DNA of 64,000 nucleotides from Capsulimonadales bacterium (GCA_033762295.1 JANRLW010000126.1:12660-76659), one strand, 5' to 3'; counted from the first letter of the stretch, positions 1-64,000 are shown. Notes: generated from the sequence alone by a model not told the origin. Numbers and translations: made by a program.

Positions 1-648
1 CCACCACTCCGATACGTCGATCGGTTCGCCCGAAGGAGTCAGACGCCGCACCTCCGGCGATGTCAGGGAAACGGCAAACTCCCGAAGCGGACAGAGCAGG
101 CCGGTCCCCAGCGCTTTCAGGTACGCCTCCTTCCGTGCCCAGAACCCGAAAAAAGCCGCATGCCGGTCGGCGGTCGGTAAGGACGCCAGTTCCCGTATCT
201 CCGGGACCGAGAAATACGATCCGGCCAGCTCCGTTACCTCGAAATCGGTCCGAATCCGCTCGATATCGACCCCGACCGCATGGTCCCGCAGGACCGCGTA
301 AACGGCGCGATCCTCCGAGTGGGAGACATTGAAATGCAACGAGGCGGGACCCGACCGATCCGCCAGATAGGGCTTCCCCTCCGCCGTCGTTTCCAGCCGA
401 AGCGCGTTCGGGGCGATTCCCGTGTAGCGGCTCAGGATTTCGCGAAGCAGCCCGCGTCCGACGACGTAACGGTTGCGGTCACGTTCGAAATGAAATCGCG
501 CCGCACGCGCCGCTTCCCCTGCGGACAGGCAGGCGCGCAAGGACGCCCGCCGTTCTTCCGGCATGTCGAGCCGCGCGGTATACAGGTGGGCGCAGAAAGC
601 GGAGACCTCCGGAATCGGGGCATCGTCGGATAGGTGGCGTATCCGCAT
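1..648 (-). CDS. Sfp/HetI-type 4'-phosphopantetheinyl transferase (3' end runs off the window)
   Basis: Absent from the ORF track. Manual translation from ATG at 648, just after the hydrolase stop at 651, gives MRIRHLSDD...RAARFHFERDRNRYVVGRGLLREILSRY...GKPYL...LHFNVSHSED...VGVDIE...RKEAYLKALGTGL. These are the FNxSH, GxDxE and KEAxxKA PPTase motifs. No stop before position 1. Confidence 0.93.
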   Translation of the reverse strand, partial: MRIRHLSDDAPIPEVSAFCAHLYTARLDMPEERRASLRACLSAGEAARAARFHFERDRNRYVVGRGLLREILSRYTGIAPNALRLETTAEGKPYLADRSGPASLHFNVSHSEDRAVYAVLRDHAVGVDIERIRTDFEVTELAGSYFSVPEIRELASLPTADRHAAFFGFWARKEAYLKALGTGLLCPLREFAVSLTSPEVRRLTPSGEPIDVSEWW

Positions 649-650
649 CG

Positions 651-1583
651 CTACGTTCCCGGAAGAACGGCGTCAAAGAAGGCGGACAGACGTCGCACAT
701 ATTCCCCGGCGGCGACCCGATGGTAATCGCCATGTCCCGCTCCGGGAACCTGCCAGAGCCAGTGCGGTTCGCCCGTGGCGGCGAAAAGGCGACCGGCTTC
801 CTCACGGGACACATCGCCGATTTCACCGTGGAGGACGAAGACCGGGCGCGGAGCGATCCGCGCCGCCGAAGCGACGGTATCGGTGGCATCGAGGTTGACA
901 CCCGAACGCCGGATCGTTTCCTCGGCCGGAAAACGACTGAGCCAGCCCCATTTGGAAAAGTCCTGGCGGATCGTTTCCCGGACCGACGGAACCGTGCCTT
1001 CCAGGACGACGGCGGCAAGCCGCAGGTCTTGCGCGGCGACCTCGGCGGCGACCACGCCGCCCATGGAGAAACCGACGATTCCGATACGTCCCCGGTCGAT
1101 GTCGGGAAGCGCACTCAGAAAATCCAGGGCGCCGGTCAGATCCGCCCGCTCGCGGTCGCCCCAGGTGACCCGTTCGCCGTCGCTCTCACCGTGCGCCCGC
1201 CAGTCGAACAGCAGGACGCCGTAGCCTTTCCGGACGAAGACGTTCGCCAGTTCCCATTTCTCGGCGCGGTTCTCCCCGAAACCGTGGGTCAGGATCAACG
1301 CCGCGCGATTGGACGCCGGAAAATACCACCCGCGTATGGTCAGGCCATCGTCGGTACGCCAGGAGACGTCCCGCCAGCCGGACTCCATCCCTTCGGGTTT
1401 TTGCACCGGTTTCCGGACCGGAAAGACCAGGGTGCGCGCGATCCGCGAACTGCGCCACGCGACCGCCACGCAAAAAAAGAGATTGCCGAGCAAAAGCCCG
1501 AGGAGGAGACGGAACGGAAACGCCCCCCGCGACCGACGCACGGGGGGAAGGCCGGCATCGGTCGCGGGAGGCGTGAACGTCAT
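651..1583 (-). CDS. Alpha/beta hydrolase with N-terminal membrane anchor, in the NRPS/PKS operon
   Basis: HGF oxyanion motif, GFSMGG nucleophile elbow, C-terminal GAGH, hydrophobic N-terminal segment; starts 13 bp after the upstream NRPS stop. Confidence 0.85.
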   Translation of the reverse strand: MTFTPPATDAGLPPVRRSRGAFPFRLLLGLLLGNLFFCVAVAWRSSRIARTLVFPVRKPVQKPEGMESGWRDVSWRTDDGLTIRGWYFPASNRAALILTHGFGENRAEKWELANVFVRKGYGVLLFDWRAHGESDGERVTWGDRERADLTGALDFLSALPDIDRGRIGIVGFSMGGVVAAEVAAQDLRLAAVVLEGTVPSVRETIRQDFSKWGWLSRFPAEETIRRSGVNLDATDTVASAARIAPRPVFVLHGEIGDVSREEAGRLFAATGEPHWLWQVPGAGHGDYHRVAAGEYVRRLSAFFDAVLPGT

Positions 1584-1596
1584 GGCAGTTCGAACT

Positions 1597-4176
1597 TTAC
1601 CGGTTGGTCAGCGCTTCCGAAATCTTCGCTTCCATGGCGGCGGCCAGTTGACGAACGTTCGGCTCCTTCAGCATGCCCAGGTGATTTCCCGGAATATCGA
1701 TGATTTCCATTCCGCCCGCCGCCATACCCTTCCACCAGAGGTCCGGGTCGTAGTACGAGAAGTTGTTTCGGACGGTGGCGCGGAACATGACCATCCGGCC
1801 GGGGTAAATGTCGGGATGGTAATGAAGGACCGACTGATCGGCCACTTTCTGTATCTCTCGCAGCGTTTCCGGCACGAACTTCTCCGTGTCGACGTCCAGC
1901 ACGGTTTCCTTGCCCTGAACGACCTCTTTCGCCTTCTTCTTGACGCCCGACAGGACGTATTGCAGTTTGTGGCGAACATCCATCTCCCGCATGGCCTCAA
2001 GGTGGAGCGGCATACGGTTGGCGGCGGGCATGGCGAAGAGGTTCTGCTGGAACGCCACCGGCGCGAACGTGTCCAGGAGAGCGAGCAGGGCGACTTCCCG
2101 GCCCTGGCGGTGAAGCTGCTGGGCGATCTCGAAGGCCAGAATACCCCCGAAGGAGGAGCCGGCCAGAAGATAGGGACCGCTCGGGTAGAACGTTACGATC
2201 TCCTGCAGGTACTTGGCGGCCATTTCCTCGACGCCGGTCATTTTTATCTCCGCGCCGTGAAGCATTTCGGTCTCGATCCCGTAGACCGGCTGGTCCTGAC
2301 CCAGGTACTGGGCCATCGCGTCATAGCACATGACGATGCCGTCGTTCCGATGGAGACAGAACAGCGGGGGACGATGTCCGTTCGGCCGGATCGGAATCAG
2401 GTTGGAGAACCGGGTGGCCTCACCGCCGGACATCCGATCGCTGAGCTGAGCGATCGTTCGCGCGCGGAAAAGGGTGGCCAGCGGGAGCGCCTGTCCGTAC
2501 TCCTGCTCGATCCGCGCGAAGAGGCGAATCGCCAGGAGGGAGTGGCCGCCAAGAGCGAAGAAGTCATCATGGATGCCGATTCGCCCAATGCCCATGACTT
2601 CCTGCCAGATCTCGGTCAGGCGGGCCTCCATCGGGTTGCGCGCCGCCGCGTAGGCCGTTCTTTCGGCGGGAGAGTCGCCCGGAGCGGCTTCCTGCCGTGC
2701 GCGCGCCCGCTTCCGCGCCATCTCGTCCGCTTCCTCGGGCGTCAGGATGTTCCAGTCGGTCGGTCGCCCGGTCGGGTCGGCGACCGCCTTTTCGAGGATA
2801 CGGCGGTAATGGTCGATCAGCCGGACGATCGAACTCCGGTCGAAGAGCGCGGTGTTGTACTCCACCTGAACGCGTGAGCCTTCGGCACGGTCCAGAATCG
2901 CGCACTGAATATCGAACAGGGCGCCCGGACTGACCGAACGGAGCGGCGTCAAATGCAGGTCCGGGAGTTCCATCGGCTGCATAAAGGCCCGCTGATAGAT
3001 GAAGTTGGTCCGCAGAAGCGGGGTTCGACCCCGTTCGGGGTCCGGCGGAATCGTCTCCATCAGGCGTTCGAACGGCAGGTCGGAGTGGGCGAATGCCGCC
3101 AGGGAAAGGTCGCGGACGCGCGCCAGAACCTCCCGGAAGGTCGGTTGACCGGAGACGTCGCAACGGAAGATCATCAGGTTGGAGAAGAGGCCGATCAGCG
3201 GCTCCAGTTCGACCTGTCGACGGTTGGCCGTCGGAGAGCCGATCAGAAGGTCGGTCTGGTCGGTATACAGGTTCAGAAGAACGTTGTAGGCGGCCAGGTA
3301 GACCATGAACATCGTGCAGTCCTCCTGCCGGCAGAACGCCTGGAGGGATTGAACGAGTTCGTTGCTGAAAAGGAGCGTTTCGATGTCCCCCGGCGTCAGC
3401 CGATCGTTCGGTCGCGGGTGATCGGTCGGCAGATTCAGCAAAGGCAGCTTTCCGGAGAACCGTTTCGTCCAGAAGTCGACCTGCGGTCCGCTGTCCTTCT
3501 CCAGCCATTCCAGCTGCCATCCGGCGAAGTCGGCAAACTGCAGGGGGAGTTCGGGCAGCCGGGGATCATGTCCGGTGACGAACGCCGTATACAGGGTTCC
3601 GATTTCATGGACCAGTACGCCGTTGGACCAGCCGTCACAGATGATATGGTGCAGGGTCAGCAGAAGGATATGATGATCCTCCGCGATCTTCACCAGTCGG
3701 GCGACGAACAGGGGACCCTTCTCGGTGGACAGGGGTTGTGCTGCCTCCCGGTGGGTCACCTCCTCGGCTCTCGCCTCCCGCTCCGCTTCCGGGACGTCGG
3801 TCAGGTCGGTGAGAGCGAGGTCCATGGTCCGTTCGGGAGCGATCGCCTGCATCAGCTTTCCGTCGACGGAGACGAACGTGGTCCGCAGGGTCTCATGCCG
3901 AAGCACGACCTCCTGCAGCGCCCGTTGCAGTGCGGGGACATCGACCCGCCCGCGGAGCCGCAGCGCCAGCGGCATATTGAGCGCGGGGTTCCCCGGCTGG
4001 AACTGTTCCAGCGCCCAGAAACGCTGCTGCGACACGGAAGCCGGAAGCAGATAGACCTCCTCGGCGGAAGGATCTTCCGTCTCCTCCGTCCCTACTTGCG
4101 TCATTTCCGGTTGGCTCTCCTCGGTGTGTGTCGGCAGGACCGCCTTTTCTTCGTTCGATGAAATTAATGAAATCAC
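1597..4176 (-). CDS. NRPS termination protein C-PCP-TE (no adenylation domain)
   Basis: HHIICDG condensation motif, LGGHSL carrier Ser, GSSFGG and PGNH thioesterase motifs; GTG start overlaps the upstream TGA (GTGA, 4176-4173). Confidence 0.92.
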   Translation of the reverse strand: MISLISSNEEKAVLPTHTEESQPEMTQVGTEETEDPSAEEVYLLPASVSQQRFWALEQFQPGNPALNMPLALRLRGRVDVPALQRALQEVVLRHETLRTTFVSVDGKLMQAIAPERTMDLALTDLTDVPEAEREARAEEVTHREAAQPLSTEKGPLFVARLVKIAEDHHILLLTLHHIICDGWSNGVLVHEIGTLYTAFVTGHDPRLPELPLQFADFAGWQLEWLEKDSGPQVDFWTKRFSGKLPLLNLPTDHPRPNDRLTPGDIETLLFSNELVQSLQAFCRQEDCTMFMVYLAAYNVLLNLYTDQTDLLIGSPTANRRQVELEPLIGLFSNLMIFRCDVSGQPTFREVLARVRDLSLAAFAHSDLPFERLMETIPPDPERGRTPLLRTNFIYQRAFMQPMELPDLHLTPLRSVSPGALFDIQCAILDRAEGSRVQVEYNTALFDRSSIVRLIDHYRRILEKAVADPTGRPTDWNILTPEEADEMARKRARARQEAAPGDSPAERTAYAAARNPMEARLTEIWQEVMGIGRIGIHDDFFALGGHSLLAIRLFARIEQEYGQALPLATLFRARTIAQLSDRMSGGEATRFSNLIPIRPNGHRPPLFCLHRNDGIVMCYDAMAQYLGQDQPVYGIETEMLHGAEIKMTGVEEMAAKYLQEIVTFYPSGPYLLAGSSFGGILAFEIAQQLHRQGREVALLALLDTFAPVAFQQNLFAMPAANRMPLHLEAMREMDVRHKLQYVLSGVKKKAKEVVQGKETVLDVDTEKFVPETLREIQKVADQSVLHYHPDIYPGRMVMFRATVRNNFSYYDPDLWWKGMAAGGMEIIDIPGNHLGMLKEPNVRQLAAAMEAKISEALTNR

Positions 4177-7100
4177 TGGAGTGATGACCTCTTTACGCGA
4201 TTCGCGTCACGAGACAGGCGGGAGATGGAGGGCGTCACGGGGGTGGTCGCCTGGGATTCGGCTTTCGTGACTACCTGTGCCAGCTCCGCGATGGTTCGAT
4301 GCTGAAACACCTGACGCGGCGTTATTTGAATGCCCGCTTGTTGTGTTCTGGTCGTGATCCGGAAGATTAGGAGCGAATCCGCGCCCAGATCAAAGATGTT
4401 ATCATGGATACCGACCTGTTCCAGACGGAGGACATCGGCCCAGATGCCCGCCAGCGTCTTCTCCGTATCCGTCCCGGGCGCGACATATTTCGACTCCGAA
4501 CGAACGGAGCTCCAGTCCGGCGCCGGCAATGCTCGTCTGTCTATTTTACCATTCGGCGTTTGCGGAAGCGAAGAAAGCGAGACAAAAATCGCCGGAACCA
4601 TGTAATCCGGTAATTTGTTTTCAATAAACCGCCGGAGGGCATTGGCGCCTTCGGTTCGATCGGTGACCGCCTCCGTCGGAACGACATAGGCGACCAGCCG
4701 TTTCGTTCCCGCCTCCTCTCGCGCCACCACGACCGCGTCCCGAACGTCCGCGTGCTCCCGGATCGCGTTCTCGATCTCTCCGAGTTCGATCCGGAAACCC
4801 CGGACCTTGACCTGATTATCGATACGGCCGAGGAAGTCCAGGTAGCCGTTCGGGAGGTACCGGGCCAGGTCGCCCGTCCGGTACATCCGGGCGTCCGGTG
4901 TCGCCGCGAAGGGGTCCGGGACGAATTTTTCGGCGGTCAGTTCCGGGCGGTTCAGATAGCCTCGCGCCAGTCCGTCTCCTCCGATGCATAGCTCGCCGGC
5001 GACCCCGACCGGGACCGGCTGACCCTGTTCATCCAGGATATAAAACTGCGTATTGGCGATCGGTGGGCCGACCGGAACCGAGCCGGAGTCCGAGGTCACC
5101 CGGGAGGCGGCCGACCAGATGGTCGTCTCGGTCGGACCGTACATGTTCCAGAGTTCCGGGCTGCGTCGAAGCAGCGTCTCCGCCAGGTCGCGGGGCAGGG
5201 CCTCGCCGCCACAGAGCATCTTGAAATCGGGGGCGGGTTTCCAGTCGGCCTCGGTCAAAAGCCGCCAGGTCGCCGGCGTCGCCTGCAGCACGGTGGCACG
5301 CTTCTCCTCCATATGTTTCGCCAGCGCGAAGCCGTCGGAGGCGACTTCCCGGCTCACCACCACCACCTGCGCGCCGACCATCAGCGGAAGCCATAACTCC
5401 AGCCCGGCGATGTCGAAGGACAGCGTGGTGACGGCGGCCAGAACGTCATCCTGGCTCAGCCCCGGTTTCTCCTTCATCGAGAAGAGGAAGTTGACCAGCG
5501 CACGGTGTTCGATCTGCACGCCCTTGGGCTTCCCGGTCGAACCGGACGTGTAGAGGACGTAGGCCAGGTTTTCCGCCGTGGCGACGGGGGACGGGTTCTC
5601 CGCGCTTTCCAGGGCGATATCCGCATGGTCGAGGGAAAGGTTGACGATTTTCGCCTGATGGACCGGCAGGCTGTCGAGCAGGCCGCGCTCGGTGATCACA
5701 ACCGGCATCCGGGCGTCCTCGACCATGAAGGCGAGTCGATCCTCAGGGAAGGACGGATCGAGCGGGACGTAGGCAGCTCCGGCTTTCAGGATACCGAGAG
5801 CGCTGATCACCATGTCGGCGGATCGTTCCACGCAAAGTCCGATCAGCGTCTCCGGTCCCGCGCCCCGTTTCCGCAGGTAATGGGCCAGCTGGTTGGCGCG
5901 GGCATGGACCTCGGCATAGGTGAGAGTCCGATCCTGGAAGACCAGCGCGGTTCGATCGGGGGTACGCGCCGCCTGTTCCTCCAGCAGCCGGGGAAGCGTC
6001 GCATCCTTCGGATAGTCGGCCCCGGTCGCGTTCCACTCGACCAGGAGGCGATGACGGTCCGTTTCCGACAGCAGAGGCAGGGCGGAGAGGGACGCGTTCC
6101 AGTCCGCCATGATGCCGCGCAGGAGGGTTTCGTAGTGGAACATCCAGCGGCGCACCGTCTCACGGTCGTATAGATCGGTGTTGAAGTCCATCTCGAGGCG
6201 CAGTTCGGTCTCGGTGCGGACCATATTGAGGAAGAGGTCCAAATTGACGAACGCCTTCGGGTTGGTGCGGACCTTCGTCTCCAGGCCACGGAAGACCAGA
6301 CCGTCCATGCCCGCCCGGTCGATGTTGAACATGACGGACAGAAGCGGGATGCGCGAACTGTTGCGCGGAAGGTCCAGCGTCCGAATCAGGGTTCCGTAGG
6401 TGTAGTTCTGGTGATCGTAGGCGTCGAGGACCTCGTTTTTGACCCCGGCGGCCAGTTCGGCGAAGGTCGCTCCGGGCTTCAGGCGAGTCCGGACCGGGAG
6501 GAAGTTCAGACAGTGTCCGACCAGATCGGAACTGCCGACCATGGATTGTCCCGCCGCCGGAATACCGACCACGATATCGTCCTGATGGGTCAGTCGATTC
6601 AGCAGAAGGACGAATCCGCTCAGGAGCAGAGTGAACAGGGTCGTGCCGCGCTGTCCGCTGAACCGATTGAGGTCCTGAAGCAGCTGGCCGTCGAAGATCA
6701 CGCGTTCCATCGAGCCGTTATAGGATTTGAACGGCGGCCGGGGACGGTCGGTCGGCAGTTCGAGGTCGGGCACCGGTTCGGCGTAGACGCCTTTCCAGTA
6801 CGCCGCCGCCGCCGCCACCTCCTCGCCGGACCGGTCCTGCTCCTGGAGCAGGGCATATTCGGCGAACTGCATCGCCGGGGGAAAATCCGCCGGGTCTCCG
6901 CCGACCGCCTCCGAGTAGAGCGCGCCGAGTTCGGTCAGCAGGACTCCGAAGGCGAAGCCGTCGCAAACGATATGGTGGGCGGTCAGCACGACGGTGTGTT
7001 CGGTCGCAGATTCGCGGAGCAGCATGGCCCGGAAGACGGGGCCGTTGAGCAGGTCGAACGGGGTGGCGGCGTCCTGAGCGATGCACTCCTCGATCCGTTC

Positions 7101-10100
7101 CGCGCGTCCGCCGGGAGTCAGGTCCGACAGGTCGATGACCGGAATCTCGATTTTGAGTTCGCGCCGGAACTTCTGGAATTCGCCGTCGTCCGTGAAGGTC
7201 GACCGCAGGGCGTCGTGCCGTTCGATCAGGCCATGGATCGCCTGGCGCATCGCCTCGATGTCCATCGTGCCGCGCAGGGTGACCGAGACCGACTCGTTGT
7301 AGGCACAGGAGGCATCATCGCCCATCCGGGCCGAGAACCAGATCTCTTTCTGGGCTTCGGTCGTCGGCGATTGGGCGATATAAACCGGTCGGGGCGAGGG
7401 AACCGTCGGTGCGGGCGACTCGGCGACCGTCGTCGCTGCCGGAACCTCGGACCCGCCGGGCAGAAGGCCGACCGACTGCAGGTCGGCGAGGCTGTCCTCG
7501 AACACTCGTACGGCCGCCGTCAGTTCCTCTTCGGTATGGACGGTCGTCAGGTAGATCGGGAATCCTTCCAGAAGGTAGAGGCCCCGTTCGCGCATCAGGT
7601 AGTAGAGGAGACCGAGATACTTCAGGTCATGGTCGTAGGTCAGGTGGAGGACCGATCCGAAGTGATGCGCGGAGATCGGTACCTGACGTCGCTCGAAGCA
7701 GGCGTTCAGATCGGCGACGAACCGTGCCGCTTTCGCGTTCAGCTTCTCCTGCAGAGCGGGCCCTTCCGTCTTCAGATGGGTAAGAACGGCGTGGGTGGCG
7801 GCGACGGCCTGCGGATGGCGCATGAACGTACCGGCATGGAAGGTCATTCCTACCTCGGGGAACGAGTCGTCGCCGTAGTTCCAGGCCCCGCCGTCCAGGG
7901 CGTCCAGGAAGGTGCGGCTACCGGCCAGAATTCCGACCGGGTACTCCCCGCCGATGACTTTTCCGTAGGTGGCGATATCGGCGCGGATGCCGAACACGGC
8001 CTGCACGCCGCCGGGATGCACCCGGAAACCGGTGACGATCTCGTCGAAGATCAGGGCCGTCCCGGACTTTTCGGTAATCCGGCGCACCTCGGCGACGAAT
8101 TCGCGCGGCTGCAGTTCCGGTCGGCGGCTCTGCACGGTCTCGACCAGAACGGCGGCCAGGTCGTCTGCGTTGTCCCGGATGTAGGCGAGAGCCTCCTCGG
8201 TGCCGTATTCCAGGACCACCATGTTATCGACCGACGACTGTGGGATGCCGGGGGCGAGCGGTTTGGCGCCCGGCCGGCCGTCGATCAGGCCCGGTCGGAC
8301 CAGAACCTCATCGAAGGTGCCGTGGTATCCGCCCGCGAAAACCACGACCTTGTCCCGTCCGGTCACCGTCCGGGAGATGCGGAGGGCGGCCATGACGGCT
8401 TCCGAACCGGTGTTGCAGAAGCAGGCGCGCTCCATGCCGGTCAGTTCGCAGACCAGTTTCGCGACCTCTCCGGCAAGGGTCGTCTGCGGGCCGATCGGCA
8501 CTCCCTTGCGGATCTGCGCCTCGACGGCGCGGGTGATGAACTCCGGCGAGTGGCCGAACATCGTGACGCCGAACCCATTGACGAAATCGACGTACTCGTT
8601 GCCGTCGACATCCGTCAGGCGGGAGCCCGCGGCCCGATCGAAGACCAGCGGATAGACCATGTCCTTCCACTGCTGGCGGAAACCGGCGACGGTGCGCGGA
8701 TCGGCCAGGTATGGGCGGTGAAGGGCGGTTTGCCGTTTGGATTCCGGTGTCTTCGCGACATAGCGTTTGACCAGCGCATCGACGAAGGCCACTTGTCGGG
8801 CATCCAGTTCACCGACCGCACCCCGGTTCACGGGGCGGAATCGACCGATCACCGCCGCCGGTTTCACTTCCGTCGGGGCGTTCGCGGTGGCCCCGGCCAC
8901 CGTCGACGTCTCGGAGACGCTCGGTTGCGCCGCGACCGGAACGGAGGCCGCCAGCGGAACGGGGGCCGCGAACGGAACGACCGGCGCGGGAACGATCGCG
9001 CCGGTTTGAAGCGCCTGAAGCTGCATCGCCATCAACTGGGACATCGCCTGAAGCTGCTGCTGGGCGATACGCTCCAGAGCGCTCGCTCCTTCGGGAGAAA
9101 CGGTTCCGGGAACGGCGAAGGAGGGAAACGCCACCGGTGCGGAGACGACGGACGGTTGCGGCGCGGAGATCGGGTTCGGCGTCACGGGGTTCGCCATGAC
9201 CGGGGCGGCGACGGCAGGAGCGGGCGTCGGCGCGGCAGGTACCGGGGGGACGGTCGGCGAGGCGACCGACGGAGGGGGCACGGTCGGCGAAGGAGCGTCC
9301 GGCGGAAGCGTCCGGTCGAGATGGTCCGCGAGCGCCGCGAGCGACGACAGGTCGCCCATCAGCTGGCGGAACGTGACCCGGACCTTGAACTCCTTCTGCA
9401 ACAGTTGACCGGCCTGCGTCAGGAAAAGAGAATCGAACCCGAGTTCGACGAATCCGGCGGTCGGATCGGCTCCCTCCAGCGACATTCCGGATGCCTGCTG
9501 GAATAGCTCGATCAGCCGGTTCCGGAGTCGTACCGTTCGATCGGATGGCCTCGTGGGTTCGACCGTCGTGGCGACGGACCCGTTGGCGGAAACTGTCATT
9601 GCGCTGGTGCCCCTTTCCTGGTTCTCATTCATCACGTCCACCGTGAAACATGCCTCTCCTGCCTTGACGGCAATCTTTTGATCGGTCGCCGGACTTTCGG
9701 AATGTACCGGTTCGACCCAGAATCTTTTCCTTTCAAACGGATACGTCGGCAACGGCACCCGGCGACGTCGCCAGGGCGCATGGAATGCCTGCCAGTCGAC
9801 GGTGACGCCCAGCATCGCCGCCTGACCGAGAGCGAACAGCAGAGAATCGAGTTCCGGCTTTTCGCTCTCCAGGGAGGTCAGTATCCGACCCTTCGCGGAT
9901 TTGTCGGTCTGCTGGCGGATCAGCCCGCTCAGCGACCCGCCCGGACCGACCTCGATAAAAACGAATCCCGGTTCGGACCGCAGGGTGCGAACCCCCTCCT
10001 CGAATCGGACCGCTTCCCGAAGGTGTCGGCCCCAGTAGGTCGGATCGGTCGCCTCCTCGGAACGAATCCGGTCGCCGCTCAGGTTCGAGATGAAGGGAAT

Positions 10101-12383
10101 GGTCGGCGCGTGACGCGGCGTTGCTGCTACCCGTTCGATGTACGGGCCGACGATCGGGTCCATCATTCCGGAGTGGAAGGCATGGGAGGTCGGGAGTCGG
10201 CGCGCCGCCACCCGCCTTTCGGATAAAACCGCTTCCAGGGCCTCGATCGCCTCGAACGGTCCGGCGACGACACAGAGCGACGGGCCATTGATCGCCGCGA
10301 TCGATAGCGAATCGTTCAGGAGGGATTCCACCTCGGCGGCGGGGAGGCGAACGGCCAGCATCGCGCCGGCCTCGACGCTCCGCATCAGGCGGGCACGCTC
10401 GGAAAGCAACGCCAGCGTGTCCTCCAGCGAGAAGACCCCTGCGAGACAGGCCGCCGTATACTCTCCCAGGCTGTGGCCGATCATCGCGGCGGGACGGATT
10501 CCCCAGTGCATCCAGAGGGTCGCCAGCGCATATTCGATGACAAACAGGGCCGGCTGAGTGACCGTGGTGCGGAGAAGGGTGTTTTCGGCTTCCTCCCGGT
10601 TGTCCGGCGTCGGATAGAGGATCGTTCGCAGGTCGACGCCGAGGTGCGGGAGAAGAATTTCGCAGCACCGGTCGACGGCATCCCGGAAGACCGGCTCGCT
10701 CTCGTACAGCCCCCGTCCCATGTCGATCTGCTGGGTTCCCTGGCCCGGAAAGACGAAAACAACGCCGGGTTCCTGTCGATCCCGGACGGAAGTGACGGTC
10801 GTTTTCGCGTTGCCGGAGGTCAGTTTTTCGATGGCCTCCTCGACTGAGTGACAGACGGTCATCCGCTGATGCTCGAAGGACTGTCGGCCCACCTGCAGGG
10901 TGAAGGCGACGTCGGCGAGCGAGATACCGGGCGTGTTCCGCAGGTGGTCGGCCAGATTCGCCGTCATGGCGTCGAGCGCCGTCGGGGTTTTCGCCGAAAG
11001 CAGGAGCAGTTGCGCGGACCGGGCCGGTTCGGGCGGCGGCGGCAGGGGCGCTTCCTCCATCACGACATGGGCGTTGGTACCGCCGACGCCGAACGAACTG
11101 ACGCCGGCACGGCGCGGCGTCGGACCGTCCGGCCAGGGCATGCGGCGCGTATTGACGTAGAACGGGCTGCCCGCAAAATCGATACGCGGATTCGGCGATT
11201 CGAAGTGCAGGCTCGGCGGCAGTTCCCGGTCGCGCAGCGCGAACGCGGTCCGGATGACGCCCGCGACCCCGGCGGCGACATCGAGATGGCCGATATTGGT
11301 CTTCGCCGACCCCAGGGCGCAGAAGCCGGTACGGTCGGTCGACATGCGGAACGCTTTGGTCAGCCCGGCGACCTCGATCGGATCACCGAGGGGCGTCCCG
11401 GTGCCGTGCGCCTCCACATAGGAGAGGGAGTCGGCCTCCACGCCGGCCATCCCGAGGGCGGTGGCGATCACCTCCGCCTGTCCGTCGACGCTCGGCGCCA
11501 TGTAGCTGACCTTGGCGGAACCGTCATTGTTGATGGCATACCCGCGGATTACCGCGAGAATCGTGTCTCCATCCTCGACCGCCTCCGCGAACCGCTTCAG
11601 GGTGACGACGCCGACGCCCTCTCCGAAAACCGTTCCGTTCGCCGCCGCATCGAACGCGCGGATCTTCCCGTCCGGGGAGATCATCCCCCCTTCCTGCGAC
11701 AGATAACCGCGCCGCTGCGGAAACGAGATCGAAACGCCGCCGGCCAGGGCGAGATCGCACTGGTAGTTGAGAAGGCTCTGGCACGCCTGGGCGATGGCGA
11801 CCAGTGAGGTTGAGCAGGCCGTCTGAACGTTGACGCTCGGACCGCGAAGATTCAGTTTATAGGCGACCCGGGACGGGAGAAAATCCTTGTCGTTCCCGAG
11901 GAGCGTATGGAAGGAGCCGACCTGATAGGACTGGGTCAGTTCCTCGATGATCTTCCGGTTGGCGCAGAGGTTCGACAGCAGGTAGGTGTTCAGGCTCAGT
12001 CCGGCGTAGACGCCGACCTGTCCGGCAATCCGTTCGGGGGCGTACCCGGCATGTTCGAGGGCTTCCCAGGCGCATTCGAGGAAAACCCGGTGCTGCGGGT
12101 CCATCTGTTCGGCCTCGCGCGGCGCGTACCCGAAGAAAGCGGCGTCGAACAGGTCGGCGTTGTCCAGGATCGGCCGGGCGCGCACATAGTCGGGGTTTTC
12201 GATCAGGTCGATATGGATGCCGGCGGCCCGGAGTTCGTCGACCGTGAAGGTGGTCAGGGAATGGATTCCCTCCCGCAGATTGTGGCGGAAGGTCTCGATG
12301 TCGGGTGCGCCGGGGAAGCGTCCGGCCATCCCGATGATCGCGATTCCGTCCAGCGATAGTTCCGTATCCGGAGTGTCCATCAT
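4173..12383 (-). CDS. Hybrid PKS/NRPS KS-AT-ACP-aminotransferase(class III)-C-A-PCP
   Basis: KS TACSTS, HGTGT, NIGHLD; AT GHSLG plus HAFH (malonyl-type); ACP GFDSL; aminotransferase DEIVTGFR and TYGK; C HHIVCDG; A core YTSGSTGKPKG, YGPTE, YRTGD; PCP LGADSL. Confidence 0.95.
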   Translation of the reverse strand: MMDTPDTELSLDGIAIIGMAGRFPGAPDIETFRHNLREGIHSLTTFTVDELRAAGIHIDLIENPDYVRARPILDNADLFDAAFFGYAPREAEQMDPQHRVFLECAWEALEHAGYAPERIAGQVGVYAGLSLNTYLLSNLCANRKIIEELTQSYQVGSFHTLLGNDKDFLPSRVAYKLNLRGPSVNVQTACSTSLVAIAQACQSLLNYQCDLALAGGVSISFPQRRGYLSQEGGMISPDGKIRAFDAAANGTVFGEGVGVVTLKRFAEAVEDGDTILAVIRGYAINNDGSAKVSYMAPSVDGQAEVIATALGMAGVEADSLSYVEAHGTGTPLGDPIEVAGLTKAFRMSTDRTGFCALGSAKTNIGHLDVAAGVAGVIRTAFALRDRELPPSLHFESPNPRIDFAGSPFYVNTRRMPWPDGPTPRRAGVSSFGVGGTNAHVVMEEAPLPPPPEPARSAQLLLLSAKTPTALDAMTANLADHLRNTPGISLADVAFTLQVGRQSFEHQRMTVCHSVEEAIEKLTSGNAKTTVTSVRDRQEPGVVFVFPGQGTQQIDMGRGLYESEPVFRDAVDRCCEILLPHLGVDLRTILYPTPDNREEAENTLLRTTVTQPALFVIEYALATLWMHWGIRPAAMIGHSLGEYTAACLAGVFSLEDTLALLSERARLMRSVEAGAMLAVRLPAAEVESLLNDSLSIAAINGPSLCVVAGPFEAIEALEAVLSERRVAARRLPTSHAFHSGMMDPIVGPYIERVAATPRHAPTIPFISNLSGDRIRSEEATDPTYWGRHLREAVRFEEGVRTLRSEPGFVFIEVGPGGSLSGLIRQQTDKSAKGRILTSLESEKPELDSLLFALGQAAMLGVTVDWQAFHAPWRRRRVPLPTYPFERKRFWVEPVHSESPATDQKIAVKAGEACFTVDVMNENQERGTSAMTVSANGSVATTVEPTRPSDRTVRLRNRLIELFQQASGMSLEGADPTAGFVELGFDSLFLTQAGQLLQKEFKVRVTFRQLMGDLSSLAALADHLDRTLPPDAPSPTVPPPSVASPTVPPVPAAPTPAPAVAAPVMANPVTPNPISAPQPSVVSAPVAFPSFAVPGTVSPEGASALERIAQQQLQAMSQLMAMQLQALQTGAIVPAPVVPFAAPVPLAASVPVAAQPSVSETSTVAGATANAPTEVKPAAVIGRFRPVNRGAVGELDARQVAFVDALVKRYVAKTPESKRQTALHRPYLADPRTVAGFRQQWKDMVYPLVFDRAAGSRLTDVDGNEYVDFVNGFGVTMFGHSPEFITRAVEAQIRKGVPIGPQTTLAGEVAKLVCELTGMERACFCNTGSEAVMAALRISRTVTGRDKVVVFAGGYHGTFDEVLVRPGLIDGRPGAKPLAPGIPQSSVDNMVVLEYGTEEALAYIRDNADDLAAVLVETVQSRRPELQPREFVAEVRRITEKSGTALIFDEIVTGFRVHPGGVQAVFGIRADIATYGKVIGGEYPVGILAGSRTFLDALDGGAWNYGDDSFPEVGMTFHAGTFMRHPQAVAATHAVLTHLKTEGPALQEKLNAKAARFVADLNACFERRQVPISAHHFGSVLHLTYDHDLKYLGLLYYLMRERGLYLLEGFPIYLTTVHTEEELTAAVRVFEDSLADLQSVGLLPGGSEVPAATTVAESPAPTVPSPRPVYIAQSPTTEAQKEIWFSARMGDDASCAYNESVSVTLRGTMDIEAMRQAIHGLIERHDALRSTFTDDGEFQKFRRELKIEIPVIDLSDLTPGGRAERIEECIAQDAATPFDLLNGPVFRAMLLRESATEHTVVLTAHHIVCDGFAFGVLLTELGALYSEAVGGDPADFPPAMQFAEYALLQEQDRSGEEVAAAAAYWKGVYAEPVPDLELPTDRPRPPFKSYNGSMERVIFDGQLLQDLNRFSGQRGTTLFTLLLSGFVLLLNRLTHQDDIVVGIPAAGQSMVGSSDLVGHCLNFLPVRTRLKPGATFAELAAGVKNEVLDAYDHQNYTYGTLIRTLDLPRNSSRIPLLSVMFNIDRAGMDGLVFRGLETKVRTNPKAFVNLDLFLNMVRTETELRLEMDFNTDLYDRETVRRWMFHYETLLRGIMADWNASLSALPLLSETDRHRLLVEWNATGADYPKDATLPRLLEEQAARTPDRTALVFQDRTLTYAEVHARANQLAHYLRKRGAGPETLIGLCVERSADMVISALGILKAGAAYVPLDPSFPEDRLAFMVEDARMPVVITERGLLDSLPVHQAKIVNLSLDHADIALESAENPSPVATAENLAYVLYTSGSTGKPKGVQIEHRALVNFLFSMKEKPGLSQDDVLAAVTTLSFDIAGLELWLPLMVGAQVVVVSREVASDGFALAKHMEEKRATVLQATPATWRLLTEADWKPAPDFKMLCGGEALPRDLAETLLRRSPELWNMYGPTETTIWSAASRVTSDSGSVPVGPPIANTQFYILDEQGQPVPVGVAGELCIGGDGLARGYLNRPELTAEKFVPDPFAATPDARMYRTGDLARYLPNGYLDFLGRIDNQVKVRGFRIELGEIENAIREHADVRDAVVVAREEAGTKRLVAYVVPTEAVTDRTEGANALRRFIENKLPDYMVPAIFVSLSSLPQTPNGKIDRRALPAPDWSSVRSESKYVAPGTDTEKTLAGIWADVLRLEQVGIHDNIFDLGADSLLIFRITTRTQQAGIQITPRQVFQHRTIAELAQVVTKAESQATTPVTPSISRLSRDANRVKRSSLQ

Positions 12384-12479
12384 ATCGTTTATTGCCTCAT
12401 AAACCCTGGGAACGAAGCGTCCCCGCTTCGTTCGAAACGCACAGAAAACGCGGCGTCGGTGCGATGACCGGGCGACCGG

Positions 12480-14471
12480 TTACCGGCTGCCGGGACGCTG
12501 TTGTCGGGCGAGAGCGGCTCGTTGCAGTCGCGCCCGTTCCGCCGCCGAGGCCGGAGCCGACCCGGTGGCGGGCGACGGCGGGACGGCCTTTCGTTCCAAC
12601 CTCCGGGCCAGGGCGCGTATGCTCGTGCATTCGAACATGACCGTGATCGGTAGGGTCGGGTCCAACCGCTGTCGCAGGCGGGCGTGGACCTGGACGATAT
12701 TGATGGAGTTTCCTCCGATATCGAAAAAGTTGGCATTCCGATCCGGGTCCGGAATGCGAAGAATGTCGCGCCACGCCTCGACGATCACCCGTTCGGTTTC
12801 ACTGGCAAGGTTCATGCCGGAAGGCGTGTTCGGCGGTGCGGATTGCGCCACCGGCAGCGGCAGTTCGGAAAGGGCGCGGCGATCGACCTTGCCGTTGGGC
12901 GTCAACGGCAGATTCGGAAGGGCGATCCAGTGGGCCGGAATCATATGGTCGGGAAGCCGCTGGCGCAGAAAGTCCTTCAGGACGCCGATGAGGGCGGTCG
13001 GCTCCGGCGCGCCGTCTCGACGAACGAAGTAGGCGGCCAGACTGCGTTCCTCGTCCGGTTTGCCCTTGGCGACAATCGCCGCATCGCGAATGTCGAAGTG
13101 CTGTTGCAGGACGGCTTCGATCTCCCCCATTTCGATCCGGAAGCCGCGAATCTTCACCTGGTGATCGACACGGTCGATAAAGTAGTAGTTACCGTCGGAT
13201 CTCCGCTGGACCAGGTCGCCGGTCCGGTACATCCGGGCGTTCGGTTCCGTGGTGAACGGGCAGGGGAGAAACCGTTCGGCGTTCAGTTCCGGGCGTTTGA
13301 GGTACCCCCCACCCACGCCGACGCCGGCCACCCAGAGTTCGCCGTTGACGCCCTCGGGCACGGGCTGCCGCGCCTCGTCCAGGACGAACAGTTCCGCGCC
13401 GGGGATCGCTTTGCCGATCGGGACGGGGTTTTCCAGGTAGGGAGCGACGCTCTCGATCCGATGGAACGCCGCGATATCGGTGCATTCGGTCGGGCCGTAG
13501 GTATTGACGATGACGGCCCGGTAGGTCTCCGATTCCATCCAGTCCCGCAGACGCGGAACGGAGATCGGTTCTCCGCCCAGAAAAACGCAGCGCAGGGACG
13601 AGACCGCGCGCAACTCCTCGGCCGACACCTCCTGAACGAGAGGGTAGAAGGCGCTCGGAGTGCAGTTCAGCAGGGAGATTCCGGCGTGGCGGATCTGTTC
13701 GCGGATCGCGACGGCGTCGTAGCGGGTAAAGGCGGGAAGATGCAGCTCTCCGCCGACAATCAAGGCGGCGTAAAGGTTCTTCTGGGTCAGGTCGAAACTG
13801 AAGGAGGAGATCAGCAGGGAGCGGTCGGCGGCGGTGATTTCGAACTCGTCGACGTACCAGCGCATCAGGTTGGAAAACCCCCGGTGGTAGACGACGGCCC
13901 CTTTCGGGCGTCCGGTCGAACCCGAGGTAAAGATCACATAGATGGGGTCATCGTCGGTGGCGATCGGCTCCAGGTCGATTTCGTCCTCGGGCGCGGTCTC
14001 TTCCATGGCCGCTTCCAGGGTCAGGGCGACGGTCCTGCCGTGACCGGGAAGGGCGAGGTGGGCGAGAAGGCTCTCCTGCGCCAGAAGGAAGCGGATTTCG
14101 GCGTCCTCGAGCATGAAGGCGAGGCGTTCGCGCGGGTAGGAGGCGTCCAGCGGAACATACGCTCCGCCCGCCTTGAGAATGGCGAGGAGTCCGACCATCA
14201 GGGCCGGCGACGGTTCGCAGTGCAGTCCGACGAGGACACCCGGTCCGACCCCCTGCCGTCGCAACTGGCGGGCGAGTCGGTTCGCGCGGGCGTTCAGTTC
14301 CCGGTAGGTGAGGGTGACGCGGGGTCCGACGACGGCGGCGCGGTCCGGCGTAAGGCGGACCTGGGCTTCGAACCGCTGCCAGATACGGGGTTCGTTACGA
14401 TCGCCGTTCGTTCCGGTCAGGTCCGCGGTCAAACTTTCCTCCCGCATTGCCGATCGGTTGCTGGTTACCAT
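12480..14471 (-). CDS. NRPS loading module A-PCP
   Basis: A core motifs FTSGSTGRPKG, YGPTE, YRTGD, KIRGFRIE, PNGKVDR; PCP IGGNSI; basic C-terminal tail. Confidence 0.93.
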   Translation of the reverse strand: MVTSNRSAMREESLTADLTGTNGDRNEPRIWQRFEAQVRLTPDRAAVVGPRVTLTYRELNARANRLARQLRRQGVGPGVLVGLHCEPSPALMVGLLAILKAGGAYVPLDASYPRERLAFMLEDAEIRFLLAQESLLAHLALPGHGRTVALTLEAAMEETAPEDEIDLEPIATDDDPIYVIFTSGSTGRPKGAVVYHRGFSNLMRWYVDEFEITAADRSLLISSFSFDLTQKNLYAALIVGGELHLPAFTRYDAVAIREQIRHAGISLLNCTPSAFYPLVQEVSAEELRAVSSLRCVFLGGEPISVPRLRDWMESETYRAVIVNTYGPTECTDIAAFHRIESVAPYLENPVPIGKAIPGAELFVLDEARQPVPEGVNGELWVAGVGVGGGYLKRPELNAERFLPCPFTTEPNARMYRTGDLVQRRSDGNYYFIDRVDHQVKIRGFRIEMGEIEAVLQQHFDIRDAAIVAKGKPDEERSLAAYFVRRDGAPEPTALIGVLKDFLRQRLPDHMIPAHWIALPNLPLTPNGKVDRRALSELPLPVAQSAPPNTPSGMNLASETERVIVEAWRDILRIPDPDRNANFFDIGGNSINIVQVHARLRQRLDPTLPITVMFECTSIRALARRLERKAVPPSPATGSAPASAAERARLQRAALARQQRPGSR

Positions 14472-14566
14472 GAGACTTCCTGTTCCTCGCTCGTTACGTT
14501 TGTGGGGCTTCGGCCGGGGCCGCCCAATTAATGTAGAACTATTTTAGTGTAACTAACTATCACGTT

Positions 14567-14596
14567 GTTATAGCACTCCGGCGTGTCGAACGGCAA
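14567..14596 (-). promoter_or_regulatory. Candidate sigma70 promoter for the NRPS/PKS operon
   Basis: Minus strand TTGCCG, 18-nt spacer ending TGC, then TATAAC, inside an AT-rich divergent intergenic region. Confidence 0.4.
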
Positions 14597-14861
14597 GCCT
14601 CGTTACCGGCAAATCGACGGTATTTACGAAAAATTTAGTAAAAATTAAGGTTGCGCGGCACGGGCGGGGCGATCGCGGGAGGACGGTCGGTCGGTTCGTC
14701 GATTACCGGACGATAAGCCGGTGGATAAATCGTGCGAACCGGATAAAATGGAATACGTTACTACAAAGATATAAATACTTGCCGGCGGCTCCTTCCGTGA
14801 CGAGGAAGGGCCGGTACGAGCGGCAAGCGCCGCGGACCGGTTCCGCGCAGGAGCTTAACGA

Positions 14862-15314
14862 ATGGCGACGATCCGACAGGCGAAGGTCGGCGAACGAATC
14901 AAGCGGGAACTGGCGGAACTGCTGCAGAAAGAGATGCGTGACCCTCGGCTGCACCTCGTTACCATCACCGGTGTGGATGTGGCGCGCGATTTTACGGTCG
15001 CCAGGGTCTTCATTTCGGTGCTGGGGTCTCCGGAAGAGAAGGCGTCGGCGCTGAAGGCGCTCCAGGGGGCGGCTGGATTCCTGCGTGGTCACCTCGGAAA
15101 GGCGCTCGATATGCGGACGATTCCCACTCTCTCCTTCCGGTATGACACCGGGATCGAACGCGGCGCACGCATGTACGAACTGCTGCGCGAGGAGCAGCAG
15201 GCTCTGGCGCAGAACCAGGAAGCGGCGGCCCACCTGCCCGAGGACGATCGCGAGGGCGATCTACCGTACGACCGCGAGGACGACCGAACGACCGAACCGG
15301 AAGGCTCCCGTTAG
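14862..15314 (+). CDS. rbfA: Ribosome-binding factor A
   Basis: MATIRQAKVGERIKRELA...RDPRL..VTITGVDV...GFLR...PTLSFRYD; CAGGAG RBS; lies upstream of nrnA-truB-ribF. Confidence 0.95.
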   Translation: MATIRQAKVGERIKRELAELLQKEMRDPRLHLVTITGVDVARDFTVARVFISVLGSPEEKASALKALQGAAGFLRGHLGKALDMRTIPTLSFRYDTGIERGARMYELLREEQQALAQNQEAAAHLPEDDREGDLPYDREDDRTTEPEGSR

Positions 15315-15316
15315 AT

Positions 15317-16309
15317 ATGTTGATGGTCGCGCCGCTTCCCCGCGAACAGATGTCTCAGGCGGTTGCCGCGATTGCGGACGCCACGGAGATCGTTCTTGCC
15401 TGTCATGTCAATCCGGACGGGGATGCGCTGGGCACCCTGATCGGCCTCGGTCTCGCACTGGAGCAACTGGGGAAACGCGTGACGTATCTCTCCGCCGACG
15501 GCGTCCCCCCGAACCTGTCGTTTCTTCCGTTCGCCGAGCGCGTGGTCGCCTCCACCGATCGGAGCGATTTCGATTTGGCGATCGTCGTCGATGCGGGCGA
15601 CCTGAGCCGGGTCGGGCGGAACATCGACACGATCTCCGCCTGCCCCGTCATCATGGATATCGACCATCATGTGACCGGCGGGGTCTTCGGGCAGATTCAT
15701 TTGCTGGACGAAAAAGCTGCGGCGACCGGCGAGATCGTTTTCGACCTGCTCCTGTCTCTCGGCGTCGAAATCACGCTGCCGATCGCGCAGAACCTGCTTT
15801 GCGCCCTCCTGACCGATACCGGCAGTTTCCGTTTCCGCAACGTAACGCCGCGCACGATGGCGATTGCGGGCGAGCTGATCGGGGTCGGCGCCGATCCCAA
15901 CGAGATCGCGGAAAGCGTTTTTGAGAACAAGTCCTACGCGGCGCAGAAACTCCTCGGACGCGCTCTGGAATCGCTTCGCCGTTCGGAGGACGGACGGATT
16001 GTGTGGGCCGTGCTGACCCGGTTCGATTTCCTGGAGTTCGACGCCGGGGACGACGCGACGGACGGCATCATCAATGCGATCCGCGCCGTTCAGGGAACGT
16101 GGATCGCCGTTCTGTTCCGGGAGATGCCCTCGGGGAAAATCCGGGTCAGTCTGCGGGCGCGGGAACCGTACGATGTTTCCGAAATCGCCCGGCGTTTCGG
16201 CGGCGGCGGTCATCGATTGGCCGCCGGTTGCTCCCTGGAAGGACCGCTGACCGCCGCCGTGCCCAATCTGGTCGCCGTCGTGCAGGAATCCTTGATGCAA
16301 TCGGTGTAA
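15317..16309 (+). CDS. nrnA: DHH/DHHA1 family oligoribonuclease / PAP phosphatase
   Basis: HVNPDGDALG, DIDHH, TDTGSF, GGGGHRLAAG motifs; canonical position between rbfA and truB. Confidence 0.9.
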   Translation: MLMVAPLPREQMSQAVAAIADATEIVLACHVNPDGDALGTLIGLGLALEQLGKRVTYLSADGVPPNLSFLPFAERVVASTDRSDFDLAIVVDAGDLSRVGRNIDTISACPVIMDIDHHVTGGVFGQIHLLDEKAAATGEIVFDLLLSLGVEITLPIAQNLLCALLTDTGSFRFRNVTPRTMAIAGELIGVGADPNEIAESVFENKSYAAQKLLGRALESLRRSEDGRIVWAVLTRFDFLEFDAGDDATDGIINAIRAVQGTWIAVLFREMPSGKIRVSLRAREPYDVSEIARRFGGGGHRLAAGCSLEGPLTAAVPNLVAVVQESLMQSV

Positions 16310-16321
16310 GAACCACGGCGG

Positions 16322-17221
16322 ATGTTCCCGGAAATGAACGGATTCCTGAATATCGACAAGCCGGCAGGCATGACCAGTCACGACGTCGTCGCCCGCGTTC
16401 GCCGGGCGCTTCGGACTCGACGCGCGGGCCACGCCGGAACCCTCGACCCCGATGCAGTCGGAGTGCTGGTTGTGGCGGTGGGCCAGGCGACGCGGCTGCT
16501 TCCCGACCTGCCGATCGAACCCAAAGAGTATGTCGCCCGGATCGCTTTCGGCGCCGCCACCTCCACCGAGGACGCATCCGGCCGTGTTACGCAGGAAGCG
16601 GACGCGTCGGAGTTGACCGAAACGACGGTGCGGACCGCGCTTCCGCGATTTCTAGGGACGATTCCCCAGGTGCCGCCGATGGTTTCCGCCCTTCACCATC
16701 AGGGACGCCGTCTGTACGAACTGGCGCGTGAAGGGGTGGAGGTGATTCGGGAGGCGCGGACGGTCACGATCCATCGCCTGGATTTCTCCGATTTCACGCC
16801 CGGTGTCCGCGCCTTCGGAACGCTGTCCGTCGTGTGCGGCGGCGGAACCTACATTCGTACGCTCTGCAAGGATCTGGGGGAGGCGGTCGGGCTGCCCGCC
16901 CACATGGCGGCCCTGACCCGCGAAGCGGTCGGCGGCTTCCGTCGTGAGAACGCCGTCCCGCTGGTCGACCTCCGTCCCGAAGCCCTGATTCCGGCGGAAA
17001 CCGCTCTCGGAATGCCGGTGGTCCGGATCGATGACGCGCAGTTCGGGCGTGTCCGCCACGGGATGGCGATCGATCTCGATCCGGCGACGGTGCCGCCGGA
17101 ATCGCCGGACGGGGGGCTGGCGGTGGCGCTACTGCACGGGGAACGCCTCTGCGCCCTCGGACGTTACGACAAGGGGCGATGTCAGCCGTTCAAGGTATTT
17201 CCGCCCGAGGAGGGAGTTTGA
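16322..17221 (+). CDS. truB: tRNA pseudouridine(55) synthase
   Basis: DKPAGMTSHDVV, GHAGTLDP, PPMVSA, GTYIRTL motifs; true start may be ATG at 16334. Confidence 0.95.
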   Translation: MFPEMNGFLNIDKPAGMTSHDVVARVRRALRTRRAGHAGTLDPDAVGVLVVAVGQATRLLPDLPIEPKEYVARIAFGAATSTEDASGRVTQEADASELTETTVRTALPRFLGTIPQVPPMVSALHHQGRRLYELAREGVEVIREARTVTIHRLDFSDFTPGVRAFGTLSVVCGGGTYIRTLCKDLGEAVGLPAHMAALTREAVGGFRRENAVPLVDLRPEALIPAETALGMPVVRIDDAQFGRVRHGMAIDLDPATVPPESPDGGLAVALLHGERLCALGRYDKGRCQPFKVFPPEEGV

Positions 17222-18168
17222 TGTCGATAACGCCCGGGACACCGCCGGTCAGTCTGCCACTGGACCTGTTTCGCGCGGACACCCCGCTTGCCGTCTGCCT
17301 CGGCGTTTTCGATGGCGTCCATCGTGGTCATCAGGCATTGCTCGAACGGGCGGCGCGTTTCGAATGGCCGGTGGTCGCCGTCACGTTCGATCCGCATCCC
17401 GCCGCGCTTCTGTCCCCGAACCGGACGCCGCCGATGCTCGGAACACTGACCGAACGGGCGGAGTGGCTTCACCATTACGGCGCGCGGCAGGTGCTCGTCG
17501 CGCGGTTCGACCGGGCGTTTGCGGCCATGGCCCCCGAGGAGTTTATCGCCACGGTTCTCCGTGATCGGCTCTCGGCCCGTGTCGTGGTCGTCGGCGAGGA
17601 CTTTCGCTTCGGTTGTGATCGGAGCGGAGATGTTGAAACGCTTCGGCTGGCCGGTCAGCGCGCCGGATTTCTGGTGGAGGCGGTCGGCCCGGTCTTCGTC
17701 GGCGGAGTCCCGGCCCGTTCGACCACCGTCCGCCAGATGCTCTCCGCCGGTAGGGTCGAAGAGGCCGCCCTGCTGCTCGGACGTCCCTACCGGCTGTCCG
17801 GAACGGTCACGCGCGGGAAACAACTTGGCCGGACTATCGGATTTCCGACCGCGAATCTCGCCGTGCCTCCGGAAATTCTGGTGCCTGCCGCCGGAATCTA
17901 TGCGGCGGCGGCGAACCTGTCCGACGGGAGCCGCTGTCGCGCGGCGGTCAGTATCGGCACCAATCCGACGGTCACCCCGGAAAACCGGGAACGGACCGTG
18001 GAGGCGTTCTTGATGGATGGTTTCGCGGGCGATCTGTACGATCAGGCGCTTTCGCTGGAATTCTTCGCCTTCCTTCGGCCGATGTTGACCTTCGAGAGCC
18101 TGGAGGCGCTGGTCGAGCAGATGGGGCGGGACGTGGCGGAAGCGGCGCGCCGGGTGCCGTTACGGTAA
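17221..18168 (+). CDS. ribF: Bifunctional riboflavin kinase / FAD synthetase
   Basis: GVFDGVHRGHQ, GEDFRFG, GFPTAN motifs; ATG at 17221 overlaps the truB TGA with GGGAG upstream. Confidence 0.95.
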   Translation: MSITPGTPPVSLPLDLFRADTPLAVCLGVFDGVHRGHQALLERAARFEWPVVAVTFDPHPAALLSPNRTPPMLGTLTERAEWLHHYGARQVLVARFDRAFAAMAPEEFIATVLRDRLSARVVVVGEDFRFGCDRSGDVETLRLAGQRAGFLVEAVGPVFVGGVPARSTTVRQMLSAGRVEEAALLLGRPYRLSGTVTRGKQLGRTIGFPTANLAVPPEILVPAAGIYAAAANLSDGSRCRAAVSIGTNPTVTPENRERTVEAFLMDGFAGDLYDQALSLEFFAFLRPMLTFESLEALVEQMGRDVAEAARRVPLR

Positions 18169-18186
18169 AACGGGAGCGGCACCAGT

Positions 18187-18945
18187 ATGAATCGCGACGA
18201 ATACGACCAAATGTTCCGGCTGGAGGATGAGCACTGGTGGTTCGCCGCCCGTCGCAACCTGATCCTTCGGGCCGTTCGCTCCATTCCGGCCGAACCGGTA
18301 CTGCCTCGCCGTTTCCTCGATGTCGGGTGCGGCACCGGCGGGACGCTGGCGCGTCTGGCTCCGAGCGGGGAGGTCGTCGGGCTGGATATGGAACCGTTGG
18401 CCCTGACCTATTGCCGCCGGCGCGGTCTGCGCAACCTGGTTCAGGGCAGCGCGACGTCGCTGCCGTTCCGCGACGCCGTTTTCTCCGGCGTTCTCGCCCT
18501 CGATGTCCTCGAACACCTGCCGGAGGACTCCGCCTGCGTTCGGGAGATCGCCCGGGTGCTGGCTCCGGGCGGCGTCGTTTATGTCACGGTGCCCGCCTAT
18601 CGATCCCTGTGGTCCTCGCATGATGTCGCGTTGATGCACCAGCGGCGGTATGTGGCGGGCGAGGTCCGTCGATTGCTGGAGGGGGAGGGGCTGGAGATCG
18701 TCCGCCTCAGCTACACGGTATCGCTGTTTTTCCCTCCGGTCTGGCTGATCCGAACGTTGCGCCGTCGGCTCCGGCCCGGCAAGCCGGCGAAGGCGGACGT
18801 GGCGTTGACCCCGCCCTGGCTGAACGGCGTCCTGCGCCGGGTTCTGGATATCGAATCGAGGATCGCGCTACGCTTCCGACTGCCGTTCGGCGTGACGGTG
18901 TTCGCGGCGGCACGCAAGCCCGTTCGGACGCCCCCGGCAAAATAA
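18187..18945 (+). CDS. Class I SAM-dependent methyltransferase
   Basis: LDVGCGTG motif I, LDVLEH, N-terminal EDEHWWF signature. Confidence 0.88.
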   Translation: MNRDEYDQMFRLEDEHWWFAARRNLILRAVRSIPAEPVLPRRFLDVGCGTGGTLARLAPSGEVVGLDMEPLALTYCRRRGLRNLVQGSATSLPFRDAVFSGVLALDVLEHLPEDSACVREIARVLAPGGVVYVTVPAYRSLWSSHDVALMHQRRYVAGEVRRLLEGEGLEIVRLSYTVSLFFPPVWLIRTLRRRLRPGKPAKADVALTPPWLNGVLRRVLDIESRIALRFRLPFGVTVFAAARKPVRTPPAK

Positions 18946-18986
18946 GGCCGTTCGTTTCGCGACGAAGAAAAAATCTCCGTGCCCCC

Positions 18987-19015
18987 TTGACAGGCAAAGC
19001 GGCCTGCATTAAAAT
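18987..19015 (+). promoter_or_regulatory. Sigma70 promoter of the TetR gene
   Basis: TTGACA (18987-18992), 17 nt, TAAAAT (19010-19015). Confidence 0.8.
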
Positions 19016-19017
19016 GC

Positions 19018-19033
19018 GAATGAACATTCACTC
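19018..19033. promoter_or_regulatory. Putative TetR operator 1
   Basis: GAATGAACATTCACTC, an imperfect palindrome immediately downstream of the -10 box. Confidence 0.6.
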
Positions 19034-19061
19034 TGAACGACGAAGATGGGGGAATCCTGCG

Positions 19062-19685
19062 GTGGAAATACGAAGCGCGAACCAAAAGACGGGGCGCATC
19101 GCCGAAGAGCGGCGAGCCCAGATTCTGAAAGCCGCCGCCGCCTGTTTCGGCAGGCGCGGCTTCCATCTCACCTCCATGGCGGAGGTATGCGCCGAAGCGA
19201 ACATCAGTCCGGGGTCCGTCTACCGCTATTTTCGGAGCAAGGAGGAGATCATCATCGCGTTATCGGAGCAGGAACGCGAACAGATCGAGGGGATCTTTGC
19301 CGAAGCGGAAACGCAGCCCACGTTGGAAGCGGCGCTTCACTATTGCGGGTTGGCCTTTGACGAGTGGCTCCGTTCTCCCGAGTCCCTGATCCTGTGGCTG
19401 GAAATGCTTGCGGAAGCGGCCCGTAATCCTCACGTCAAAGCGATCTTCGCCCGGACGGATCAGGTACTGCGCGAGCGACTCGGGCACCTGTTTCAAATGG
19501 CGAAGGCCCGTGGGGAGATCGATCCCGAACTCGATGTCGATCAGTCCGTCAAAATGCTGATCGCAATCTATGATGGCATGATGACCCGTCGTTCCTACGA
19601 TGAACTGGATTCGGAAAGATTCCAGGAAAACCTGTCCTTACTTTTGCGACGGTTTCTGCAACTCGGGGGAACGAACGTCGGATGA
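19062..19685 (+). CDS. TetR/AcrR family transcriptional regulator
   Basis: RRAQILKAAAACFGRRGFHLTSMAEVCAEANISPGSVYRYFRSKEE HTH. GTG at 19062 chosen because the longer ORF start is the -35 box itself. Confidence 0.92.
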   Translation: MEIRSANQKTGRIAEERRAQILKAAAACFGRRGFHLTSMAEVCAEANISPGSVYRYFRSKEEIIIALSEQEREQIEGIFAEAETQPTLEAALHYCGLAFDEWLRSPESLILWLEMLAEAARNPHVKAIFARTDQVLRERLGHLFQMAKARGEIDPELDVDQSVKMLIAIYDGMMTRRSYDELDSERFQENLSLLLRRFLQLGGTNVG

Positions 19686-19837
19686 ACAGGGATGCAAGGA
19701 AAGATACATCCCGGGACCGATCGTTTCTCCGACCTGCGGTCGTTGTACGGCTGCCAGGACACCGTTAAAATCAGGTCGCAAACTTTTGCCCGACAATCAA
19801 CTGGAAAGGTCGATCTCGACATAAGGAAAATCCAAAC

Positions 19838-21103
19838 ATGAAAAAAAACGCGAATGAGTGTTCGTTCTTATTGGTCGCAGGGATGGCTCTTTTGTTTCCG
19901 CCGCTGGCGGGGTGTCCCAATCCGGCACCGGCGGTCACGCCGACCCCGGAGGTCCCCTCGCCGATCTCCTCGCCGAATCCGACCCCCTCGACGACTCCCG
20001 GAATCATGAATCCCCGGAAGCCCTCCTCCCGACCTTCGGAAATCGTACTGACCGGAGCGTTGAAGGCCGATCGGGAGGTGCGCCTGACGACCCGGAATGC
20101 CGGGCGAATCGCCGAAGTGTTCGTACGTGAGGGAGATGCTATCAAAGCAAGACAGATACTGGCTCGGCTCGACACCCGGGAGTTGACGGCACAGGAACGG
20201 AGTGCGGACGCGGCCATCGCCGCCGCCCGAGCGCAGGCGGCACAGGCGGCGGCGGCCTTGCGTCAGCAGATCGTTTCGACCACATCCGCCATCGCGGAGG
20301 CGGAGGCCGGACTGCGCGGCGCGAAGGCGCAGCTCGATCAGCTTCTGGCGGGCGCACGATCCCAGGAAAAAGCGCAAGCAGGAGCGCAGGTCGCCATCGC
20401 CCGTGCGAACCTGATGAGAGCGGAGGACGATTGGAAGCGATATGAGCGGCTGGCACGGGCCGGCGCGGTCGCGGAAATGGAAGCCGACCAGTATCGGACC
20501 AATCGGGATATTGCGGCGGAGCAGGTCCGGGCGCAGGAGGAAGCCCTTTCCCTGCTGAATGCGGGGGCGCGCCAACAGGAAATCGAGCAAGCGAGACAGG
20601 CCGTCCGACGGGCGGAAGAGATGCTACGACAGGCGAAAGCCACCGAGGCGCAGATCGACCTGCGCCGGGCGGAGGTTCAGGCGGCGCAGGCGGTGCTATG
20701 GCAACGCCGGAACGAAAAGCTGATCGCGACGGAAACCCTGAGGGACGCCGACCTGGTCGCGCCCTTCGCCGGATGGGTCACCGCGCGTTCGGCGCAACCG
20801 GGGCAACGCGTCGCCGCGGATGAGACGCTGTTCACGCTCGTGAGCCGCGCGGTGTACTTCGAGCCATCGGTCCCCGAAACCGACTTCCGTCACCTTCGGG
20901 TGGGTGAGCGGGTGCAGGTAACCGTGGATGCCTTTCCCGGCCGTTCCTTTACCGGACGAATCACCCTGATGGGAGCCTCGGCGCAAACGACCGGGCGGGC
21001 ATTTCCGGTCCGGATCGAGCTGTTGAACGATGACGGGCGGTCGCTGAGACCGGGAATGTTCGCACGAACGGTTCTTGTCCGTGGAACGAAGGGAGACAAT
21101 TAA
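19838..21103 (+). CDS. RND efflux periplasmic adaptor (membrane fusion lipoprotein)
   Basis: LAGC lipobox, GRIAEVFVREGD and APFAGWV lipoyl halves around a long coiled coil, LRPGMFAR; AAGGA RBS. Confidence 0.92.
   Translation: MKKNANECSFLLVAGMALLFPPLAGCPNPAPAVTPTPEVPSPISSPNPTPSTTPGIMNPRKPSSRPSEIVLTGALKADREVRLTTRNAGRIAEVFVREGDAIKARQILARLDTRELTAQERSADAAIAAARAQAAQAAAALRQQIVSTTSAIAEAEAGLRGAKAQLDQLLAGARSQEKAQAGAQVAIARANLMRAEDDWKRYERLARAGAVAEMEADQYRTNRDIAAEQVRAQEEALSLLNAGARQQEIEQARQAVRRAEEMLRQAKATEAQIDLRRAEVQAAQAVLWQRRNEKLIATETLRDADLVAPFAGWVTARSAQPGQRVAADETLFTLVSRAVYFEPSVPETDFRHLRVGERVQVTVDAFPGRSFTGRITLMGASAQTTGRAFPVRIELLNDDGRSLRPGMFARTVLVRGTKGDN
19852..19867. promoter_or_regulatory. Putative TetR operator 2 inside the first codons of the adaptor gene
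   Basis: GAATGAGTGTTCGTTC, preceded by GC as in operator 1; both fit the palindrome GAATGAAC-GTTCATTC with 2-3 mismatches. Confidence 0.45.
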
Positions 21104-21105
21104 CC

Positions 21106-24100
21106 ATGCAGTGGCTTGCCAGGGTTTCGGTGACCCGACCGATTTTCGCCGCGGTCCTGATTCTTTCATTGACCGTTCTCGGCCTTTTTACGCTGCCTCA
21201 ACTGCCGGTGGAACGGTATCCGAACGTGGATATCCCGTTTGTGACGGTAATGACCGTGGTGCCCGGAGCGGGGCCAAAGGAGATCGAGTCGGAGGTAACG
21301 GAGATTATCGAACGTAACGTCGGAACGGTGCCCGGTATCTCCACGATTACCTCGCAATCGTCCGAGGGGGTTTCGCTGGTAACGATCGAGTTTGTGATCG
21401 AGAAGAACGGGGATACGGCGGCGCAGGAGGTGCGCTCCAAGGTGGATCTAGCCCTTGCCGATCTGCCGGTAACGGCCGAACGCCCGGTCGTGGAGAAGTT
21501 TAAAACCGATGATGTCCCGATTGTCGCCTTCACGCTCACGTCGCCCGGAGCGCCGTTACGCGAGCTGACGGAGTACGCTCGCTTGAAACTGCGTCCGCAA
21601 CTGGAGGGTATCCGGGGCGTCGGTCAGGTAAGCATCGTCGGGGGAAGCGAGCGAGAAATCCAGGTACTGCTGGACCCGGAACGTCTGGCCGCGTTCGACC
21701 TTGCGCCGTCGGAGGTGCAAAGCGCCATCGAATCCCAGAATCTGCTGGTTCCCGGCGGCGCCATCGTTCAGGGGACGACGCGCTTCTCCCTGCAAACGGA
21801 AGGGCGAGTCAAAACCCTTGAACAACTGGCGGCGATCGTAATCCGGAAATCGGCAGGACGCGCCATCCGCCTTTCGGATGTCGGCCGGATCGTCGACGGT
21901 TCGAAGGAGGCGAAATCCCTCGCCCGTGTCAACGGCGAACCGGCGATCCTGCTCAATGTTCGCAAGCAGAGCGGCGAAAATACGGTCGCCGTCGTGGACG
22001 CCATTGAACAGCGCCTGAAGCGGATCGAGCCGACGATGCCGGAGGGCTACGAAACCCGGATCGTGCGGGATGAGGCGGTGTTTGTCAAGGCGTCCGTCCG
22101 GGACGTTCAGACGCACCTCATTCTCGGTTCGATCCTGGCCGCCGTCGTCGTACTCGTATTTCTGCGCGACTGGCGTTCCACAATCATCGCCGCGATCGCG
22201 ATCCCCGCTTCGATCATCGCGACCTTTGCGCTGATGAAGGTCCAGGGGTTCACGATCAACGTACTGACGCTTCTGGCGTTGACCCTGGCGGTCGGTATCG
22301 TGATCGATGACGCGATCATCGTCCTTGAAAACATCGTTCGTTACCTTAATGAGCGGACCACGGACCGGAAGGAAGCGGCGATCAAGGCAACCAATGAGAT
22401 CGGGCTTGCGGTCCTCGCCACTACCCTGTCGCTGGTCGCGGTCTTTCTCCCGGTCGCCTTTATCTCCGGGATTACCGGACGCTTCCTTGCCTCGTTTGCT
22501 TTGACCATGACGTTTTCGATCCTGGTCTCTCTGCTCGTCGCGTTCACCATTACGCCGATGCTCGGTTCGCTTTTCCTGAAACCGCATGCACACCCGCACG
22601 GCGCAGGGGATGTCCCCGGGAAACGGGATTGGTTGACGTTCGTCGAGGACGCCTATACCGCCGTCCTCGCCTCGGCAATGAGACATCGCTGGGTTGTGGT
22701 GGTGCTATCGGCGGGCGCGCTGATTGCCGTGGTGCCGCTCGCGCGTCATGCCAAGACAGGATTCCTCCCTTCCGAGGACCTGAGTATGTTCACGGTCACG
22801 GCGCGTTTGCCGGAAGGGACCGCCCTGTCGGAGACGGATCGGCAACTTTCCCTGCTGGCGAAGGAGCTTCAACCGCTGCCCGAGGTCAGTGCGACCGTGG
22901 TCACGGTGGGGGACGGAGGCATCACCAACCGGGGAACGATCCTGGTCAAACTCCATGAGATCCATGAGCGAAAACATCCTCTTTCTTCGTTCGACCTGAT
23001 GGCGAAGGTACGCCAGGAGATTCTGCCGCGTTATCCGAAGGACTGGACGATCACGGTGGCATCGACCGACTCCTTCTCCGAGAGTGATGCCTCGGTCCAG
23101 TATGTTCTGACCGGACCCGATCAGGACAGGCTGCTTTCTGCCGCCAATGCGATGGTTGCCGAGTTGAAGCGTCTGCCCGAAGTGGCGTCGGTCAGTACGA
23201 ATGCGTATCCGGGGAAGCCGCAATGGCAGGCGCAGATCGACCGGGAACGGGCCGCCGAATACGGGGTGTCGGTCGCCGATATCGCCCGGAACGTTCGTCT
23301 GCTGATTGAGGGGGAAAAGGTCTCACGATACAGCGAAAATGGCCGTCAGTTCGATATCCGGGTGCTCGCGGACGCCGATTTTCGGCATAATTCCGATGCT
23401 CTGCGTCGGTTCCGTGTTCCTGCGGCCTCGGCGACCGGCCCGACGACGATCCCGCTGTCCGACGTTGCCGGTTTCGTTCCTTCGACCGAACTCGCGGAGA
23501 TCAATCGGTACGGTCGTCAGCGGGAGATCCGGGTTCTGGTGGTGCCGGTGCCGAATGCCTCCGTCGGCGGGTTACAGGAGGTCGCGGAGCGTGTTTACGC
23601 GGCGCAAGGGCTTTCCTCGGAGTATCGGATGTCCGCTGAGGGAGACGCACAGGAGACTGAAAAGACGTTTGCCGCCTTCGGTATGGCGTTCCTGCTGTCC
23701 ATCACGTTTATGTATCTGATCCTGGCCGCACAATTCGAGTCCTGGGTCCATCCGGTGACGATCCTGCTGTCGCTCCCGCTCTGTGTGCCGTTCGCGCTCC
23801 TGCCGATCGTCGTGATGGGGGACTCTCTGAATCTCTATTCGCTACTGGGCATCCTGGTGCTCTTCGGCATTGTCAAAAAGAACTCGATTTTGCAGGTCGA
23901 CCATGCGAATCAGCTGCGTGCGTCGGGTATGGAAAGGAATAAGGCGGTGATACAGGCTTCTCGGGATCGTCTGCGCCCGATTTTGATGACGACCATCGCC
24001 TTCGTCGCCGGGATGATCCCGCTGGCGATGTCCCATGAAGCGGGAGCGGCGACAAATCGTTCGATCTCCATCGTCGTCATCGGAGGGCAGACGCTTTCCC

Positions 24101-25668
24101 TCGCTCTGACCTTGATTGCGACCCCGGTGTTTTACTCGCTTTTCGATGACGGGATTCAGTGGTGGGCGAAGCGTCGCCGGGGAACCGGGACGCGGGGCAT
24201 ACGGAGTGTCGCGACAGGCGGCCTTTTGCTGGCGCTCATGGTCTGGGGGGCGTCCGGGGCGAAGGCTCAGTCGTCCGCCGTGGCCGGAACGATCCGCAGC
24301 GTCGATGAAGCCGTACGGATCGGACTTTCTCGGAATGCCCAACCCCGGCTGGCCGCGGAGCAGGTGCAACGCGCGAAGGAGGTGACGGCGCAGTTCCGCG
24401 CCGCCCTGCGGCCACAGCCGTTCGTCGCGTTCACCTATACCCGGCTCTCGGACCCGAACGCCTTCGGAAGTACGGGATTGGCGGCGACCGGCAACCTGGC
24501 CGTGCCGGGCGGACCGTCGACCTCCCCGATTGCCCCGCCGGGAACGACGCCGGTCAACCTGCCCGATGACGCCGTACGCGTTACCCGGTCGCGTCAGGCG
24601 GACGCCGATGAACAGGAGACGTTGACACCGGAGGGGAATGCCAACCGGATCGATCTGAACGTGACGACGGCGCAGGTCGGCGTCAATCTCCCGATCGATA
24701 TTACCGGGACGTTACAGCGAGCGGTCCGAATCGGTCGACAGGATGAGGAACTCGCACGATTGCAGGAGGAGCAGGTTCGTCAGGAACTCGCGCTCACGAT
24801 CCGGATCGCCTGTTATCAGCTTCTGGCGGCGGAGGAGAGCGTGCGCGTGCAGGAGGCGGCCGTGGTCCGGGCGGTTGAACAGGTGCGTACGGTATCGGAA
24901 AGGCGTAAAGAGGGGGTGGTACCCGCTTTTGACCTGCTTCGTGCGAAAACGGAGGAACTGAGCATCCGACAGGCGGAAATCAATGCACGTAACCAGCGGG
25001 ACGTAGCGCTGTCCGCCCTGACCAATCTTTTGAACGTTCCGGCGGAGACACCGATCCGACTGGAAAGTCCGGAACTCCCCTCGGAACCGTCGTTGACGCT
25101 TTCCGATCTGCTGACACAGGCGCTGGCGGCGCGCCCGGAGGCGCGTTTTGCGCGACTCAGCCTCGATCGTTCCGCGAACGCCGTTCGTTACGCCCGTCGG
25201 GGTTTGGAACCGCAGTTCAATCTTTCGGCGTCGGGGGTATACAATGCAAATCAGGCGGGGTTCGGCTTCAGCGCTCGTCGGGCGACGGCCAGCGTCTCCG
25301 CCGTCGTTTCGTTGCCGCTGGACGATGGGGGAACGACCCGTGCGCAGGTCCGAACCGCCCGTTCGGAACAGCGTGAGGCGGACCTGCGGCGCGACCAATT
25401 CCAGCGGGGAATCGTCGCGGAGGTGGAGCAGAACCTGATTGCCGTTCGGGACGCCTATGCCCGCCATGCGGTCGCCCGGGAGGCGATCCGGGAAGCGAGA
25501 GCCGCGCTCGATATCGCCGCCTTGCGGTTTTCCGCAGGAGTCGGCACCCAACTGGAAACGCTGGATGCGCAGTCCGCTCTCACCCGTGCGGAGGGGAACG
25601 CTGCCAGCGCCCGGTTTGAGGTGTTGAGCAGTCTGGCCCGACTCAAACGCGCCCTCGGCGAGGGGTGA
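21106..25668 (+). CDS. AcrB-family RND permease fused to a TolC-family outer membrane factor
   Basis: First ~1020 aa carry IVIDDAII, IVKKNSIL and RLRPILMTT proton-relay motifs; last ~470 aa show two OEP-like repeats (FDLLRAK; GVGTQLETLDAQ). One uninterrupted ORF. Confidence 0.9.
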   Translation: MQWLARVSVTRPIFAAVLILSLTVLGLFTLPQLPVERYPNVDIPFVTVMTVVPGAGPKEIESEVTEIIERNVGTVPGISTITSQSSEGVSLVTIEFVIEKNGDTAAQEVRSKVDLALADLPVTAERPVVEKFKTDDVPIVAFTLTSPGAPLRELTEYARLKLRPQLEGIRGVGQVSIVGGSEREIQVLLDPERLAAFDLAPSEVQSAIESQNLLVPGGAIVQGTTRFSLQTEGRVKTLEQLAAIVIRKSAGRAIRLSDVGRIVDGSKEAKSLARVNGEPAILLNVRKQSGENTVAVVDAIEQRLKRIEPTMPEGYETRIVRDEAVFVKASVRDVQTHLILGSILAAVVVLVFLRDWRSTIIAAIAIPASIIATFALMKVQGFTINVLTLLALTLAVGIVIDDAIIVLENIVRYLNERTTDRKEAAIKATNEIGLAVLATTLSLVAVFLPVAFISGITGRFLASFALTMTFSILVSLLVAFTITPMLGSLFLKPHAHPHGAGDVPGKRDWLTFVEDAYTAVLASAMRHRWVVVVLSAGALIAVVPLARHAKTGFLPSEDLSMFTVTARLPEGTALSETDRQLSLLAKELQPLPEVSATVVTVGDGGITNRGTILVKLHEIHERKHPLSSFDLMAKVRQEILPRYPKDWTITVASTDSFSESDASVQYVLTGPDQDRLLSAANAMVAELKRLPEVASVSTNAYPGKPQWQAQIDRERAAEYGVSVADIARNVRLLIEGEKVSRYSENGRQFDIRVLADADFRHNSDALRRFRVPAASATGPTTIPLSDVAGFVPSTELAEINRYGRQREIRVLVVPVPNASVGGLQEVAERVYAAQGLSSEYRMSAEGDAQETEKTFAAFGMAFLLSITFMYLILAAQFESWVHPVTILLSLPLCVPFALLPIVVMGDSLNLYSLLGILVLFGIVKKNSILQVDHANQLRASGMERNKAVIQASRDRLRPILMTTIAFVAGMIPLAMSHEAGAATNRSISIVVIGGQTLSLALTLIATPVFYSLFDDGIQWWAKRRRGTGTRGIRSVATGGLLLALMVWGASGAKAQSSAVAGTIRSVDEAVRIGLSRNAQPRLAAEQVQRAKEVTAQFRAALRPQPFVAFTYTRLSDPNAFGSTGLAATGNLAVPGGPSTSPIAPPGTTPVNLPDDAVRVTRSRQADADEQETLTPEGNANRIDLNVTTAQVGVNLPIDITGTLQRAVRIGRQDEELARLQEEQVRQELALTIRIACYQLLAAEESVRVQEAAVVRAVEQVRTVSERRKEGVVPAFDLLRAKTEELSIRQAEINARNQRDVALSALTNLLNVPAETPIRLESPELPSEPSLTLSDLLTQALAARPEARFARLSLDRSANAVRYARRGLEPQFNLSASGVYNANQAGFGFSARRATASVSAVVSLPLDDGGTTRAQVRTARSEQREADLRRDQFQRGIVAEVEQNLIAVRDAYARHAVAREAIREARAALDIAALRFSAGVGTQLETLDAQSALTRAEGNAASARFEVLSSLARLKRALGEG

Positions 25669-25734
25669 TTCCCGACCGGTCGCGGAGCGACATACCCACG
25701 CGCAGCCCGCGGGAACGTCGCTCCGCAATCTCGC

Positions 25735-26874
25735 TCAGTCGATCCCGAGAGCCTGATGGAGACGGCGGACCATTTCGCGGGCGTAATCGCGCGACTTTCG
25801 ACGGACGTCCTCCTCCGTGTCCGGAACCTGCTCGTCATGGAGGAAGCGGACCCCGGTTCGGGCGGCGATCTCCTCGGGCACCTCGTTCGGCAGTTCGATT
25901 CCGGCGCACGCGGCCGCGACCATCGTCCAGAGCCGCATCACCGTTCGCAGGTTGTACCCGCCGCCGCCGGTGACGGTCACCGGCAGTCCGGCGGAGAGGT
26001 CCAACAGTTTCCGTACGGCGGACATCCAGCCTTCCGAGGTGAGGAGCAGGTGGGCGAGCGGGTCCTCCCAGTGGGCGTCCGCTCCCAGCTGCAGGACGAC
26101 GGCCTGCGGACGGAAACGTTCGAACGCGAGCGGCACGACCGCGTCGAAGGCTTCATGCCAGACATCGTCCATCGTGTAAGGGAACAGGGGAACGTTAAGG
26201 GACGTTCCGGGTGCGGACGGTCCCCCGGTCTCCTCCGGGAATCCGGTGCCGGGGAACAGATACTGGCCGCTTTCATGCAGCGAAACGGTCATGACGCGCG
26301 GGTCATCATAAAAGCAGTTCTGGGTGCCGTCGCCATGGTGCGCATCGATATCCACGTACAGCACCCGTTCCATACCGGCTTCCAGGAAACGATGGATTCC
26401 CATTGCCAGATCATTGAACGTACAGAAGCCGGACGCCCGGTGCGGATGCGCATGGTGGAGTCCGCCGGCCACATTGAAGGCGGCACGATACCTTCCGGAG
26501 AGAAGAGCTTCGGTCGCCTCGATCGTCCCTCCCGAATACAACGCGGCGGCCTCGTACATGCCGGGGAACGCGGGGGTGTCTCCGGGGCCGATGCCGAACC
26601 GGGACAGATAAGCGCGATCCGACGTCTCGCCGCTTCCGGCTTTTCGAACCGCCTCGATGAAATCGTCGCGATGGACCCGCGCGATCTCGGCCTCGGTGGC
26701 GGCACGGGGTTCGGCATGGTCGATCGGGCCCGTCGGCGCAAGGACACCGTACGCCCGCAGCAGATCGTTCACCATTTTCAGGCGTTTTTGTTGAAGGGGA
26801 TGTTTGTTGCCGAGGTCATAGGTGAGAAAACGCTCGGCGTAAAGGAACAGTGCGGAGGTTTCGGGGCGATCCAT
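25735..26874 (-). CDS. Histone deacetylase family protein (AcuC-like)
   Basis: GGLHHA, SGFC, DIDAHHGDG, GADAH, GGGGY motifs; start trimmed to ATG 26874. Confidence 0.92.
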   Translation of the reverse strand: MDRPETSALFLYAERFLTYDLGNKHPLQQKRLKMVNDLLRAYGVLAPTGPIDHAEPRAATEAEIARVHRDDFIEAVRKAGSGETSDRAYLSRFGIGPGDTPAFPGMYEAAALYSGGTIEATEALLSGRYRAAFNVAGGLHHAHPHRASGFCTFNDLAMGIHRFLEAGMERVLYVDIDAHHGDGTQNCFYDDPRVMTVSLHESGQYLFPGTGFPEETGGPSAPGTSLNVPLFPYTMDDVWHEAFDAVVPLAFERFRPQAVVLQLGADAHWEDPLAHLLLTSEGWMSAVRKLLDLSAGLPVTVTGGGGYNLRTVMRLWTMVAAACAGIELPNEVPEEIAARTGVRFLHDEQVPDTEEDVRRKSRDYAREMVRRLHQALGID

Positions 26875-26880
26875 GCCGGG

Positions 26881-26886
26881 AGTGTA
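26881..26886 (-). promoter_or_regulatory. -10 box 6 nt upstream of the HDAC ATG (leaderless-type)
   Basis: Minus strand TACACT-CCCGGC-ATG with no Shine-Dalgarno. Confidence 0.5.
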
Positions 26887-26980
26887 CCCGGGAAACCGTC
26901 CGGGTCGGTGAATCTCCGCCAACGACGTCGCGGAAAAATAGTACGGGTGAAGCCGCGAAATTCCGAATAATAATAGTAGA

Positions 26981-27562
26981 ATGAAATACACTATTTCGGT
27001 AACGGAGGCTGGGGGAGCAAGGGAGAAGCTGGTTTTGGAAAGCCGGGCGGGGGAGAGTGTCCGGCATATCGTGTTGAAGATAGTCGCCTATCTTCTTTTT
27101 GCGCCGACGGCTCCGGGGCCGTTGCGTATCGAACAGGCGGTCGGCCAGCGTCACCGTCCGGATCTGGTGGTGACGGACCCGGCGTCCGGCGCGGTGGTTC
27201 TCTGGATCGATTGCGGCCAGATCGAGACCCGACGCCTGGGTCGGATCGCGGCGTCCAACCCCGGGGCGCTGCTCTATGTGGTCAAGTCGACGTCGCGGGA
27301 GGCGTCGTCCTACGCCGAATCGGCGGTTCGGTTTTTGCCTGAGGGAGGGGAGCGGCGGGACCGCATTCGGTTCGTCGGGTTCCGGGACGGTTTCACCGAC
27401 GACGTGGTGGCGGCGGTCCGCAGCCGGAACGAGATCGTCGTTCGATCGGTCGGCGACCTTTTCGAGGTCGATTGGAACGGGGTGCGTCTGGTGACCGGGG
27501 TGACGGAACTCCGCGCCTCGGTGATCTTCGGGGCGGGCGAAACGGTATCAACGCCATCGTAG
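26981..27562 (+). CDS. YaeQ-like protein (PD-(D/E)xK-like fold)
   Basis: ESVRHIVLKIVAY, RPDL, LWIDCG pattern typical of the YaeQ family. Confidence 0.7.
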   Translation: MKYTISVTEAGGAREKLVLESRAGESVRHIVLKIVAYLLFAPTAPGPLRIEQAVGQRHRPDLVVTDPASGAVVLWIDCGQIETRRLGRIAASNPGALLYVVKSTSREASSYAESAVRFLPEGGERRDRIRFVGFRDGFTDDVVAAVRSRNEIVVRSVGDLFEVDWNGVRLVTGVTELRASVIFGAGETVSTPS

Positions 27563-27957
27563 AGCGAAGGAAAGAACCTCCGGCGAACCGGTCCGCGAGG
27601 CGGAAAAGCCGGTGGTGTCCTGTCGAAAGGAGAACAATTTTTCGCGGAATTTCCGGGGGTCAGGAAGGAATCCTTTTCTCGCCCGGTGAAAGGCCCAATA
27701 GTTCGCACCCTGCGACCGCCAATTTCGGTCTGCCTCCCGAAGGACTACTTCCTGACCGGAACGTTCCGACCGTACGGGGAGCGCCTGTCCGTCAGGCATC
27801 CCGGCCGGTCAGGGTCCAAATGCCGGTAGGGCGGCTCGCTGCCCGTTTCGGCCCGCTGTGCCGTCCATGCCTGCGGCAGGAAATGCCCCGTAGGACATAT
27901 GAGAAGGATTGTTCACAGAAGGTTCCGAATAGAATTTTCTGTGAGAGGAGTGTATTT

Positions 27958-30120
27958 ATGCGCTTTCGTGCCGGTTCAACGCTAATCTATCCGCTGTTGC
28001 TGGCTATAACCGTGTCTTCCGGCCTGGTCCTGAATGCGGGCTGCGGCGGTGGCAGCAGCAGCCCCAAGCCGACTCCGGGCGGTTCGACCCCGACCCCGAC
28101 CCCGACCCCGACCGCCACGCCGACCCTGTCCGAGACAAGTGTCCGGCCGACGATCATCTGGTCGCCGCGAAGCCGTCAAGTCGTGACCGACAACGCCGTC
28201 AGCGGACCGGCTTCGGCCCTGTCGGTCGTGCTGACGCTGTCGCAACAGTCGCAACAGGGGGGCAATACCAATAAGTTTGTCGAGACGTTCAATCGCTCCG
28301 TTCCCATCTCCGGCGGTCCGCAGACCTACGAGACCCGCACTAAGGTGCTGCCTGCCGTCTACAACCTGACGGCGGTCTTCCATGCCGGGGCCGACGGTAG
28401 CGGCGCGGTCGTCGGAACGGCGGCGGCGGCGGTAACGGTCAACCCCGACGGCACGATCTCCACCACGATCGCCACCCGGGGCACCATCGAGCAGGTCGAG
28501 GTGCTTCCCGGTCAGACGGTTCGGATCGGTGAAACCAAGGATGTTCTCTACAGCACCCGCGACCGGGACGGGAACGTCGTGGCGGTTTCGCCCGGTTCGG
28601 GCTTCGTCGCGATCGTCGATGCGACCTCCCCCGAGCAGAGCACGACCGGCCAGGCCACCATCACCGCCTCCGGCGAACGGATTACCGGCGTTAACCCGTA
28701 CCAGGCGCGAATCAAGGTGACCGTCGACGGCACGGAAAGCCCCGTGGTCTCCGTGAAAGTCCTCTCCAACGTCGCGATCGATGTCAATCCGAAGAACGCG
28801 ACCATCTCCACCGGACTGGTCGGCGTCTTTACGGCGACGGTGACGAACGACGGCCCGCCCGCCAGCAGCGGCGTCCGGTTTACCATCAACCCGGTCGCCG
28901 GAACCCTGACCCAGCCGAACGCGACCACGGCCAACCTCGTGGCCGGTAGCCGGGATGTCGAGGGCGATTACCAGCTGGTCGCCACCAGCGTCTACGACCC
29001 CAACGTTTCCGTAACGATCCCGGTGACCGTCCGGTCCCTGGTCGCCGTGAACATCTCGCCCGAAACCGTTCCGACCGTCTCCTTCAAGGGCGGTACGCAG
29101 CAGTTCGCGGCAACGGTCGCTCAGGTGCCCGAGGGCCGCGATAACGGCGTCCTCTGGTCGGTGATTCCGGCCGAGGCCGGGACGATCTCCCCGAGCGGTC
29201 TGTTTACCGCCGGAGCGACCCCCGGACGCGTGACGGTTCGCGCGACCAGCATCTTCGACGACCGCAAGTTCGACGAAGTGTCCTTCGACGTCGCCTCGCT
29301 GGCCGTCGTCCGGATCACGACCCCGACCCCGATCGCCCCGATCTCGATCAAGACGACCCGCGCCCTTGCCGCGGCGGTGGACAACGTTCCCGCCGGACAG
29401 GATGCGGGAGTGAACTGGTCGGTCCAGGGCGGCGCGGCCAACGGGACGATCGACGCCAACGGCAACTATACGGCCCCGGCGACCCCGGGCGATTACACGG
29501 TCGTCGCGACCAGCCGCTTCGACGCGACGAAGACCGCCAGCGTCGTGATTCCGGTCCGCTCGTTTGTCACGGTCGCGGTTCCGGCCCAGCCCGACCTCTC
29601 GATCAAGGACACCCGAACGCTGACCGCCACCGTAACCGGCGTGCCGGAAGGCGCGGATGCCGGGGTCACCTGGACGATCGCCCCGGCGACGGGAACGCCC
29701 GCCGGCACCGATATCGGCGCGATCGATGCGAATACCGGCGTGTATAGGGCTCCCGCCAACCCGGTGAGTATCGTCGTCACCGCGACCAGCAATTTCGACC
29801 CGACGAAATCGGCTTCCCGGCCGCTCGCGGTCAGGTCGCTGGTGGTCATCAACGTGACGCCGGAAAACGCGACCATCTCGGTCAACGCTCGCCAGCAGTT
29901 CACGGCGGCCGTGACCGGAGTGGCGACGGGCGGCGATACCGGAGTGGACTGGCGCGTGGTCACCGCGAACGGTGGCACGATTGACGCCAACGGACTCTAT
30001 GTCGCCCCGGCGACCCCCGGTGACTACGTCATCGAAGCCAGGAGCAAGTTCGACCCCGCCAGGATCAGAACAGTTACCGTCCGCGTTCGCACCGGCAATC
30101 TCGGTGTCGGAGTGAACTAG
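27958..30120 (+). CDS. Lipoprotein with N-terminal beta domain and tandem Ig-like (Big_2-like) repeats
   Basis: GAGGAG RBS before ATG 27958; lipobox NAGC; PT linker; about five ~87-aa repeats (V..W.V....GTIDANG.Y.APATPG.Y.V.ATS.FD). Confidence 0.85.
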   Translation: MRFRAGSTLIYPLLLAITVSSGLVLNAGCGGGSSSPKPTPGGSTPTPTPTPTATPTLSETSVRPTIIWSPRSRQVVTDNAVSGPASALSVVLTLSQQSQQGGNTNKFVETFNRSVPISGGPQTYETRTKVLPAVYNLTAVFHAGADGSGAVVGTAAAAVTVNPDGTISTTIATRGTIEQVEVLPGQTVRIGETKDVLYSTRDRDGNVVAVSPGSGFVAIVDATSPEQSTTGQATITASGERITGVNPYQARIKVTVDGTESPVVSVKVLSNVAIDVNPKNATISTGLVGVFTATVTNDGPPASSGVRFTINPVAGTLTQPNATTANLVAGSRDVEGDYQLVATSVYDPNVSVTIPVTVRSLVAVNISPETVPTVSFKGGTQQFAATVAQVPEGRDNGVLWSVIPAEAGTISPSGLFTAGATPGRVTVRATSIFDDRKFDEVSFDVASLAVVRITTPTPIAPISIKTTRALAAAVDNVPAGQDAGVNWSVQGGAANGTIDANGNYTAPATPGDYTVVATSRFDATKTASVVIPVRSFVTVAVPAQPDLSIKDTRTLTATVTGVPEGADAGVTWTIAPATGTPAGTDIGAIDANTGVYRAPANPVSIVVTATSNFDPTKSASRPLAVRSLVVINVTPENATISVNARQQFTAAVTGVATGGDTGVDWRVVTANGGTIDANGLYVAPATPGDYVIEARSKFDPARIRTVTVRVRTGNLGVGVN
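28085..28113 (+). repeat. (CGACCC)n hexamer tandem repeat encoding a Pro-Thr linker
   Basis: Four full copies plus a partial copy, in frame. Confidence 0.85.
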
Positions 30121-30122
30121 TT

Positions 30123-32348
30123 ATGAGGAGCAAACCTTACATGAGGACATACGTACGGGGGGCGCGTCCGGTGGTTCATCGCCCCGGTCTGCGCGCGGTC
30201 TGCATCAGCATTGCGGCCGTCACCGCCCTGGGAATCGTTGCGCCGTTGTCCGGTTGCGGTAGCGGCAGTGGGGCTCTGCGCCCGGTCGCCGGAGTCACCC
30301 GGGCGAAGGGGACCGTCACCATGACGGTCTCCTGGCCCGCCCGGACCCGCCTGATTCCGGAGGTCGCCAACTCCATCCGGATCACGCTGGAACGGCTTCC
30401 GGATACGGCCATTCCGACCCCGAGGACCGTCGATCCGATCGTGATGAATCGACCGTTCACGACCGACGGCTCCGGAACGACCACCGCCACCTTTACCAAC
30501 CTGGAACTCGGGACGTACCGGGTGGTCGCGACCGCGTTCCCCGGCACCGGCACGCCCGGAATCCCGAACCCGACGACCGGCGAGAACGTTCCGGTCGCGA
30601 CCAAGGAAGCGGGAACCGTCGTGGTCGGAGCGGGAAATAACACCGTCACCCTGACGATGGATTCGACGATCGCCGTTCTGGAGCCGCTGCTCCCCGACAC
30701 GTTCCCGCGCGATACCGCCGGGAACCTGATTCTGGCTCCGTCCGAAGCCGTTCAGTTCGATATCGTCGCCTATGACGCGGCGACGGCCCCGCGAAACCGC
30801 GTTCTGTTCACCAAGTCGAAACTCAAATACGAGGTGACCCAGCAGAACGGCGCCAATGTCACGGTCAACTCCACCGGATTGGTGCAGGCGGTCAGCCTCG
30901 GCAACCCGCGCGTACCGGGATCGGCGACCATTCGAGTGACCGATGAGGAATCCGGAAAATCGTCCTCGATCGTGATCAACGTCGTGCCGGCCGGGCTTTC
31001 CCGGTTCGCCCAGTGGGCGCGTTTCCGTGGCGATTCGCAAAACACCGGCCAGGTGCGCGATGCCGGAATCCCGATCCTCGATGCGACGGGTCGTAGCGGA
31101 GCGGGACAGAACTGGCCGTTCTTTACCCAGAGTTCGATCATCTTCTCCTCGCCGGTAATTGCGGAGGACGGAACCATCTATATCGGAACCGTTTCCAAGG
31201 GCAACCCGCCGACCGGAGGCGATCAGACGCTCTTTGCGATCAACCCCGACGGGTCGCAGAAATGGCGTTTCGATGACGCCGGCAACATGGGGGATATCGA
31301 GGGCACGCCGACCATCGGGCAGGACGGCACCGTCTACATCGGTTCCACCAACGGTATCGTGTACGCCATTGAGGATACCGGAAGCGCGCCGCGGGTCAAG
31401 TGGACCTTTAACGCGGGCCGCGCGATCTATTCCTCCGTCGCACTGGGGCAGGACAACACCCTGTTCGTCGCGACGGGCGCGGACGCGAACGAAAAGAGCG
31501 ATGTCTACGCCCTCTCCGTCGTGACCGGCCAGAAGATCAAGGCGCGTCAGGTCGACGGCACGGTGAAGGACTGGGAACTCAGTGAACGGGTGGACGGCGA
31601 GATTCTCGGATCTCCGGCTCTTTCGCGCGACGGTTCGTTCCTCTTCCTGACGACGATGAGCGGGAACGTTTATGCGTTCCGAACCGGCGCGAACGGCACC
31701 CTCGGCGGAACCCGCCAGTGGCAGACGAACCCGAACGGCAACGGAATCCAGGCCGCGCCGGTCGTCACCCGCATCGGCGCAACCGATGTGGTCGTGGTCG
31801 CCACCCTGAACGGACGGGTGTTCGCCCTGCGAACGGACACGGGCGCGTCGACCAGCGGTTGGCCGGCTCAGGGATATGATTCCGGCGAAGCGCAGATCTA
31901 CTCGACACCGACGGTTCGCGAGGACGATGCCGGTATCGCGCAGTTTATCTACATCGCGACGCTGGATAACTCCTCCGGCTCCTTCGATCACAAGGTCGTC
32001 GGCCTGAACGCCGCCGACGGGACCGAAGTCTGGCGGACACCGGTCGGCCTGTTCCCCGAAGGATTCACCTCCTCGCCGATCCTGAGCGGGGACGGAACCG
32101 CGCTTTACATCGGCTGCTTCGACGGGAATGTCTACGCGGTGGACGCCGATCCGGCGAACGCCAACGCGGAGCACGGGCTCGTTCAGGTCAATGTTGGCGG
32201 AACCCTGACGGACTGGATCTTCCCGACCGTCTCCCCCGGACAGTCCAACAACCTGGAATCGTCGCCTACCGTCGACAAACAAGGGCATCTTTATATCGGC
32301 GGTCTGGATGGACGGGTGTTCTCGATCGGGAACAACCCGGCAAAATAG
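30123..32348 (+). CDS. Lipoprotein with N-terminal beta domain, Ig-like domain and PQQ-like beta-propeller
   Basis: Lipobox LSGC; WARFRGDSQNTG and repeated SSP.I..DGT.YIG...G..YA.....G..KW blades; start may be 30141 (GAGGAG upstream). Confidence 0.85.
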   Translation: MRSKPYMRTYVRGARPVVHRPGLRAVCISIAAVTALGIVAPLSGCGSGSGALRPVAGVTRAKGTVTMTVSWPARTRLIPEVANSIRITLERLPDTAIPTPRTVDPIVMNRPFTTDGSGTTTATFTNLELGTYRVVATAFPGTGTPGIPNPTTGENVPVATKEAGTVVVGAGNNTVTLTMDSTIAVLEPLLPDTFPRDTAGNLILAPSEAVQFDIVAYDAATAPRNRVLFTKSKLKYEVTQQNGANVTVNSTGLVQAVSLGNPRVPGSATIRVTDEESGKSSSIVINVVPAGLSRFAQWARFRGDSQNTGQVRDAGIPILDATGRSGAGQNWPFFTQSSIIFSSPVIAEDGTIYIGTVSKGNPPTGGDQTLFAINPDGSQKWRFDDAGNMGDIEGTPTIGQDGTVYIGSTNGIVYAIEDTGSAPRVKWTFNAGRAIYSSVALGQDNTLFVATGADANEKSDVYALSVVTGQKIKARQVDGTVKDWELSERVDGEILGSPALSRDGSFLFLTTMSGNVYAFRTGANGTLGGTRQWQTNPNGNGIQAAPVVTRIGATDVVVVATLNGRVFALRTDTGASTSGWPAQGYDSGEAQIYSTPTVREDDAGIAQFIYIATLDNSSGSFDHKVVGLNAADGTEVWRTPVGLFPEGFTSSPILSGDGTALYIGCFDGNVYAVDADPANANAEHGLVQVNVGGTLTDWIFPTVSPGQSNNLESSPTVDKQGHLYIGGLDGRVFSIGNNPAK

Positions 32349-32361
32349 ACCCGACACGAAA

Positions 32362-32398
32362 GGGAACGGAGTGGCGAATTCCGTTCCCGATCTTTCTC
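32362..32398 (+). terminator. Probable intrinsic terminator after the lipoprotein pair
   Basis: GGGAACGGAGT-GGCGA-ATTCCGTTCCC stem followed by a weak TCTTTCTC tail. Confidence 0.5.
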
Positions 32399-32587
32399 AC
32401 TTCCGGAGGGTTCCGGAATTAACGGTCTTCAACGGAACGCACCGCGCCTTGTTTGTGCGGTTGACGGTTCGCGCCGGAAACTCACCGTGCGGGAACCGCG
32501 CAACGTGGTCGGCATCGACCGACGAAACGGCGGCCAGGACACGTGAACCGCACCGGTTCCGGCGGTTGTTCCGAATTGGAGAAGGAA

Positions 32588-35500
32588 ATGCACTGGATTC
32601 ATTCTATGAAACAAACATGGCGACGACAGGCACGGAACCGTTTTATAACGGCAGCCTGCCTTCTCTCCCTGGTGGCGATCGCTTCGCAGTCCAACGCCCA
32701 GCGAAGCCTTCCCCCGGATAAACGTCAGTTTCTTCTGAACACCACCATCGGTCCGAACGGACGCGTTCTGCCGCGTCGCGCCCGGACGCCGCTGGTTCCG
32801 CTTCGGATGAAATACCGCGTCACCAGCCCGTCGGTCTCCGCGGCCTGGCGAAGCTACCTGAAGAACTATCCCGAGACAAAACCGGACCTCGAGGCGCTCC
32901 GCAAAGCGCTTCAGCAGCGGGACAACATGCCGTCCGCCGCGCTTTCCGGCCGCACTGCCGGGCCGCTCGTGCCGGGCCGGCCCGCACCCCGTCTCGGCGG
33001 CAATCGCGGGGACGGCGGGCTCGCTCTCGGTGGCGGATTCACCCGGAACGCCGGACGCCAGAATATCGCGACGGCGACCAATCGAACGTGGATCAGCGAA
33101 GGTCCGTTCGATGTGACGCCTCCGGCAGACGCCAACCAGCAAATCTTCTTCGGCAACAAGAAGATCGCGGGTCGTGTCAACGGGATCGCCCATGACAACG
33201 CGGGCAACGTTTATGCGGCGACCGCGGGCGGTGGCCTCTGGAAGTTCAAGCCGAACCCGAACTTCGATCCGGAAACCCCCTGGGACCCTCTGAATCCTCG
33301 CCTGCTGATCGATCCGTACAATTCGTCCGATCCCAGCCCGAAACCGCTTTCCGACTTCACCTTTCCGACGTTGCAGACCAGCAGCGTGGCCGTGGACCCG
33401 CGGAACAACCGGGTGATTTATGTGGGAATGGGCGACTACAGCCTGGCCGGGCGGGATGTCGTCATCGGGAACGGATTGTTCCCGGCGCGTCTGAGCAATA
33501 ACATCAACTACAGCGTCGGAATGATGAAGACCGTCAACGGCGGAACGACCTGGTTCAACATCGCCAATGGTCGGCTGAAAGAACCGCGGCGCACAAGCAC
33601 GACGACGTTGAACCCGGGAACGACGCTCGATTCGATCGATCCGGCGCTGTCCAACTTCGATGACGAGTACAATTTCGGTCGGATCAAGATCACTTCCGGC
33701 GCGCTGAACGGACAGGTTCGGACCATCACGGACTACGTCGGAAACGCGGGTACCGTCACGGTCGGCGGCGTTCAGTTCATTATCCACCGATTTACCGTCG
33801 ATGCGGCGTACCCCACGATCCCTGCGCCGCCGGCAGGAACCACCGGGTACACCATGGATCTGCAGCCGCCGATCATGGAGGGAACCGCCGTCAGCTCGAT
33901 CGTCGTCGATCCGGACGATTCTCGTCGTCTGCTGGCCACCACCGGTCGGGGCGTCGGGCCCGGTCGAATCTGGGTCTCGACCGATGCGGGCAATAACTGG
34001 GAACTGGCCCGCTTCTCCACCGGTCAGCCGTTGCCGATCGGCGACTACAGCAACGTCGATTACAGCCTCCCGTTCACCGACGGTACGACCAATTTGAGGA
34101 CGCGCGTCTATTATGCCGCCTCGGTCGGCCAGGGAATCTACCGGTCCTTCGACCGGGGAGTAACCTGGGAGCAGATGAACGTTCCGCTGGTCTTCAACGA
34201 TCCGAACCGGGGCGGCGTCCCGGCGGGCGGCCCGGAACTCGGGTTGAAGGTCGTCGCCGGACGGAAACAGGGAAATGCCGGTCTTGTCTACGTTTTTGAT
34301 GCGTCCGGCGGATTCTTCGATGGCCGGGTCCTGAAGAGTCTCGACGGAAATAACCGGACCGGGGCCGGTTGGACCGATATCACCGGCAACTATCCGCGTC
34401 CGGAAGACGCCAACAACTTCGACTTCGCCAACTACGATACCACGCTCGGAATCGGTCAGGCGATCGTCAATGTGCTTCAACTGGATGGCGTCGGGAATGT
34501 TGTTCCGACCGGGAAGACGGTCACCCAGGAAGTGCTTCTGGGCGGTCAGCTCTTCATGGGCGCGGCGCTCGGGGCGGTCAGTATCAACAACGGCATCTAC
34601 GGTAGCACCATATCCGGTGTTCCGAACCTGCGCCTTGACACCGGCGTCGGTCAGGACTGGGCGGAAATCGCTCAGGGAGTAACTCACGGCTTCCATCATG
34701 CGGTGACGTTCGACAACATCAGCCCGTTCCTTGGCTTTTCGGCTAACGATGGTGGCCTGTACCAGATCTCCTACCAGCCGGGCGCAATCGTCGTTCCCGC
34801 CGCGGACGATCCCGATCAGACCCCGCTGTTCTTCAACGGAGCCACCTTCGAATACGACATCCTGGACAACGGACAGGAACCCAACCAGGATTTCCGTATC
34901 TCCGAAATTTACCGGGCCGATTTCCTGGAAACCGATCCCGGTACGACTCCGAGCCGGAATGTCGTTCGCATGGTCGGTTCTCTGGTTTCCAACGGGATGG
35001 TTCAGGGGACGGCGGACTACACCGGAACGACCCCGAATCGTTTCTGGTCGTCCCTCTCCTTCGTCTTCGATAATCAGTTCCTCAGCGATACCTTCTTCAC
35101 CAATCCGACCGATCCGACCCGACTAGATCCGATGCCCATACGTTTCGATGCAAACGGTGAGGCGCTGAACGATCCGAACGGAGTCCGGTTCGCCCCGATC
35201 CTCGATCCGCCGCTGATCTTCGGCTTTGAGATCGATAACATCGTCTTCGATCCGACCGATCCGACCGGTAACACGCAGTACATGATCACTGCCGGCGAAC
35301 CGTCCACCCCCTGGGGCGACCCGGATAACACCGGCAACTCGTGGAAATCGATTTTCATGACCCGGGACAACTGGACGAGCTATCAGGACATCACGCCCAA
35401 CCGGTACCTTTCCGTGTTCTTCGGAGTGGTGGATGCCCCGGACCGGGACGGCCCCCTCTTTATCTACAACTCCCTCGAACCGGCCGATACGGCCACGCCG

Positions 35501-36928
35501 GGGAACTGGACCGGGGAGGGACGTCCTTACGTCGGTATGCCGATCGCGTTCGGGTTCACTCCGCAAATTTCGGGAGCGGGCCTTGGAAATCAGTTCATTC
35601 CGAACACGGCAACCCCGTTGCCAACCGCCAACGGTCCGGGAGGTCTGACCAACCAGTACACCGAGACAACCCTCTATACCGGCGGCCAGTTCCTCTGGCG
35701 GTTCGATCCGCCCGGCAGTCTGGCGAAGCCGAAATATCCGCCCGGACCTCTCGGACGGACCGCGAACCCGACGGACGGAAGCCCCCCGTACAACTACTTT
35801 GAGCGGGTCTTCCCGAACCTCGATTACGGCGCCTGGCGGCGGGTCAGCCCGCAGCTGGCGACGGGAACCGATTACATCACGGCCATCGCGATCGAACCGA
35901 TCCGCGGCAGTGATGCGGAGGCGGTGCTGACCAACAACCGAATCTATGTCGGTACGTCGAACGGCTCCGTCTGGATCACTCGGGATGGTACCGACCTGAC
36001 GCCCGCTTCGGTGCAGGCCGATTACATCGCTACCACGGCCGCCGAATGGCGACAGATCGCCGGACCCGGGGTCAACGGAAACACGTTGCCCGCCCGCCCT
36101 GTGACGTCGATCAGCATCAATACGGACCCGTCGGCGACCAACCTCGGTGACATCATCGTCACGCTGGGCGGCGCGCCGAACGTCGCCCGCGTCTGGAGGT
36201 CGACCAACACCACCGGCGCCGTGACGCCGATCTTCACCGCGGTCAGCGGCCAGGGATTCGCCTCCCTTCCGGATGTGCCGGTGAACGGTCTCGCTCGCGA
36301 CCCGGATGACCCGACCAACACGCTCTATGCCGCGACCGATCTCGGGGTGTTCACCAGCATCGATGGTGGCGCGACCTGGAGCAATGCCACCGCGCCGCTC
36401 GGACTGCCGAACGTCGAGTGTACCTCGATCAAGGTCATTCCCGGTCGCCGGGACACGATCGGAACACGGTCGCCACGGCAACTCTACGTTTCCACGTTCG
36501 GACGGGGTATCTACCGGTTCGACCTCAACGATCTGGTGACGTCGAATTCCCGACCGAACCTGAGGATCACTCAGAACTTCACCCGGAACGGCAACGAGAT
36601 CATCGTTAACGTGATCGTCACCAACGTCGCCACTCCCGGTCAGGCGGTCGGAACCGCCTTCGACGTGCGATTGACCGGAGCGACCCTCCAGGCCGACAAT
36701 AACCCCACTCAGGTTTCGTCGACGTCCTTCTTCGACGGACCGATCGGCATCGGAACGATCGCGCCGGGCCAGTCTCAGGTGGTGACCATCCGGTTCCCGG
36801 CGAGCGTCGGGCGGCCGGGACGGGCAGTGATCTTCCGCGCTAACGGCTCGCTGACTCTGCCGCCGTTCCCGCCCGGAACGCCCAGCACGTTCAGCAACGG
36901 GACCGGTTACCGAACCCGACTTCCGTAG
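32588..36928 (+). CDS. Large secreted BNR/Asp-box beta-propeller protein with C-terminal Ig-like domain
   Basis: Signal peptide ending SNA-Q; Asp boxes KTVNGGTTW, STDAGNNW, SFDRGVTW, SIDGGATW; LYAATDLGVF and LYVSTFGRGIY blades (VPS10/GH74-like architecture). Confidence 0.82.
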   Translation: MHWIHSMKQTWRRQARNRFITAACLLSLVAIASQSNAQRSLPPDKRQFLLNTTIGPNGRVLPRRARTPLVPLRMKYRVTSPSVSAAWRSYLKNYPETKPDLEALRKALQQRDNMPSAALSGRTAGPLVPGRPAPRLGGNRGDGGLALGGGFTRNAGRQNIATATNRTWISEGPFDVTPPADANQQIFFGNKKIAGRVNGIAHDNAGNVYAATAGGGLWKFKPNPNFDPETPWDPLNPRLLIDPYNSSDPSPKPLSDFTFPTLQTSSVAVDPRNNRVIYVGMGDYSLAGRDVVIGNGLFPARLSNNINYSVGMMKTVNGGTTWFNIANGRLKEPRRTSTTTLNPGTTLDSIDPALSNFDDEYNFGRIKITSGALNGQVRTITDYVGNAGTVTVGGVQFIIHRFTVDAAYPTIPAPPAGTTGYTMDLQPPIMEGTAVSSIVVDPDDSRRLLATTGRGVGPGRIWVSTDAGNNWELARFSTGQPLPIGDYSNVDYSLPFTDGTTNLRTRVYYAASVGQGIYRSFDRGVTWEQMNVPLVFNDPNRGGVPAGGPELGLKVVAGRKQGNAGLVYVFDASGGFFDGRVLKSLDGNNRTGAGWTDITGNYPRPEDANNFDFANYDTTLGIGQAIVNVLQLDGVGNVVPTGKTVTQEVLLGGQLFMGAALGAVSINNGIYGSTISGVPNLRLDTGVGQDWAEIAQGVTHGFHHAVTFDNISPFLGFSANDGGLYQISYQPGAIVVPAADDPDQTPLFFNGATFEYDILDNGQEPNQDFRISEIYRADFLETDPGTTPSRNVVRMVGSLVSNGMVQGTADYTGTTPNRFWSSLSFVFDNQFLSDTFFTNPTDPTRLDPMPIRFDANGEALNDPNGVRFAPILDPPLIFGFEIDNIVFDPTDPTGNTQYMITAGEPSTPWGDPDNTGNSWKSIFMTRDNWTSYQDITPNRYLSVFFGVVDAPDRDGPLFIYNSLEPADTATPGNWTGEGRPYVGMPIAFGFTPQISGAGLGNQFIPNTATPLPTANGPGGLTNQYTETTLYTGGQFLWRFDPPGSLAKPKYPPGPLGRTANPTDGSPPYNYFERVFPNLDYGAWRRVSPQLATGTDYITAIAIEPIRGSDAEAVLTNNRIYVGTSNGSVWITRDGTDLTPASVQADYIATTAAEWRQIAGPGVNGNTLPARPVTSISINTDPSATNLGDIIVTLGGAPNVARVWRSTNTTGAVTPIFTAVSGQGFASLPDVPVNGLARDPDDPTNTLYAATDLGVFTSIDGGATWSNATAPLGLPNVECTSIKVIPGRRDTIGTRSPRQLYVSTFGRGIYRFDLNDLVTSNSRPNLRITQNFTRNGNEIIVNVIVTNVATPGQAVGTAFDVRLTGATLQADNNPTQVSSTSFFDGPIGIGTIAPGQSQVVTIRFPASVGRPGRAVIFRANGSLTLPPFPPGTPSTFSNGTGYRTRLP

Positions 36929-36949
36929 TCCGTTCGTTTGAACCGACAG

Positions 36950-36983
36950 ACGCCCCGGAGCATGGCTCCGGGGCGTTTTTTTT
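36950..36983 (+). terminator. Rho-independent terminator
   Basis: ACGCCCCGGAGC-ATG-GCTCCGGGGCGT perfect stem running into a T tract. Confidence 0.9.
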
Positions 36984-37008
36984 GGGAATGGGGTAACCGG
37001 CAATACGA

Positions 37009-37014
37009 TATAAT
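37009..37014 (+). promoter_or_regulatory. -10 box 8 nt upstream of the mnmA ATG
   Basis: TATAAT-AAACGGCT-ATG directly after a terminator; no SD sequence. Confidence 0.6.
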
Positions 37015-37022
37015 AAACGGCT

Positions 37023-38168
37023 ATGAACGGAAACCGCCGGAAAATCGTGGTCGCAATGAGCGGGGGCGTCGATTCCTCCGTCGCTGCGGCGCTTCTAAAG
37101 GACCAGGGTCATGAGGTCATCGGAGTGACCCTTCAAATCTGGCAGGAAAGCACCAAAGATACCCGTGGAGCCGGGTGCTGCTCCCTGGGGGCGGTCGAGG
37201 ACGCCCGCCGGGTAGCGACTCGGATCGGCATCCCGCATTATGTGCTCAATTACCGAGAACCGTTCCACGACCGGGTGATTGCGCCCTTTGTCGAGGATTA
37301 TCGTAGGGGCCGAACACCGAACCCCTGCATCAACTGTAACCGTTACATCAAGTTCGACGCCTTGATGGAAAAGACGCTGGCCCTTGGAGCCGATTATCTG
37401 GCGACCGGTCATTACGCCCGCGTATTCCACGATCCGGAAACCGATCGTTTCGTTCTGGCCCGCGCGGGAAACCGGGAGAAGGATCAGACATACGCCCTGT
37501 ACGCCACCCGGCAGAGCGAGTTGAGGCATATGCATATGCCTCTGGGCGATGTGCTTTCCAAAGAGGAGACGCGTGAGATCGCCCGCCGTTACGGACTGGC
37601 GGTCGCTTCCAAGCCGGATTCTCAGGAGATCTGTTTTGTCCAGAACGGCGACTACACGGATTTCCTTCGGAACACGGCGCCGGAAATGGCGACGGCCGGG
37701 AACATCGTCGATTCCTCCGGGAAGGTGCGGGGAACGCATTCCGGGGTCGCGTTCTATACGATCGGTCAGCGAAAAAGGATCAATGTCGGATCGCCGATCC
37801 CGCTGTATGTCCTTTCGGTGGATCCGTCCACGAACACCGTACTCGTGGGAAGCGACCAGGAATTGTACGCCGACGGTTGCCGTGCGGAGGACCTGACCTG
37901 GGTCGCGATGGCCGAGCCGCCGGTCGGGGTTCGGGTTCCCTGCCAGGTTAAAATCCGTTACAATATGCCGGCGGCACCGGCAGTGCTGGAACGCCTGCCG
38001 GATGACACCGTTCAGGTACAATTCGAACGTCCGCTACGCGCGGTGACCCCCGGTCAGGCGGCGGTTTTTTACGGTGTCGGCGACCGGGAGGATTGGGTTC
38101 TCGGAGGCGGGACCATCGTCGGTTCGGTCGGTTCGGGGGAACCCGGTAGCGAAGAGAGGATGCGTTGA
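37023..38168 (+). CDS. mnmA: tRNA 2-thiouridine(34) synthase
   Basis: [50 protein letters not shown]. Confidence 0.96.
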
Positions 38169-38506
38169 TGGGCAGCAAGTACGAACTGGAAAACGATGAA
38201 CCGGTCTGGCAGAATGTGGTTGCCGGAATCCTGATCGGCCTGGTCGTCGGCGGTGCGGTCGGGCTTTTATTCGCCCCGAAAAGCGGCGCGCGGTTCCGCG
38301 CGGACCTGGCCGACGCGGTGGACGATCTGAAAGACAAAGCCGAGGAGATCGTTGATGTCCTTCAGGATTCGGCGGGCGAACTGATGGTCCGGACCCAGAA
38401 GGTGCTCGATGAAACCCGTGAAAATGTCGTTCGGTCGGTGGAGGCGGGGAAAGAGGCGTACACGCAAACCCGCGACGAGTTGACGGCGCAACTGGAGACC
38501 AAATAA
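38168..38506 (+). CDS. YtxH domain protein
   Basis: GLVVGGAVGLLFAPKSG...R motif followed by an amphipathic helix; ATG overlaps the mnmA TGA. Confidence 0.85.
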   Translation: MGSKYELENDEPVWQNVVAGILIGLVVGGAVGLLFAPKSGARFRADLADAVDDLKDKAEEIVDVLQDSAGELMVRTQKVLDETRENVVRSVEAGKEAYTQTRDELTAQLETK

Positions 38507-38589
38507 CCTTCAGGGGTTCGGGCAGCGCGAGGGTAGACCCTGACCGATGCGGGGACGGCTCGGTGGGGAAGGGAGGATCGTTTTCCGGA

Positions 38590-38931
38590 ATGAGTTTGAA
38601 TATTGCTTCACGAACCGTGGAATCGAAGATCCACATCATTGATCCGGAAGGGGAGGTGGATATGTACACCGCTCCCTTGCTTCGCGAAGCGTTGCTGGAC
38701 GCTTTCGAAGGCGGCGCTCAGCGGATCGTCGTCAATCTCCGGCGAGTGGATTTTATCGATTCCACGGGTCTGGGCATATTGATCGGCGGTTTACGTCGAA
38801 TGCGGGAGGGTGGCGGCATGCTGCGACTGTGCGAACCGCAGCCACGAGTCAGCCGTCTCCTGCATGTCACCGACCTGGATACGGTACTGGATATCTGTAT
38901 GTCGGAACAGGAAGCGATTGCAGCCGGTTGA
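38590..38931 (+). CDS. Anti-sigma factor antagonist (STAS, RsbV/SpoIIAA family)
   Basis: GEVDMYTAPLLRE and FIDSTGLG (phospho-Ser motif); GGAGG RBS. Confidence 0.9.
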   Translation: MSLNIASRTVESKIHIIDPEGEVDMYTAPLLREALLDAFEGGAQRIVVNLRRVDFIDSTGLGILIGGLRRMREGGGMLRLCEPQPRVSRLLHVTDLDTVLDICMSEQEAIAAG

Positions 38932-39009
38932 CCCTCGCCCCGGTGGCGGCTCTGTTGACGGTCGGTCCGGCGGGCCGATAGGGACCGGGGAGAGGGCGCA
39001 CGGAATACA

Positions 39010-41109
39010 ATGTTTCGAAGAGAGAGTATAGTCACCGGATTTGGTGTCGCGCTCGGAGTAGCGGGATGCCTCCTCTGCCTTTATCTTTCCTGGCGGCTGC
39101 TGGGGGCGGTCAGCGCCATCATCGCTCCGTTTATCGGCGCACTGGTCCTCGCGCTGATTCTGGATCCGGTCGTCGACCGCCTGGAGGATCGCCTGCCCGG
39201 GACGCAGGGGAACCGTCGCCTGTGGGCCGTCGTGATTGTGTACCTTGGCCTGTTGTTGCTGCTGGCCGGGTTGCTTGCCTTTATCGTTCCGAATCTGATC
39301 GCACAGTCCACCCGCCTAATTACCTTTTTTGCGCCGCTCAGTTACCGGATCGACCGAACGCGCGAGGACGGCCGTTTTGTGATCGTCGAGCGGGAGTATC
39401 CGGGTACGCAGTTTGTCGTCCGCCGTCTGAGAAACGGTCAGCGATATCGTTTCCGGGTTATCGCTCAGGACTCGGAAGGGAAAAGATATTCGCTTCAGGA
39501 GGCGGAGGCGATCCCGCGTTCCGTTTCCGAAACGCGGCAGGTTTTTCGTTCGAACGGACCGCGGGAAGCGGACAACGAGCGGAACGTCACGGTTCCGGAA
39601 CCGGACGAGGGAAATTTCGGCGCCGATACGCCGATCCTGCCGACACCTCGGCCTACACCGACGCCCGCGACGGGCGGCCTTTTCGCGCCATTCACGACTC
39701 CGTCGTCCGTTCCTGTTTCCCCGACCGTCACCCCGGAATCGGAGGTCCTGGCGGAACCGGAGCCGTTTGAAGAACCGGTGGACAGTGATACGGCCACCGG
39801 AACGGCGACCCCCGTCGTTTCCGAAGCCGTTGCGGAGGATTTGTCGCCGGCCGAGAGTCCGTCCCCGGTCGCGGAGGCAACCGCCTCCCCGTCCGTGTCA
39901 CCGACCCCGGCCCCCCTCGGTGCGCCCTCGCCGACGCTCTCACCGATTCCGGCCAGGTCTCCGGTGCCGTCCGCGACCGCAACGCCACGGTCGTTGATTC
40001 CGGTCGCCGGGAAAACGCCGTCCCTTTTACCCTCCGCGACACCTTCGCCCGTCGCGAAAAACGGTACGAAAACGCCGTCTTCCGCCAGCCGAAAATCGTC
40101 CCCTTCCGCCGACGAAGCCGTGACCGGTCGAAATTCGCGAGATCGGGTGACGTTGACGGCGAACCCGGCTCCGGTGCCTTCGCCCGGCACGGTGGCGGCG
40201 ACCCCCGGCGACAGCGCGGTTCGCCTGGTCTGGCGTCCGCCGGTCACCGCCGCCTCGGGTTTCGATCGGTTACGGACCCAGGCCGATCGCTGGCTGCTGG
40301 AACACCGGAGTATCGGGCCGGTCAAACTGCCCCGGAACCTGGCGGCCATTCAGGCGCAGTATTCGGACCAGCTTTCCCAGGTCGTTCGGCAGGTGACCCA
40401 GCGAGCGGCGGATATTGTCGTCGGGTCGGTTTCGGCGGCGATGACGGTCATGTTCGCGCTGATTATCGGGTTTTATATGCTGGTCGATTTTGATCGGCTC
40501 CGGATGCGATTTTTGTATCTGATGCCCAGCCAGGCGCGGGGCGGCGTCGTTCGGTCGCTCGGAATGGTCGGTGGCATTTTCGATAAGTATGTTCGGGGAA
40601 TGGCAACGGTCGCGACCGCTTACGGCCTCGTTTCGATTGTCGTCTTTTTCGGGATGGGGTCAATCTTCGATATCGGGTTGAAGGGATATGCCTTGCTTCT
40701 CGGGGTAATTGCGGGCGTCCTCTATCCCGTTCCGTTCCTCGGTCCCCTGGTGACGACCGGCGTTATCGGGGCGGTTTCGCTGGCGACGGGCGCCACCCCG
40801 GTGCAGGCGATCATCGCGGTCGTGGTCGTGCAGGTTCAGAATGCGATCTTCGATAACGGCGTGACCCCGCGTGTCGTCGGGGAAAGCGTCGGTCTCCACC
40901 CGCTGGTAACGATCTTCGCGCTGTTTCTCGGAGGAAACCTGTTCGGGCTGGTCGGTATGCTGCTGGCGGTTCCGGTGGCGGCCAGCATTCAGCGGCTGTT
41001 GATCCTGCAGTATCCCCGCCTGGGCGAACCGACCGGTCTGAGCGTCCGAAATCCGGACCTGGAGGAGCGTTTGCGATCGTCGGCGGAGTCCGCTCCCCCC
41101 TCCCCGTAA
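39010..41109 (+). CDS. AI-2E family transporter with a large FN3-like and Pro/Ser/Thr-rich insertion
   Basis: N-terminal PFIGALVLALILDPVV and C-terminal VPFLGP, PRVVGESVGLHP, GMLLAVP motifs; ~310 extra aa after the third hydrophobic segment. Confidence 0.88.
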   Translation: MFRRESIVTGFGVALGVAGCLLCLYLSWRLLGAVSAIIAPFIGALVLALILDPVVDRLEDRLPGTQGNRRLWAVVIVYLGLLLLLAGLLAFIVPNLIAQSTRLITFFAPLSYRIDRTREDGRFVIVEREYPGTQFVVRRLRNGQRYRFRVIAQDSEGKRYSLQEAEAIPRSVSETRQVFRSNGPREADNERNVTVPEPDEGNFGADTPILPTPRPTPTPATGGLFAPFTTPSSVPVSPTVTPESEVLAEPEPFEEPVDSDTATGTATPVVSEAVAEDLSPAESPSPVAEATASPSVSPTPAPLGAPSPTLSPIPARSPVPSATATPRSLIPVAGKTPSLLPSATPSPVAKNGTKTPSSASRKSSPSADEAVTGRNSRDRVTLTANPAPVPSPGTVAATPGDSAVRLVWRPPVTAASGFDRLRTQADRWLLEHRSIGPVKLPRNLAAIQAQYSDQLSQVVRQVTQRAADIVVGSVSAAMTVMFALIIGFYMLVDFDRLRMRFLYLMPSQARGGVVRSLGMVGGIFDKYVRGMATVATAYGLVSIVVFFGMGSIFDIGLKGYALLLGVIAGVLYPVPFLGPLVTTGVIGAVSLATGATPVQAIIAVVVVQVQNAIFDNGVTPRVVGESVGLHPLVTIFALFLGGNLFGLVGMLLAVPVAASIQRLLILQYPRLGEPTGLSVRNPDLEERLRSSAESAPPSP

Positions 41110-41130
41110 CGGTCCGTGGAAGAACCGGGG

Positions 41131-42450
41131 TTATCCCTCCCCGGTTCGGGTCACCAGAAGGGCCATCTCATCGGCGGCGACGGCGACCGGCAGATGCAGG
41201 TATCCTCCCGGATGCTCGACCCTGCCCGGCGCGAGTTCGTGGCATCCGATCGGGTCAAACCAGCGCAGGGAAAACGTTCCGGCAGGAAGCCCGACCGCGA
41301 AGGTATTGAACACCTGGGAGTGCGCCATATAGATGGCGTACCGGTCCCCCCGACGACCCAGAGCGTTCGCCGCGATATCGCCCGAATTGGCGACAAAGAT
41401 TTCAGGGACGGGTTCCATTTCCCAGACGGCGGCCAGTTCGACGAAACGACGCAGAAAACCGAACTGTTTACGCAACAGGGGGCTGCCGAACCCGGGAGTT
41501 TTTCCGTAGATCGGACCATCACCGGCGGGGTGCGCGACGTTAAACGAGTAGTCCAGATGGCTGAAAATGCCGCCTCCGGACATCAGGAAACTCCAGGCTT
41601 CCCGTCGATACGGGGTTGCTTTCTGACCGGCGAAACCGGTCTCATCGTCGGCGAGAACCTTCTTCAGATGATAGTTCGCAGACACGGCTTCCGTCCGCGC
41701 ATAGTGAAAGTTGAGGATGGTGGCCTGTTCGGGAAACTGTGTCACGCGTTTGGCGCGATTCTGGATGTTCACCGCGATCAGGTGGGTCGTCGGGAGCGTC
41801 ACTTCGCAATCGGCGATCACCCCCGCCATGTAGTTCTGAAATTCGAAATAATCGGTGTGGTCGTGGCGCGAGTACGGTTCGTTGATCAGTTCGAAATAGA
41901 CGTTCGGATAGGGGTTCAGTTCGGTAACGATCTTGCGAACGAACGCTTCCTGGTAGGGCAGTAACGGTCCGTTCACGTTCCAGAACTCCTCACGATCCGC
42001 CGGGCCGACGGAAGGCACGGAATTATCGGGATGGAGCGGCGACAGCTTCCAGAGGCCGTCGTTATACCAGAAGCAGAAGAGGACCAACTCCACGCAGACC
42101 CCGTTCGCCCGGGCGGAGGTCATCACGGCATGAAGGCGTTCGAAATACTCGTCGTTCCAGCGGTTGAGATCGTACTTGCCCTCTTCCGTCCGCGCCCAGG
42201 GCGTACAAAAATCTTCGTCACGGGGGGCGAGCACATTTTCCTCGATGCCGAATTCGCGGGGCTGTTCCCGGTAGACACCTGAAAAGAGACGGCACTGATT
42301 AAGTTCATCGTGACGCAGAGTTTCGAAGTAGGTATTGTAATCGAACGCGCGGTTGATCAGCGCACCGTAATGTTCGCCCGATCCGACGAGTACGACCGGA
42401 TGACCGTCAACCGCGAGATACCGCGGATTCTCCGAATAGACGTGCAGCAT
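41131..42450 (-). CDS. Clan GH-A-like glycoside hydrolase with C-terminal beta domain
   Basis: KYDLNRWNDEYFERL, FELINEP (acid/base NEP), DDETGF, C-terminal LRWFDP. Confidence 0.65.
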   Translation of the reverse strand: MLHVYSENPRYLAVDGHPVVLVGSGEHYGALINRAFDYNTYFETLRHDELNQCRLFSGVYREQPREFGIEENVLAPRDEDFCTPWARTEEGKYDLNRWNDEYFERLHAVMTSARANGVCVELVLFCFWYNDGLWKLSPLHPDNSVPSVGPADREEFWNVNGPLLPYQEAFVRKIVTELNPYPNVYFELINEPYSRHDHTDYFEFQNYMAGVIADCEVTLPTTHLIAVNIQNRAKRVTQFPEQATILNFHYARTEAVSANYHLKKVLADDETGFAGQKATPYRREAWSFLMSGGGIFSHLDYSFNVAHPAGDGPIYGKTPGFGSPLLRKQFGFLRRFVELAAVWEMEPVPEIFVANSGDIAANALGRRGDRYAIYMAHSQVFNTFAVGLPAGTFSLRWFDPIGCHELAPGRVEHPGGYLHLPVAVAADEMALLVTRTGEG

Positions 42451-42495
42451 GAACCGTCCTCCGAAAACAGATTCGTCCTGCCGTCGGGAAATTCC

Positions 42496-43470
42496 TCAAC
42501 CGAGGTAGCGAAGCGTCGGATAAAGGTAGCCACGGACGTAGTCGGCAATCGCCTCTCCGAGGGAGTAACGGGGCAGGGGACATCCGGTCGCCGCGAGTTT
42601 GTCCATGCTCGCTTCGGTGAAGTACTGGTATCGTCCCTGCAGTTCCTCGGGCATGGGGATGTATTCGATCCGGGGAGGACGTTCCAGCGCGGTAAAGAGC
42701 CCGTAGGCGAGGTCGTTCCAGGACCGCGCCTGGCCGGTCCCCAGATTGAACAGCCCGTTCACGGACGGGTGGTTCAAAAGCCACCAGAGGCAATCGGCGC
42801 AATCCTTGACGTAAATGAAATCGCGCTTCTGATCGCCGTCGTTGTAGTCGTCACGGTACGAGCGGAACAGTCGGATGGAACCCGTTTCCAGGATCTGCTG
42901 GCATCCCCGGTAGACATGGCTGACCATTCCCTCTTTATGATATTCGTTGGGACCGAAAACGTTAAAGAACTTCAGTCCGACGATTCTCTCCGCAAGTCCG
43001 GTTCGCTTCGCGTAGAGATCGAAAAGCTGTTTGGAATACCCGTACATATTGAGGGGCATCAAGGTTTCGATCGGAACCTCGTCGGAGAAGCCGTTCTCAC
43101 CGTCTCCGTAGGTCGCCGCGCTGGAGGCGTAGATAAATCGGAAGTTGCGCTCGACCGCCCATTCCGCGAGTCGCTGGGTATACCGATAGTTGTTTTCGAT
43201 CAGGTGATCGGCGTCGCGTTCCGTGGTCGACGAGTTCGCGCCCATATGAACGATGGCATCAGGGACAGGGTCGATATGGTTCGCCAGGACCGACGACGCG
43301 AGTTCGCTCTTATCCCAGTAATCCCGGAACCGAAGACCGCGCAGGTTTTTCCACTTATCGGAGGTGCCGAGTTCGTCAACGATCAGAATATCGTCGATGC
43401 CTTCGAGATTCAGTTTTCGAACGAAGGCGCTGCCGATGAAACCCGCGCCTCCCGTAACTATAACGCGCAT
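42496..43470 (-). CDS. hldD: ADP-L-glycero-D-manno-heptose 6-epimerase
   Basis: VTGGAGFIGS, GANSSTTE, YASSAATYG, PLNMYGYSK, FNVFGPNEYHK, YQYFTEA. Confidence 0.92.
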   Translation of the reverse strand: MRVIVTGGAGFIGSAFVRKLNLEGIDDILIVDELGTSDKWKNLRGLRFRDYWDKSELASSVLANHIDPVPDAIVHMGANSSTTERDADHLIENNYRYTQRLAEWAVERNFRFIYASSAATYGDGENGFSDEVPIETLMPLNMYGYSKQLFDLYAKRTGLAERIVGLKFFNVFGPNEYHKEGMVSHVYRGCQQILETGSIRLFRSYRDDYNDGDQKRDFIYVKDCADCLWWLLNHPSVNGLFNLGTGQARSWNDLAYGLFTALERPPRIEYIPMPEELQGRYQYFTEASMDKLAATGCPLPRYSLGEAIADYVRGYLYPTLRYLG

Positions 43471-43494
43471 GTTCCATTTAACCATGCCGCCGCA

Positions 43495-44247
43495 TTACGG
43501 GTCGGCGACGGGGTCGGGATACAGATGGGGAAAGAGGGTTCGAACGTTATCGACCGGTTCATAACCGAGGACCTCGCGGAGCGGTTTCCGACTGAGTCTT
43601 TCGCGGCCGGAAACGGAGGTCGCAAAGATCAGGTGATAGGTCAGTCCGGGTTTTTCGATGCAGGCGGAAAGAATTCCCGCCGCGTCGCGCGGCGAGAGCC
43701 AGATATCGCGCGACCAGGAGCGTTCCGGGTCCAAAAGGATGGGATGGTCATAGTTGAGAAAGTGACCGATCCGAACGCCGACGAACTCTATTCCGTGCCG
43801 ATCGTAGTACCACCGGCCGAGCACCTCGCCCAGAACTTTGGTCACCCCGTAGAGGGTGATCGGGCGGACCGGGTCGGTCACCTCGATGGTGGTTTCGTGC
43901 GGATAGTAGGCGACGGTCTGGACGGTCGAGGCGAAGACGATGCGTCGAACGCCCGCTTCCCTGGCCGCCTCAAAGGTATTGTACAGGCCGACGACATTAT
44001 TCGGGACCAGTTCGTCGAGGAACGGGGCCTCGTCCGAGGTCGCGGCGAGATGGACGAGGACATCCGCACCCTCCATCGCCTGCCGGAGAATCTCCCGGTC
44101 CGAAAGGTCGGCGATTATCGTTTCGGGTTCGTTCGGGATCGGCTGGCGATCCAGAAGGCGAACATCGAATCGTTCGCGGAAAGTGGGTAGGAGGTGGGGG
44201 CCGATACGCCCACCCGGACCGGTAACCAGAACCGTAAGTCGTTGCAT
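43495..44247 (-). CDS. NAD(P)-dependent epimerase/dehydrogenase (uronate dehydrogenase-like SDR)
   Basis: VTGPGGRIG, VHLAA, YGVTK catalytic motif, WLSPRD. Confidence 0.8.
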   Translation of the reverse strand: MQRLTVLVTGPGGRIGPHLLPTFRERFDVRLLDRQPIPNEPETIIADLSDREILRQAMEGADVLVHLAATSDEAPFLDELVPNNVVGLYNTFEAAREAGVRRIVFASTVQTVAYYPHETTIEVTDPVRPITLYGVTKVLGEVLGRWYYDRHGIEFVGVRIGHFLNYDHPILLDPERSWSRDIWLSPRDAAGILSACIEKPGLTYHLIFATSVSGRERLSRKPLREVLGYEPVDNVRTLFPHLYPDPVADP

Positions 44248-44254
44248 ACGGCCA

Positions 44255-44260
44255 ATTTTA
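44255..44260 (-). promoter_or_regulatory. -10 box 7 nt upstream of the SDR ATG (leaderless-type)
   Basis: Minus strand TAAAAT-TGGCCGT-ATG, no SD. Confidence 0.5.
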
Positions 44261-44270
44261 CCCGAAACGA

Positions 44271-44837
44271 TCAGGGTAACCGGACGATGTTCGCTTCATA
44301 CATCAGGAAGGCGTACATTTCCCGTGACTTCGGGTGTTCGTCCAGCCACTGTTTGACGCGAACGAGTTCGTCATAGTCCGCGCTGCCGAACGTCTGGCGG
44401 AGCCGCTGTTCCTTTTGACGGACGAGTTCCGTTTTTCGGACATCCTCCTGCCAGGCTTTGCTGAAGATCCGGTGGATATCGTCGTGCAGGTTTCTGGCAC
44501 GAAGCGTTTCCCATTCGTTGGCGTCGAACCAGATGCCGCCACAATGGAAGCACCGGTCCAGGGAAAAGCCGGTGTCACGGCCGACTTTATAGGCAACCAG
44601 AATGCCCGAGCAGTCCGGGCACCGTTTCGCCTGATTGGGTTCGGAGGTTTCGATCGGCCCGATTTGCTGCGCCGGGCGTTCGGGCCGGTTGGGTCCGGCC
44701 TTATCCAGCCAGTCAAAATACGTATTCGACGGAAGGAAACGCCCCAGGCAGTGGGCGCAGGTCAGCATGGTCAGGCCATTTTCCACCTCCTCCTGCTGCA
44801 AACGGACTCCGGGGCAGAGCGGACATTCCATAGACAT
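44271..44837 (-). CDS. Double zinc-ribbon (zf-TFIIB-like) protein
   Basis: CPLC...CAHCLG and CPDC...CFHCGGIWFDANE; start at 44837 or 44831. Confidence 0.8.
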   Translation of the reverse strand: MSMECPLCPGVRLQQEEVENGLTMLTCAHCLGRFLPSNTYFDWLDKAGPNRPERPAQQIGPIETSEPNQAKRCPDCSGILVAYKVGRDTGFSLDRCFHCGGIWFDANEWETLRARNLHDDIHRIFSKAWQEDVRKTELVRQKEQRLRQTFGSADYDELVRVKQWLDEHPKSREMYAFLMYEANIVRLP

Positions 44838-44851
44838 AAGCCCTTTACCAA

Positions 44852-45955
44852 TCACCGTGTGCCGCCCGGCGTCGACGCCGTGGCGGCGGTGGCGCGACCG
44901 GGAACGCGAGAGATGGCGCATCCGAAAGAGGTTCGATCCGCCTTGACCGGGTTCTTTCCGGACAGAACGGCATCGAGCGCGGACCGGAGATCATTGGATG
45001 TCACGCGGATCGGATTCCGGTTATCGTCGAATCGCCCGTGGTAGCGGAGAATTCCGTTTTTGTCCAGAAGGAACACTTCGGGGGTCGTATGCGCCCCCAG
45101 CCGATCCGCGATCACATTATCCCGGTCTTTCAGCATCGGAAAGTCGAAGAGGGCTTTCCAGGCATGTCCGGCGGCCTGCGAGGACGTCTCGTCATGCGCC
45201 GAGTTGATGGCCAGGAAGCGCACGCCGCGTTTCATATAGAGATCGGAAAGCGTCCGGATTCGTTCATCGTAGCGGCGGGAACACGGACAATGGGAGGAGA
45301 CGAACAGAACGACGGTGGCCTTCTGCGTTCCCGTTCCGTAAAGACTGACCGGCTGGCGGTCGCGAGCGGTCGGCAGCGTAAAGTTGGCGACTTTTTTGCC
45401 AATGTAGCGGGAGGGCGGTTGCGGATGGGTATCGAGGCAGGCGGCGGTCAGGTCGACCATCTGCGACCCGAACTGGTCTCCCTGGAACTCACGGATCGGG
45501 AGCATGATCTTTCCGTCCGGTCCGATGACATAAGCGCCACGACCGTCCGGCTGGCCCGGAATTCCGTAGGCTTCCGCCACCTTGCCGTCCGGATCGGAGA
45601 GGATCGCAAAATCGAACCCTTCCCGGGAATGGAGTTCATGCGCGGTCTCGACCGACATCGGGGTGATGACGAACACCTTGACACCCATCGTATCGAACTC
45701 GCAGATCTCTTTATTCAGTGAGCGGAGTTGCCGGAGCGATGCCGGATCGTGACCCGGAAGAAAGGCGATCGCGATACCGATTCCACGGTAATTTTCCAGC
45801 CGGTGTTCGTCACCGGTGCTGCCGACCAGGGCGAACGCCGGCGCGGGTTCTCCGGCCGGAAGCATCGTTGCCGGGTGATCGGCCGCTCGAACCGTCGTGG
45901 CAAGGAACGAGCAAAGTACGAGGAGAACACCCAAAATAGTGGTTTTCAGAGACAT
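44852..45955 (-). CDS. Exported tandem redoxin (AhpC/TSA-like plus thioredoxin-like) protein
   Basis: Signal peptide (VRA-A); two thioredoxin-fold units (APAFAL...ILSDPDGKVAEAYG; FTLP...HCPC...TPEVFL..YHGRFDD...GCAI). Confidence 0.8.
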   Translation of the reverse strand: MSLKTTILGVLLVLCSFLATTVRAADHPATMLPAGEPAPAFALVGSTGDEHRLENYRGIGIAIAFLPGHDPASLRQLRSLNKEICEFDTMGVKVFVITPMSVETAHELHSREGFDFAILSDPDGKVAEAYGIPGQPDGRGAYVIGPDGKIMLPIREFQGDQFGSQMVDLTAACLDTHPQPPSRYIGKKVANFTLPTARDRQPVSLYGTGTQKATVVLFVSSHCPCSRRYDERIRTLSDLYMKRGVRFLAINSAHDETSSQAAGHAWKALFDFPMLKDRDNVIADRLGAHTTPEVFLLDKNGILRYHGRFDDNRNPIRVTSNDLRSALDAVLSGKNPVKADRTSFGCAISRVPGRATAATASTPGGTR

Positions 45956-46184
45956 TGAAACACCATCCTGCCCGAACTATTTCAACCGTTACCCTACGAA
46001 AAACCCAACATTCGTACGGCATCAATTTCTTATCGGTCGTTTTGCCGTCGTAACATAGGCCGGTTTCGGACCCGAAGGCGCGGTTGCCGGGTCGGAACGT
46101 CGTCGAACGAAGGAGCGGATCGATAGGTTAAATGGGGTACATTCGGAAGGGAAACCGCAATTTGAATTCAGAAAGGCTGGATCC

Positions 46185-46670
46185 ATGCCGGCAAAGAAAT
46201 ACTCCGCGCCACCGCCGATGACGATCGACCTGAACCGAAAGTATCAGGCGACCTTTGAAACGTCACGCGGAAACATCGTCGTCGACCTTTTCGCAGCGGA
46301 CGCGCCGCTCACCGTCAATAATTTCGTGTTCCTGGCCCGCGACGGGTTCTACGATAACACGACCTTCCACCGGGTGATTGAGAACTTCATGGTTCAGGGC
46401 GGCGATCCGGAGGGCACGGGAATGGGGGGACCGGGGTACCGTTTCCGTGACGAGACCGTCGGCAATCCGCACCGGCATCAGGTCGGTTCGCTCTCGATGG
46501 CCAATGCCGGACCGAACACCAACGGGTCCCAGTTCTTCATCACGCACGTCGTGACCGACTGGCTCGATGGAAAGCATACCGTGTTCGGGCAGGTGGCATC
46601 GGGCCAGGACATCGTGAATGCGATCCGCAAGGGGGACACGCTGAAAACGGTACGGATCGCGGAGGTGTGA
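46185..46670 (+). CDS. Cyclophilin-type peptidyl-prolyl cis-trans isomerase
   Basis: FHRVIENFMVQGGDP, SMANAGPNTNGSQFFIT, LDGKHTVFG. Confidence 0.96.
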   Translation: MPAKKYSAPPPMTIDLNRKYQATFETSRGNIVVDLFAADAPLTVNNFVFLARDGFYDNTTFHRVIENFMVQGGDPEGTGMGGPGYRFRDETVGNPHRHQVGSLSMANAGPNTNGSQFFITHVVTDWLDGKHTVFGQVASGQDIVNAIRKGDTLKTVRIAEV

Positions 46671-46682
46671 CGGGCCGACCGG

Positions 46683-46717
46683 ACCGGCGGATCGAACCGG
46701 CGGATCGAACCGGCGGA
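46683..46717 (+). repeat. 13-bp tandem repeat ACCGGCGGATCGA (2 full copies plus a partial)
   Basis: Direct reading of the intergenic sequence. Confidence 0.75.
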
Positions 46718-46746
46718 CCGGGGAGAACTCGGCTCTCCCCGGTCCG
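46714..46746. terminator. 13-bp hairpin between convergent genes
   Basis: CGGACCGGGGAGA-7nt-TCTCCCCGGTCCG; no clear U tract. Confidence 0.55.
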
Positions 46747-46749
46747 ACC

Positions 46750-47274
46750 TTACCCGGCTTTTTCGGGAATCGGCTGTCGGTGGCGGAAGAAACGAAGGGC
46801 TTCGATCAGCGCGGTAACTTCGGTTTCGTCCGAAAGCGGACAAAGTCCGAGCAGATCACAAAGATCGGCGGAAGCGGACTCCGGGAGGGGACGCCCGTGG
46901 GGCTTTCCGTCCGTGAACGGCTGCTCGAGGACATGAAACGCCCGGTGGCGCGAATCCGAACGTTCGGTCACCGGAGCGTCCGTCCAGAGTCCGTCTCTCC
47001 AGAGAAGGCGCAAAATATGGCTGACATGAAAGTGAGCCGACTCCACGCTTTCCAGAACCGGGTTAAAGACAATTCCAAGGCGCTTTTCTTCGCCGCATCG
47101 GGTCGCTTTGATGTGTTGAAGCAGGGCGTCCAGATGCTCCTGGCACTGTCTCAACTCATCCAACAACATCCATGTAGTCAAAACTAACCGTTTCCCGGTG
47201 CCGGTTTCCGTTGTGTGGACATAAACCGGTGTGCAAAATTCGGTAATTTCATCATTTTTGAATTCATCTGCCAT
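46750..47274 (-). CDS. Hypothetical protein
   Basis: 174-aa ORF with natural composition filling an otherwise empty gap; no motif recognised. Confidence 0.55.
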   Translation of the reverse strand: MADEFKNDEITEFCTPVYVHTTETGTGKRLVLTTWMLLDELRQCQEHLDALLQHIKATRCGEEKRLGIVFNPVLESVESAHFHVSHILRLLWRDGLWTDAPVTERSDSRHRAFHVLEQPFTDGKPHGRPLPESASADLCDLLGLCPLSDETEVTALIEALRFFRHRQPIPEKAG

Positions 47275-47534
47275 ACCGATTCCGTTTTTGACCTTCCGAA
47301 CGCTTCGATTTGATCGATAATCGGCGACTTTCGCGTCCTTTCTATCGCCGAATGCCCTAAACTTGTTTTCGGGAAGTCGGCAAAGTTTCTTAACCTGTCA
47401 GAAAAGCTGATACGGTTCCCCTGCAGGAGGATGAAAGAGGGAAAACGGGAAAGGATCAGCGTTGACAACGGGCGCGAAACATGGAAGGAAGCGGGGAGAA
47501 CGGCGCTCCCCGCCGGAACCTGTGGCACGAACGG

Positions 47535-47744
47535 TCAGGAATCTCCCCGTGATCGGCTGAGCAGTGGAAGACCGGTCGACTCACTTTCGGTAACAATATA
47601 TCCGTCGGGCAACTGATCGAGGGCGCCTTCCTTCAATTCCTTACGAAAGAAATACAGGGTACGTCGCCCTCCCTTGGTCTGAGTCGTCTGCGCATGCAGG
47701 TAGTAGACCGTACCGTTCTTCTTGCTGGTGACGCTGTAAGCCAT
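47535..47744 (-). CDS. Small conserved-looking hypothetical protein (69 aa)
   Basis: AGGAGG RBS; K.GTVYYLH...LYFF...LPDGY.V.E...TGLPLL pattern; GCGGGGAG/CTCCCCGC hairpin downstream (47491-47513). Confidence 0.8.
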   Translation of the reverse strand: MAYSVTSKKNGTVYYLHAQTTQTKGGRRTLYFFRKELKEGALDQLPDGYIVTESESTGLPLLSRSRGDS

Positions 47745-47914
47745 TTGACGAATATCCTCCTGTTGACCGATCGGGCGGGACGGCGGAAAACCAGGCTCGC
47801 CGAAGAATATCCGCAGTAATACCCGATTTAGCGGTAATTCGCTACACAGGTAGCCGTTTCCTTCCGTTTTGAAGTGTCGGCCCGATGAGAGGACGATCGT
47901 GCGCCGAAACGGTC

Positions 47915-47932
47915 GCCATGTTATAACATGGC
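47915..47932. promoter_or_regulatory. Perfect 18-bp palindrome containing TGnTATAAC on both strands
   Basis: GCCATGTTATAACATGGC abuts the ATG at 47933. Confidence 0.6.
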
Positions 47933-50900
47933 ATGGGTTTCCGATCGCTTTTCCCGCTCCGATGCCTCTCCCTTATGCTCTGTGCGTGCCTCTCCGTTCC
48001 GTTGCCCGCCCTTCCGACCGAACGGGCCCCGAAGCGACCGGCGACCGGGAAGGAGGAGGGAACCGGACCGGCTCGTCGGAAACCGGGAACGCCGCCCCCT
48101 CTGCCAAAGCCGACCGTCGCCCGAACACCGAATACACGCCCGTTGTTACGGCCGAACGAGTTTCTCGCGCCATCGCAGTTGCGACGCGGCATGAAAGGCG
48201 TGGGGTTGACCGTCTTTCAGGGAAATCGGATCGAACGTTTCGATGTGACGATTCTGGGGGTGGTCCGCAAGGCGAACAACGGGCGCGATCTAATTCTCGT
48301 CCGGCTTTCCGGGCCGACGTTGCGGCGGGTCAGCGACATTATTTCGGGAATGAGCGGTTCGCCGGTCTATGTCGGGGGAAAGATCATCGGCGCGGTGGCC
48401 TACGGCGCATCGTTTACGCGGGAAAGCATCGGGTATGTGACTCCGATCGAGGATATGCTGGAGGCGTGGGACCCGGGGCTTCCGCAGACGCCGGATGACA
48501 ATCCGGCTCCGTTACCGGAACCCCCCGACTCGGATTTGACGGTGCCGCTTTTCGTATCCGGACAGCGTTACGACCGGGTCCGAATCGATTCGGCGCGTAC
48601 CGGCGCTTCGCCCCCCGGCGTCCTTCGATTACGCCCGCTGATGGCCCGGGTGACGGTCACGGGCGTTTCCGGCCCCCGGTTCGCGACGGTCGCACGAGAG
48701 CTGGCCGAAATCGGCCTGGACGCCCGGCGGAACGGGGGAGGCGTCGCGGCCCCCGGACTGACCGGGTCGCCGTTGACCCCCGGCGGGGCGGTGGCCATGA
48801 GTCTGGCGACCGGCGACATCGACATTACCGGGATCGGGACGGTGACCTACCGGCGTGGCGATCGAATCGTCGCCTTCGGACACCCGTTTCTCGGTATCGG
48901 GCCGTTGCGGGCACCGATGTTCACCGCCTATATCCATGACATCCAACCCTCGTTCAACGAATCGCAGAAGGTCGGGTCGCCGGTGACGCTGGTTGGTGCC
49001 TTCTCTCAGGATCGACCCTATTCCATCAGCGGACGGATCGGTGACACCCCGTCCATGATGCCGTTGACCGTTCGGGTGCGCGACCGAATGATGGGGAAGG
49101 TTCGCACTTTCAAAGCGAAATTGATTCGCCATCCGCTTTTGCTTTCGCGGCTCATCAATATCGCGTCCTCGGCGGCGGTGGCCGAGATTCACGGGCAGCC
49201 GGGTGAGGCGACCGCGGTGGTGACCACGACGGTGGAAACCGAGGGTTTCGGAACGATCCGCCGGACCAACCGCGTCCAGGACAGCGCCGCGATCGAGGGA
49301 GCGGTCGGCGAGGATCTGAAGAACGCCGTCAATTTTCTTCTGAACAACTCGTACGGACGGGTCGGGATCCGGTCCGTCGCTATGGAAGTGGATATCACGC
49401 CGGGGAAACAGACCGCGACCATCGAACGGATCTTTTTACCCGGTACCCGATTCGAACCGGGCGAGACCATCGAGGTGGGCGCGGTCCTCAAACCGTACCG
49501 TAAGCCCGAACAGGTTCGCCGCCTGACCCTGAAGATTCCGCCCGGCACGGCTCCGGGAGTCTATAATCTGACGGTCCAGGGTGGGCCGACCGGGTACGCC
49601 TCCTCCGGACTCCTTTCCCTTTTCATGGGGCGCGGGATCGATTTTAGCGGCACCACCAGCGTCCCGCAGATGATCCGTCGTTACGGGGAACGGGACCGGA
49701 ACGACGCGCTGGTCGCCCGCCTGACGCTGCCGACATCCTCGCTTTCCGTCCGTGGTGAAAAGCTGGACGGACTCCCTCCCAACCTGGAGGCGGTTCTGCG
49801 AATGATCGCCGGGCGGACCTCCGGAACCCGACTGGAACGGGACGAATGCAAGACCGTGGCGACAACGCCGTGGGTTCTGTCCGGTATGCAGACTCTGCCG
49901 GTCCGAATCGGAGTAAAAGGCGGCGTCGAACCGGTTCCCGGTTCGCCCGTCGTCGCCCCGTCGGCTCCGTCGCCGGAGGCCGGTCTGCCACTCCCCGCAC
50001 CGGTCCCCCCTTCGCCTCAGTCGGCTGACCGTGGCACGGGAGGGGTTGTGCGTCGGGAGAGCGGATCGGAGCGAGTGAGCGAGGTGCGCGATACGGCACG
50101 AGATCCCGGCACGGGCGGGTCGGAAGCGAACGAAGGGGCGGAGCGAACCGGGGCGTCCCCGGAGTCCGCTCCGGAACCGGCCTCCGCCGCGCCGAAAATG
50201 GTCGGGCGTCCTCCGGGAATCTGGCGGCAGGTGGCGCCCAACGATTTTCGTTCGGGGGTTCGGGATGGGGTGACACTGACCGGCCAGGGAACGCTGCAGT
50301 TCGGCCCGCGTCTTCGGCGTATCGCGGACTGCAACGAACCGGTCTTCTGGTGTCTGACATCGGACGGTGAGGGCGGCGTCTTTGCCGGGAGCGGGGAGCA
50401 GGGACGGATCTACCGGGTATCGACCGGCGGGAAGTGTGACGTCGTCGCAACGACCGGGGAGATTGCCGTCCATACGATGGTTCGGTCAGGAAACGGGGAT
50501 CTGTTTGCCGGAACCTCGCCAAATGGGAAGGTGTTCCGAATGCGCCCGGACGGAAAGGTGCGACTGCTGTTCCGGGCGGAGGAAAAGCACGTCCTCTCTC
50601 TGGCGCTTTCGCCCGACGAGACGATACTTTATGCCGCGACCGGGGGACCCCGTGCCGCCGTTTATGCCGTTCCGCTCTCCGGGTCAGGCGGAGTCACGAC
50701 CGTTTACCGAAGCGGCGAAGGCAGCGTGACGACGCTCCATTGCGATCGGGACGGAACTCTGTATGCGGGCACCGCGCCGAACGGGCTGTTTCTTCGCCTG
50801 ACCGGATCGAACGGCCGGGCGATCGAACGGCCCGAAGTCCGGTTCGACGCGCCGGAGCCGGCCATCACCGGAATCCGGGTTCGCCCCGACGGCGGAGCCT

Positions 50901-52336
50901 ACCTGACAACCGCGCCACGCGGAATGCTGTACCGGGTTTCTCCTGAACGTGTCCCTGAACCCCTGACCGAACGGCCGTTTTCCGGGCCATTGAACGGACT
51001 GGTCGGGTCGGCCGACGGCACACTGTATTCGGCGGTCGGCAACACGATCGTTTCCGTTGATCCGGTCACCGACCGGGTGAGGATGACGGACGCCCCGACC
51101 GATGTGCTCTTTACTCAGGTCTGTCTCACGGCGAATGGAACCCTGTTTGCGGCCACCGGCGGGGTCGCCTCGGTCTTTGCTCCGGACTCGAGCGGACCGG
51201 CAGCGGGTACCTACGTTTCCCCGGTTTTCGATGCGCGAAGCGTGGTCCGATGGGGAACGCTCCGGTTTTTCGGAGAGGTTTCCCGCGATGGGACCTTGAA
51301 AATCCGAACCCGGACCGGAAATACGGCGGACCCGGATTCCGACTGGAGTCCCTGGTCGCCGGAATTATCCCGGCCCGAGGGAGAGCGGGTGACCTCACCG
51401 TCGGGAAGGTATCTTCAGTACCGGGTCGAATTTTCCGACCGGTCCGACCGGTCGGACCCGGACGTGCTCAAAGGGGTGGAGGTTTATTTCCGGATGCCCA
51501 ACCGGATGCCGTCGCTTTCTCTTCAGTCGCCCCGACCGGCGGAGGTCTGGCGAGGCGAGAAGACGATCCGATGGTCGGCGCAGGACCCGGACCGGGATAC
51601 GCTTTCGTTTGAAATCCGGCTTTCGGCGGACGGCGGGCGGACCTGGCAGGCGGTACCCACGAAAAAGGGGAGCGGACCGGTTTCGGTCCCCGGTACCGAA
51701 CCCGCCGCGCCAACGACGGCTCGACCGGGTAGCCCGAAGGAGACGACTGCCTCGGCGGCGTTGGCACTGGCGGAGGAACTGGATCGACATCCGGAGATCG
51801 GACCCGAGTTGCGTCAGCGGATGCTGGCGGATGCCTCCGCGCATTCCGCGCCCACCCCACCGTCCGCCACGCCGCCATTGACCCAGCCATCCGCGAGGGA
51901 GACTTTCCTTACCTTCGATACGACGAAAATCCCGGACGGTGAATACCGGATCAGGGTGACGGCGACCGATCGAGCGTCCAACCCGGACGACCCGTTGACG
52001 GCGGAGGCGATTTCGGAAACCTTCCGGGTTGTCAATCGTTCCCCGGCAATTTCTTTGCGGGAACCGGTATCCACGGGAGTGAAAGAACGGACCGTCGTTA
52101 TCGAGGGGGTGGCGATTCAGGCCGGTGCGTCGATTCGGGGCGTTCAGTTCCGTTCGGATAACGGCGAATGGTTGAGTGCGGCTGCGAAGGATGGAATTTT
52201 CGATAGCCCGCTCGAATCGTTCACCGTCACGACCGAACCGCTGACATCGGGAAGCCACGTGATCGAAATCCAGGTCATCGACGAGGCGGGGAACGTGGCT
52301 ACGCAGAAAGTGACCGCGACTGTCAGGAACGGGTAG
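47933..52336 (+). CDS. Secreted SpoIVB peptidase S55 domain protein fused to beta-propeller and Ig-like domains
   Basis: Signal peptide; GMKGVGLTVFQG, SGMSGSPVY, AFGHPF S55 motifs; later propeller blades (GDLFAGTSPNGKVFR), RTGNT.DPD..WS.WS, DGIFDSPLE. Confidence 0.85.
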   Translation: MGFRSLFPLRCLSLMLCACLSVPLPALPTERAPKRPATGKEEGTGPARRKPGTPPPLPKPTVARTPNTRPLLRPNEFLAPSQLRRGMKGVGLTVFQGNRIERFDVTILGVVRKANNGRDLILVRLSGPTLRRVSDIISGMSGSPVYVGGKIIGAVAYGASFTRESIGYVTPIEDMLEAWDPGLPQTPDDNPAPLPEPPDSDLTVPLFVSGQRYDRVRIDSARTGASPPGVLRLRPLMARVTVTGVSGPRFATVARELAEIGLDARRNGGGVAAPGLTGSPLTPGGAVAMSLATGDIDITGIGTVTYRRGDRIVAFGHPFLGIGPLRAPMFTAYIHDIQPSFNESQKVGSPVTLVGAFSQDRPYSISGRIGDTPSMMPLTVRVRDRMMGKVRTFKAKLIRHPLLLSRLINIASSAAVAEIHGQPGEATAVVTTTVETEGFGTIRRTNRVQDSAAIEGAVGEDLKNAVNFLLNNSYGRVGIRSVAMEVDITPGKQTATIERIFLPGTRFEPGETIEVGAVLKPYRKPEQVRRLTLKIPPGTAPGVYNLTVQGGPTGYASSGLLSLFMGRGIDFSGTTSVPQMIRRYGERDRNDALVARLTLPTSSLSVRGEKLDGLPPNLEAVLRMIAGRTSGTRLERDECKTVATTPWVLSGMQTLPVRIGVKGGVEPVPGSPVVAPSAPSPEAGLPLPAPVPPSPQSADRGTGGVVRRESGSERVSEVRDTARDPGTGGSEANEGAERTGASPESAPEPASAAPKMVGRPPGIWRQVAPNDFRSGVRDGVTLTGQGTLQFGPRLRRIADCNEPVFWCLTSDGEGGVFAGSGEQGRIYRVSTGGKCDVVATTGEIAVHTMVRSGNGDLFAGTSPNGKVFRMRPDGKVRLLFRAEEKHVLSLALSPDETILYAATGGPRAAVYAVPLSGSGGVTTVYRSGEGSVTTLHCDRDGTLYAGTAPNGLFLRLTGSNGRAIERPEVRFDAPEPAITGIRVRPDGGAYLTTAPRGMLYRVSPERVPEPLTERPFSGPLNGLVGSADGTLYSAVGNTIVSVDPVTDRVRMTDAPTDVLFTQVCLTANGTLFAATGGVASVFAPDSSGPAAGTYVSPVFDARSVVRWGTLRFFGEVSRDGTLKIRTRTGNTADPDSDWSPWSPELSRPEGERVTSPSGRYLQYRVEFSDRSDRSDPDVLKGVEVYFRMPNRMPSLSLQSPRPAEVWRGEKTIRWSAQDPDRDTLSFEIRLSADGGRTWQAVPTKKGSGPVSVPGTEPAAPTTARPGSPKETTASAALALAEELDRHPEIGPELRQRMLADASAHSAPTPPSATPPLTQPSARETFLTFDTTKIPDGEYRIRVTATDRASNPDDPLTAEAISETFRVVNRSPAISLREPVSTGVKERTVVIEGVAIQAGASIRGVQFRSDNGEWLSAAAKDGIFDSPLESFTVTTEPLTSGSHVIEIQVIDEAGNVATQKVTATVRNG

Positions 52337-52345
52337 TCGCGCGAG

Positions 52346-53221
52346 TCACCGGGCGACATATGCGGCGGGTGGTCGGATCGTCTTCGGCTGTTCGCGCGCC
52401 TGCCTGACAAATTCGGCGATGCAGGGCGGGCAACAGAAACGGTACGATTGGCCGTCGACGATCCAGGTAAAGCGCGGATTGGCGAGCGTTTCGGTTATGG
52501 GACAGATCGGACTGCCGCCGGGAGGTTTCCGGTTATGCACCGGGAGTGCACCGCGATACCGAACGGAGGCGATGGCATGGCCGTTAGCGGCGATGTCGGC
52601 GGCCGTATATTTTCCGGCCGGGGTGAGAAAGAGTTTTCGTTCTTCATCGCCGTCGGGCGCATCGGGCATCGCGGCTTCCGTGGTCCCGCCGGCATGTTGC
52701 GGTGAAACCCAGGCACGTGTCTCCTCGGGACGCCAGCGGATGCTGTGATCCGTGCCTTGATAGGGCACGGTGACGCGAATACCGTAAAGCCCCAGGCGAC
52801 CAAGGGGGAGGCGTTCGACCGGAGCGCGCCCGACGAATACGGAACCGCTGACTGCGGAAGTAGTGCCGGCCCGGTCCGGCGTCAGGAAAAATGCGGTGGA
52901 ATCGCCGTTGTCGGCCGAAACTTCGCCCTCGATACGGGCGGCGGCCACCGATGCGAACGTTTTCGTTCGGGCGTCCATAAAGTACAGATGAATCGTGCCG
53001 TCTCCGCCGCACCGAGCCTCCACCAGGCGGTCCGCAAAGGATTTTACCCGCGTCGGCCAGACTCCTGCAGGGAGGGCGGAAGCCATTTTGTTGGTCTTGT
53101 CGTGAGTCGGTGGCGCGGTTCGCAGCAAGGCATATCCGCCGATAACCACGATCAAAACGGTGACGGAGGAAAGCACGACGGGTCGCCATTGGCGTACGAA
53201 CAGGGAGTTCCCGGTGGACAT
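52346..53221 (-). CDS. Membrane-anchored protein with C-terminal YHS-like Cys-rich domain
   Basis: N-terminal TM; ICPIT...F.W..DGQSYRFCCPPCIAEF. Confidence 0.7.
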   Translation of the reverse strand: MSTGNSLFVRQWRPVVLSSVTVLIVVIGGYALLRTAPPTHDKTNKMASALPAGVWPTRVKSFADRLVEARCGGDGTIHLYFMDARTKTFASVAAARIEGEVSADNGDSTAFFLTPDRAGTTSAVSGSVFVGRAPVERLPLGRLGLYGIRVTVPYQGTDHSIRWRPEETRAWVSPQHAGGTTEAAMPDAPDGDEERKLFLTPAGKYTAADIAANGHAIASVRYRGALPVHNRKPPGGSPICPITETLANPRFTWIVDGQSYRFCCPPCIAEFVRQAREQPKTIRPPAAYVAR

Positions 53222-53324
53222 GATGGGAGGGATGTTCTACGCGAAGGGGTCCCCTACCTGCATTTCGGCGAAGAATTCGGCCGGAAGGCGTAACCGACGG
53301 ACGTTGAAGGGAGTTACATTAATT

Positions 53325-53942
53325 ATGATACGACGACCGACACAAGGGCAACGTCGGCGGTTCAAACCGCGATTGAAGCCTCGAAACAAGTACGACTGGC
53401 GGTGGATCCTGGTACTGTATCCGATCACCCTGGCGATTGTGATTCCTCTGGGATTCCTCTGGCTTTCGCCCGCACTGCTGGTTGCCGCAATGGGAGCGCC
53501 GGCGATGGTGGCGTTCCTGGTCGGTCTGTTGCAGTGGCTTGTCTGGATGGCGGTCAGTTGTGCGGCCATTGTCAACTATCTGGAGGTCGATGACGAGGGG
53601 TTTGTGGCTCCGACACTGTTTCAAAAAACCAGAGTGGCGTGGACCGACGTTGAATCGGTGTCCGTGGTGACGCGCGGCGAGTACCTGCGGGCGACGTTAC
53701 GCTGGCCCTTCCGGGATCGAACGCTCCGATTCTCCAACTCGCCGTTCACTTTCAGCGAATATATTCGAATCCGTCATAAGGGGGGAACCGTCTATTTTTC
53801 CGCCGAGGACACCCAGGAGGCCCTGACGGAAATACTGACCTTGCGGCGCGACGGGCAGGCGGCGACCCGCTGGTACCATGCGGCCACAACGACGGCGTCG
53901 GCTCCGGACCCGGTCCGGATCGTCGGTCGTTCGATCGGGTAA
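53325..53942 (+). CDS. Hypothetical membrane protein (two TM segments, possible bacterial PH-like domain)
   Basis: GGGAG RBS; two hydrophobic segments followed by YLEVDDEGF...RVAWTDVESV. Confidence 0.65.
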   Translation: MIRRPTQGQRRRFKPRLKPRNKYDWRWILVLYPITLAIVIPLGFLWLSPALLVAAMGAPAMVAFLVGLLQWLVWMAVSCAAIVNYLEVDDEGFVAPTLFQKTRVAWTDVESVSVVTRGEYLRATLRWPFRDRTLRFSNSPFTFSEYIRIRHKGGTVYFSAEDTQEALTEILTLRRDGQAATRWYHAATTTASAPDPVRIVGRSIG

Positions 53943-53992
53943 TACCGCCCGTCGGGTACAATGGGCCATAATTTCATGGAAGGTCCGGTGGC

Positions 53993-55240
53993 ATGAGCTT
54001 GGCGGTGTCCGCACGCTGGTTACGGTTTTCGATCCTCTTGATCTGGCTCGTTTCGGGGGTTTCGTCGATACGGGCGCAATCATTCCCGCGTCCCGGCGAA
54101 ACGTGGGACTCCAAACCGCTCGGGGTCTTCGCACTCGGACGGTGGCAGCGGGTACGCCTCACCTCCGAGGGAAAAGGTAAAGGAACCCTGATCCTCGATC
54201 CCAACCGTGCCGCCTGGGACGGATTCTCGCCTGCGTGGCGATCGACTCGGATGGCGGAGGTGCGACTTCCGATTCGTTTTCAAGCCGTCAAGGCCGTCAA
54301 TCGGTCGTCGGCGACGCCGCAGACGACCGCACCGCGTCTGTACGATCTGCTGCCGGAGGGAAAGCGGTCGCTCGCCGCTTCAGGTATCGGTCCGCGCCTG
54401 CGCCTGGTGACCGCCACGCTGCCGACCGGCCCCCAGCGATTACTGGAGTGGGACGCGGAGCGGATAACGCGGGTCGTGGCGCTCGAACGGTCGCCGCGCT
54501 CCGTTGTTGCCCTGCCCGAAACCGACCGGTTCGCCTTCAAATCGACGTTTCTGGGCCGTACATGGGGCAGGACGGCCCTGGTTTCGATCTCCGGTTCCCT
54601 GAAGGACAGGACCGGTCGGCTGGTGCTCGACGGAAACGCGATGATTCCGGACCCGTTCGGCGATCCGTCGATCAGCACGATGATGGCTCCGATCCCGCAG
54701 GAGGTGACGTTGGCGGAGCGGAAAGGGTTGCCTTCGACCGTCATGGCGCGGGTTTTCACCCTGGAAGGCGCCAAGCCTCCGATGTCGCTGGTGCTGGAAC
54801 GGGGCGGCGCGGCGGCCCGTCTCGTACTGCAGGACACTTCCGGGAAAGCGACCGGGTTTCTAACCCTGGAACCGGACCGGCGCGCCGCGACGCCGCTCTT
54901 CTCGTCGGAATGGCGGCTGGTCGAAATCGTCGGTGCCAGGGAGACGATCACGCCGACCGAGGAAGAGTATTCCCTGCGATTCCTGCCCGACGGTCGCATC
55001 GTGGGACGGGCAGGTGTCAACCGGATTGCCGGATTTTTCGGCGTCGCCGAGGACCATCTGGTCTTTTCGCCGCTGGTCTCCACCCGGGCGGCGGCCTTGA
55101 ATCCGACCGTCGAGTCCGCGTTCCTGACGGCGTTGTCGAAGGTCCGGTCTTTCCGATCGGAGGGGGAGGAACTCCGACTGCTGCTGGCCGGGGAGGTGGG
55201 CGCGATCGTCCTGAAACGCGTTCCGCTTCCGTCTCGCTGA
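53993..55240 (+). CDS. Exported protein with C-terminal META domain
   Basis: Signal peptide (IRA-Q); EWRLVEI...LRF..DGRIVGRAGVNR...STRAA...ESAFLTAL. Confidence 0.75.
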   Translation: MSLAVSARWLRFSILLIWLVSGVSSIRAQSFPRPGETWDSKPLGVFALGRWQRVRLTSEGKGKGTLILDPNRAAWDGFSPAWRSTRMAEVRLPIRFQAVKAVNRSSATPQTTAPRLYDLLPEGKRSLAASGIGPRLRLVTATLPTGPQRLLEWDAERITRVVALERSPRSVVALPETDRFAFKSTFLGRTWGRTALVSISGSLKDRTGRLVLDGNAMIPDPFGDPSISTMMAPIPQEVTLAERKGLPSTVMARVFTLEGAKPPMSLVLERGGAAARLVLQDTSGKATGFLTLEPDRRAATPLFSSEWRLVEIVGARETITPTEEEYSLRFLPDGRIVGRAGVNRIAGFFGVAEDHLVFSPLVSTRAAALNPTVESAFLTALSKVRSFRSEGEELRLLLAGEVGAIVLKRVPLPSR

Positions 55241-55319
55241 CCGGGCGGCAGGAAAGTACCGGTTCCGCGCCGAATGACTACGGGAAACTCGATCGAGAAA
55301 ACTCATTTCGGAGAAACTG

Positions 55320-56417
55320 ATGGCAGTACATAATGTAACCCTGATTCGGGGTGACGGCACCGGCCCCGAGTTGGTTGAGGCGACCCGGCGCGTTCTGGAA
55401 GCGGCCGTGGCGACCGGCGGCTCCTCCTTCAACTGGGACGTTGTCGAGGCGGGCGTCGATATCATGGAGACGGCCGGGACACCGCTTCCGGACAATGTCC
55501 TGGAGTCGATCCGCAAAAACAAGCTGGCGCTCAAAGGCCCGATCACGACTCCCATCGGAACGGGCTTCCGCTCGGTGAACGTCGCCCTGCGTAAGGAACT
55601 GGACCTGTACGCCTGTATCCGGCCGTGCAAGTCCTACCAGGGGGTCCGCTCCAAGTACGAGAACATCGACCTGGTAATCGTCCGCGAAAATACCGAGGAC
55701 CTCTATGCCGGCGTCGAGTACGATCTGGATACCCCAGAAACGAAGCAGATCATCGCGATGGCGAACGGCAAAATCCGTCAGGACGCCGCCATTTCGATCA
55801 AGCCGATCTCGGTGTCCGGCACCCGGCGCATCGTGAAGATGGCGTTCGACTACGCGGTGGAGAACGGCCGCAAGAAAGTCACCGCCGTTTGCAAGGCGAA
55901 CATCATGAAGTATACCGACGGCCTGTTCTACCGCGTCGCCCGTGAGGTCGCGGAGGAGTATAAGGACCAGGGTATCGAGTACGATGAGTGGCTCGTCGAT
56001 GCGATGTGTATGCAACTGGTACAGAAGCCGGAGAACTATGATGTACTGGTGATGCCCAACCTGTACGGTGACATTCTGTCGGACCTCGGGGCCGGACTGG
56101 TCGGCGGTCTGGGCGTGGCGCCCGGAGCAAATATCGGCGACGGCTGCGCTCTCTTCGAGGCGACCCACGGTTCCGCGCCGAAGTACAAGGGAATGAACAA
56201 GGTCAACCCGACCGCGCTGATTCTGTCGGGTCTGCTGATGCTCAAATACATCAAGGAAACCGACGCCGCCGCCCTTCTGGAAAAAGCGGTCTCCGACGTG
56301 ATAGCCGAGGGCAAGGATGTCACGTACGACATGAAGCCCGACCGCAACGATCCGACCGCCGTCGGAACGTCGCAGATGGCCGACGCGATTATCGCGAAGA
56401 TCAACGCCGGTTCGTAA
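55320..56417 (+). CDS. icd: Isocitrate dehydrogenase (isocitrate/isopropylmalate family), probably NADP-dependent
   Basis: [23 protein letters not shown] (isocitrate-binding Ser/Asn), [24 protein letters not shown] and VTYD match the NADP-type Lys/Tyr determinants rather than Asp/Ile. Confidence 0.85.
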
Positions 56418-56496
56418 ACCGGGAAGGCGTATGCCGGACCCTCTGCCGGGGATCCGGCATACGCGCCGCATTGTCGGAGGTATCGGAGGTCAAGGA

Positions 56497-57255
56497 ATGC
56501 ACACGATCCCAGTCTTGCTCCGTTTTGCCAGCCTTGCCTCCCTGTTCCTCATCGCTACGGTCGCCTTCGGTCAGGACCGCCCGGCCCGAAGCGAACGAAC
56601 ATTGAAACTTCGGGATGCCGTCCGCGTTCTCGAATCGCGGTTCGGTGTTCCCATACTGGCCGAAACCTCCGTTGCCGGCATCCCGGTCCGTCTGCCGGGG
56701 GAACGGGCGGAGGACGGACAACCGCTTGCCCTCGAAAACACCCTTGCCGAGATGGTCCGCCGTTTACCGCCGGGAACCCGTCATCTGACTCTCGTCCTGC
56801 CGCCCCCGCCCGGTAAAAGCCGGTTCCGCGCCGACGATCTGGCCGACCTGGTTCTGGCGCACGAAAAAATGTTCGGACGGCGAGGGGATTCCCTTTCCGT
56901 TGCGATACGACCGGTTCCCGCCGGGCCACCGACCGAAAAAGAGGTGACGGTTCATCTGATCTTCAATCCGCACGGCCATGCCTCCCTGGCGTTCCGTGGG
57001 GGGGAGTTCGATACGCTCTCACCCGAAGGAAAGAAGGAGTGGATTCGGCGCGCGGGGGAGGCCCTCCTGCGGATGGACGCCGAAACGCGCGCGCATACCT
57101 TAAAAGGGTTGCTGTACCTGCCCTCCCGACTGATGGAAACCGTGATGACCGGACTTTCCGAAGCGGACATGGCCGAATTCGTGACGGCGATGGGCGGGGA
57201 GGTTCGTCGCGAACCGAACAAGGTCGAAATCGCGTTTCCGCAAAAGGACGACTGA
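56497..57255 (+). CDS. Exported hypothetical protein
   Basis: GGAGG RBS; signal peptide ending AFG-Q; no recognised family. Confidence 0.65.
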   Translation: MHTIPVLLRFASLASLFLIATVAFGQDRPARSERTLKLRDAVRVLESRFGVPILAETSVAGIPVRLPGERAEDGQPLALENTLAEMVRRLPPGTRHLTLVLPPPPGKSRFRADDLADLVLAHEKMFGRRGDSLSVAIRPVPAGPPTEKEVTVHLIFNPHGHASLAFRGGEFDTLSPEGKKEWIRRAGEALLRMDAETRAHTLKGLLYLPSRLMETVMTGLSEADMAEFVTAMGGEVRREPNKVEIAFPQKDD

Positions 57256-57352
57256 TGCTCCGATTTTTACGCGTTCGCGAAACGTTTCGTCCCGGGATGT
57301 CGGTATTTGGTGGGAAAAAGGTTCACGGAACCGAAACCTTCGCAGGTGAAAT

Positions 57353-58906
57353 ATGAACCGAAGACTCTTTATCGCGGCGGCAACGGCGGCGCTTTTGCCG
57401 GTCGCCGCCTACTCGCAGGAAACGCCCGAAGCGAATTTCACGGTGGATGTCGTCAAAGGGCAGCCGATTTCGCCATATATCTATGGCCTGAACTTCCCGG
57501 AATGGAAAAAGATTCCTCTGAAGTTCCCGGTGGCGCGGCAGGGCGGTAATCGAATGACCGCGTACAACTGGGAGACCAACGCCAGCAACGCCGGTTCGGA
57601 CTGGCATCACCAGAATGACAGTTTCCTGGGCAGTTCGGACGAGCCCGGTCGCACCGTGCGTTCCTTTCTGGAGGACGCGCAGAGCCACGGCGCCGTCACC
57701 ATTCTGACCGTGCCGATGGCCGGGTATGTCGCTGCGGACAAGAAGGGCGACGGAGACGTCAATCAAACGCCGAACTACCTGAATGCCCGTTTCCATCGCT
57801 CGCTTCCGAAGAAATCCGGACCGAGGGTGTATCCGCCGAATACCGCCGATAACCGTGTCTATCAGGATGAGTTCGTCGCCTGGATCGAGAAGATTCGTAA
57901 TCCGCGCCTGTCTGTCTGGTATGCGCTGGATAACGAGCCGGATATCTGGGCGCACACGCACGCCCGTATCGTCGCCAAAACGCCCACCTACGCCGACTTC
58001 ATCGGTCGAAGCATCGAGTATGCCGCCGCGATCAAAGAGGTGGCTCCGAAGTCGGTCGTTCTCGGTCCGGTCAGTTACGGATGGCAGGGATTCCGTCGTT
58101 TCCAGGATGCGGCGGATGCCAACAATCGCGATTTCCTGAACGTGTACCTGGCAGCGATGAAGACCGCCGAAGCGAAGCACGGCAAGCGGCTTCTGGACCT
58201 GCTGGACGTGCATTTTTACCCGGAGGCGCGTGGGGACGATGTGCGCGTGACGGAGGACGCCGACAAACCGGGAACGCGAGCGGCCCGCATTCAGGCTCCC
58301 CGATCGCTCTGGGACCCGACGTATGTCGAGAACAGCTGGATCACGCAGTCCCTCGGCGGAAAACCGATCGCGCTGTTGCCGGGTCTGCAAAAGCAGATAA
58401 GCGACCACTACCCCGGCACCCGTCTCGCCATGACCGAGTACAACTACGGTGGGAGAACGGATATCAGCGGGACGATCGCTCAGGCGGATGTCCTGGGTAT
58501 TTTCGGACGTTACGGCATGTATGCCGCCTGTAACTGGGGGATGAGTCCGGATGCCACGGCGCAGATTGCCGCGTTCCGCGCCTTCCTCGATTACGACGGC
58601 AAAGGCGGGCGGTTCGGCGACGTCGGACTGAAGGTAACCGGCGAGACGCCTGCCGAGGATTCGCTGTACGCGGCGCGGGATTCCGCCCATCCGGATCGAA
58701 TGACGCTGGTGGCGATCAACAAAACGGAGAAGAGCCGGAAGTTCGTGGTACGACTGACGGGGTTTGTTCCGGGGGCGGCGACGGCGTTTGTGATAACCCG
58801 GGAGGCGATCGCCGCCTCGCAACCGGGGCAGGTCTCCGTCGCGAGCGGAACCGTGACACTGGAGGCGCCGCCGCTCAGCGTTACGACGGTCGCGGTCACC
58901 CGGTAA
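57353..58906 (+). CDS. Glycoside hydrolase family 44 (endoglucanase/xyloglucanase), Tat-like signal
   Basis: MNRRLF signal; ISPYIYG, RQGGNRMTAYNWETNASNAGSDW, LDNEP, LDVHFYPE, RSLWD, TEYNYGG. Confidence 0.9.
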   Translation: MNRRLFIAAATAALLPVAAYSQETPEANFTVDVVKGQPISPYIYGLNFPEWKKIPLKFPVARQGGNRMTAYNWETNASNAGSDWHHQNDSFLGSSDEPGRTVRSFLEDAQSHGAVTILTVPMAGYVAADKKGDGDVNQTPNYLNARFHRSLPKKSGPRVYPPNTADNRVYQDEFVAWIEKIRNPRLSVWYALDNEPDIWAHTHARIVAKTPTYADFIGRSIEYAAAIKEVAPKSVVLGPVSYGWQGFRRFQDAADANNRDFLNVYLAAMKTAEAKHGKRLLDLLDVHFYPEARGDDVRVTEDADKPGTRAARIQAPRSLWDPTYVENSWITQSLGGKPIALLPGLQKQISDHYPGTRLAMTEYNYGGRTDISGTIAQADVLGIFGRYGMYAACNWGMSPDATAQIAAFRAFLDYDGKGGRFGDVGLKVTGETPAEDSLYAARDSAHPDRMTLVAINKTEKSRKFVVRLTGFVPGAATAFVITREAIAASQPGQVSVASGTVTLEAPPLSVTTVAVTR

Positions 58907-58932
58907 CGGGCGGAGCGATACGGAGGTACCGA

Positions 58933-58978
58933 AGAGAAAACGGTCGGGGAGGGTTCATTCTTCCCGACCGTTTTCTCT
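58933..58978. terminator. Bidirectional terminator between convergent GH44 and pnp
   Basis: 16-bp perfect inverted repeat AGAGAAAACGGTCGGG / CCCGACCGTTTTCTCT. Confidence 0.85.
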
Positions 58979-58992
58979 CCGGAAAGGCCGAA

Positions 58993-61374
58993 TTAGCGTC
59001 GGGGCCGGAAACGCGCCTTCGGCAGGTCGTCACCTTCTTCCTCGGCAGGTTCGGGCGGAGCGGTGGCTTCGGTGGCCCGATCCGGGTCGCGCCCGTCCGG
59101 TCGATCTCCGCGACCCTGGGCCGGTCGCGGACCGCGATCGCCCCGGTCACCCCCCCGTCCGCCGCGATCTCCGCCGCGATCTCCACCCCGGTCACCCCGG
59201 TCACCCCCGCGCCCGCCGTTCCGGTCTCCGCCTCCGCGAGGACCACGATCGCCGCGCGGCGCGCGACCCGGTTCGGGGTTTTCGGGATCGAAGGTTTCTT
59301 CGAGTCCGCGGGCCGTCGCATTGATACGTCCCTGTCCGTCGATTTCGGTCACGCGAACGCGCAGGGTATCGCCGACTTTCAGGTTCTGGTCCGGACGGGA
59401 CGGCGGCGGATCGGACAACTGGGAAACGTGTACGAGCGCATCCTTGCCGGGAACGATTTCGACGAAAGCGCCGAACTGAAGGAACCGGGTAATCTTGCCC
59501 TCGAAGATATCGCCGGGGTTCGGGTTTTTCGTCATGCTCTCGATGATGCGTTTGGCGGCTTCCCCCTTATCGGCGTCGACGGCCGAAATGCGGACCGTAC
59601 CGTCCTGTTCGATGTCGATCTTGGTGCCGGTTTCGGCGGTGATCTTCTTGATGGTTTTTCCGCCCGGCCCGATCACGGTACCGATCTGCTCGGGATCGAT
59701 CTGGACGGTGATCATGCGGGGAGCGAAGCGGGAGACATCGTCGCGCGGTTCCGCCAGAACGGCGGTCATTTTGTCGAGAATAAACAGGCGGGCTTCGCGC
59801 GCCTGCTCAAAGGCTTCGACGAAGACGGGCCGGGGAATGCCCTGAATCTTGGTATCGAGCTGAAGGGCGGTAATCCCTTCGTGGGTTCCGGCCACCTTGA
59901 AGTCCATATCGCCGGAGAAGTCCTCCATGCCCTGAATATCGGTCAGAACGGCGAAGCGGTCGCCTTCGGTGATCAGTCCCATGGCGATACCGGCGACCGG
60001 GGCCTTGATCGGGACACCGGCATCCATGAGCGCCAGAGTGGAACCGCAGGTGGACGCCATCGACGTTGAACCGTTGGATTCAAGTACCTCGGAGGTCAGG
60101 AGGAGGGTATAGGGCCAGCGATCCTTGGTCGGCAGGACGGGGAGCAACGCCCTTTCGGCGAGGGCCCCGTGACCGACTTCCCGGCGTCCCGGACCGCGCA
60201 GGGGCCGCGCTTCGCCGACCGAATACGGCGGGAAGTTATAGAAGTGCATGTAGCGCTTCTCGCCTTCCTCCTCCAGCGAGTCGATCATCTGCGCATCGTC
60301 GCCGGAACCGAGGGTCAGAGTTGTCAGAACCTGGGTCTGTCCGCGTGTGAACAGTCCGGAACCATGGACACGGGGCAGGATTCCGACTTCGACGGAGATT
60401 TCCCGAATGTCTCTGTTGCTCCGACCGTCCGGGCGACGGTTTTCGGAAAGAATCAGGTCACGCAGCTGTTCCTTGACGACCTTGTCGGCGGTCTCCTTGA
60501 TGTCGGCGACGTTCTCCGGGAACTCGGGCGACAGTTTTCCGACGACCTGATTGATCAGGAGGGAGAGTCCGGCTTCGCGGGACGCCTTATCCGGGTCCTG
60601 CAGTCCGGAGCGCAGTTCGGCCGCGAACCGATCGCGAACCTGTCCGAGAATCTCCTCATTGTAGTGATGCAGGGACACTTCGGTTTTTTGCTTGCCGGCC
60701 AATTCGCGCAGTTTGTCCAGGGCCGCGCACTGTTCGCGGATGACGTCATGCGCGATATCGAACGCTTCGAGCATCCGGGTTTCGGAGATCTCGTTCGCGC
60801 CGGCCTCGACCATCAGAATGGCTTTCTCGGTGCCTGCGACGACGAGATCGAGTTGGGAGACGGTCATCTCGCTCTGGGTCGGATTGACAACGAATTCGCC
60901 TTCGATCAGGCCGACCCGGACGCAACCGATCGGTCCGGCCCACGGAATGTCGGAGAGATGAAGCGCGGCGGACGCGGCGAGAACGGCGTAGACATCGGGC
61001 AGGTAGTCCACTTCCACCGACAGCGGCATCGTGATGACCTGTACCTCGTTCCGCATGCCTTTATCGAACAGCGGGCGAAGCGGTCGGTCGATGAGGCGGG
61101 AAATCAGGGTTGCGCGGTCGCTGGGTTTGCCGCCTCGTTTCATGAATCCGCCGGGGATTTTTCCGACAGCGTATTTTCGTTCTTCGAAATCACAGGTCAA
61201 AGGAAAGAAATCGAGTTCGGGGCGAGCGTTGGCGCTCATGGTGGCGGTAGCGAGAATATGGGTATCGCCCGCCCGGATAACGACGGCTCCGCTTGCCTGT
61301 TTGGCAAGCTTTCCGGTTTCAATGGTAATGACCCGGTTGCCCGGCAACGAGATCTCAACGGATTGAACAGACAT
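58993..61374 (-). CDS. pnp: Polyribonucleotide nucleotidyltransferase
   Basis: FFPLTCD, RLIDRPLRPLF, FTRGQTQ, SNGSTSMAS, GDMDFKVAG, KH (IGPGGKTIK) and S1 domains. Confidence 0.98.
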   Translation of the reverse strand: MSVQSVEISLPGNRVITIETGKLAKQASGAVVIRAGDTHILATATMSANARPELDFFPLTCDFEERKYAVGKIPGGFMKRGGKPSDRATLISRLIDRPLRPLFDKGMRNEVQVITMPLSVEVDYLPDVYAVLAASAALHLSDIPWAGPIGCVRVGLIEGEFVVNPTQSEMTVSQLDLVVAGTEKAILMVEAGANEISETRMLEAFDIAHDVIREQCAALDKLRELAGKQKTEVSLHHYNEEILGQVRDRFAAELRSGLQDPDKASREAGLSLLINQVVGKLSPEFPENVADIKETADKVVKEQLRDLILSENRRPDGRSNRDIREISVEVGILPRVHGSGLFTRGQTQVLTTLTLGSGDDAQMIDSLEEEGEKRYMHFYNFPPYSVGEARPLRGPGRREVGHGALAERALLPVLPTKDRWPYTLLLTSEVLESNGSTSMASTCGSTLALMDAGVPIKAPVAGIAMGLITEGDRFAVLTDIQGMEDFSGDMDFKVAGTHEGITALQLDTKIQGIPRPVFVEAFEQAREARLFILDKMTAVLAEPRDDVSRFAPRMITVQIDPEQIGTVIGPGGKTIKKITAETGTKIDIEQDGTVRISAVDADKGEAAKRIIESMTKNPNPGDIFEGKITRFLQFGAFVEIVPGKDALVHVSQLSDPPPSRPDQNLKVGDTLRVRVTEIDGQGRINATARGLEETFDPENPEPGRAPRGDRGPRGGGDRNGGRGGDRGDRGGDRGGDRGGRGGDRGDRGPRPAQGRGDRPDGRDPDRATEATAPPEPAEEEGDDLPKARFRPRR

Positions 61375-61535
61375 GTTGGTTCTTCTTTACGCACGCAGAT
61401 TTCGGCATCAGACCGGGTTCGGTCGCCGAGTGTGAGTTGGAAAGGGCGATTCGCCGGGCGCGAGCGGATTCCGGAAATGCGGCGGGCGCGCCGCAGGGAG
61501 GTTTGCGGTGCGCCCGGTCGTGTTTCGCCTCCCGC

Positions 61536-61574
61536 AAAAAACGGAAAAGCCGGAGACGCAGATTGCGGTCCGGC
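61536..61574 (-). terminator. Intrinsic terminator/attenuator between rpsO and pnp
   Basis: Minus strand GCCGGA-C-CGCA-ATC-TGCG-TC-TCCGGC followed by TTTTCCGTTTTTT. Confidence 0.7.
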
Positions 61575-61581
61575 CGGATCG

Positions 61582-61857
61582 TTACAGGCGAGAGCGGATA
61601 CCCAATCGCGCCACCAGGGCGCGGTATCGTTCGATATCGATTTGGGAAAGATAGGACAGCATTCGTTTCCGTTTGCCGACCAGCATCATCAGTCCGCGTC
61701 GAGAGTGATGATCCTTCTTGTGCATTCGCAGGTGGTCGGTCAACTGGGCGATTCGAGCGGAGAGCAGAGCGATCTGTACCTCCGGCGAACCGGTGTCGGA
61801 TTCATGGGTTTTATAATCGGTAATGACCGAAACGGCTGTCTCTTTCGGAAGCGGCAT
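61582..61857 (-). CDS. rpsO: 30S ribosomal protein S15
   Basis: [30 protein letters not shown] 61857 with AGGAG upstream. Confidence 0.98.
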
Positions 61858-61897
61858 GGGGTTCTTTAAGACTCCTGGGCTTTTCTGGGATTTTCCT

Positions 61898-62029
61898 GGC
61901 CTGCGCTTCCTCTCCCCGAAAGGAGAGCGCACGCCTGACGGCGAAACGGCTGGAACAAAAATAGCGCTCCGCTGCGGCGCGCAACGCGCTGAACAGGGGC
62001 GCTATCCGTTCCCGAAACCGTCGCAGTCA
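61898..62029 (-). promoter_or_regulatory. Structured rpsO 5' leader (candidate S15 autoregulatory RNA)
   Basis: A ~94-nt interrupted hairpin (61936-62029) and a second hairpin capped by UUCG (61902-61931) just upstream of the RBS; TTGACA at 62066-62061 upstream, with only a weak -10. Confidence 0.55.
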
Positions 62030-62362
62030 ACCCTAACTATGTATCATGCGGGAAGGCATCTGTCAACGACCGTTCTCCCGCTTGATTGCTCTAAAGTTCC
62101 GAATACCCTGAATTGTTACCAATGTATTGACATTCAACGTAACGAAATCGGAAACGGAACATGTCAGAAACGTTCTCCATGAGCATTTCATAAGCGTCGG
62201 AGGTAACATCCGAAAGCCAGGGCCATTGAGACGACAACAACTGCATATACACGCGAAAAGTTCGGACCGCCCTGACAGCAGGCGAACAATCAATCTTCCC
62301 AGAAGGAAATCTCCCGACCGGTCCGTTCCGTCGGGAGATCGAACGCACTTCCGATCCCTTGC

Positions 62363-63529
62363 CTAATACATCAGAAGCGTATCGATGTAGAAATAGTTCG
62401 GATTGCTCCGGCCACTGATCGCCCGGTTCCATTCCAGGACGATTCTTCCCCGGTTCGGAATCCGCTGTGACAGACCGAACGCCATTCCACGAGTGCGCTC
62501 GGTCGCGTTCCGCAAGTTGTCCAGGCTGTCGTAACGGACAAAGGACGTCGTCTCCGCCAGAAGGTTGCGGGAGTAGGTGACGAAGGCTCCGGTCGGTCGT
62601 TCGATCGGCAGACCGCTGCCCGGTCGTCCGGACGCTTCCAGCAACGCGCCACTCAATGATTCGTAGGAGCGTACCCAGCGCGCCAGGATTCCGGTCCTTC
62701 GGAAGGACGCCCCGCCGCCCTTCTGCCATCCGGATTCGGCGTACAGGTCGATCCCGCTGCCGAAGGCATCCCATTCCTTTTCCAGGGTAACGAACGATCC
62801 GTAGTCGTCCGGCGTGCGGAACGAATCGTCGTTGCTGCCGCCGTCGGTCACTCCGCCTTCGAAACGAAGCCCGTTACCCAGGTCGGCTCCACCGGAGATG
62901 CCCAGAGTGCGACGCTGGGCCGCCGGAATGAAACCGCCCAGTTTTTCGCTCAGGGCGCGCGGGCGGCTCAGATTTTCCCGCCCGCCCACGCCGGCCGCAT
63001 AGATGGCGAACGGGTACTGCCGACCCGCCCGCACCCACCAGAAACGGTCGGCGGTGGCGTTCCCGGTGTATTGCAGATAGGCGTCGTTGAAACGGGCCGG
63101 GGAAGGACCGGAGGCGGTTCGAATATACCCGCCGTATTCGGTGAAGAAACTGAGCGACGAGTTGATCGGGCCGCCGGCGAACAGACTGGCGTTCTCGAGG
63201 GTGGTATTCCCGTCGGAATGTTCGGTCGCGTTCTGTCGGAAGCGAGCCGCAAGGGTCAGGTAACCGTCCAACTGGGCGAACCGGGTCAGTTTCATGTCCG
63301 GTTTCATCCGGTGGCCCCGCATCTGGAAATCCCGACCGTAGGCCGTCAACTTGCTGGTTCCACCGACATGGCAGGAGAGGCAGGGCATCCCGGTCATACG
63401 AGCCCAGGACGGTACGGCGAACACCCGGTTCGGGAACATCGTCACGATGGCAAAAACGGCAAAGAACACAAAATGGAAACGGAAAACGGCCCGCCCGCCG
63501 GTTTTCGGGGGACGCACAGGAATTACCAT
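62363..63529 (-). CDS. Cyc2-like monoheme cytochrome c fused to an outer-membrane beta-barrel
   Basis: Signal peptide ending VFA; VPSWARMTGMPCLSCH...KLTAYGRDFQMRG; alternating beta-strand pattern; C-terminal aromatic residue (LLMY). Start codon uncertain. Confidence 0.75.
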   Translation of the reverse strand: MVIPVRPPKTGGRAVFRFHFVFFAVFAIVTMFPNRVFAVPSWARMTGMPCLSCHVGGTSKLTAYGRDFQMRGHRMKPDMKLTRFAQLDGYLTLAARFRQNATEHSDGNTTLENASLFAGGPINSSLSFFTEYGGYIRTASGPSPARFNDAYLQYTGNATADRFWWVRAGRQYPFAIYAAGVGGRENLSRPRALSEKLGGFIPAAQRRTLGISGGADLGNGLRFEGGVTDGGSNDDSFRTPDDYGSFVTLEKEWDAFGSGIDLYAESGWQKGGGASFRRTGILARWVRSYESLSGALLEASGRPGSGLPIERPTGAFVTYSRNLLAETTSFVRYDSLDNLRNATERTRGMAFGLSQRIPNRGRIVLEWNRAISGRSNPNYFYIDTLLMY

Positions 63530-63828
63530 CCGGAAACTACCATCCTTCTCGCATCCTGCCTTCCGCACGGTTTTCGGCGGACGCGGTATTAACCCGTCGG
63601 TGGAGCGGGAACATTCCTCTCCTGAACCGATTATCGGCAGAACGTCTACCGGAATGCGAACGGAATTCCCTGTACTTTTATTGGTATTTCTGTTTGTTGA
63701 GATGAATTCTTCAACCATGCGAATCAAATCCCGCACCTCCCTTCGCACCTCCCGGGACGTCGTTCGTTACACCGAAATCGGCTTTGACGCACGGGAAGTT
63801 GGTTTGATGCGGGAAACGATTTGCATGG

Positions 63829-64000
63829 TCAAAGATCGTTTTGCGGTGGCCGAATCGGACGGATCGGTTGCAAAATCCGCCTCCGTTCGGGTGTCAGGCG
63901 TGACAGAAGCGCTTCGGAATACTCATATCCGAACCGTGTCGCCCCCCAGAGCGGACCGTACCGATAGATGGTGATCCGCCGTTCGCCCGGATTGGTGCGC
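63829..64000 (-). CDS. Possible 3' end of a gene entering from the right edge
   Basis: Open frame RTNPGERRITIYRYGPLWGATRFGYEYSEALL...PPQNDL* with no upstream stop in the window; too short to identify. Confidence 0.3.
   Translation of the reverse strand, partial: RTNPGERRITIYRYGPLWGATRFGYEYSEALLSRLTPERRRILQPIRPIRPPQNDL

What the first reader, a model, noticed from the sequence alone, without database searches (positions are those of the whole stretch)
27958..32348. Lipoprotein pair with hallmarks of protease-triggered donor-strand assembly (type V pilus-like) outside Bacteroidota
Seen: two adjacent lipoproteins (NAGC, LSGC) share a homologous first domain, in which an alternating strand ending in Trp is followed by an Arg motif: TSVRPTIIW-SPRSR (to 28176) and GTVTMTVSW-PARTR (30309-30350). 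After its last Ig repeat, protein 1 ends in a lone extra strand GNLGVGVN (30094-30117) with the same G-x-hydrophobic-x-hydrophobic periodicity as GTVTMTVS. Protein 2 lacks such a tail and ends in a beta-propeller. Known: Bacteroidota type V pilins (FimA/Mfa1) are exported as lipoproteins, cut after Arg/Lys to remove the first strand, and the groove is filled by the C-terminal strand of a neighbour; tip pilins carry adhesin domains. Inference: protein 1 is a stalk or linker subunit and protein 2 a tip adhesin of an undescribed surface filament.
Basis: partly seen in the sequence, partly recalled or inferred. Interest (0 to 1): 0.8.

Follow-up and report, generated by a model that had tools for sequence, protein, structure and literature searches.

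The report
Strand-swapping surface lipoproteins of Armatimonadota
Two neighbouring lipoprotein genes of an Armatimonadota bacterium look built to clip together: a protease probably cuts the second protein free of its membrane anchor, and the 8-residue tail of the first fills the gap, a principle described so far for the type V pili of Bacteroidia; this rests on sequence patterns and models, not experiments.

Summary
All motifs and coordinates are confirmed. The two first domains are homologous by profile, not by pairwise BLAST. They belong to an unnamed family found in 99 of 201 genomes of the phylum.

The family falls into donor-only, acceptor-plus-donor and acceptor-only lipoproteins. In 40 held-out loci, 9 of 10 donor-only genes lie directly upstream of an acceptor gene. 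The tail also follows bare Pro/Thr linkers, so it is not part of the Ig fold. A small residue plus Arg/Lys follows the first strand in 161 of 165 members (background 23%).

A complex model puts protein 1's tail into the slot of protein 2's removed first strand (0.83, best control 0.13). A clostripain lipoprotein, sometimes fused to the domain, is the candidate protease.

Correction: protein 1 looks more like base plus spacer than a polymerising stalk. A short chain is likelier than a long fibre. Adhesion is unshown, and nothing is shown experimentally. The scan noted similar systems earlier on other DNA.

The parts
27958..30120 (+). Protein 1 (P0001), 720 aa lipoprotein: family N-domain, six Ig-like domains, C-terminal donor strand; probable base and spacer
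27958..28044 (+). Signal peptide and lipobox of protein 1 (Cys29)
   Evidence: sequence pattern; lipidation inferred
28045..28134 (+). Gly/Pro/Thr-rich tether of protein 1
28135..28161 (+). First strand (b1) of protein 1's N-domain, ending in the invariant Trp
28162..28176 (+). Arg loop of protein 1 (SPRSR), candidate cut site; role uncertain in this subtype
28135..28482 (+). N-domain of protein 1 (subtype without R-LIP and without Gly at the start of b1)
28483..30093 (+). One divergent and five similar Big_2-type Ig repeats (spacer)
   Evidence: five repeats E 9e-14 to 4e-31 with a profile of alignment A2; the first one weak; fold of a homologous domain = Big_2
30094..30117 (+). C-terminal donor strand GNLGVGVN
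30123..32348 (+). Protein 2 (P0002), 741 aa lipoprotein: acceptor N-domain, one Big_2-like domain, beta-propeller; no tail; probable tip
30123..30257 (+). Signal peptide and lipobox of protein 2 (Cys45; the true start may be the Met at residue 7)
30309..30335 (+). First strand (b1) of protein 2, predicted to be removed and replaced by the donor strand
   Evidence: (homologue)
30336..30350 (+). Arg loop PARTR; predicted cut after Arg76
   Evidence: the cut itself is inferred
30351..30668 (+). Rest of the acceptor N-domain of protein 2 (b2-b7); groove between b4 and b7
31011..32345 (+). BamB/PQQ-type beta-propeller (cargo; ligand unknown)
   Evidence: below the NCBIfam BamB cut-offs
32543..36928 (+). 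Large secreted BNR/Vps10-like protein; conserved third gene, role in the system unknown
   Evidence: (homologue downstream in 9 of the 11 other loci with this gene pair)

Best explanation
Both proteins are exported as lipoproteins (inferred from lipoboxes). Each starts with a seven-stranded prealbumin/transthyretin-like domain whose first strand b1, tethered to the lipid, is the middle strand of the b4-b1-b7 sheet (modelled on a homologue). An Arg-specific protease, most likely the genome's single clostripain lipoprotein, cuts protein 2 after Arg76 (inferred). The last 8 residues of protein 1 then displace b1 and fill the groove (modelled), so protein 2 hands its membrane attachment over to protein 1. 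Protein 1 stays attached through its own lipid and first strand, and its seven domains hold the propeller away from the cell surface (inferred). The product is most likely a short ordered chain, base to tip, not a long pilus. Across the phylum the same interface links interchangeable anchors or spacers to very different cargo domains.
For: (1) Three classes, as strand exchange predicts. Donor-only lipoproteins have no N-domain, and their tail follows a bare Pro/Thr linker (L054, L057), an I-set Ig (L064, L098, L099) or Big_2 repeats. In 40 held-out loci, 9 of 10 lie directly upstream of an N-domain gene and 1 directly downstream. (2) Order: tail-bearing gene upstream of tailless gene in 32 versus 1 adjacent pairs (first set) and 13 versus 3 (held-out). 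(3) The tail mimics b1 in register: mean BLOSUM62 per position +1.38 at shift 0, -0.88 and -1.28 at shifts of one; 52 real donor-acceptor pairs score 11.1 against 9.6 +/- 0.45 for shuffled pairs, reached by 1 of 2000 shuffles. (4) A small residue plus Arg/Lys follows the Trp in 98 of 100 and 63 of 65 members against 1312 of 5681 background windows, although loop length varies. Two tail-bearing tandem proteins lack the Arg in their first, lipid-proximal domain (L086, P0022). (5) AlphaFold2 of a homologue (pLDDT 93.6): the tail is coil, not part of the Ig fold; removing b1 loses the strand assignment of b4 and b7. This is the sheet that holds the anchor strand in Mfa1 (PMC13655056, passages). 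(6) Complex of protein 2 without b1 and the end of protein 1: score 0.83, best of 3 controls 0.13, runs agree in at least 99% of contacts, partner pLDDT 93; the mark was reached by 116 of 157 solved and 2 of 215 mismatched pairs; the tail lies between b4 and b7. (7) A clostripain lipoprotein is in the own genome and is fused to the N-domain in several genomes. A review states that Bacteroidales pilins are cut by the surface clostripain (PMC12632263, passages).
Against: No experiment. The complex lacks the key controls (acceptor with b1 intact; donor without tail). A domain missing a strand may accept any strand, and a pass can come from likeness to solved strand-complemented pili. In the truncated homologue the tail did not fold back into its own groove. 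Protein 1 keeps its own RSR, which a pure anchor should not need, and internal domains of most tandem proteins keep it too, so the Arg may be partly structural. 81 of 126 tailless members have no donor gene directly upstream. Two genes in L147 lack the Arg site. Genomes G020, G021 and G030 have Arg-bearing members but no clostripain match. No donor-only gene was found in the own genome (94% complete). Kin and paralogues are not independent, and the profile that selected members also scores the Arg.
Confidence: 0.55

Rival explanations
1. One reading: same chemistry, but protein 1 also accepts its own tail and homopolymerises into a long stalk capped by protein 2.
For: Protein 1 has both an Arg loop and a tail, and all 11 orthologous first genes keep the Arg motif. 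A homopolymer needs no upstream donor gene. In Mfa1/FimA the cleaved strand and the C-terminus are only weakly similar (PMC13655056, passage). 15 tail-bearing members of the R-LIP subtype match their own first strand (12.6) and could polymerise.
Against: For protein 1's subtype the tail versus own b1 scores only 1.7 (n = 24), and none has a donor upstream. All 52 genes downstream of a donor are of the other subtype (49 by pattern, 3 by eye). The number of Ig repeats varies between orthologues (366-692 aa mature), as expected of a spacer. No separate anchor was found in the own genome.
Confidence: 0.2
2. Shedding: the Arg loop is a clostripain release site, as fragipain releases Bacteroides lipoproteins. 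The proteins leave the cell singly, and the tail has no partner or binds a sheet edge.
For: Fragipain cleaves and releases many surface lipoproteins (PMC12632263, passage). Many tailless members stand alone. This could hold for protein 1's subtype even if protein 2 is an acceptor.
Against: A cut after b1 would remove a middle strand, a poor design for release. It does not explain donor-only lipoproteins placed directly before acceptors or the tail-to-b1 register.
Confidence: 0.1
3. Strand swap without proteolysis: both proteins keep their lipids, the tail displaces or augments b1, and the Arg is structural.
For: Arg is kept in internal tandem domains. Members exist in genomes without a clostripain match. 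The complex model does not test the cut.
Against: Loop length varies while the Arg is kept, with Lys in some members. Separate lipid anchors made only of a linker and tail make little sense if the acceptor keeps its own lipid.
Confidence: 0.08
4. Ordinary Ig-repeat lipoproteins: the tail is a leftover first strand of a lost Ig repeat or an export signal, and the two proteins do not join.
For: The tail sits where the next repeat's first strand would begin. Second domains match ordinary Big_2 proteins.
Against: The tail is conserved, occurs after unrelated domains and after no domain at all, is missing from tailless members that also need export, and docks in the model.
Confidence: 0.07

Closest known systems
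Type V pili of Bacteroidia (FimA/Mfa1 stalk, FimB/Mfa2 anchor, Mfa3-5 accessory and tip pilins); PMC13655056 and PMC12632263, passages read
   Same: Lipoprotein precursors; lipid-tethered first strand in a b4-b1-b7 sheet; Arg in the b1-b2 loop; C-terminal donor strand; donor-only, donor-plus-acceptor and acceptor-only classes; clostripain or gingipain as protease. The N-domain aligns to the Mfa3 (5nf4, Z 7.2, rmsd 3.0, 95 aligned) and FimA1 (6jzk, Z 6.8, rmsd 3.5, 91 aligned) N-terminal regions, starting at their first strand.
   Different: Different phylum. One acceptor domain followed by Big_2 repeats instead of two transthyretin-like domains. A single 8-residue donor strand instead of two strands spanning both domains. 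The tail is not self-complemented in the monomer model. Anchors often lack the domain altogether. No sequence match to Mfa2 or P_gingi_FimA families. The Z-scores tie with unrelated CnaB and prealbumin-like folds. A long fibre is not supported for this locus.
Chaperone-usher pili, TasA, archaeal cannulae and threads (donor-strand polymers); search listings only, mechanisms recalled
   Same: An incomplete beta-sandwich is completed by a neighbour's strand.
   Different: They use N-terminal donor strands, are not lipoproteins and have no Arg-triggered exchange (recalled).
Big_2 repeat surface proteins (LigA, intimin, S-layer SbsC/Sap)
   Same: The Ig repeats match Big_2 structures (7quz Z 11.5, rmsd 1.6, 87 aligned; 8gyr Z 10.3).
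   Different: Single chains, with no known acceptor domain or donor tail (recalled).
Fragipain/doripain (clostripain family C11) lipoprotein processing in Bacteroidales; PMC12632263, passages read
   Same: A surface clostripain lipoprotein acting on lipoproteins; a C11 lipoprotein is encoded in the own genome.
   Different: Here some clostripains carry the family N-domain themselves. No activity or substrate was tested.

Membership tests
Type V pili (Bacteroidia) | Exported as lipoprotein precursors | tested here: met
   Lipobox-like Cys in both proteins and in 99 of 100 members; pattern only
Type V pili (Bacteroidia) | Two transthyretin-like domains (NTD and CTD) | tested here: not met
   The second domain of a homologue models and aligns as Big_2; Pfam Big_2 in homologues
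Type V pili (Bacteroidia) | N-domain fold like the pilin NTD, with b1 between b4 and b7 | tested here: inconclusive
   Topology fits; Z 6.8-7.2 to Mfa3, FimA1 and 3liu is middling and tied with other folds
Type V pili (Bacteroidia) | Sequence membership of pilin families (Mfa2 PF08842, P_gingi_FimA PF06321) | tested here: not met
   No match in the own genome while the control genome rang; not among the 25 of 29 listed Pfam families for 100 N-domains; no significant PDB sequence match
Type V pili (Bacteroidia) | Conserved Arg/Lys in the loop after the first strand | tested here: met
   98 of 100 and 63 of 65 members, background 23%
Type V pili (Bacteroidia) | Proteolytic cut at that Arg/Lys | not testable with these tools
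   Only a candidate protease was found
Type V pili (Bacteroidia) | C-terminal donor strand that replaces the first strand of a neighbour | tested here: met
   By prediction only: complex 0.83 versus 0.13, register test
Type V pili (Bacteroidia) | Anchor, stalk and tip classes | tested here: met
   Across the family; no separate anchor in this locus or found in the own genome
Type V pili (Bacteroidia) | Polymerisation into a long filament | not testable with these tools
   Indirect evidence argues against it for protein 1
Type V pili (Bacteroidia) | Confined to class Bacteroidia | tested here: not met
   Relatives are named Armatimonas or Armatimonadota
BamB (outer-membrane assembly factor) | Whole-protein match above the curated cut-off | tested here: not met
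   36 bits versus 285 (TIGR03300) and 32 versus 423

The most novel reading that the evidence does not exclude
Armatimonadota have a general, protease-triggered surface-display system. One small acceptor domain and one 8-residue donor strand let cells clip any cargo (propellers, lectin-like domains, redox enzymes, isomerases, even the processing clostripain itself) onto interchangeable lipid anchors and spacers of chosen length. This would carry type V logic to a distant phylum with different parts and show that it serves enzymes as well as adhesins.
Probability: 0.45. Interest if true: 0.85.

Novelty: new variant of a known kind. Interest (0 to 1): 0.75.

Why it matters
A 2026 paper still calls type V pili unique to Bacteroidia (PMC13655056, passage). 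A minimal version of protease-mediated strand exchange in a distant phylum would widen that principle, give a function to a large unnamed family (2532 clusters at 50% identity), and raise the question of common descent versus convergence. It is easy to test: a roughly 105-residue domain, an 8-residue peptide and an Arg protease. Such a pair might also be a compact tool for protease-gated protein assembly. It offers a candidate, beside the type IV pilus genes proposed so far (PMC4072686, passages), for surface structures of this poorly studied phylum.

Tried and rejected
Pairwise BLASTP of the two N-domains was not significant; profiles were needed. No Pfam or NCBIfam family covers protein 1. 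Pfam matched the N-domains only sporadically, at best 7 of 100 members. The PDB sequence search gave nothing significant (best E 0.022). Foldseek returned only generic Ig-repeat matches with high rmsd.

Self-complementation of a truncated homologue was not seen; its two-domain geometry may prevent it. Gingipain C25 was not found in the own genome, but the control was silent too, so this shows nothing.

Clostripain co-occurrence (91 of 99 family-positive versus 37 of 102 family-negative genomes) is not used as independent support. Fusions inflate it: 10 of 20 clostripain loci, chosen mostly from genomes with weak single hits, carry the N-domain in the same frame. Among the 55 genomes with a family hit at E up to 1e-15, 49 have clostripain (counted by hand), and kin are not independent.

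The count '99 Arg, 1 Lys' came from a pattern tuned to find Arg and is replaced. Five of 14 tail-pattern frames were spurious and dropped. One search's first set kept one spurious frame (L086) and missed one real anchor (L099). The strict tail pattern misses some likely tails (e.g. in L112, L125, L129, L140). Only 7 of the 150 best representatives end in the tail.

ESM Atlas gave unnamed clusters first; Mfa2 and DUF4493 scored only 0.78, which is a lead, not evidence. Promoter and terminator scans were at chance level. Six literature searches listed no description of this family; the library lacks most subscription papers, and supplements were not read. Range outside the phylum was not measured: one search used one narrow 9-residue pattern and gave 19 loci, 15 named Armatimonadota lineages and 4 unnamed.
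Full report
OBSERVATION. Two lipoprotein genes lie 2 bases apart: P0001 (27958-30120) and P0002 (30123-32348). P0001 has no Pfam or NCBIfam match; P0002 ends in a BamB/PQQ-type propeller far below the BamB cut-off. Named relatives are Armatimonas proteins, and 15 of 19 loci from a narrow genome-wide pattern are named Armatimonadota lineages. The first domains do not align pairwise (E 1.2), but a profile iterated from either one finds the other (4.6e-15, 5.5e-17).

THE FAMILY. P0001 has relatives in 16 of 18 same-family genomes. From 60 fetched regions plus the window I collected 100 members. A profile of their N-domain matches 99 of 201 genomes and 59 of 116 genera of the phylum and 2532 clusters at 50% identity. 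The own genome has 6 members, three of them in a second cluster on contig C38 with the same donor-then-acceptor layout. Trp is invariant and the following Arg is at least 90% conserved. A small residue plus Arg/Lys lies within about 14 residues after the Trp in 98 of 100 members and in 63 of 65 members of 40 further regions, against 23% of background windows, while the loop length varies. The selecting profile also scores this Arg, so the figure is somewhat circular.

THREE CLASSES. 32 of the first 100 members end in the tail. Nine lipoproteins in the same loci have the tail but no N-domain; in two of them only a Pro/Thr linker separates lipid and tail (5 further frames were spurious). With the pattern fixed, the 40 held-out regions gave 10 such donor-only genes: 9 directly upstream of an N-domain gene and 1 directly downstream. 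Tail-bearing genes precede tailless ones in 32 versus 1 and 13 versus 3 adjacent pairs. Two tandem proteins with a tail lack the Arg in their lipid-proximal domain, as anchors should. The tail matches the first strand of the downstream gene in register only, and real pairs match better than shuffled pairs (kin and paralogues are not independent). Tailless members carry varied cargo: WD40/PD40, NHL, FG-GAP and PQQ propellers, CBM6, di-haem peroxidase, dioxygenase, FGE, YkuD and DUF3500 (37 proteins scanned), FKBP and clostripain.

STRUCTURE. A short homologue (L056), not the window protein, was folded with and without its first strand. Intact (pLDDT 93.6), it has a seven-stranded N-domain, a less confident Arg loop (77-86), a Big_2 domain and a tail modelled as coil. 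Without b1, strands b4 and b7 lose their assignment, so b1 is the middle strand; the tail did not fold back. In Mfa1 the anchor strand b1 forms a sheet with b4 and b7 (PMC13655056, passages). The N-domain aligns with Mfa3, FimA1 prepilin and a Parabacteroides adhesion protein at Z 6.8-7.2, tied with other prealbumin-like folds: compatible with kinship, not proof of it. The window's own pair was modelled as protein 2 residues 77-296 with the last 95 residues of protein 1: score 0.83 in the median of three runs, best control 0.13, contacts agree in at least 99%, partner pLDDT 93. The mark was reached by 116 of 157 solved and 2 of 215 mismatched pairs, counts that hold only roughly with my alignments. 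The tail lies between b4 and b7, parallel to b7, with Leu715, Val717 and Val719 contacting those two strands. This supports binding but does not show it. There was no intact-acceptor control, and likeness to solved strand-complemented pili may help the score.

PROTEASE. The own genome has one clostripain (C11) gene, itself a lipoprotein; Arg specificity of the family is recalled. 91 of 99 family-positive and 37 of 102 family-negative genomes have C11. This is inflated because N-domain and clostripain are fused in some genomes: 2 of the 12 best C11 loci, 2 more picked because their coordinates overlapped, and 10 of 20 loci picked mostly from weak-hit genomes; the Arg loop in these fusions is mixed. 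The fusion itself links the two. A review says Bacteroidales pilins are cut by the surface clostripain, and that fragipain also sheds lipoproteins (PMC12632263, passages). Against: G020, G021 and G030 have Arg-bearing members without a C11 match.

The family has two subtypes. Every one of 52 genes downstream of a donor is of protein 2's subtype (Gly-started b1, R-LIP loop; 49 by pattern, 3 by eye). Protein 1's subtype never has a donor upstream (0 of 24 tail-bearing genes), and its b1 barely resembles its tail (1.7 versus 12.6). Orthologues vary in Ig repeat number. So protein 1 most likely serves as base and spacer, and the product is a short chain. Its retained RSR is unexplained: it may allow self-polymerisation, shedding of the whole assembly, or be structural, since internal tandem domains keep it. 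81 of 126 tailless members have no adjacent donor; they may stay on their own strand or use donors encoded elsewhere.

MECHANISM, shown versus inferred. Shown in sequence: motifs, classes, gene order, register. Modelled: position of b1 and insertion of the tail. Inferred: lipidation and surface export, the cut, the protease, and any function of the propeller. Odds: short chain 0.55, long fibre 0.2, shedding 0.1, uncleaved swap 0.08, no joining 0.07. Strand insertion in some form is about 0.8.

COMPARISON AND NOVELTY. It works like a type V pilus but fails membership: the second domain is Big_2, there is one short donor strand, pilin families do not match, and the phylum differs. Six searches of the open library listed no description. 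I read passages of three papers (PMC13655056, PMC12632263, PMC4072686) and no supplements; the 2016 and 2020 founding papers on type V pili are recalled, not read. Unchecked notes of this scan report the same idea in another Armatimonadota genome and in Fibrobacteria, relatives of cyanobacteria and spirochaetes; they are not independent evidence. Verdict: a real feature, a new variant of a known kind, interest 0.75.

Noticed in passing
window 32543-36928 (C-terminal ~125 aa, about 36550-36925): The conserved third gene, a secreted BNR/Vps10-like protein, ends in an unnamed domain whose last residues are RTRLP in 7 of 7 listed homologues, oddly like the R-T-R-L-I-P loop of the acceptors. Related domains end two other proteins of the own genome (C48, C11). 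Atlas leads point weakly to carbohydrate-binding modules.
   Followed up: partly
G000:C38:44638-45696 (L110:6639-7697); also L080, L094, L096, L077: Duplicated tails: two or three donor-like strands separated by a G-x-F-P-x-T spacer; possibly several acceptors per donor, or a two-strand donor as in type V pilins.
   Followed up: no
L152, L163, L164, L165, L172-L177, L180, L186, L188, L190: Clostripain fused behind the family N-domain, often a divergent copy.
   Followed up: partly
L147 (G210:C21): Two adjacent members lack the Arg/Lys site, and this genome has only a weaker clostripain match.
   Followed up: no
G000:C99:20713-21849 (L166): Sixth family member in the own genome, without the Trp and without a tail.
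   Followed up: no
P0016-P0019, P0023, P0024, P0031, P0038: Proteins with two or three N-domains in tandem that keep the Trp-Arg loop in internal copies, like pre-joined chains.
   Followed up: partly
window 1597-14471 (- strand): Hybrid NRPS/PKS gene cluster with an embedded class III aminotransferase domain.
   Followed up: no
window 21106-25668: An RND-type efflux permease reads through into a TolC-like outer-membrane domain in one 1520 aa frame; judged by eye from the translation, not scanned.
   Followed up: no
window 47933-52336: 1467 aa protein with a SpoIVB-type peptidase S55 domain and a C-terminal Ig domain.
   Followed up: no
window 26981-27562: YaeQ-like gene upstream of the pair; also beside the pair in L052 and L102.
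   Followed up: partly
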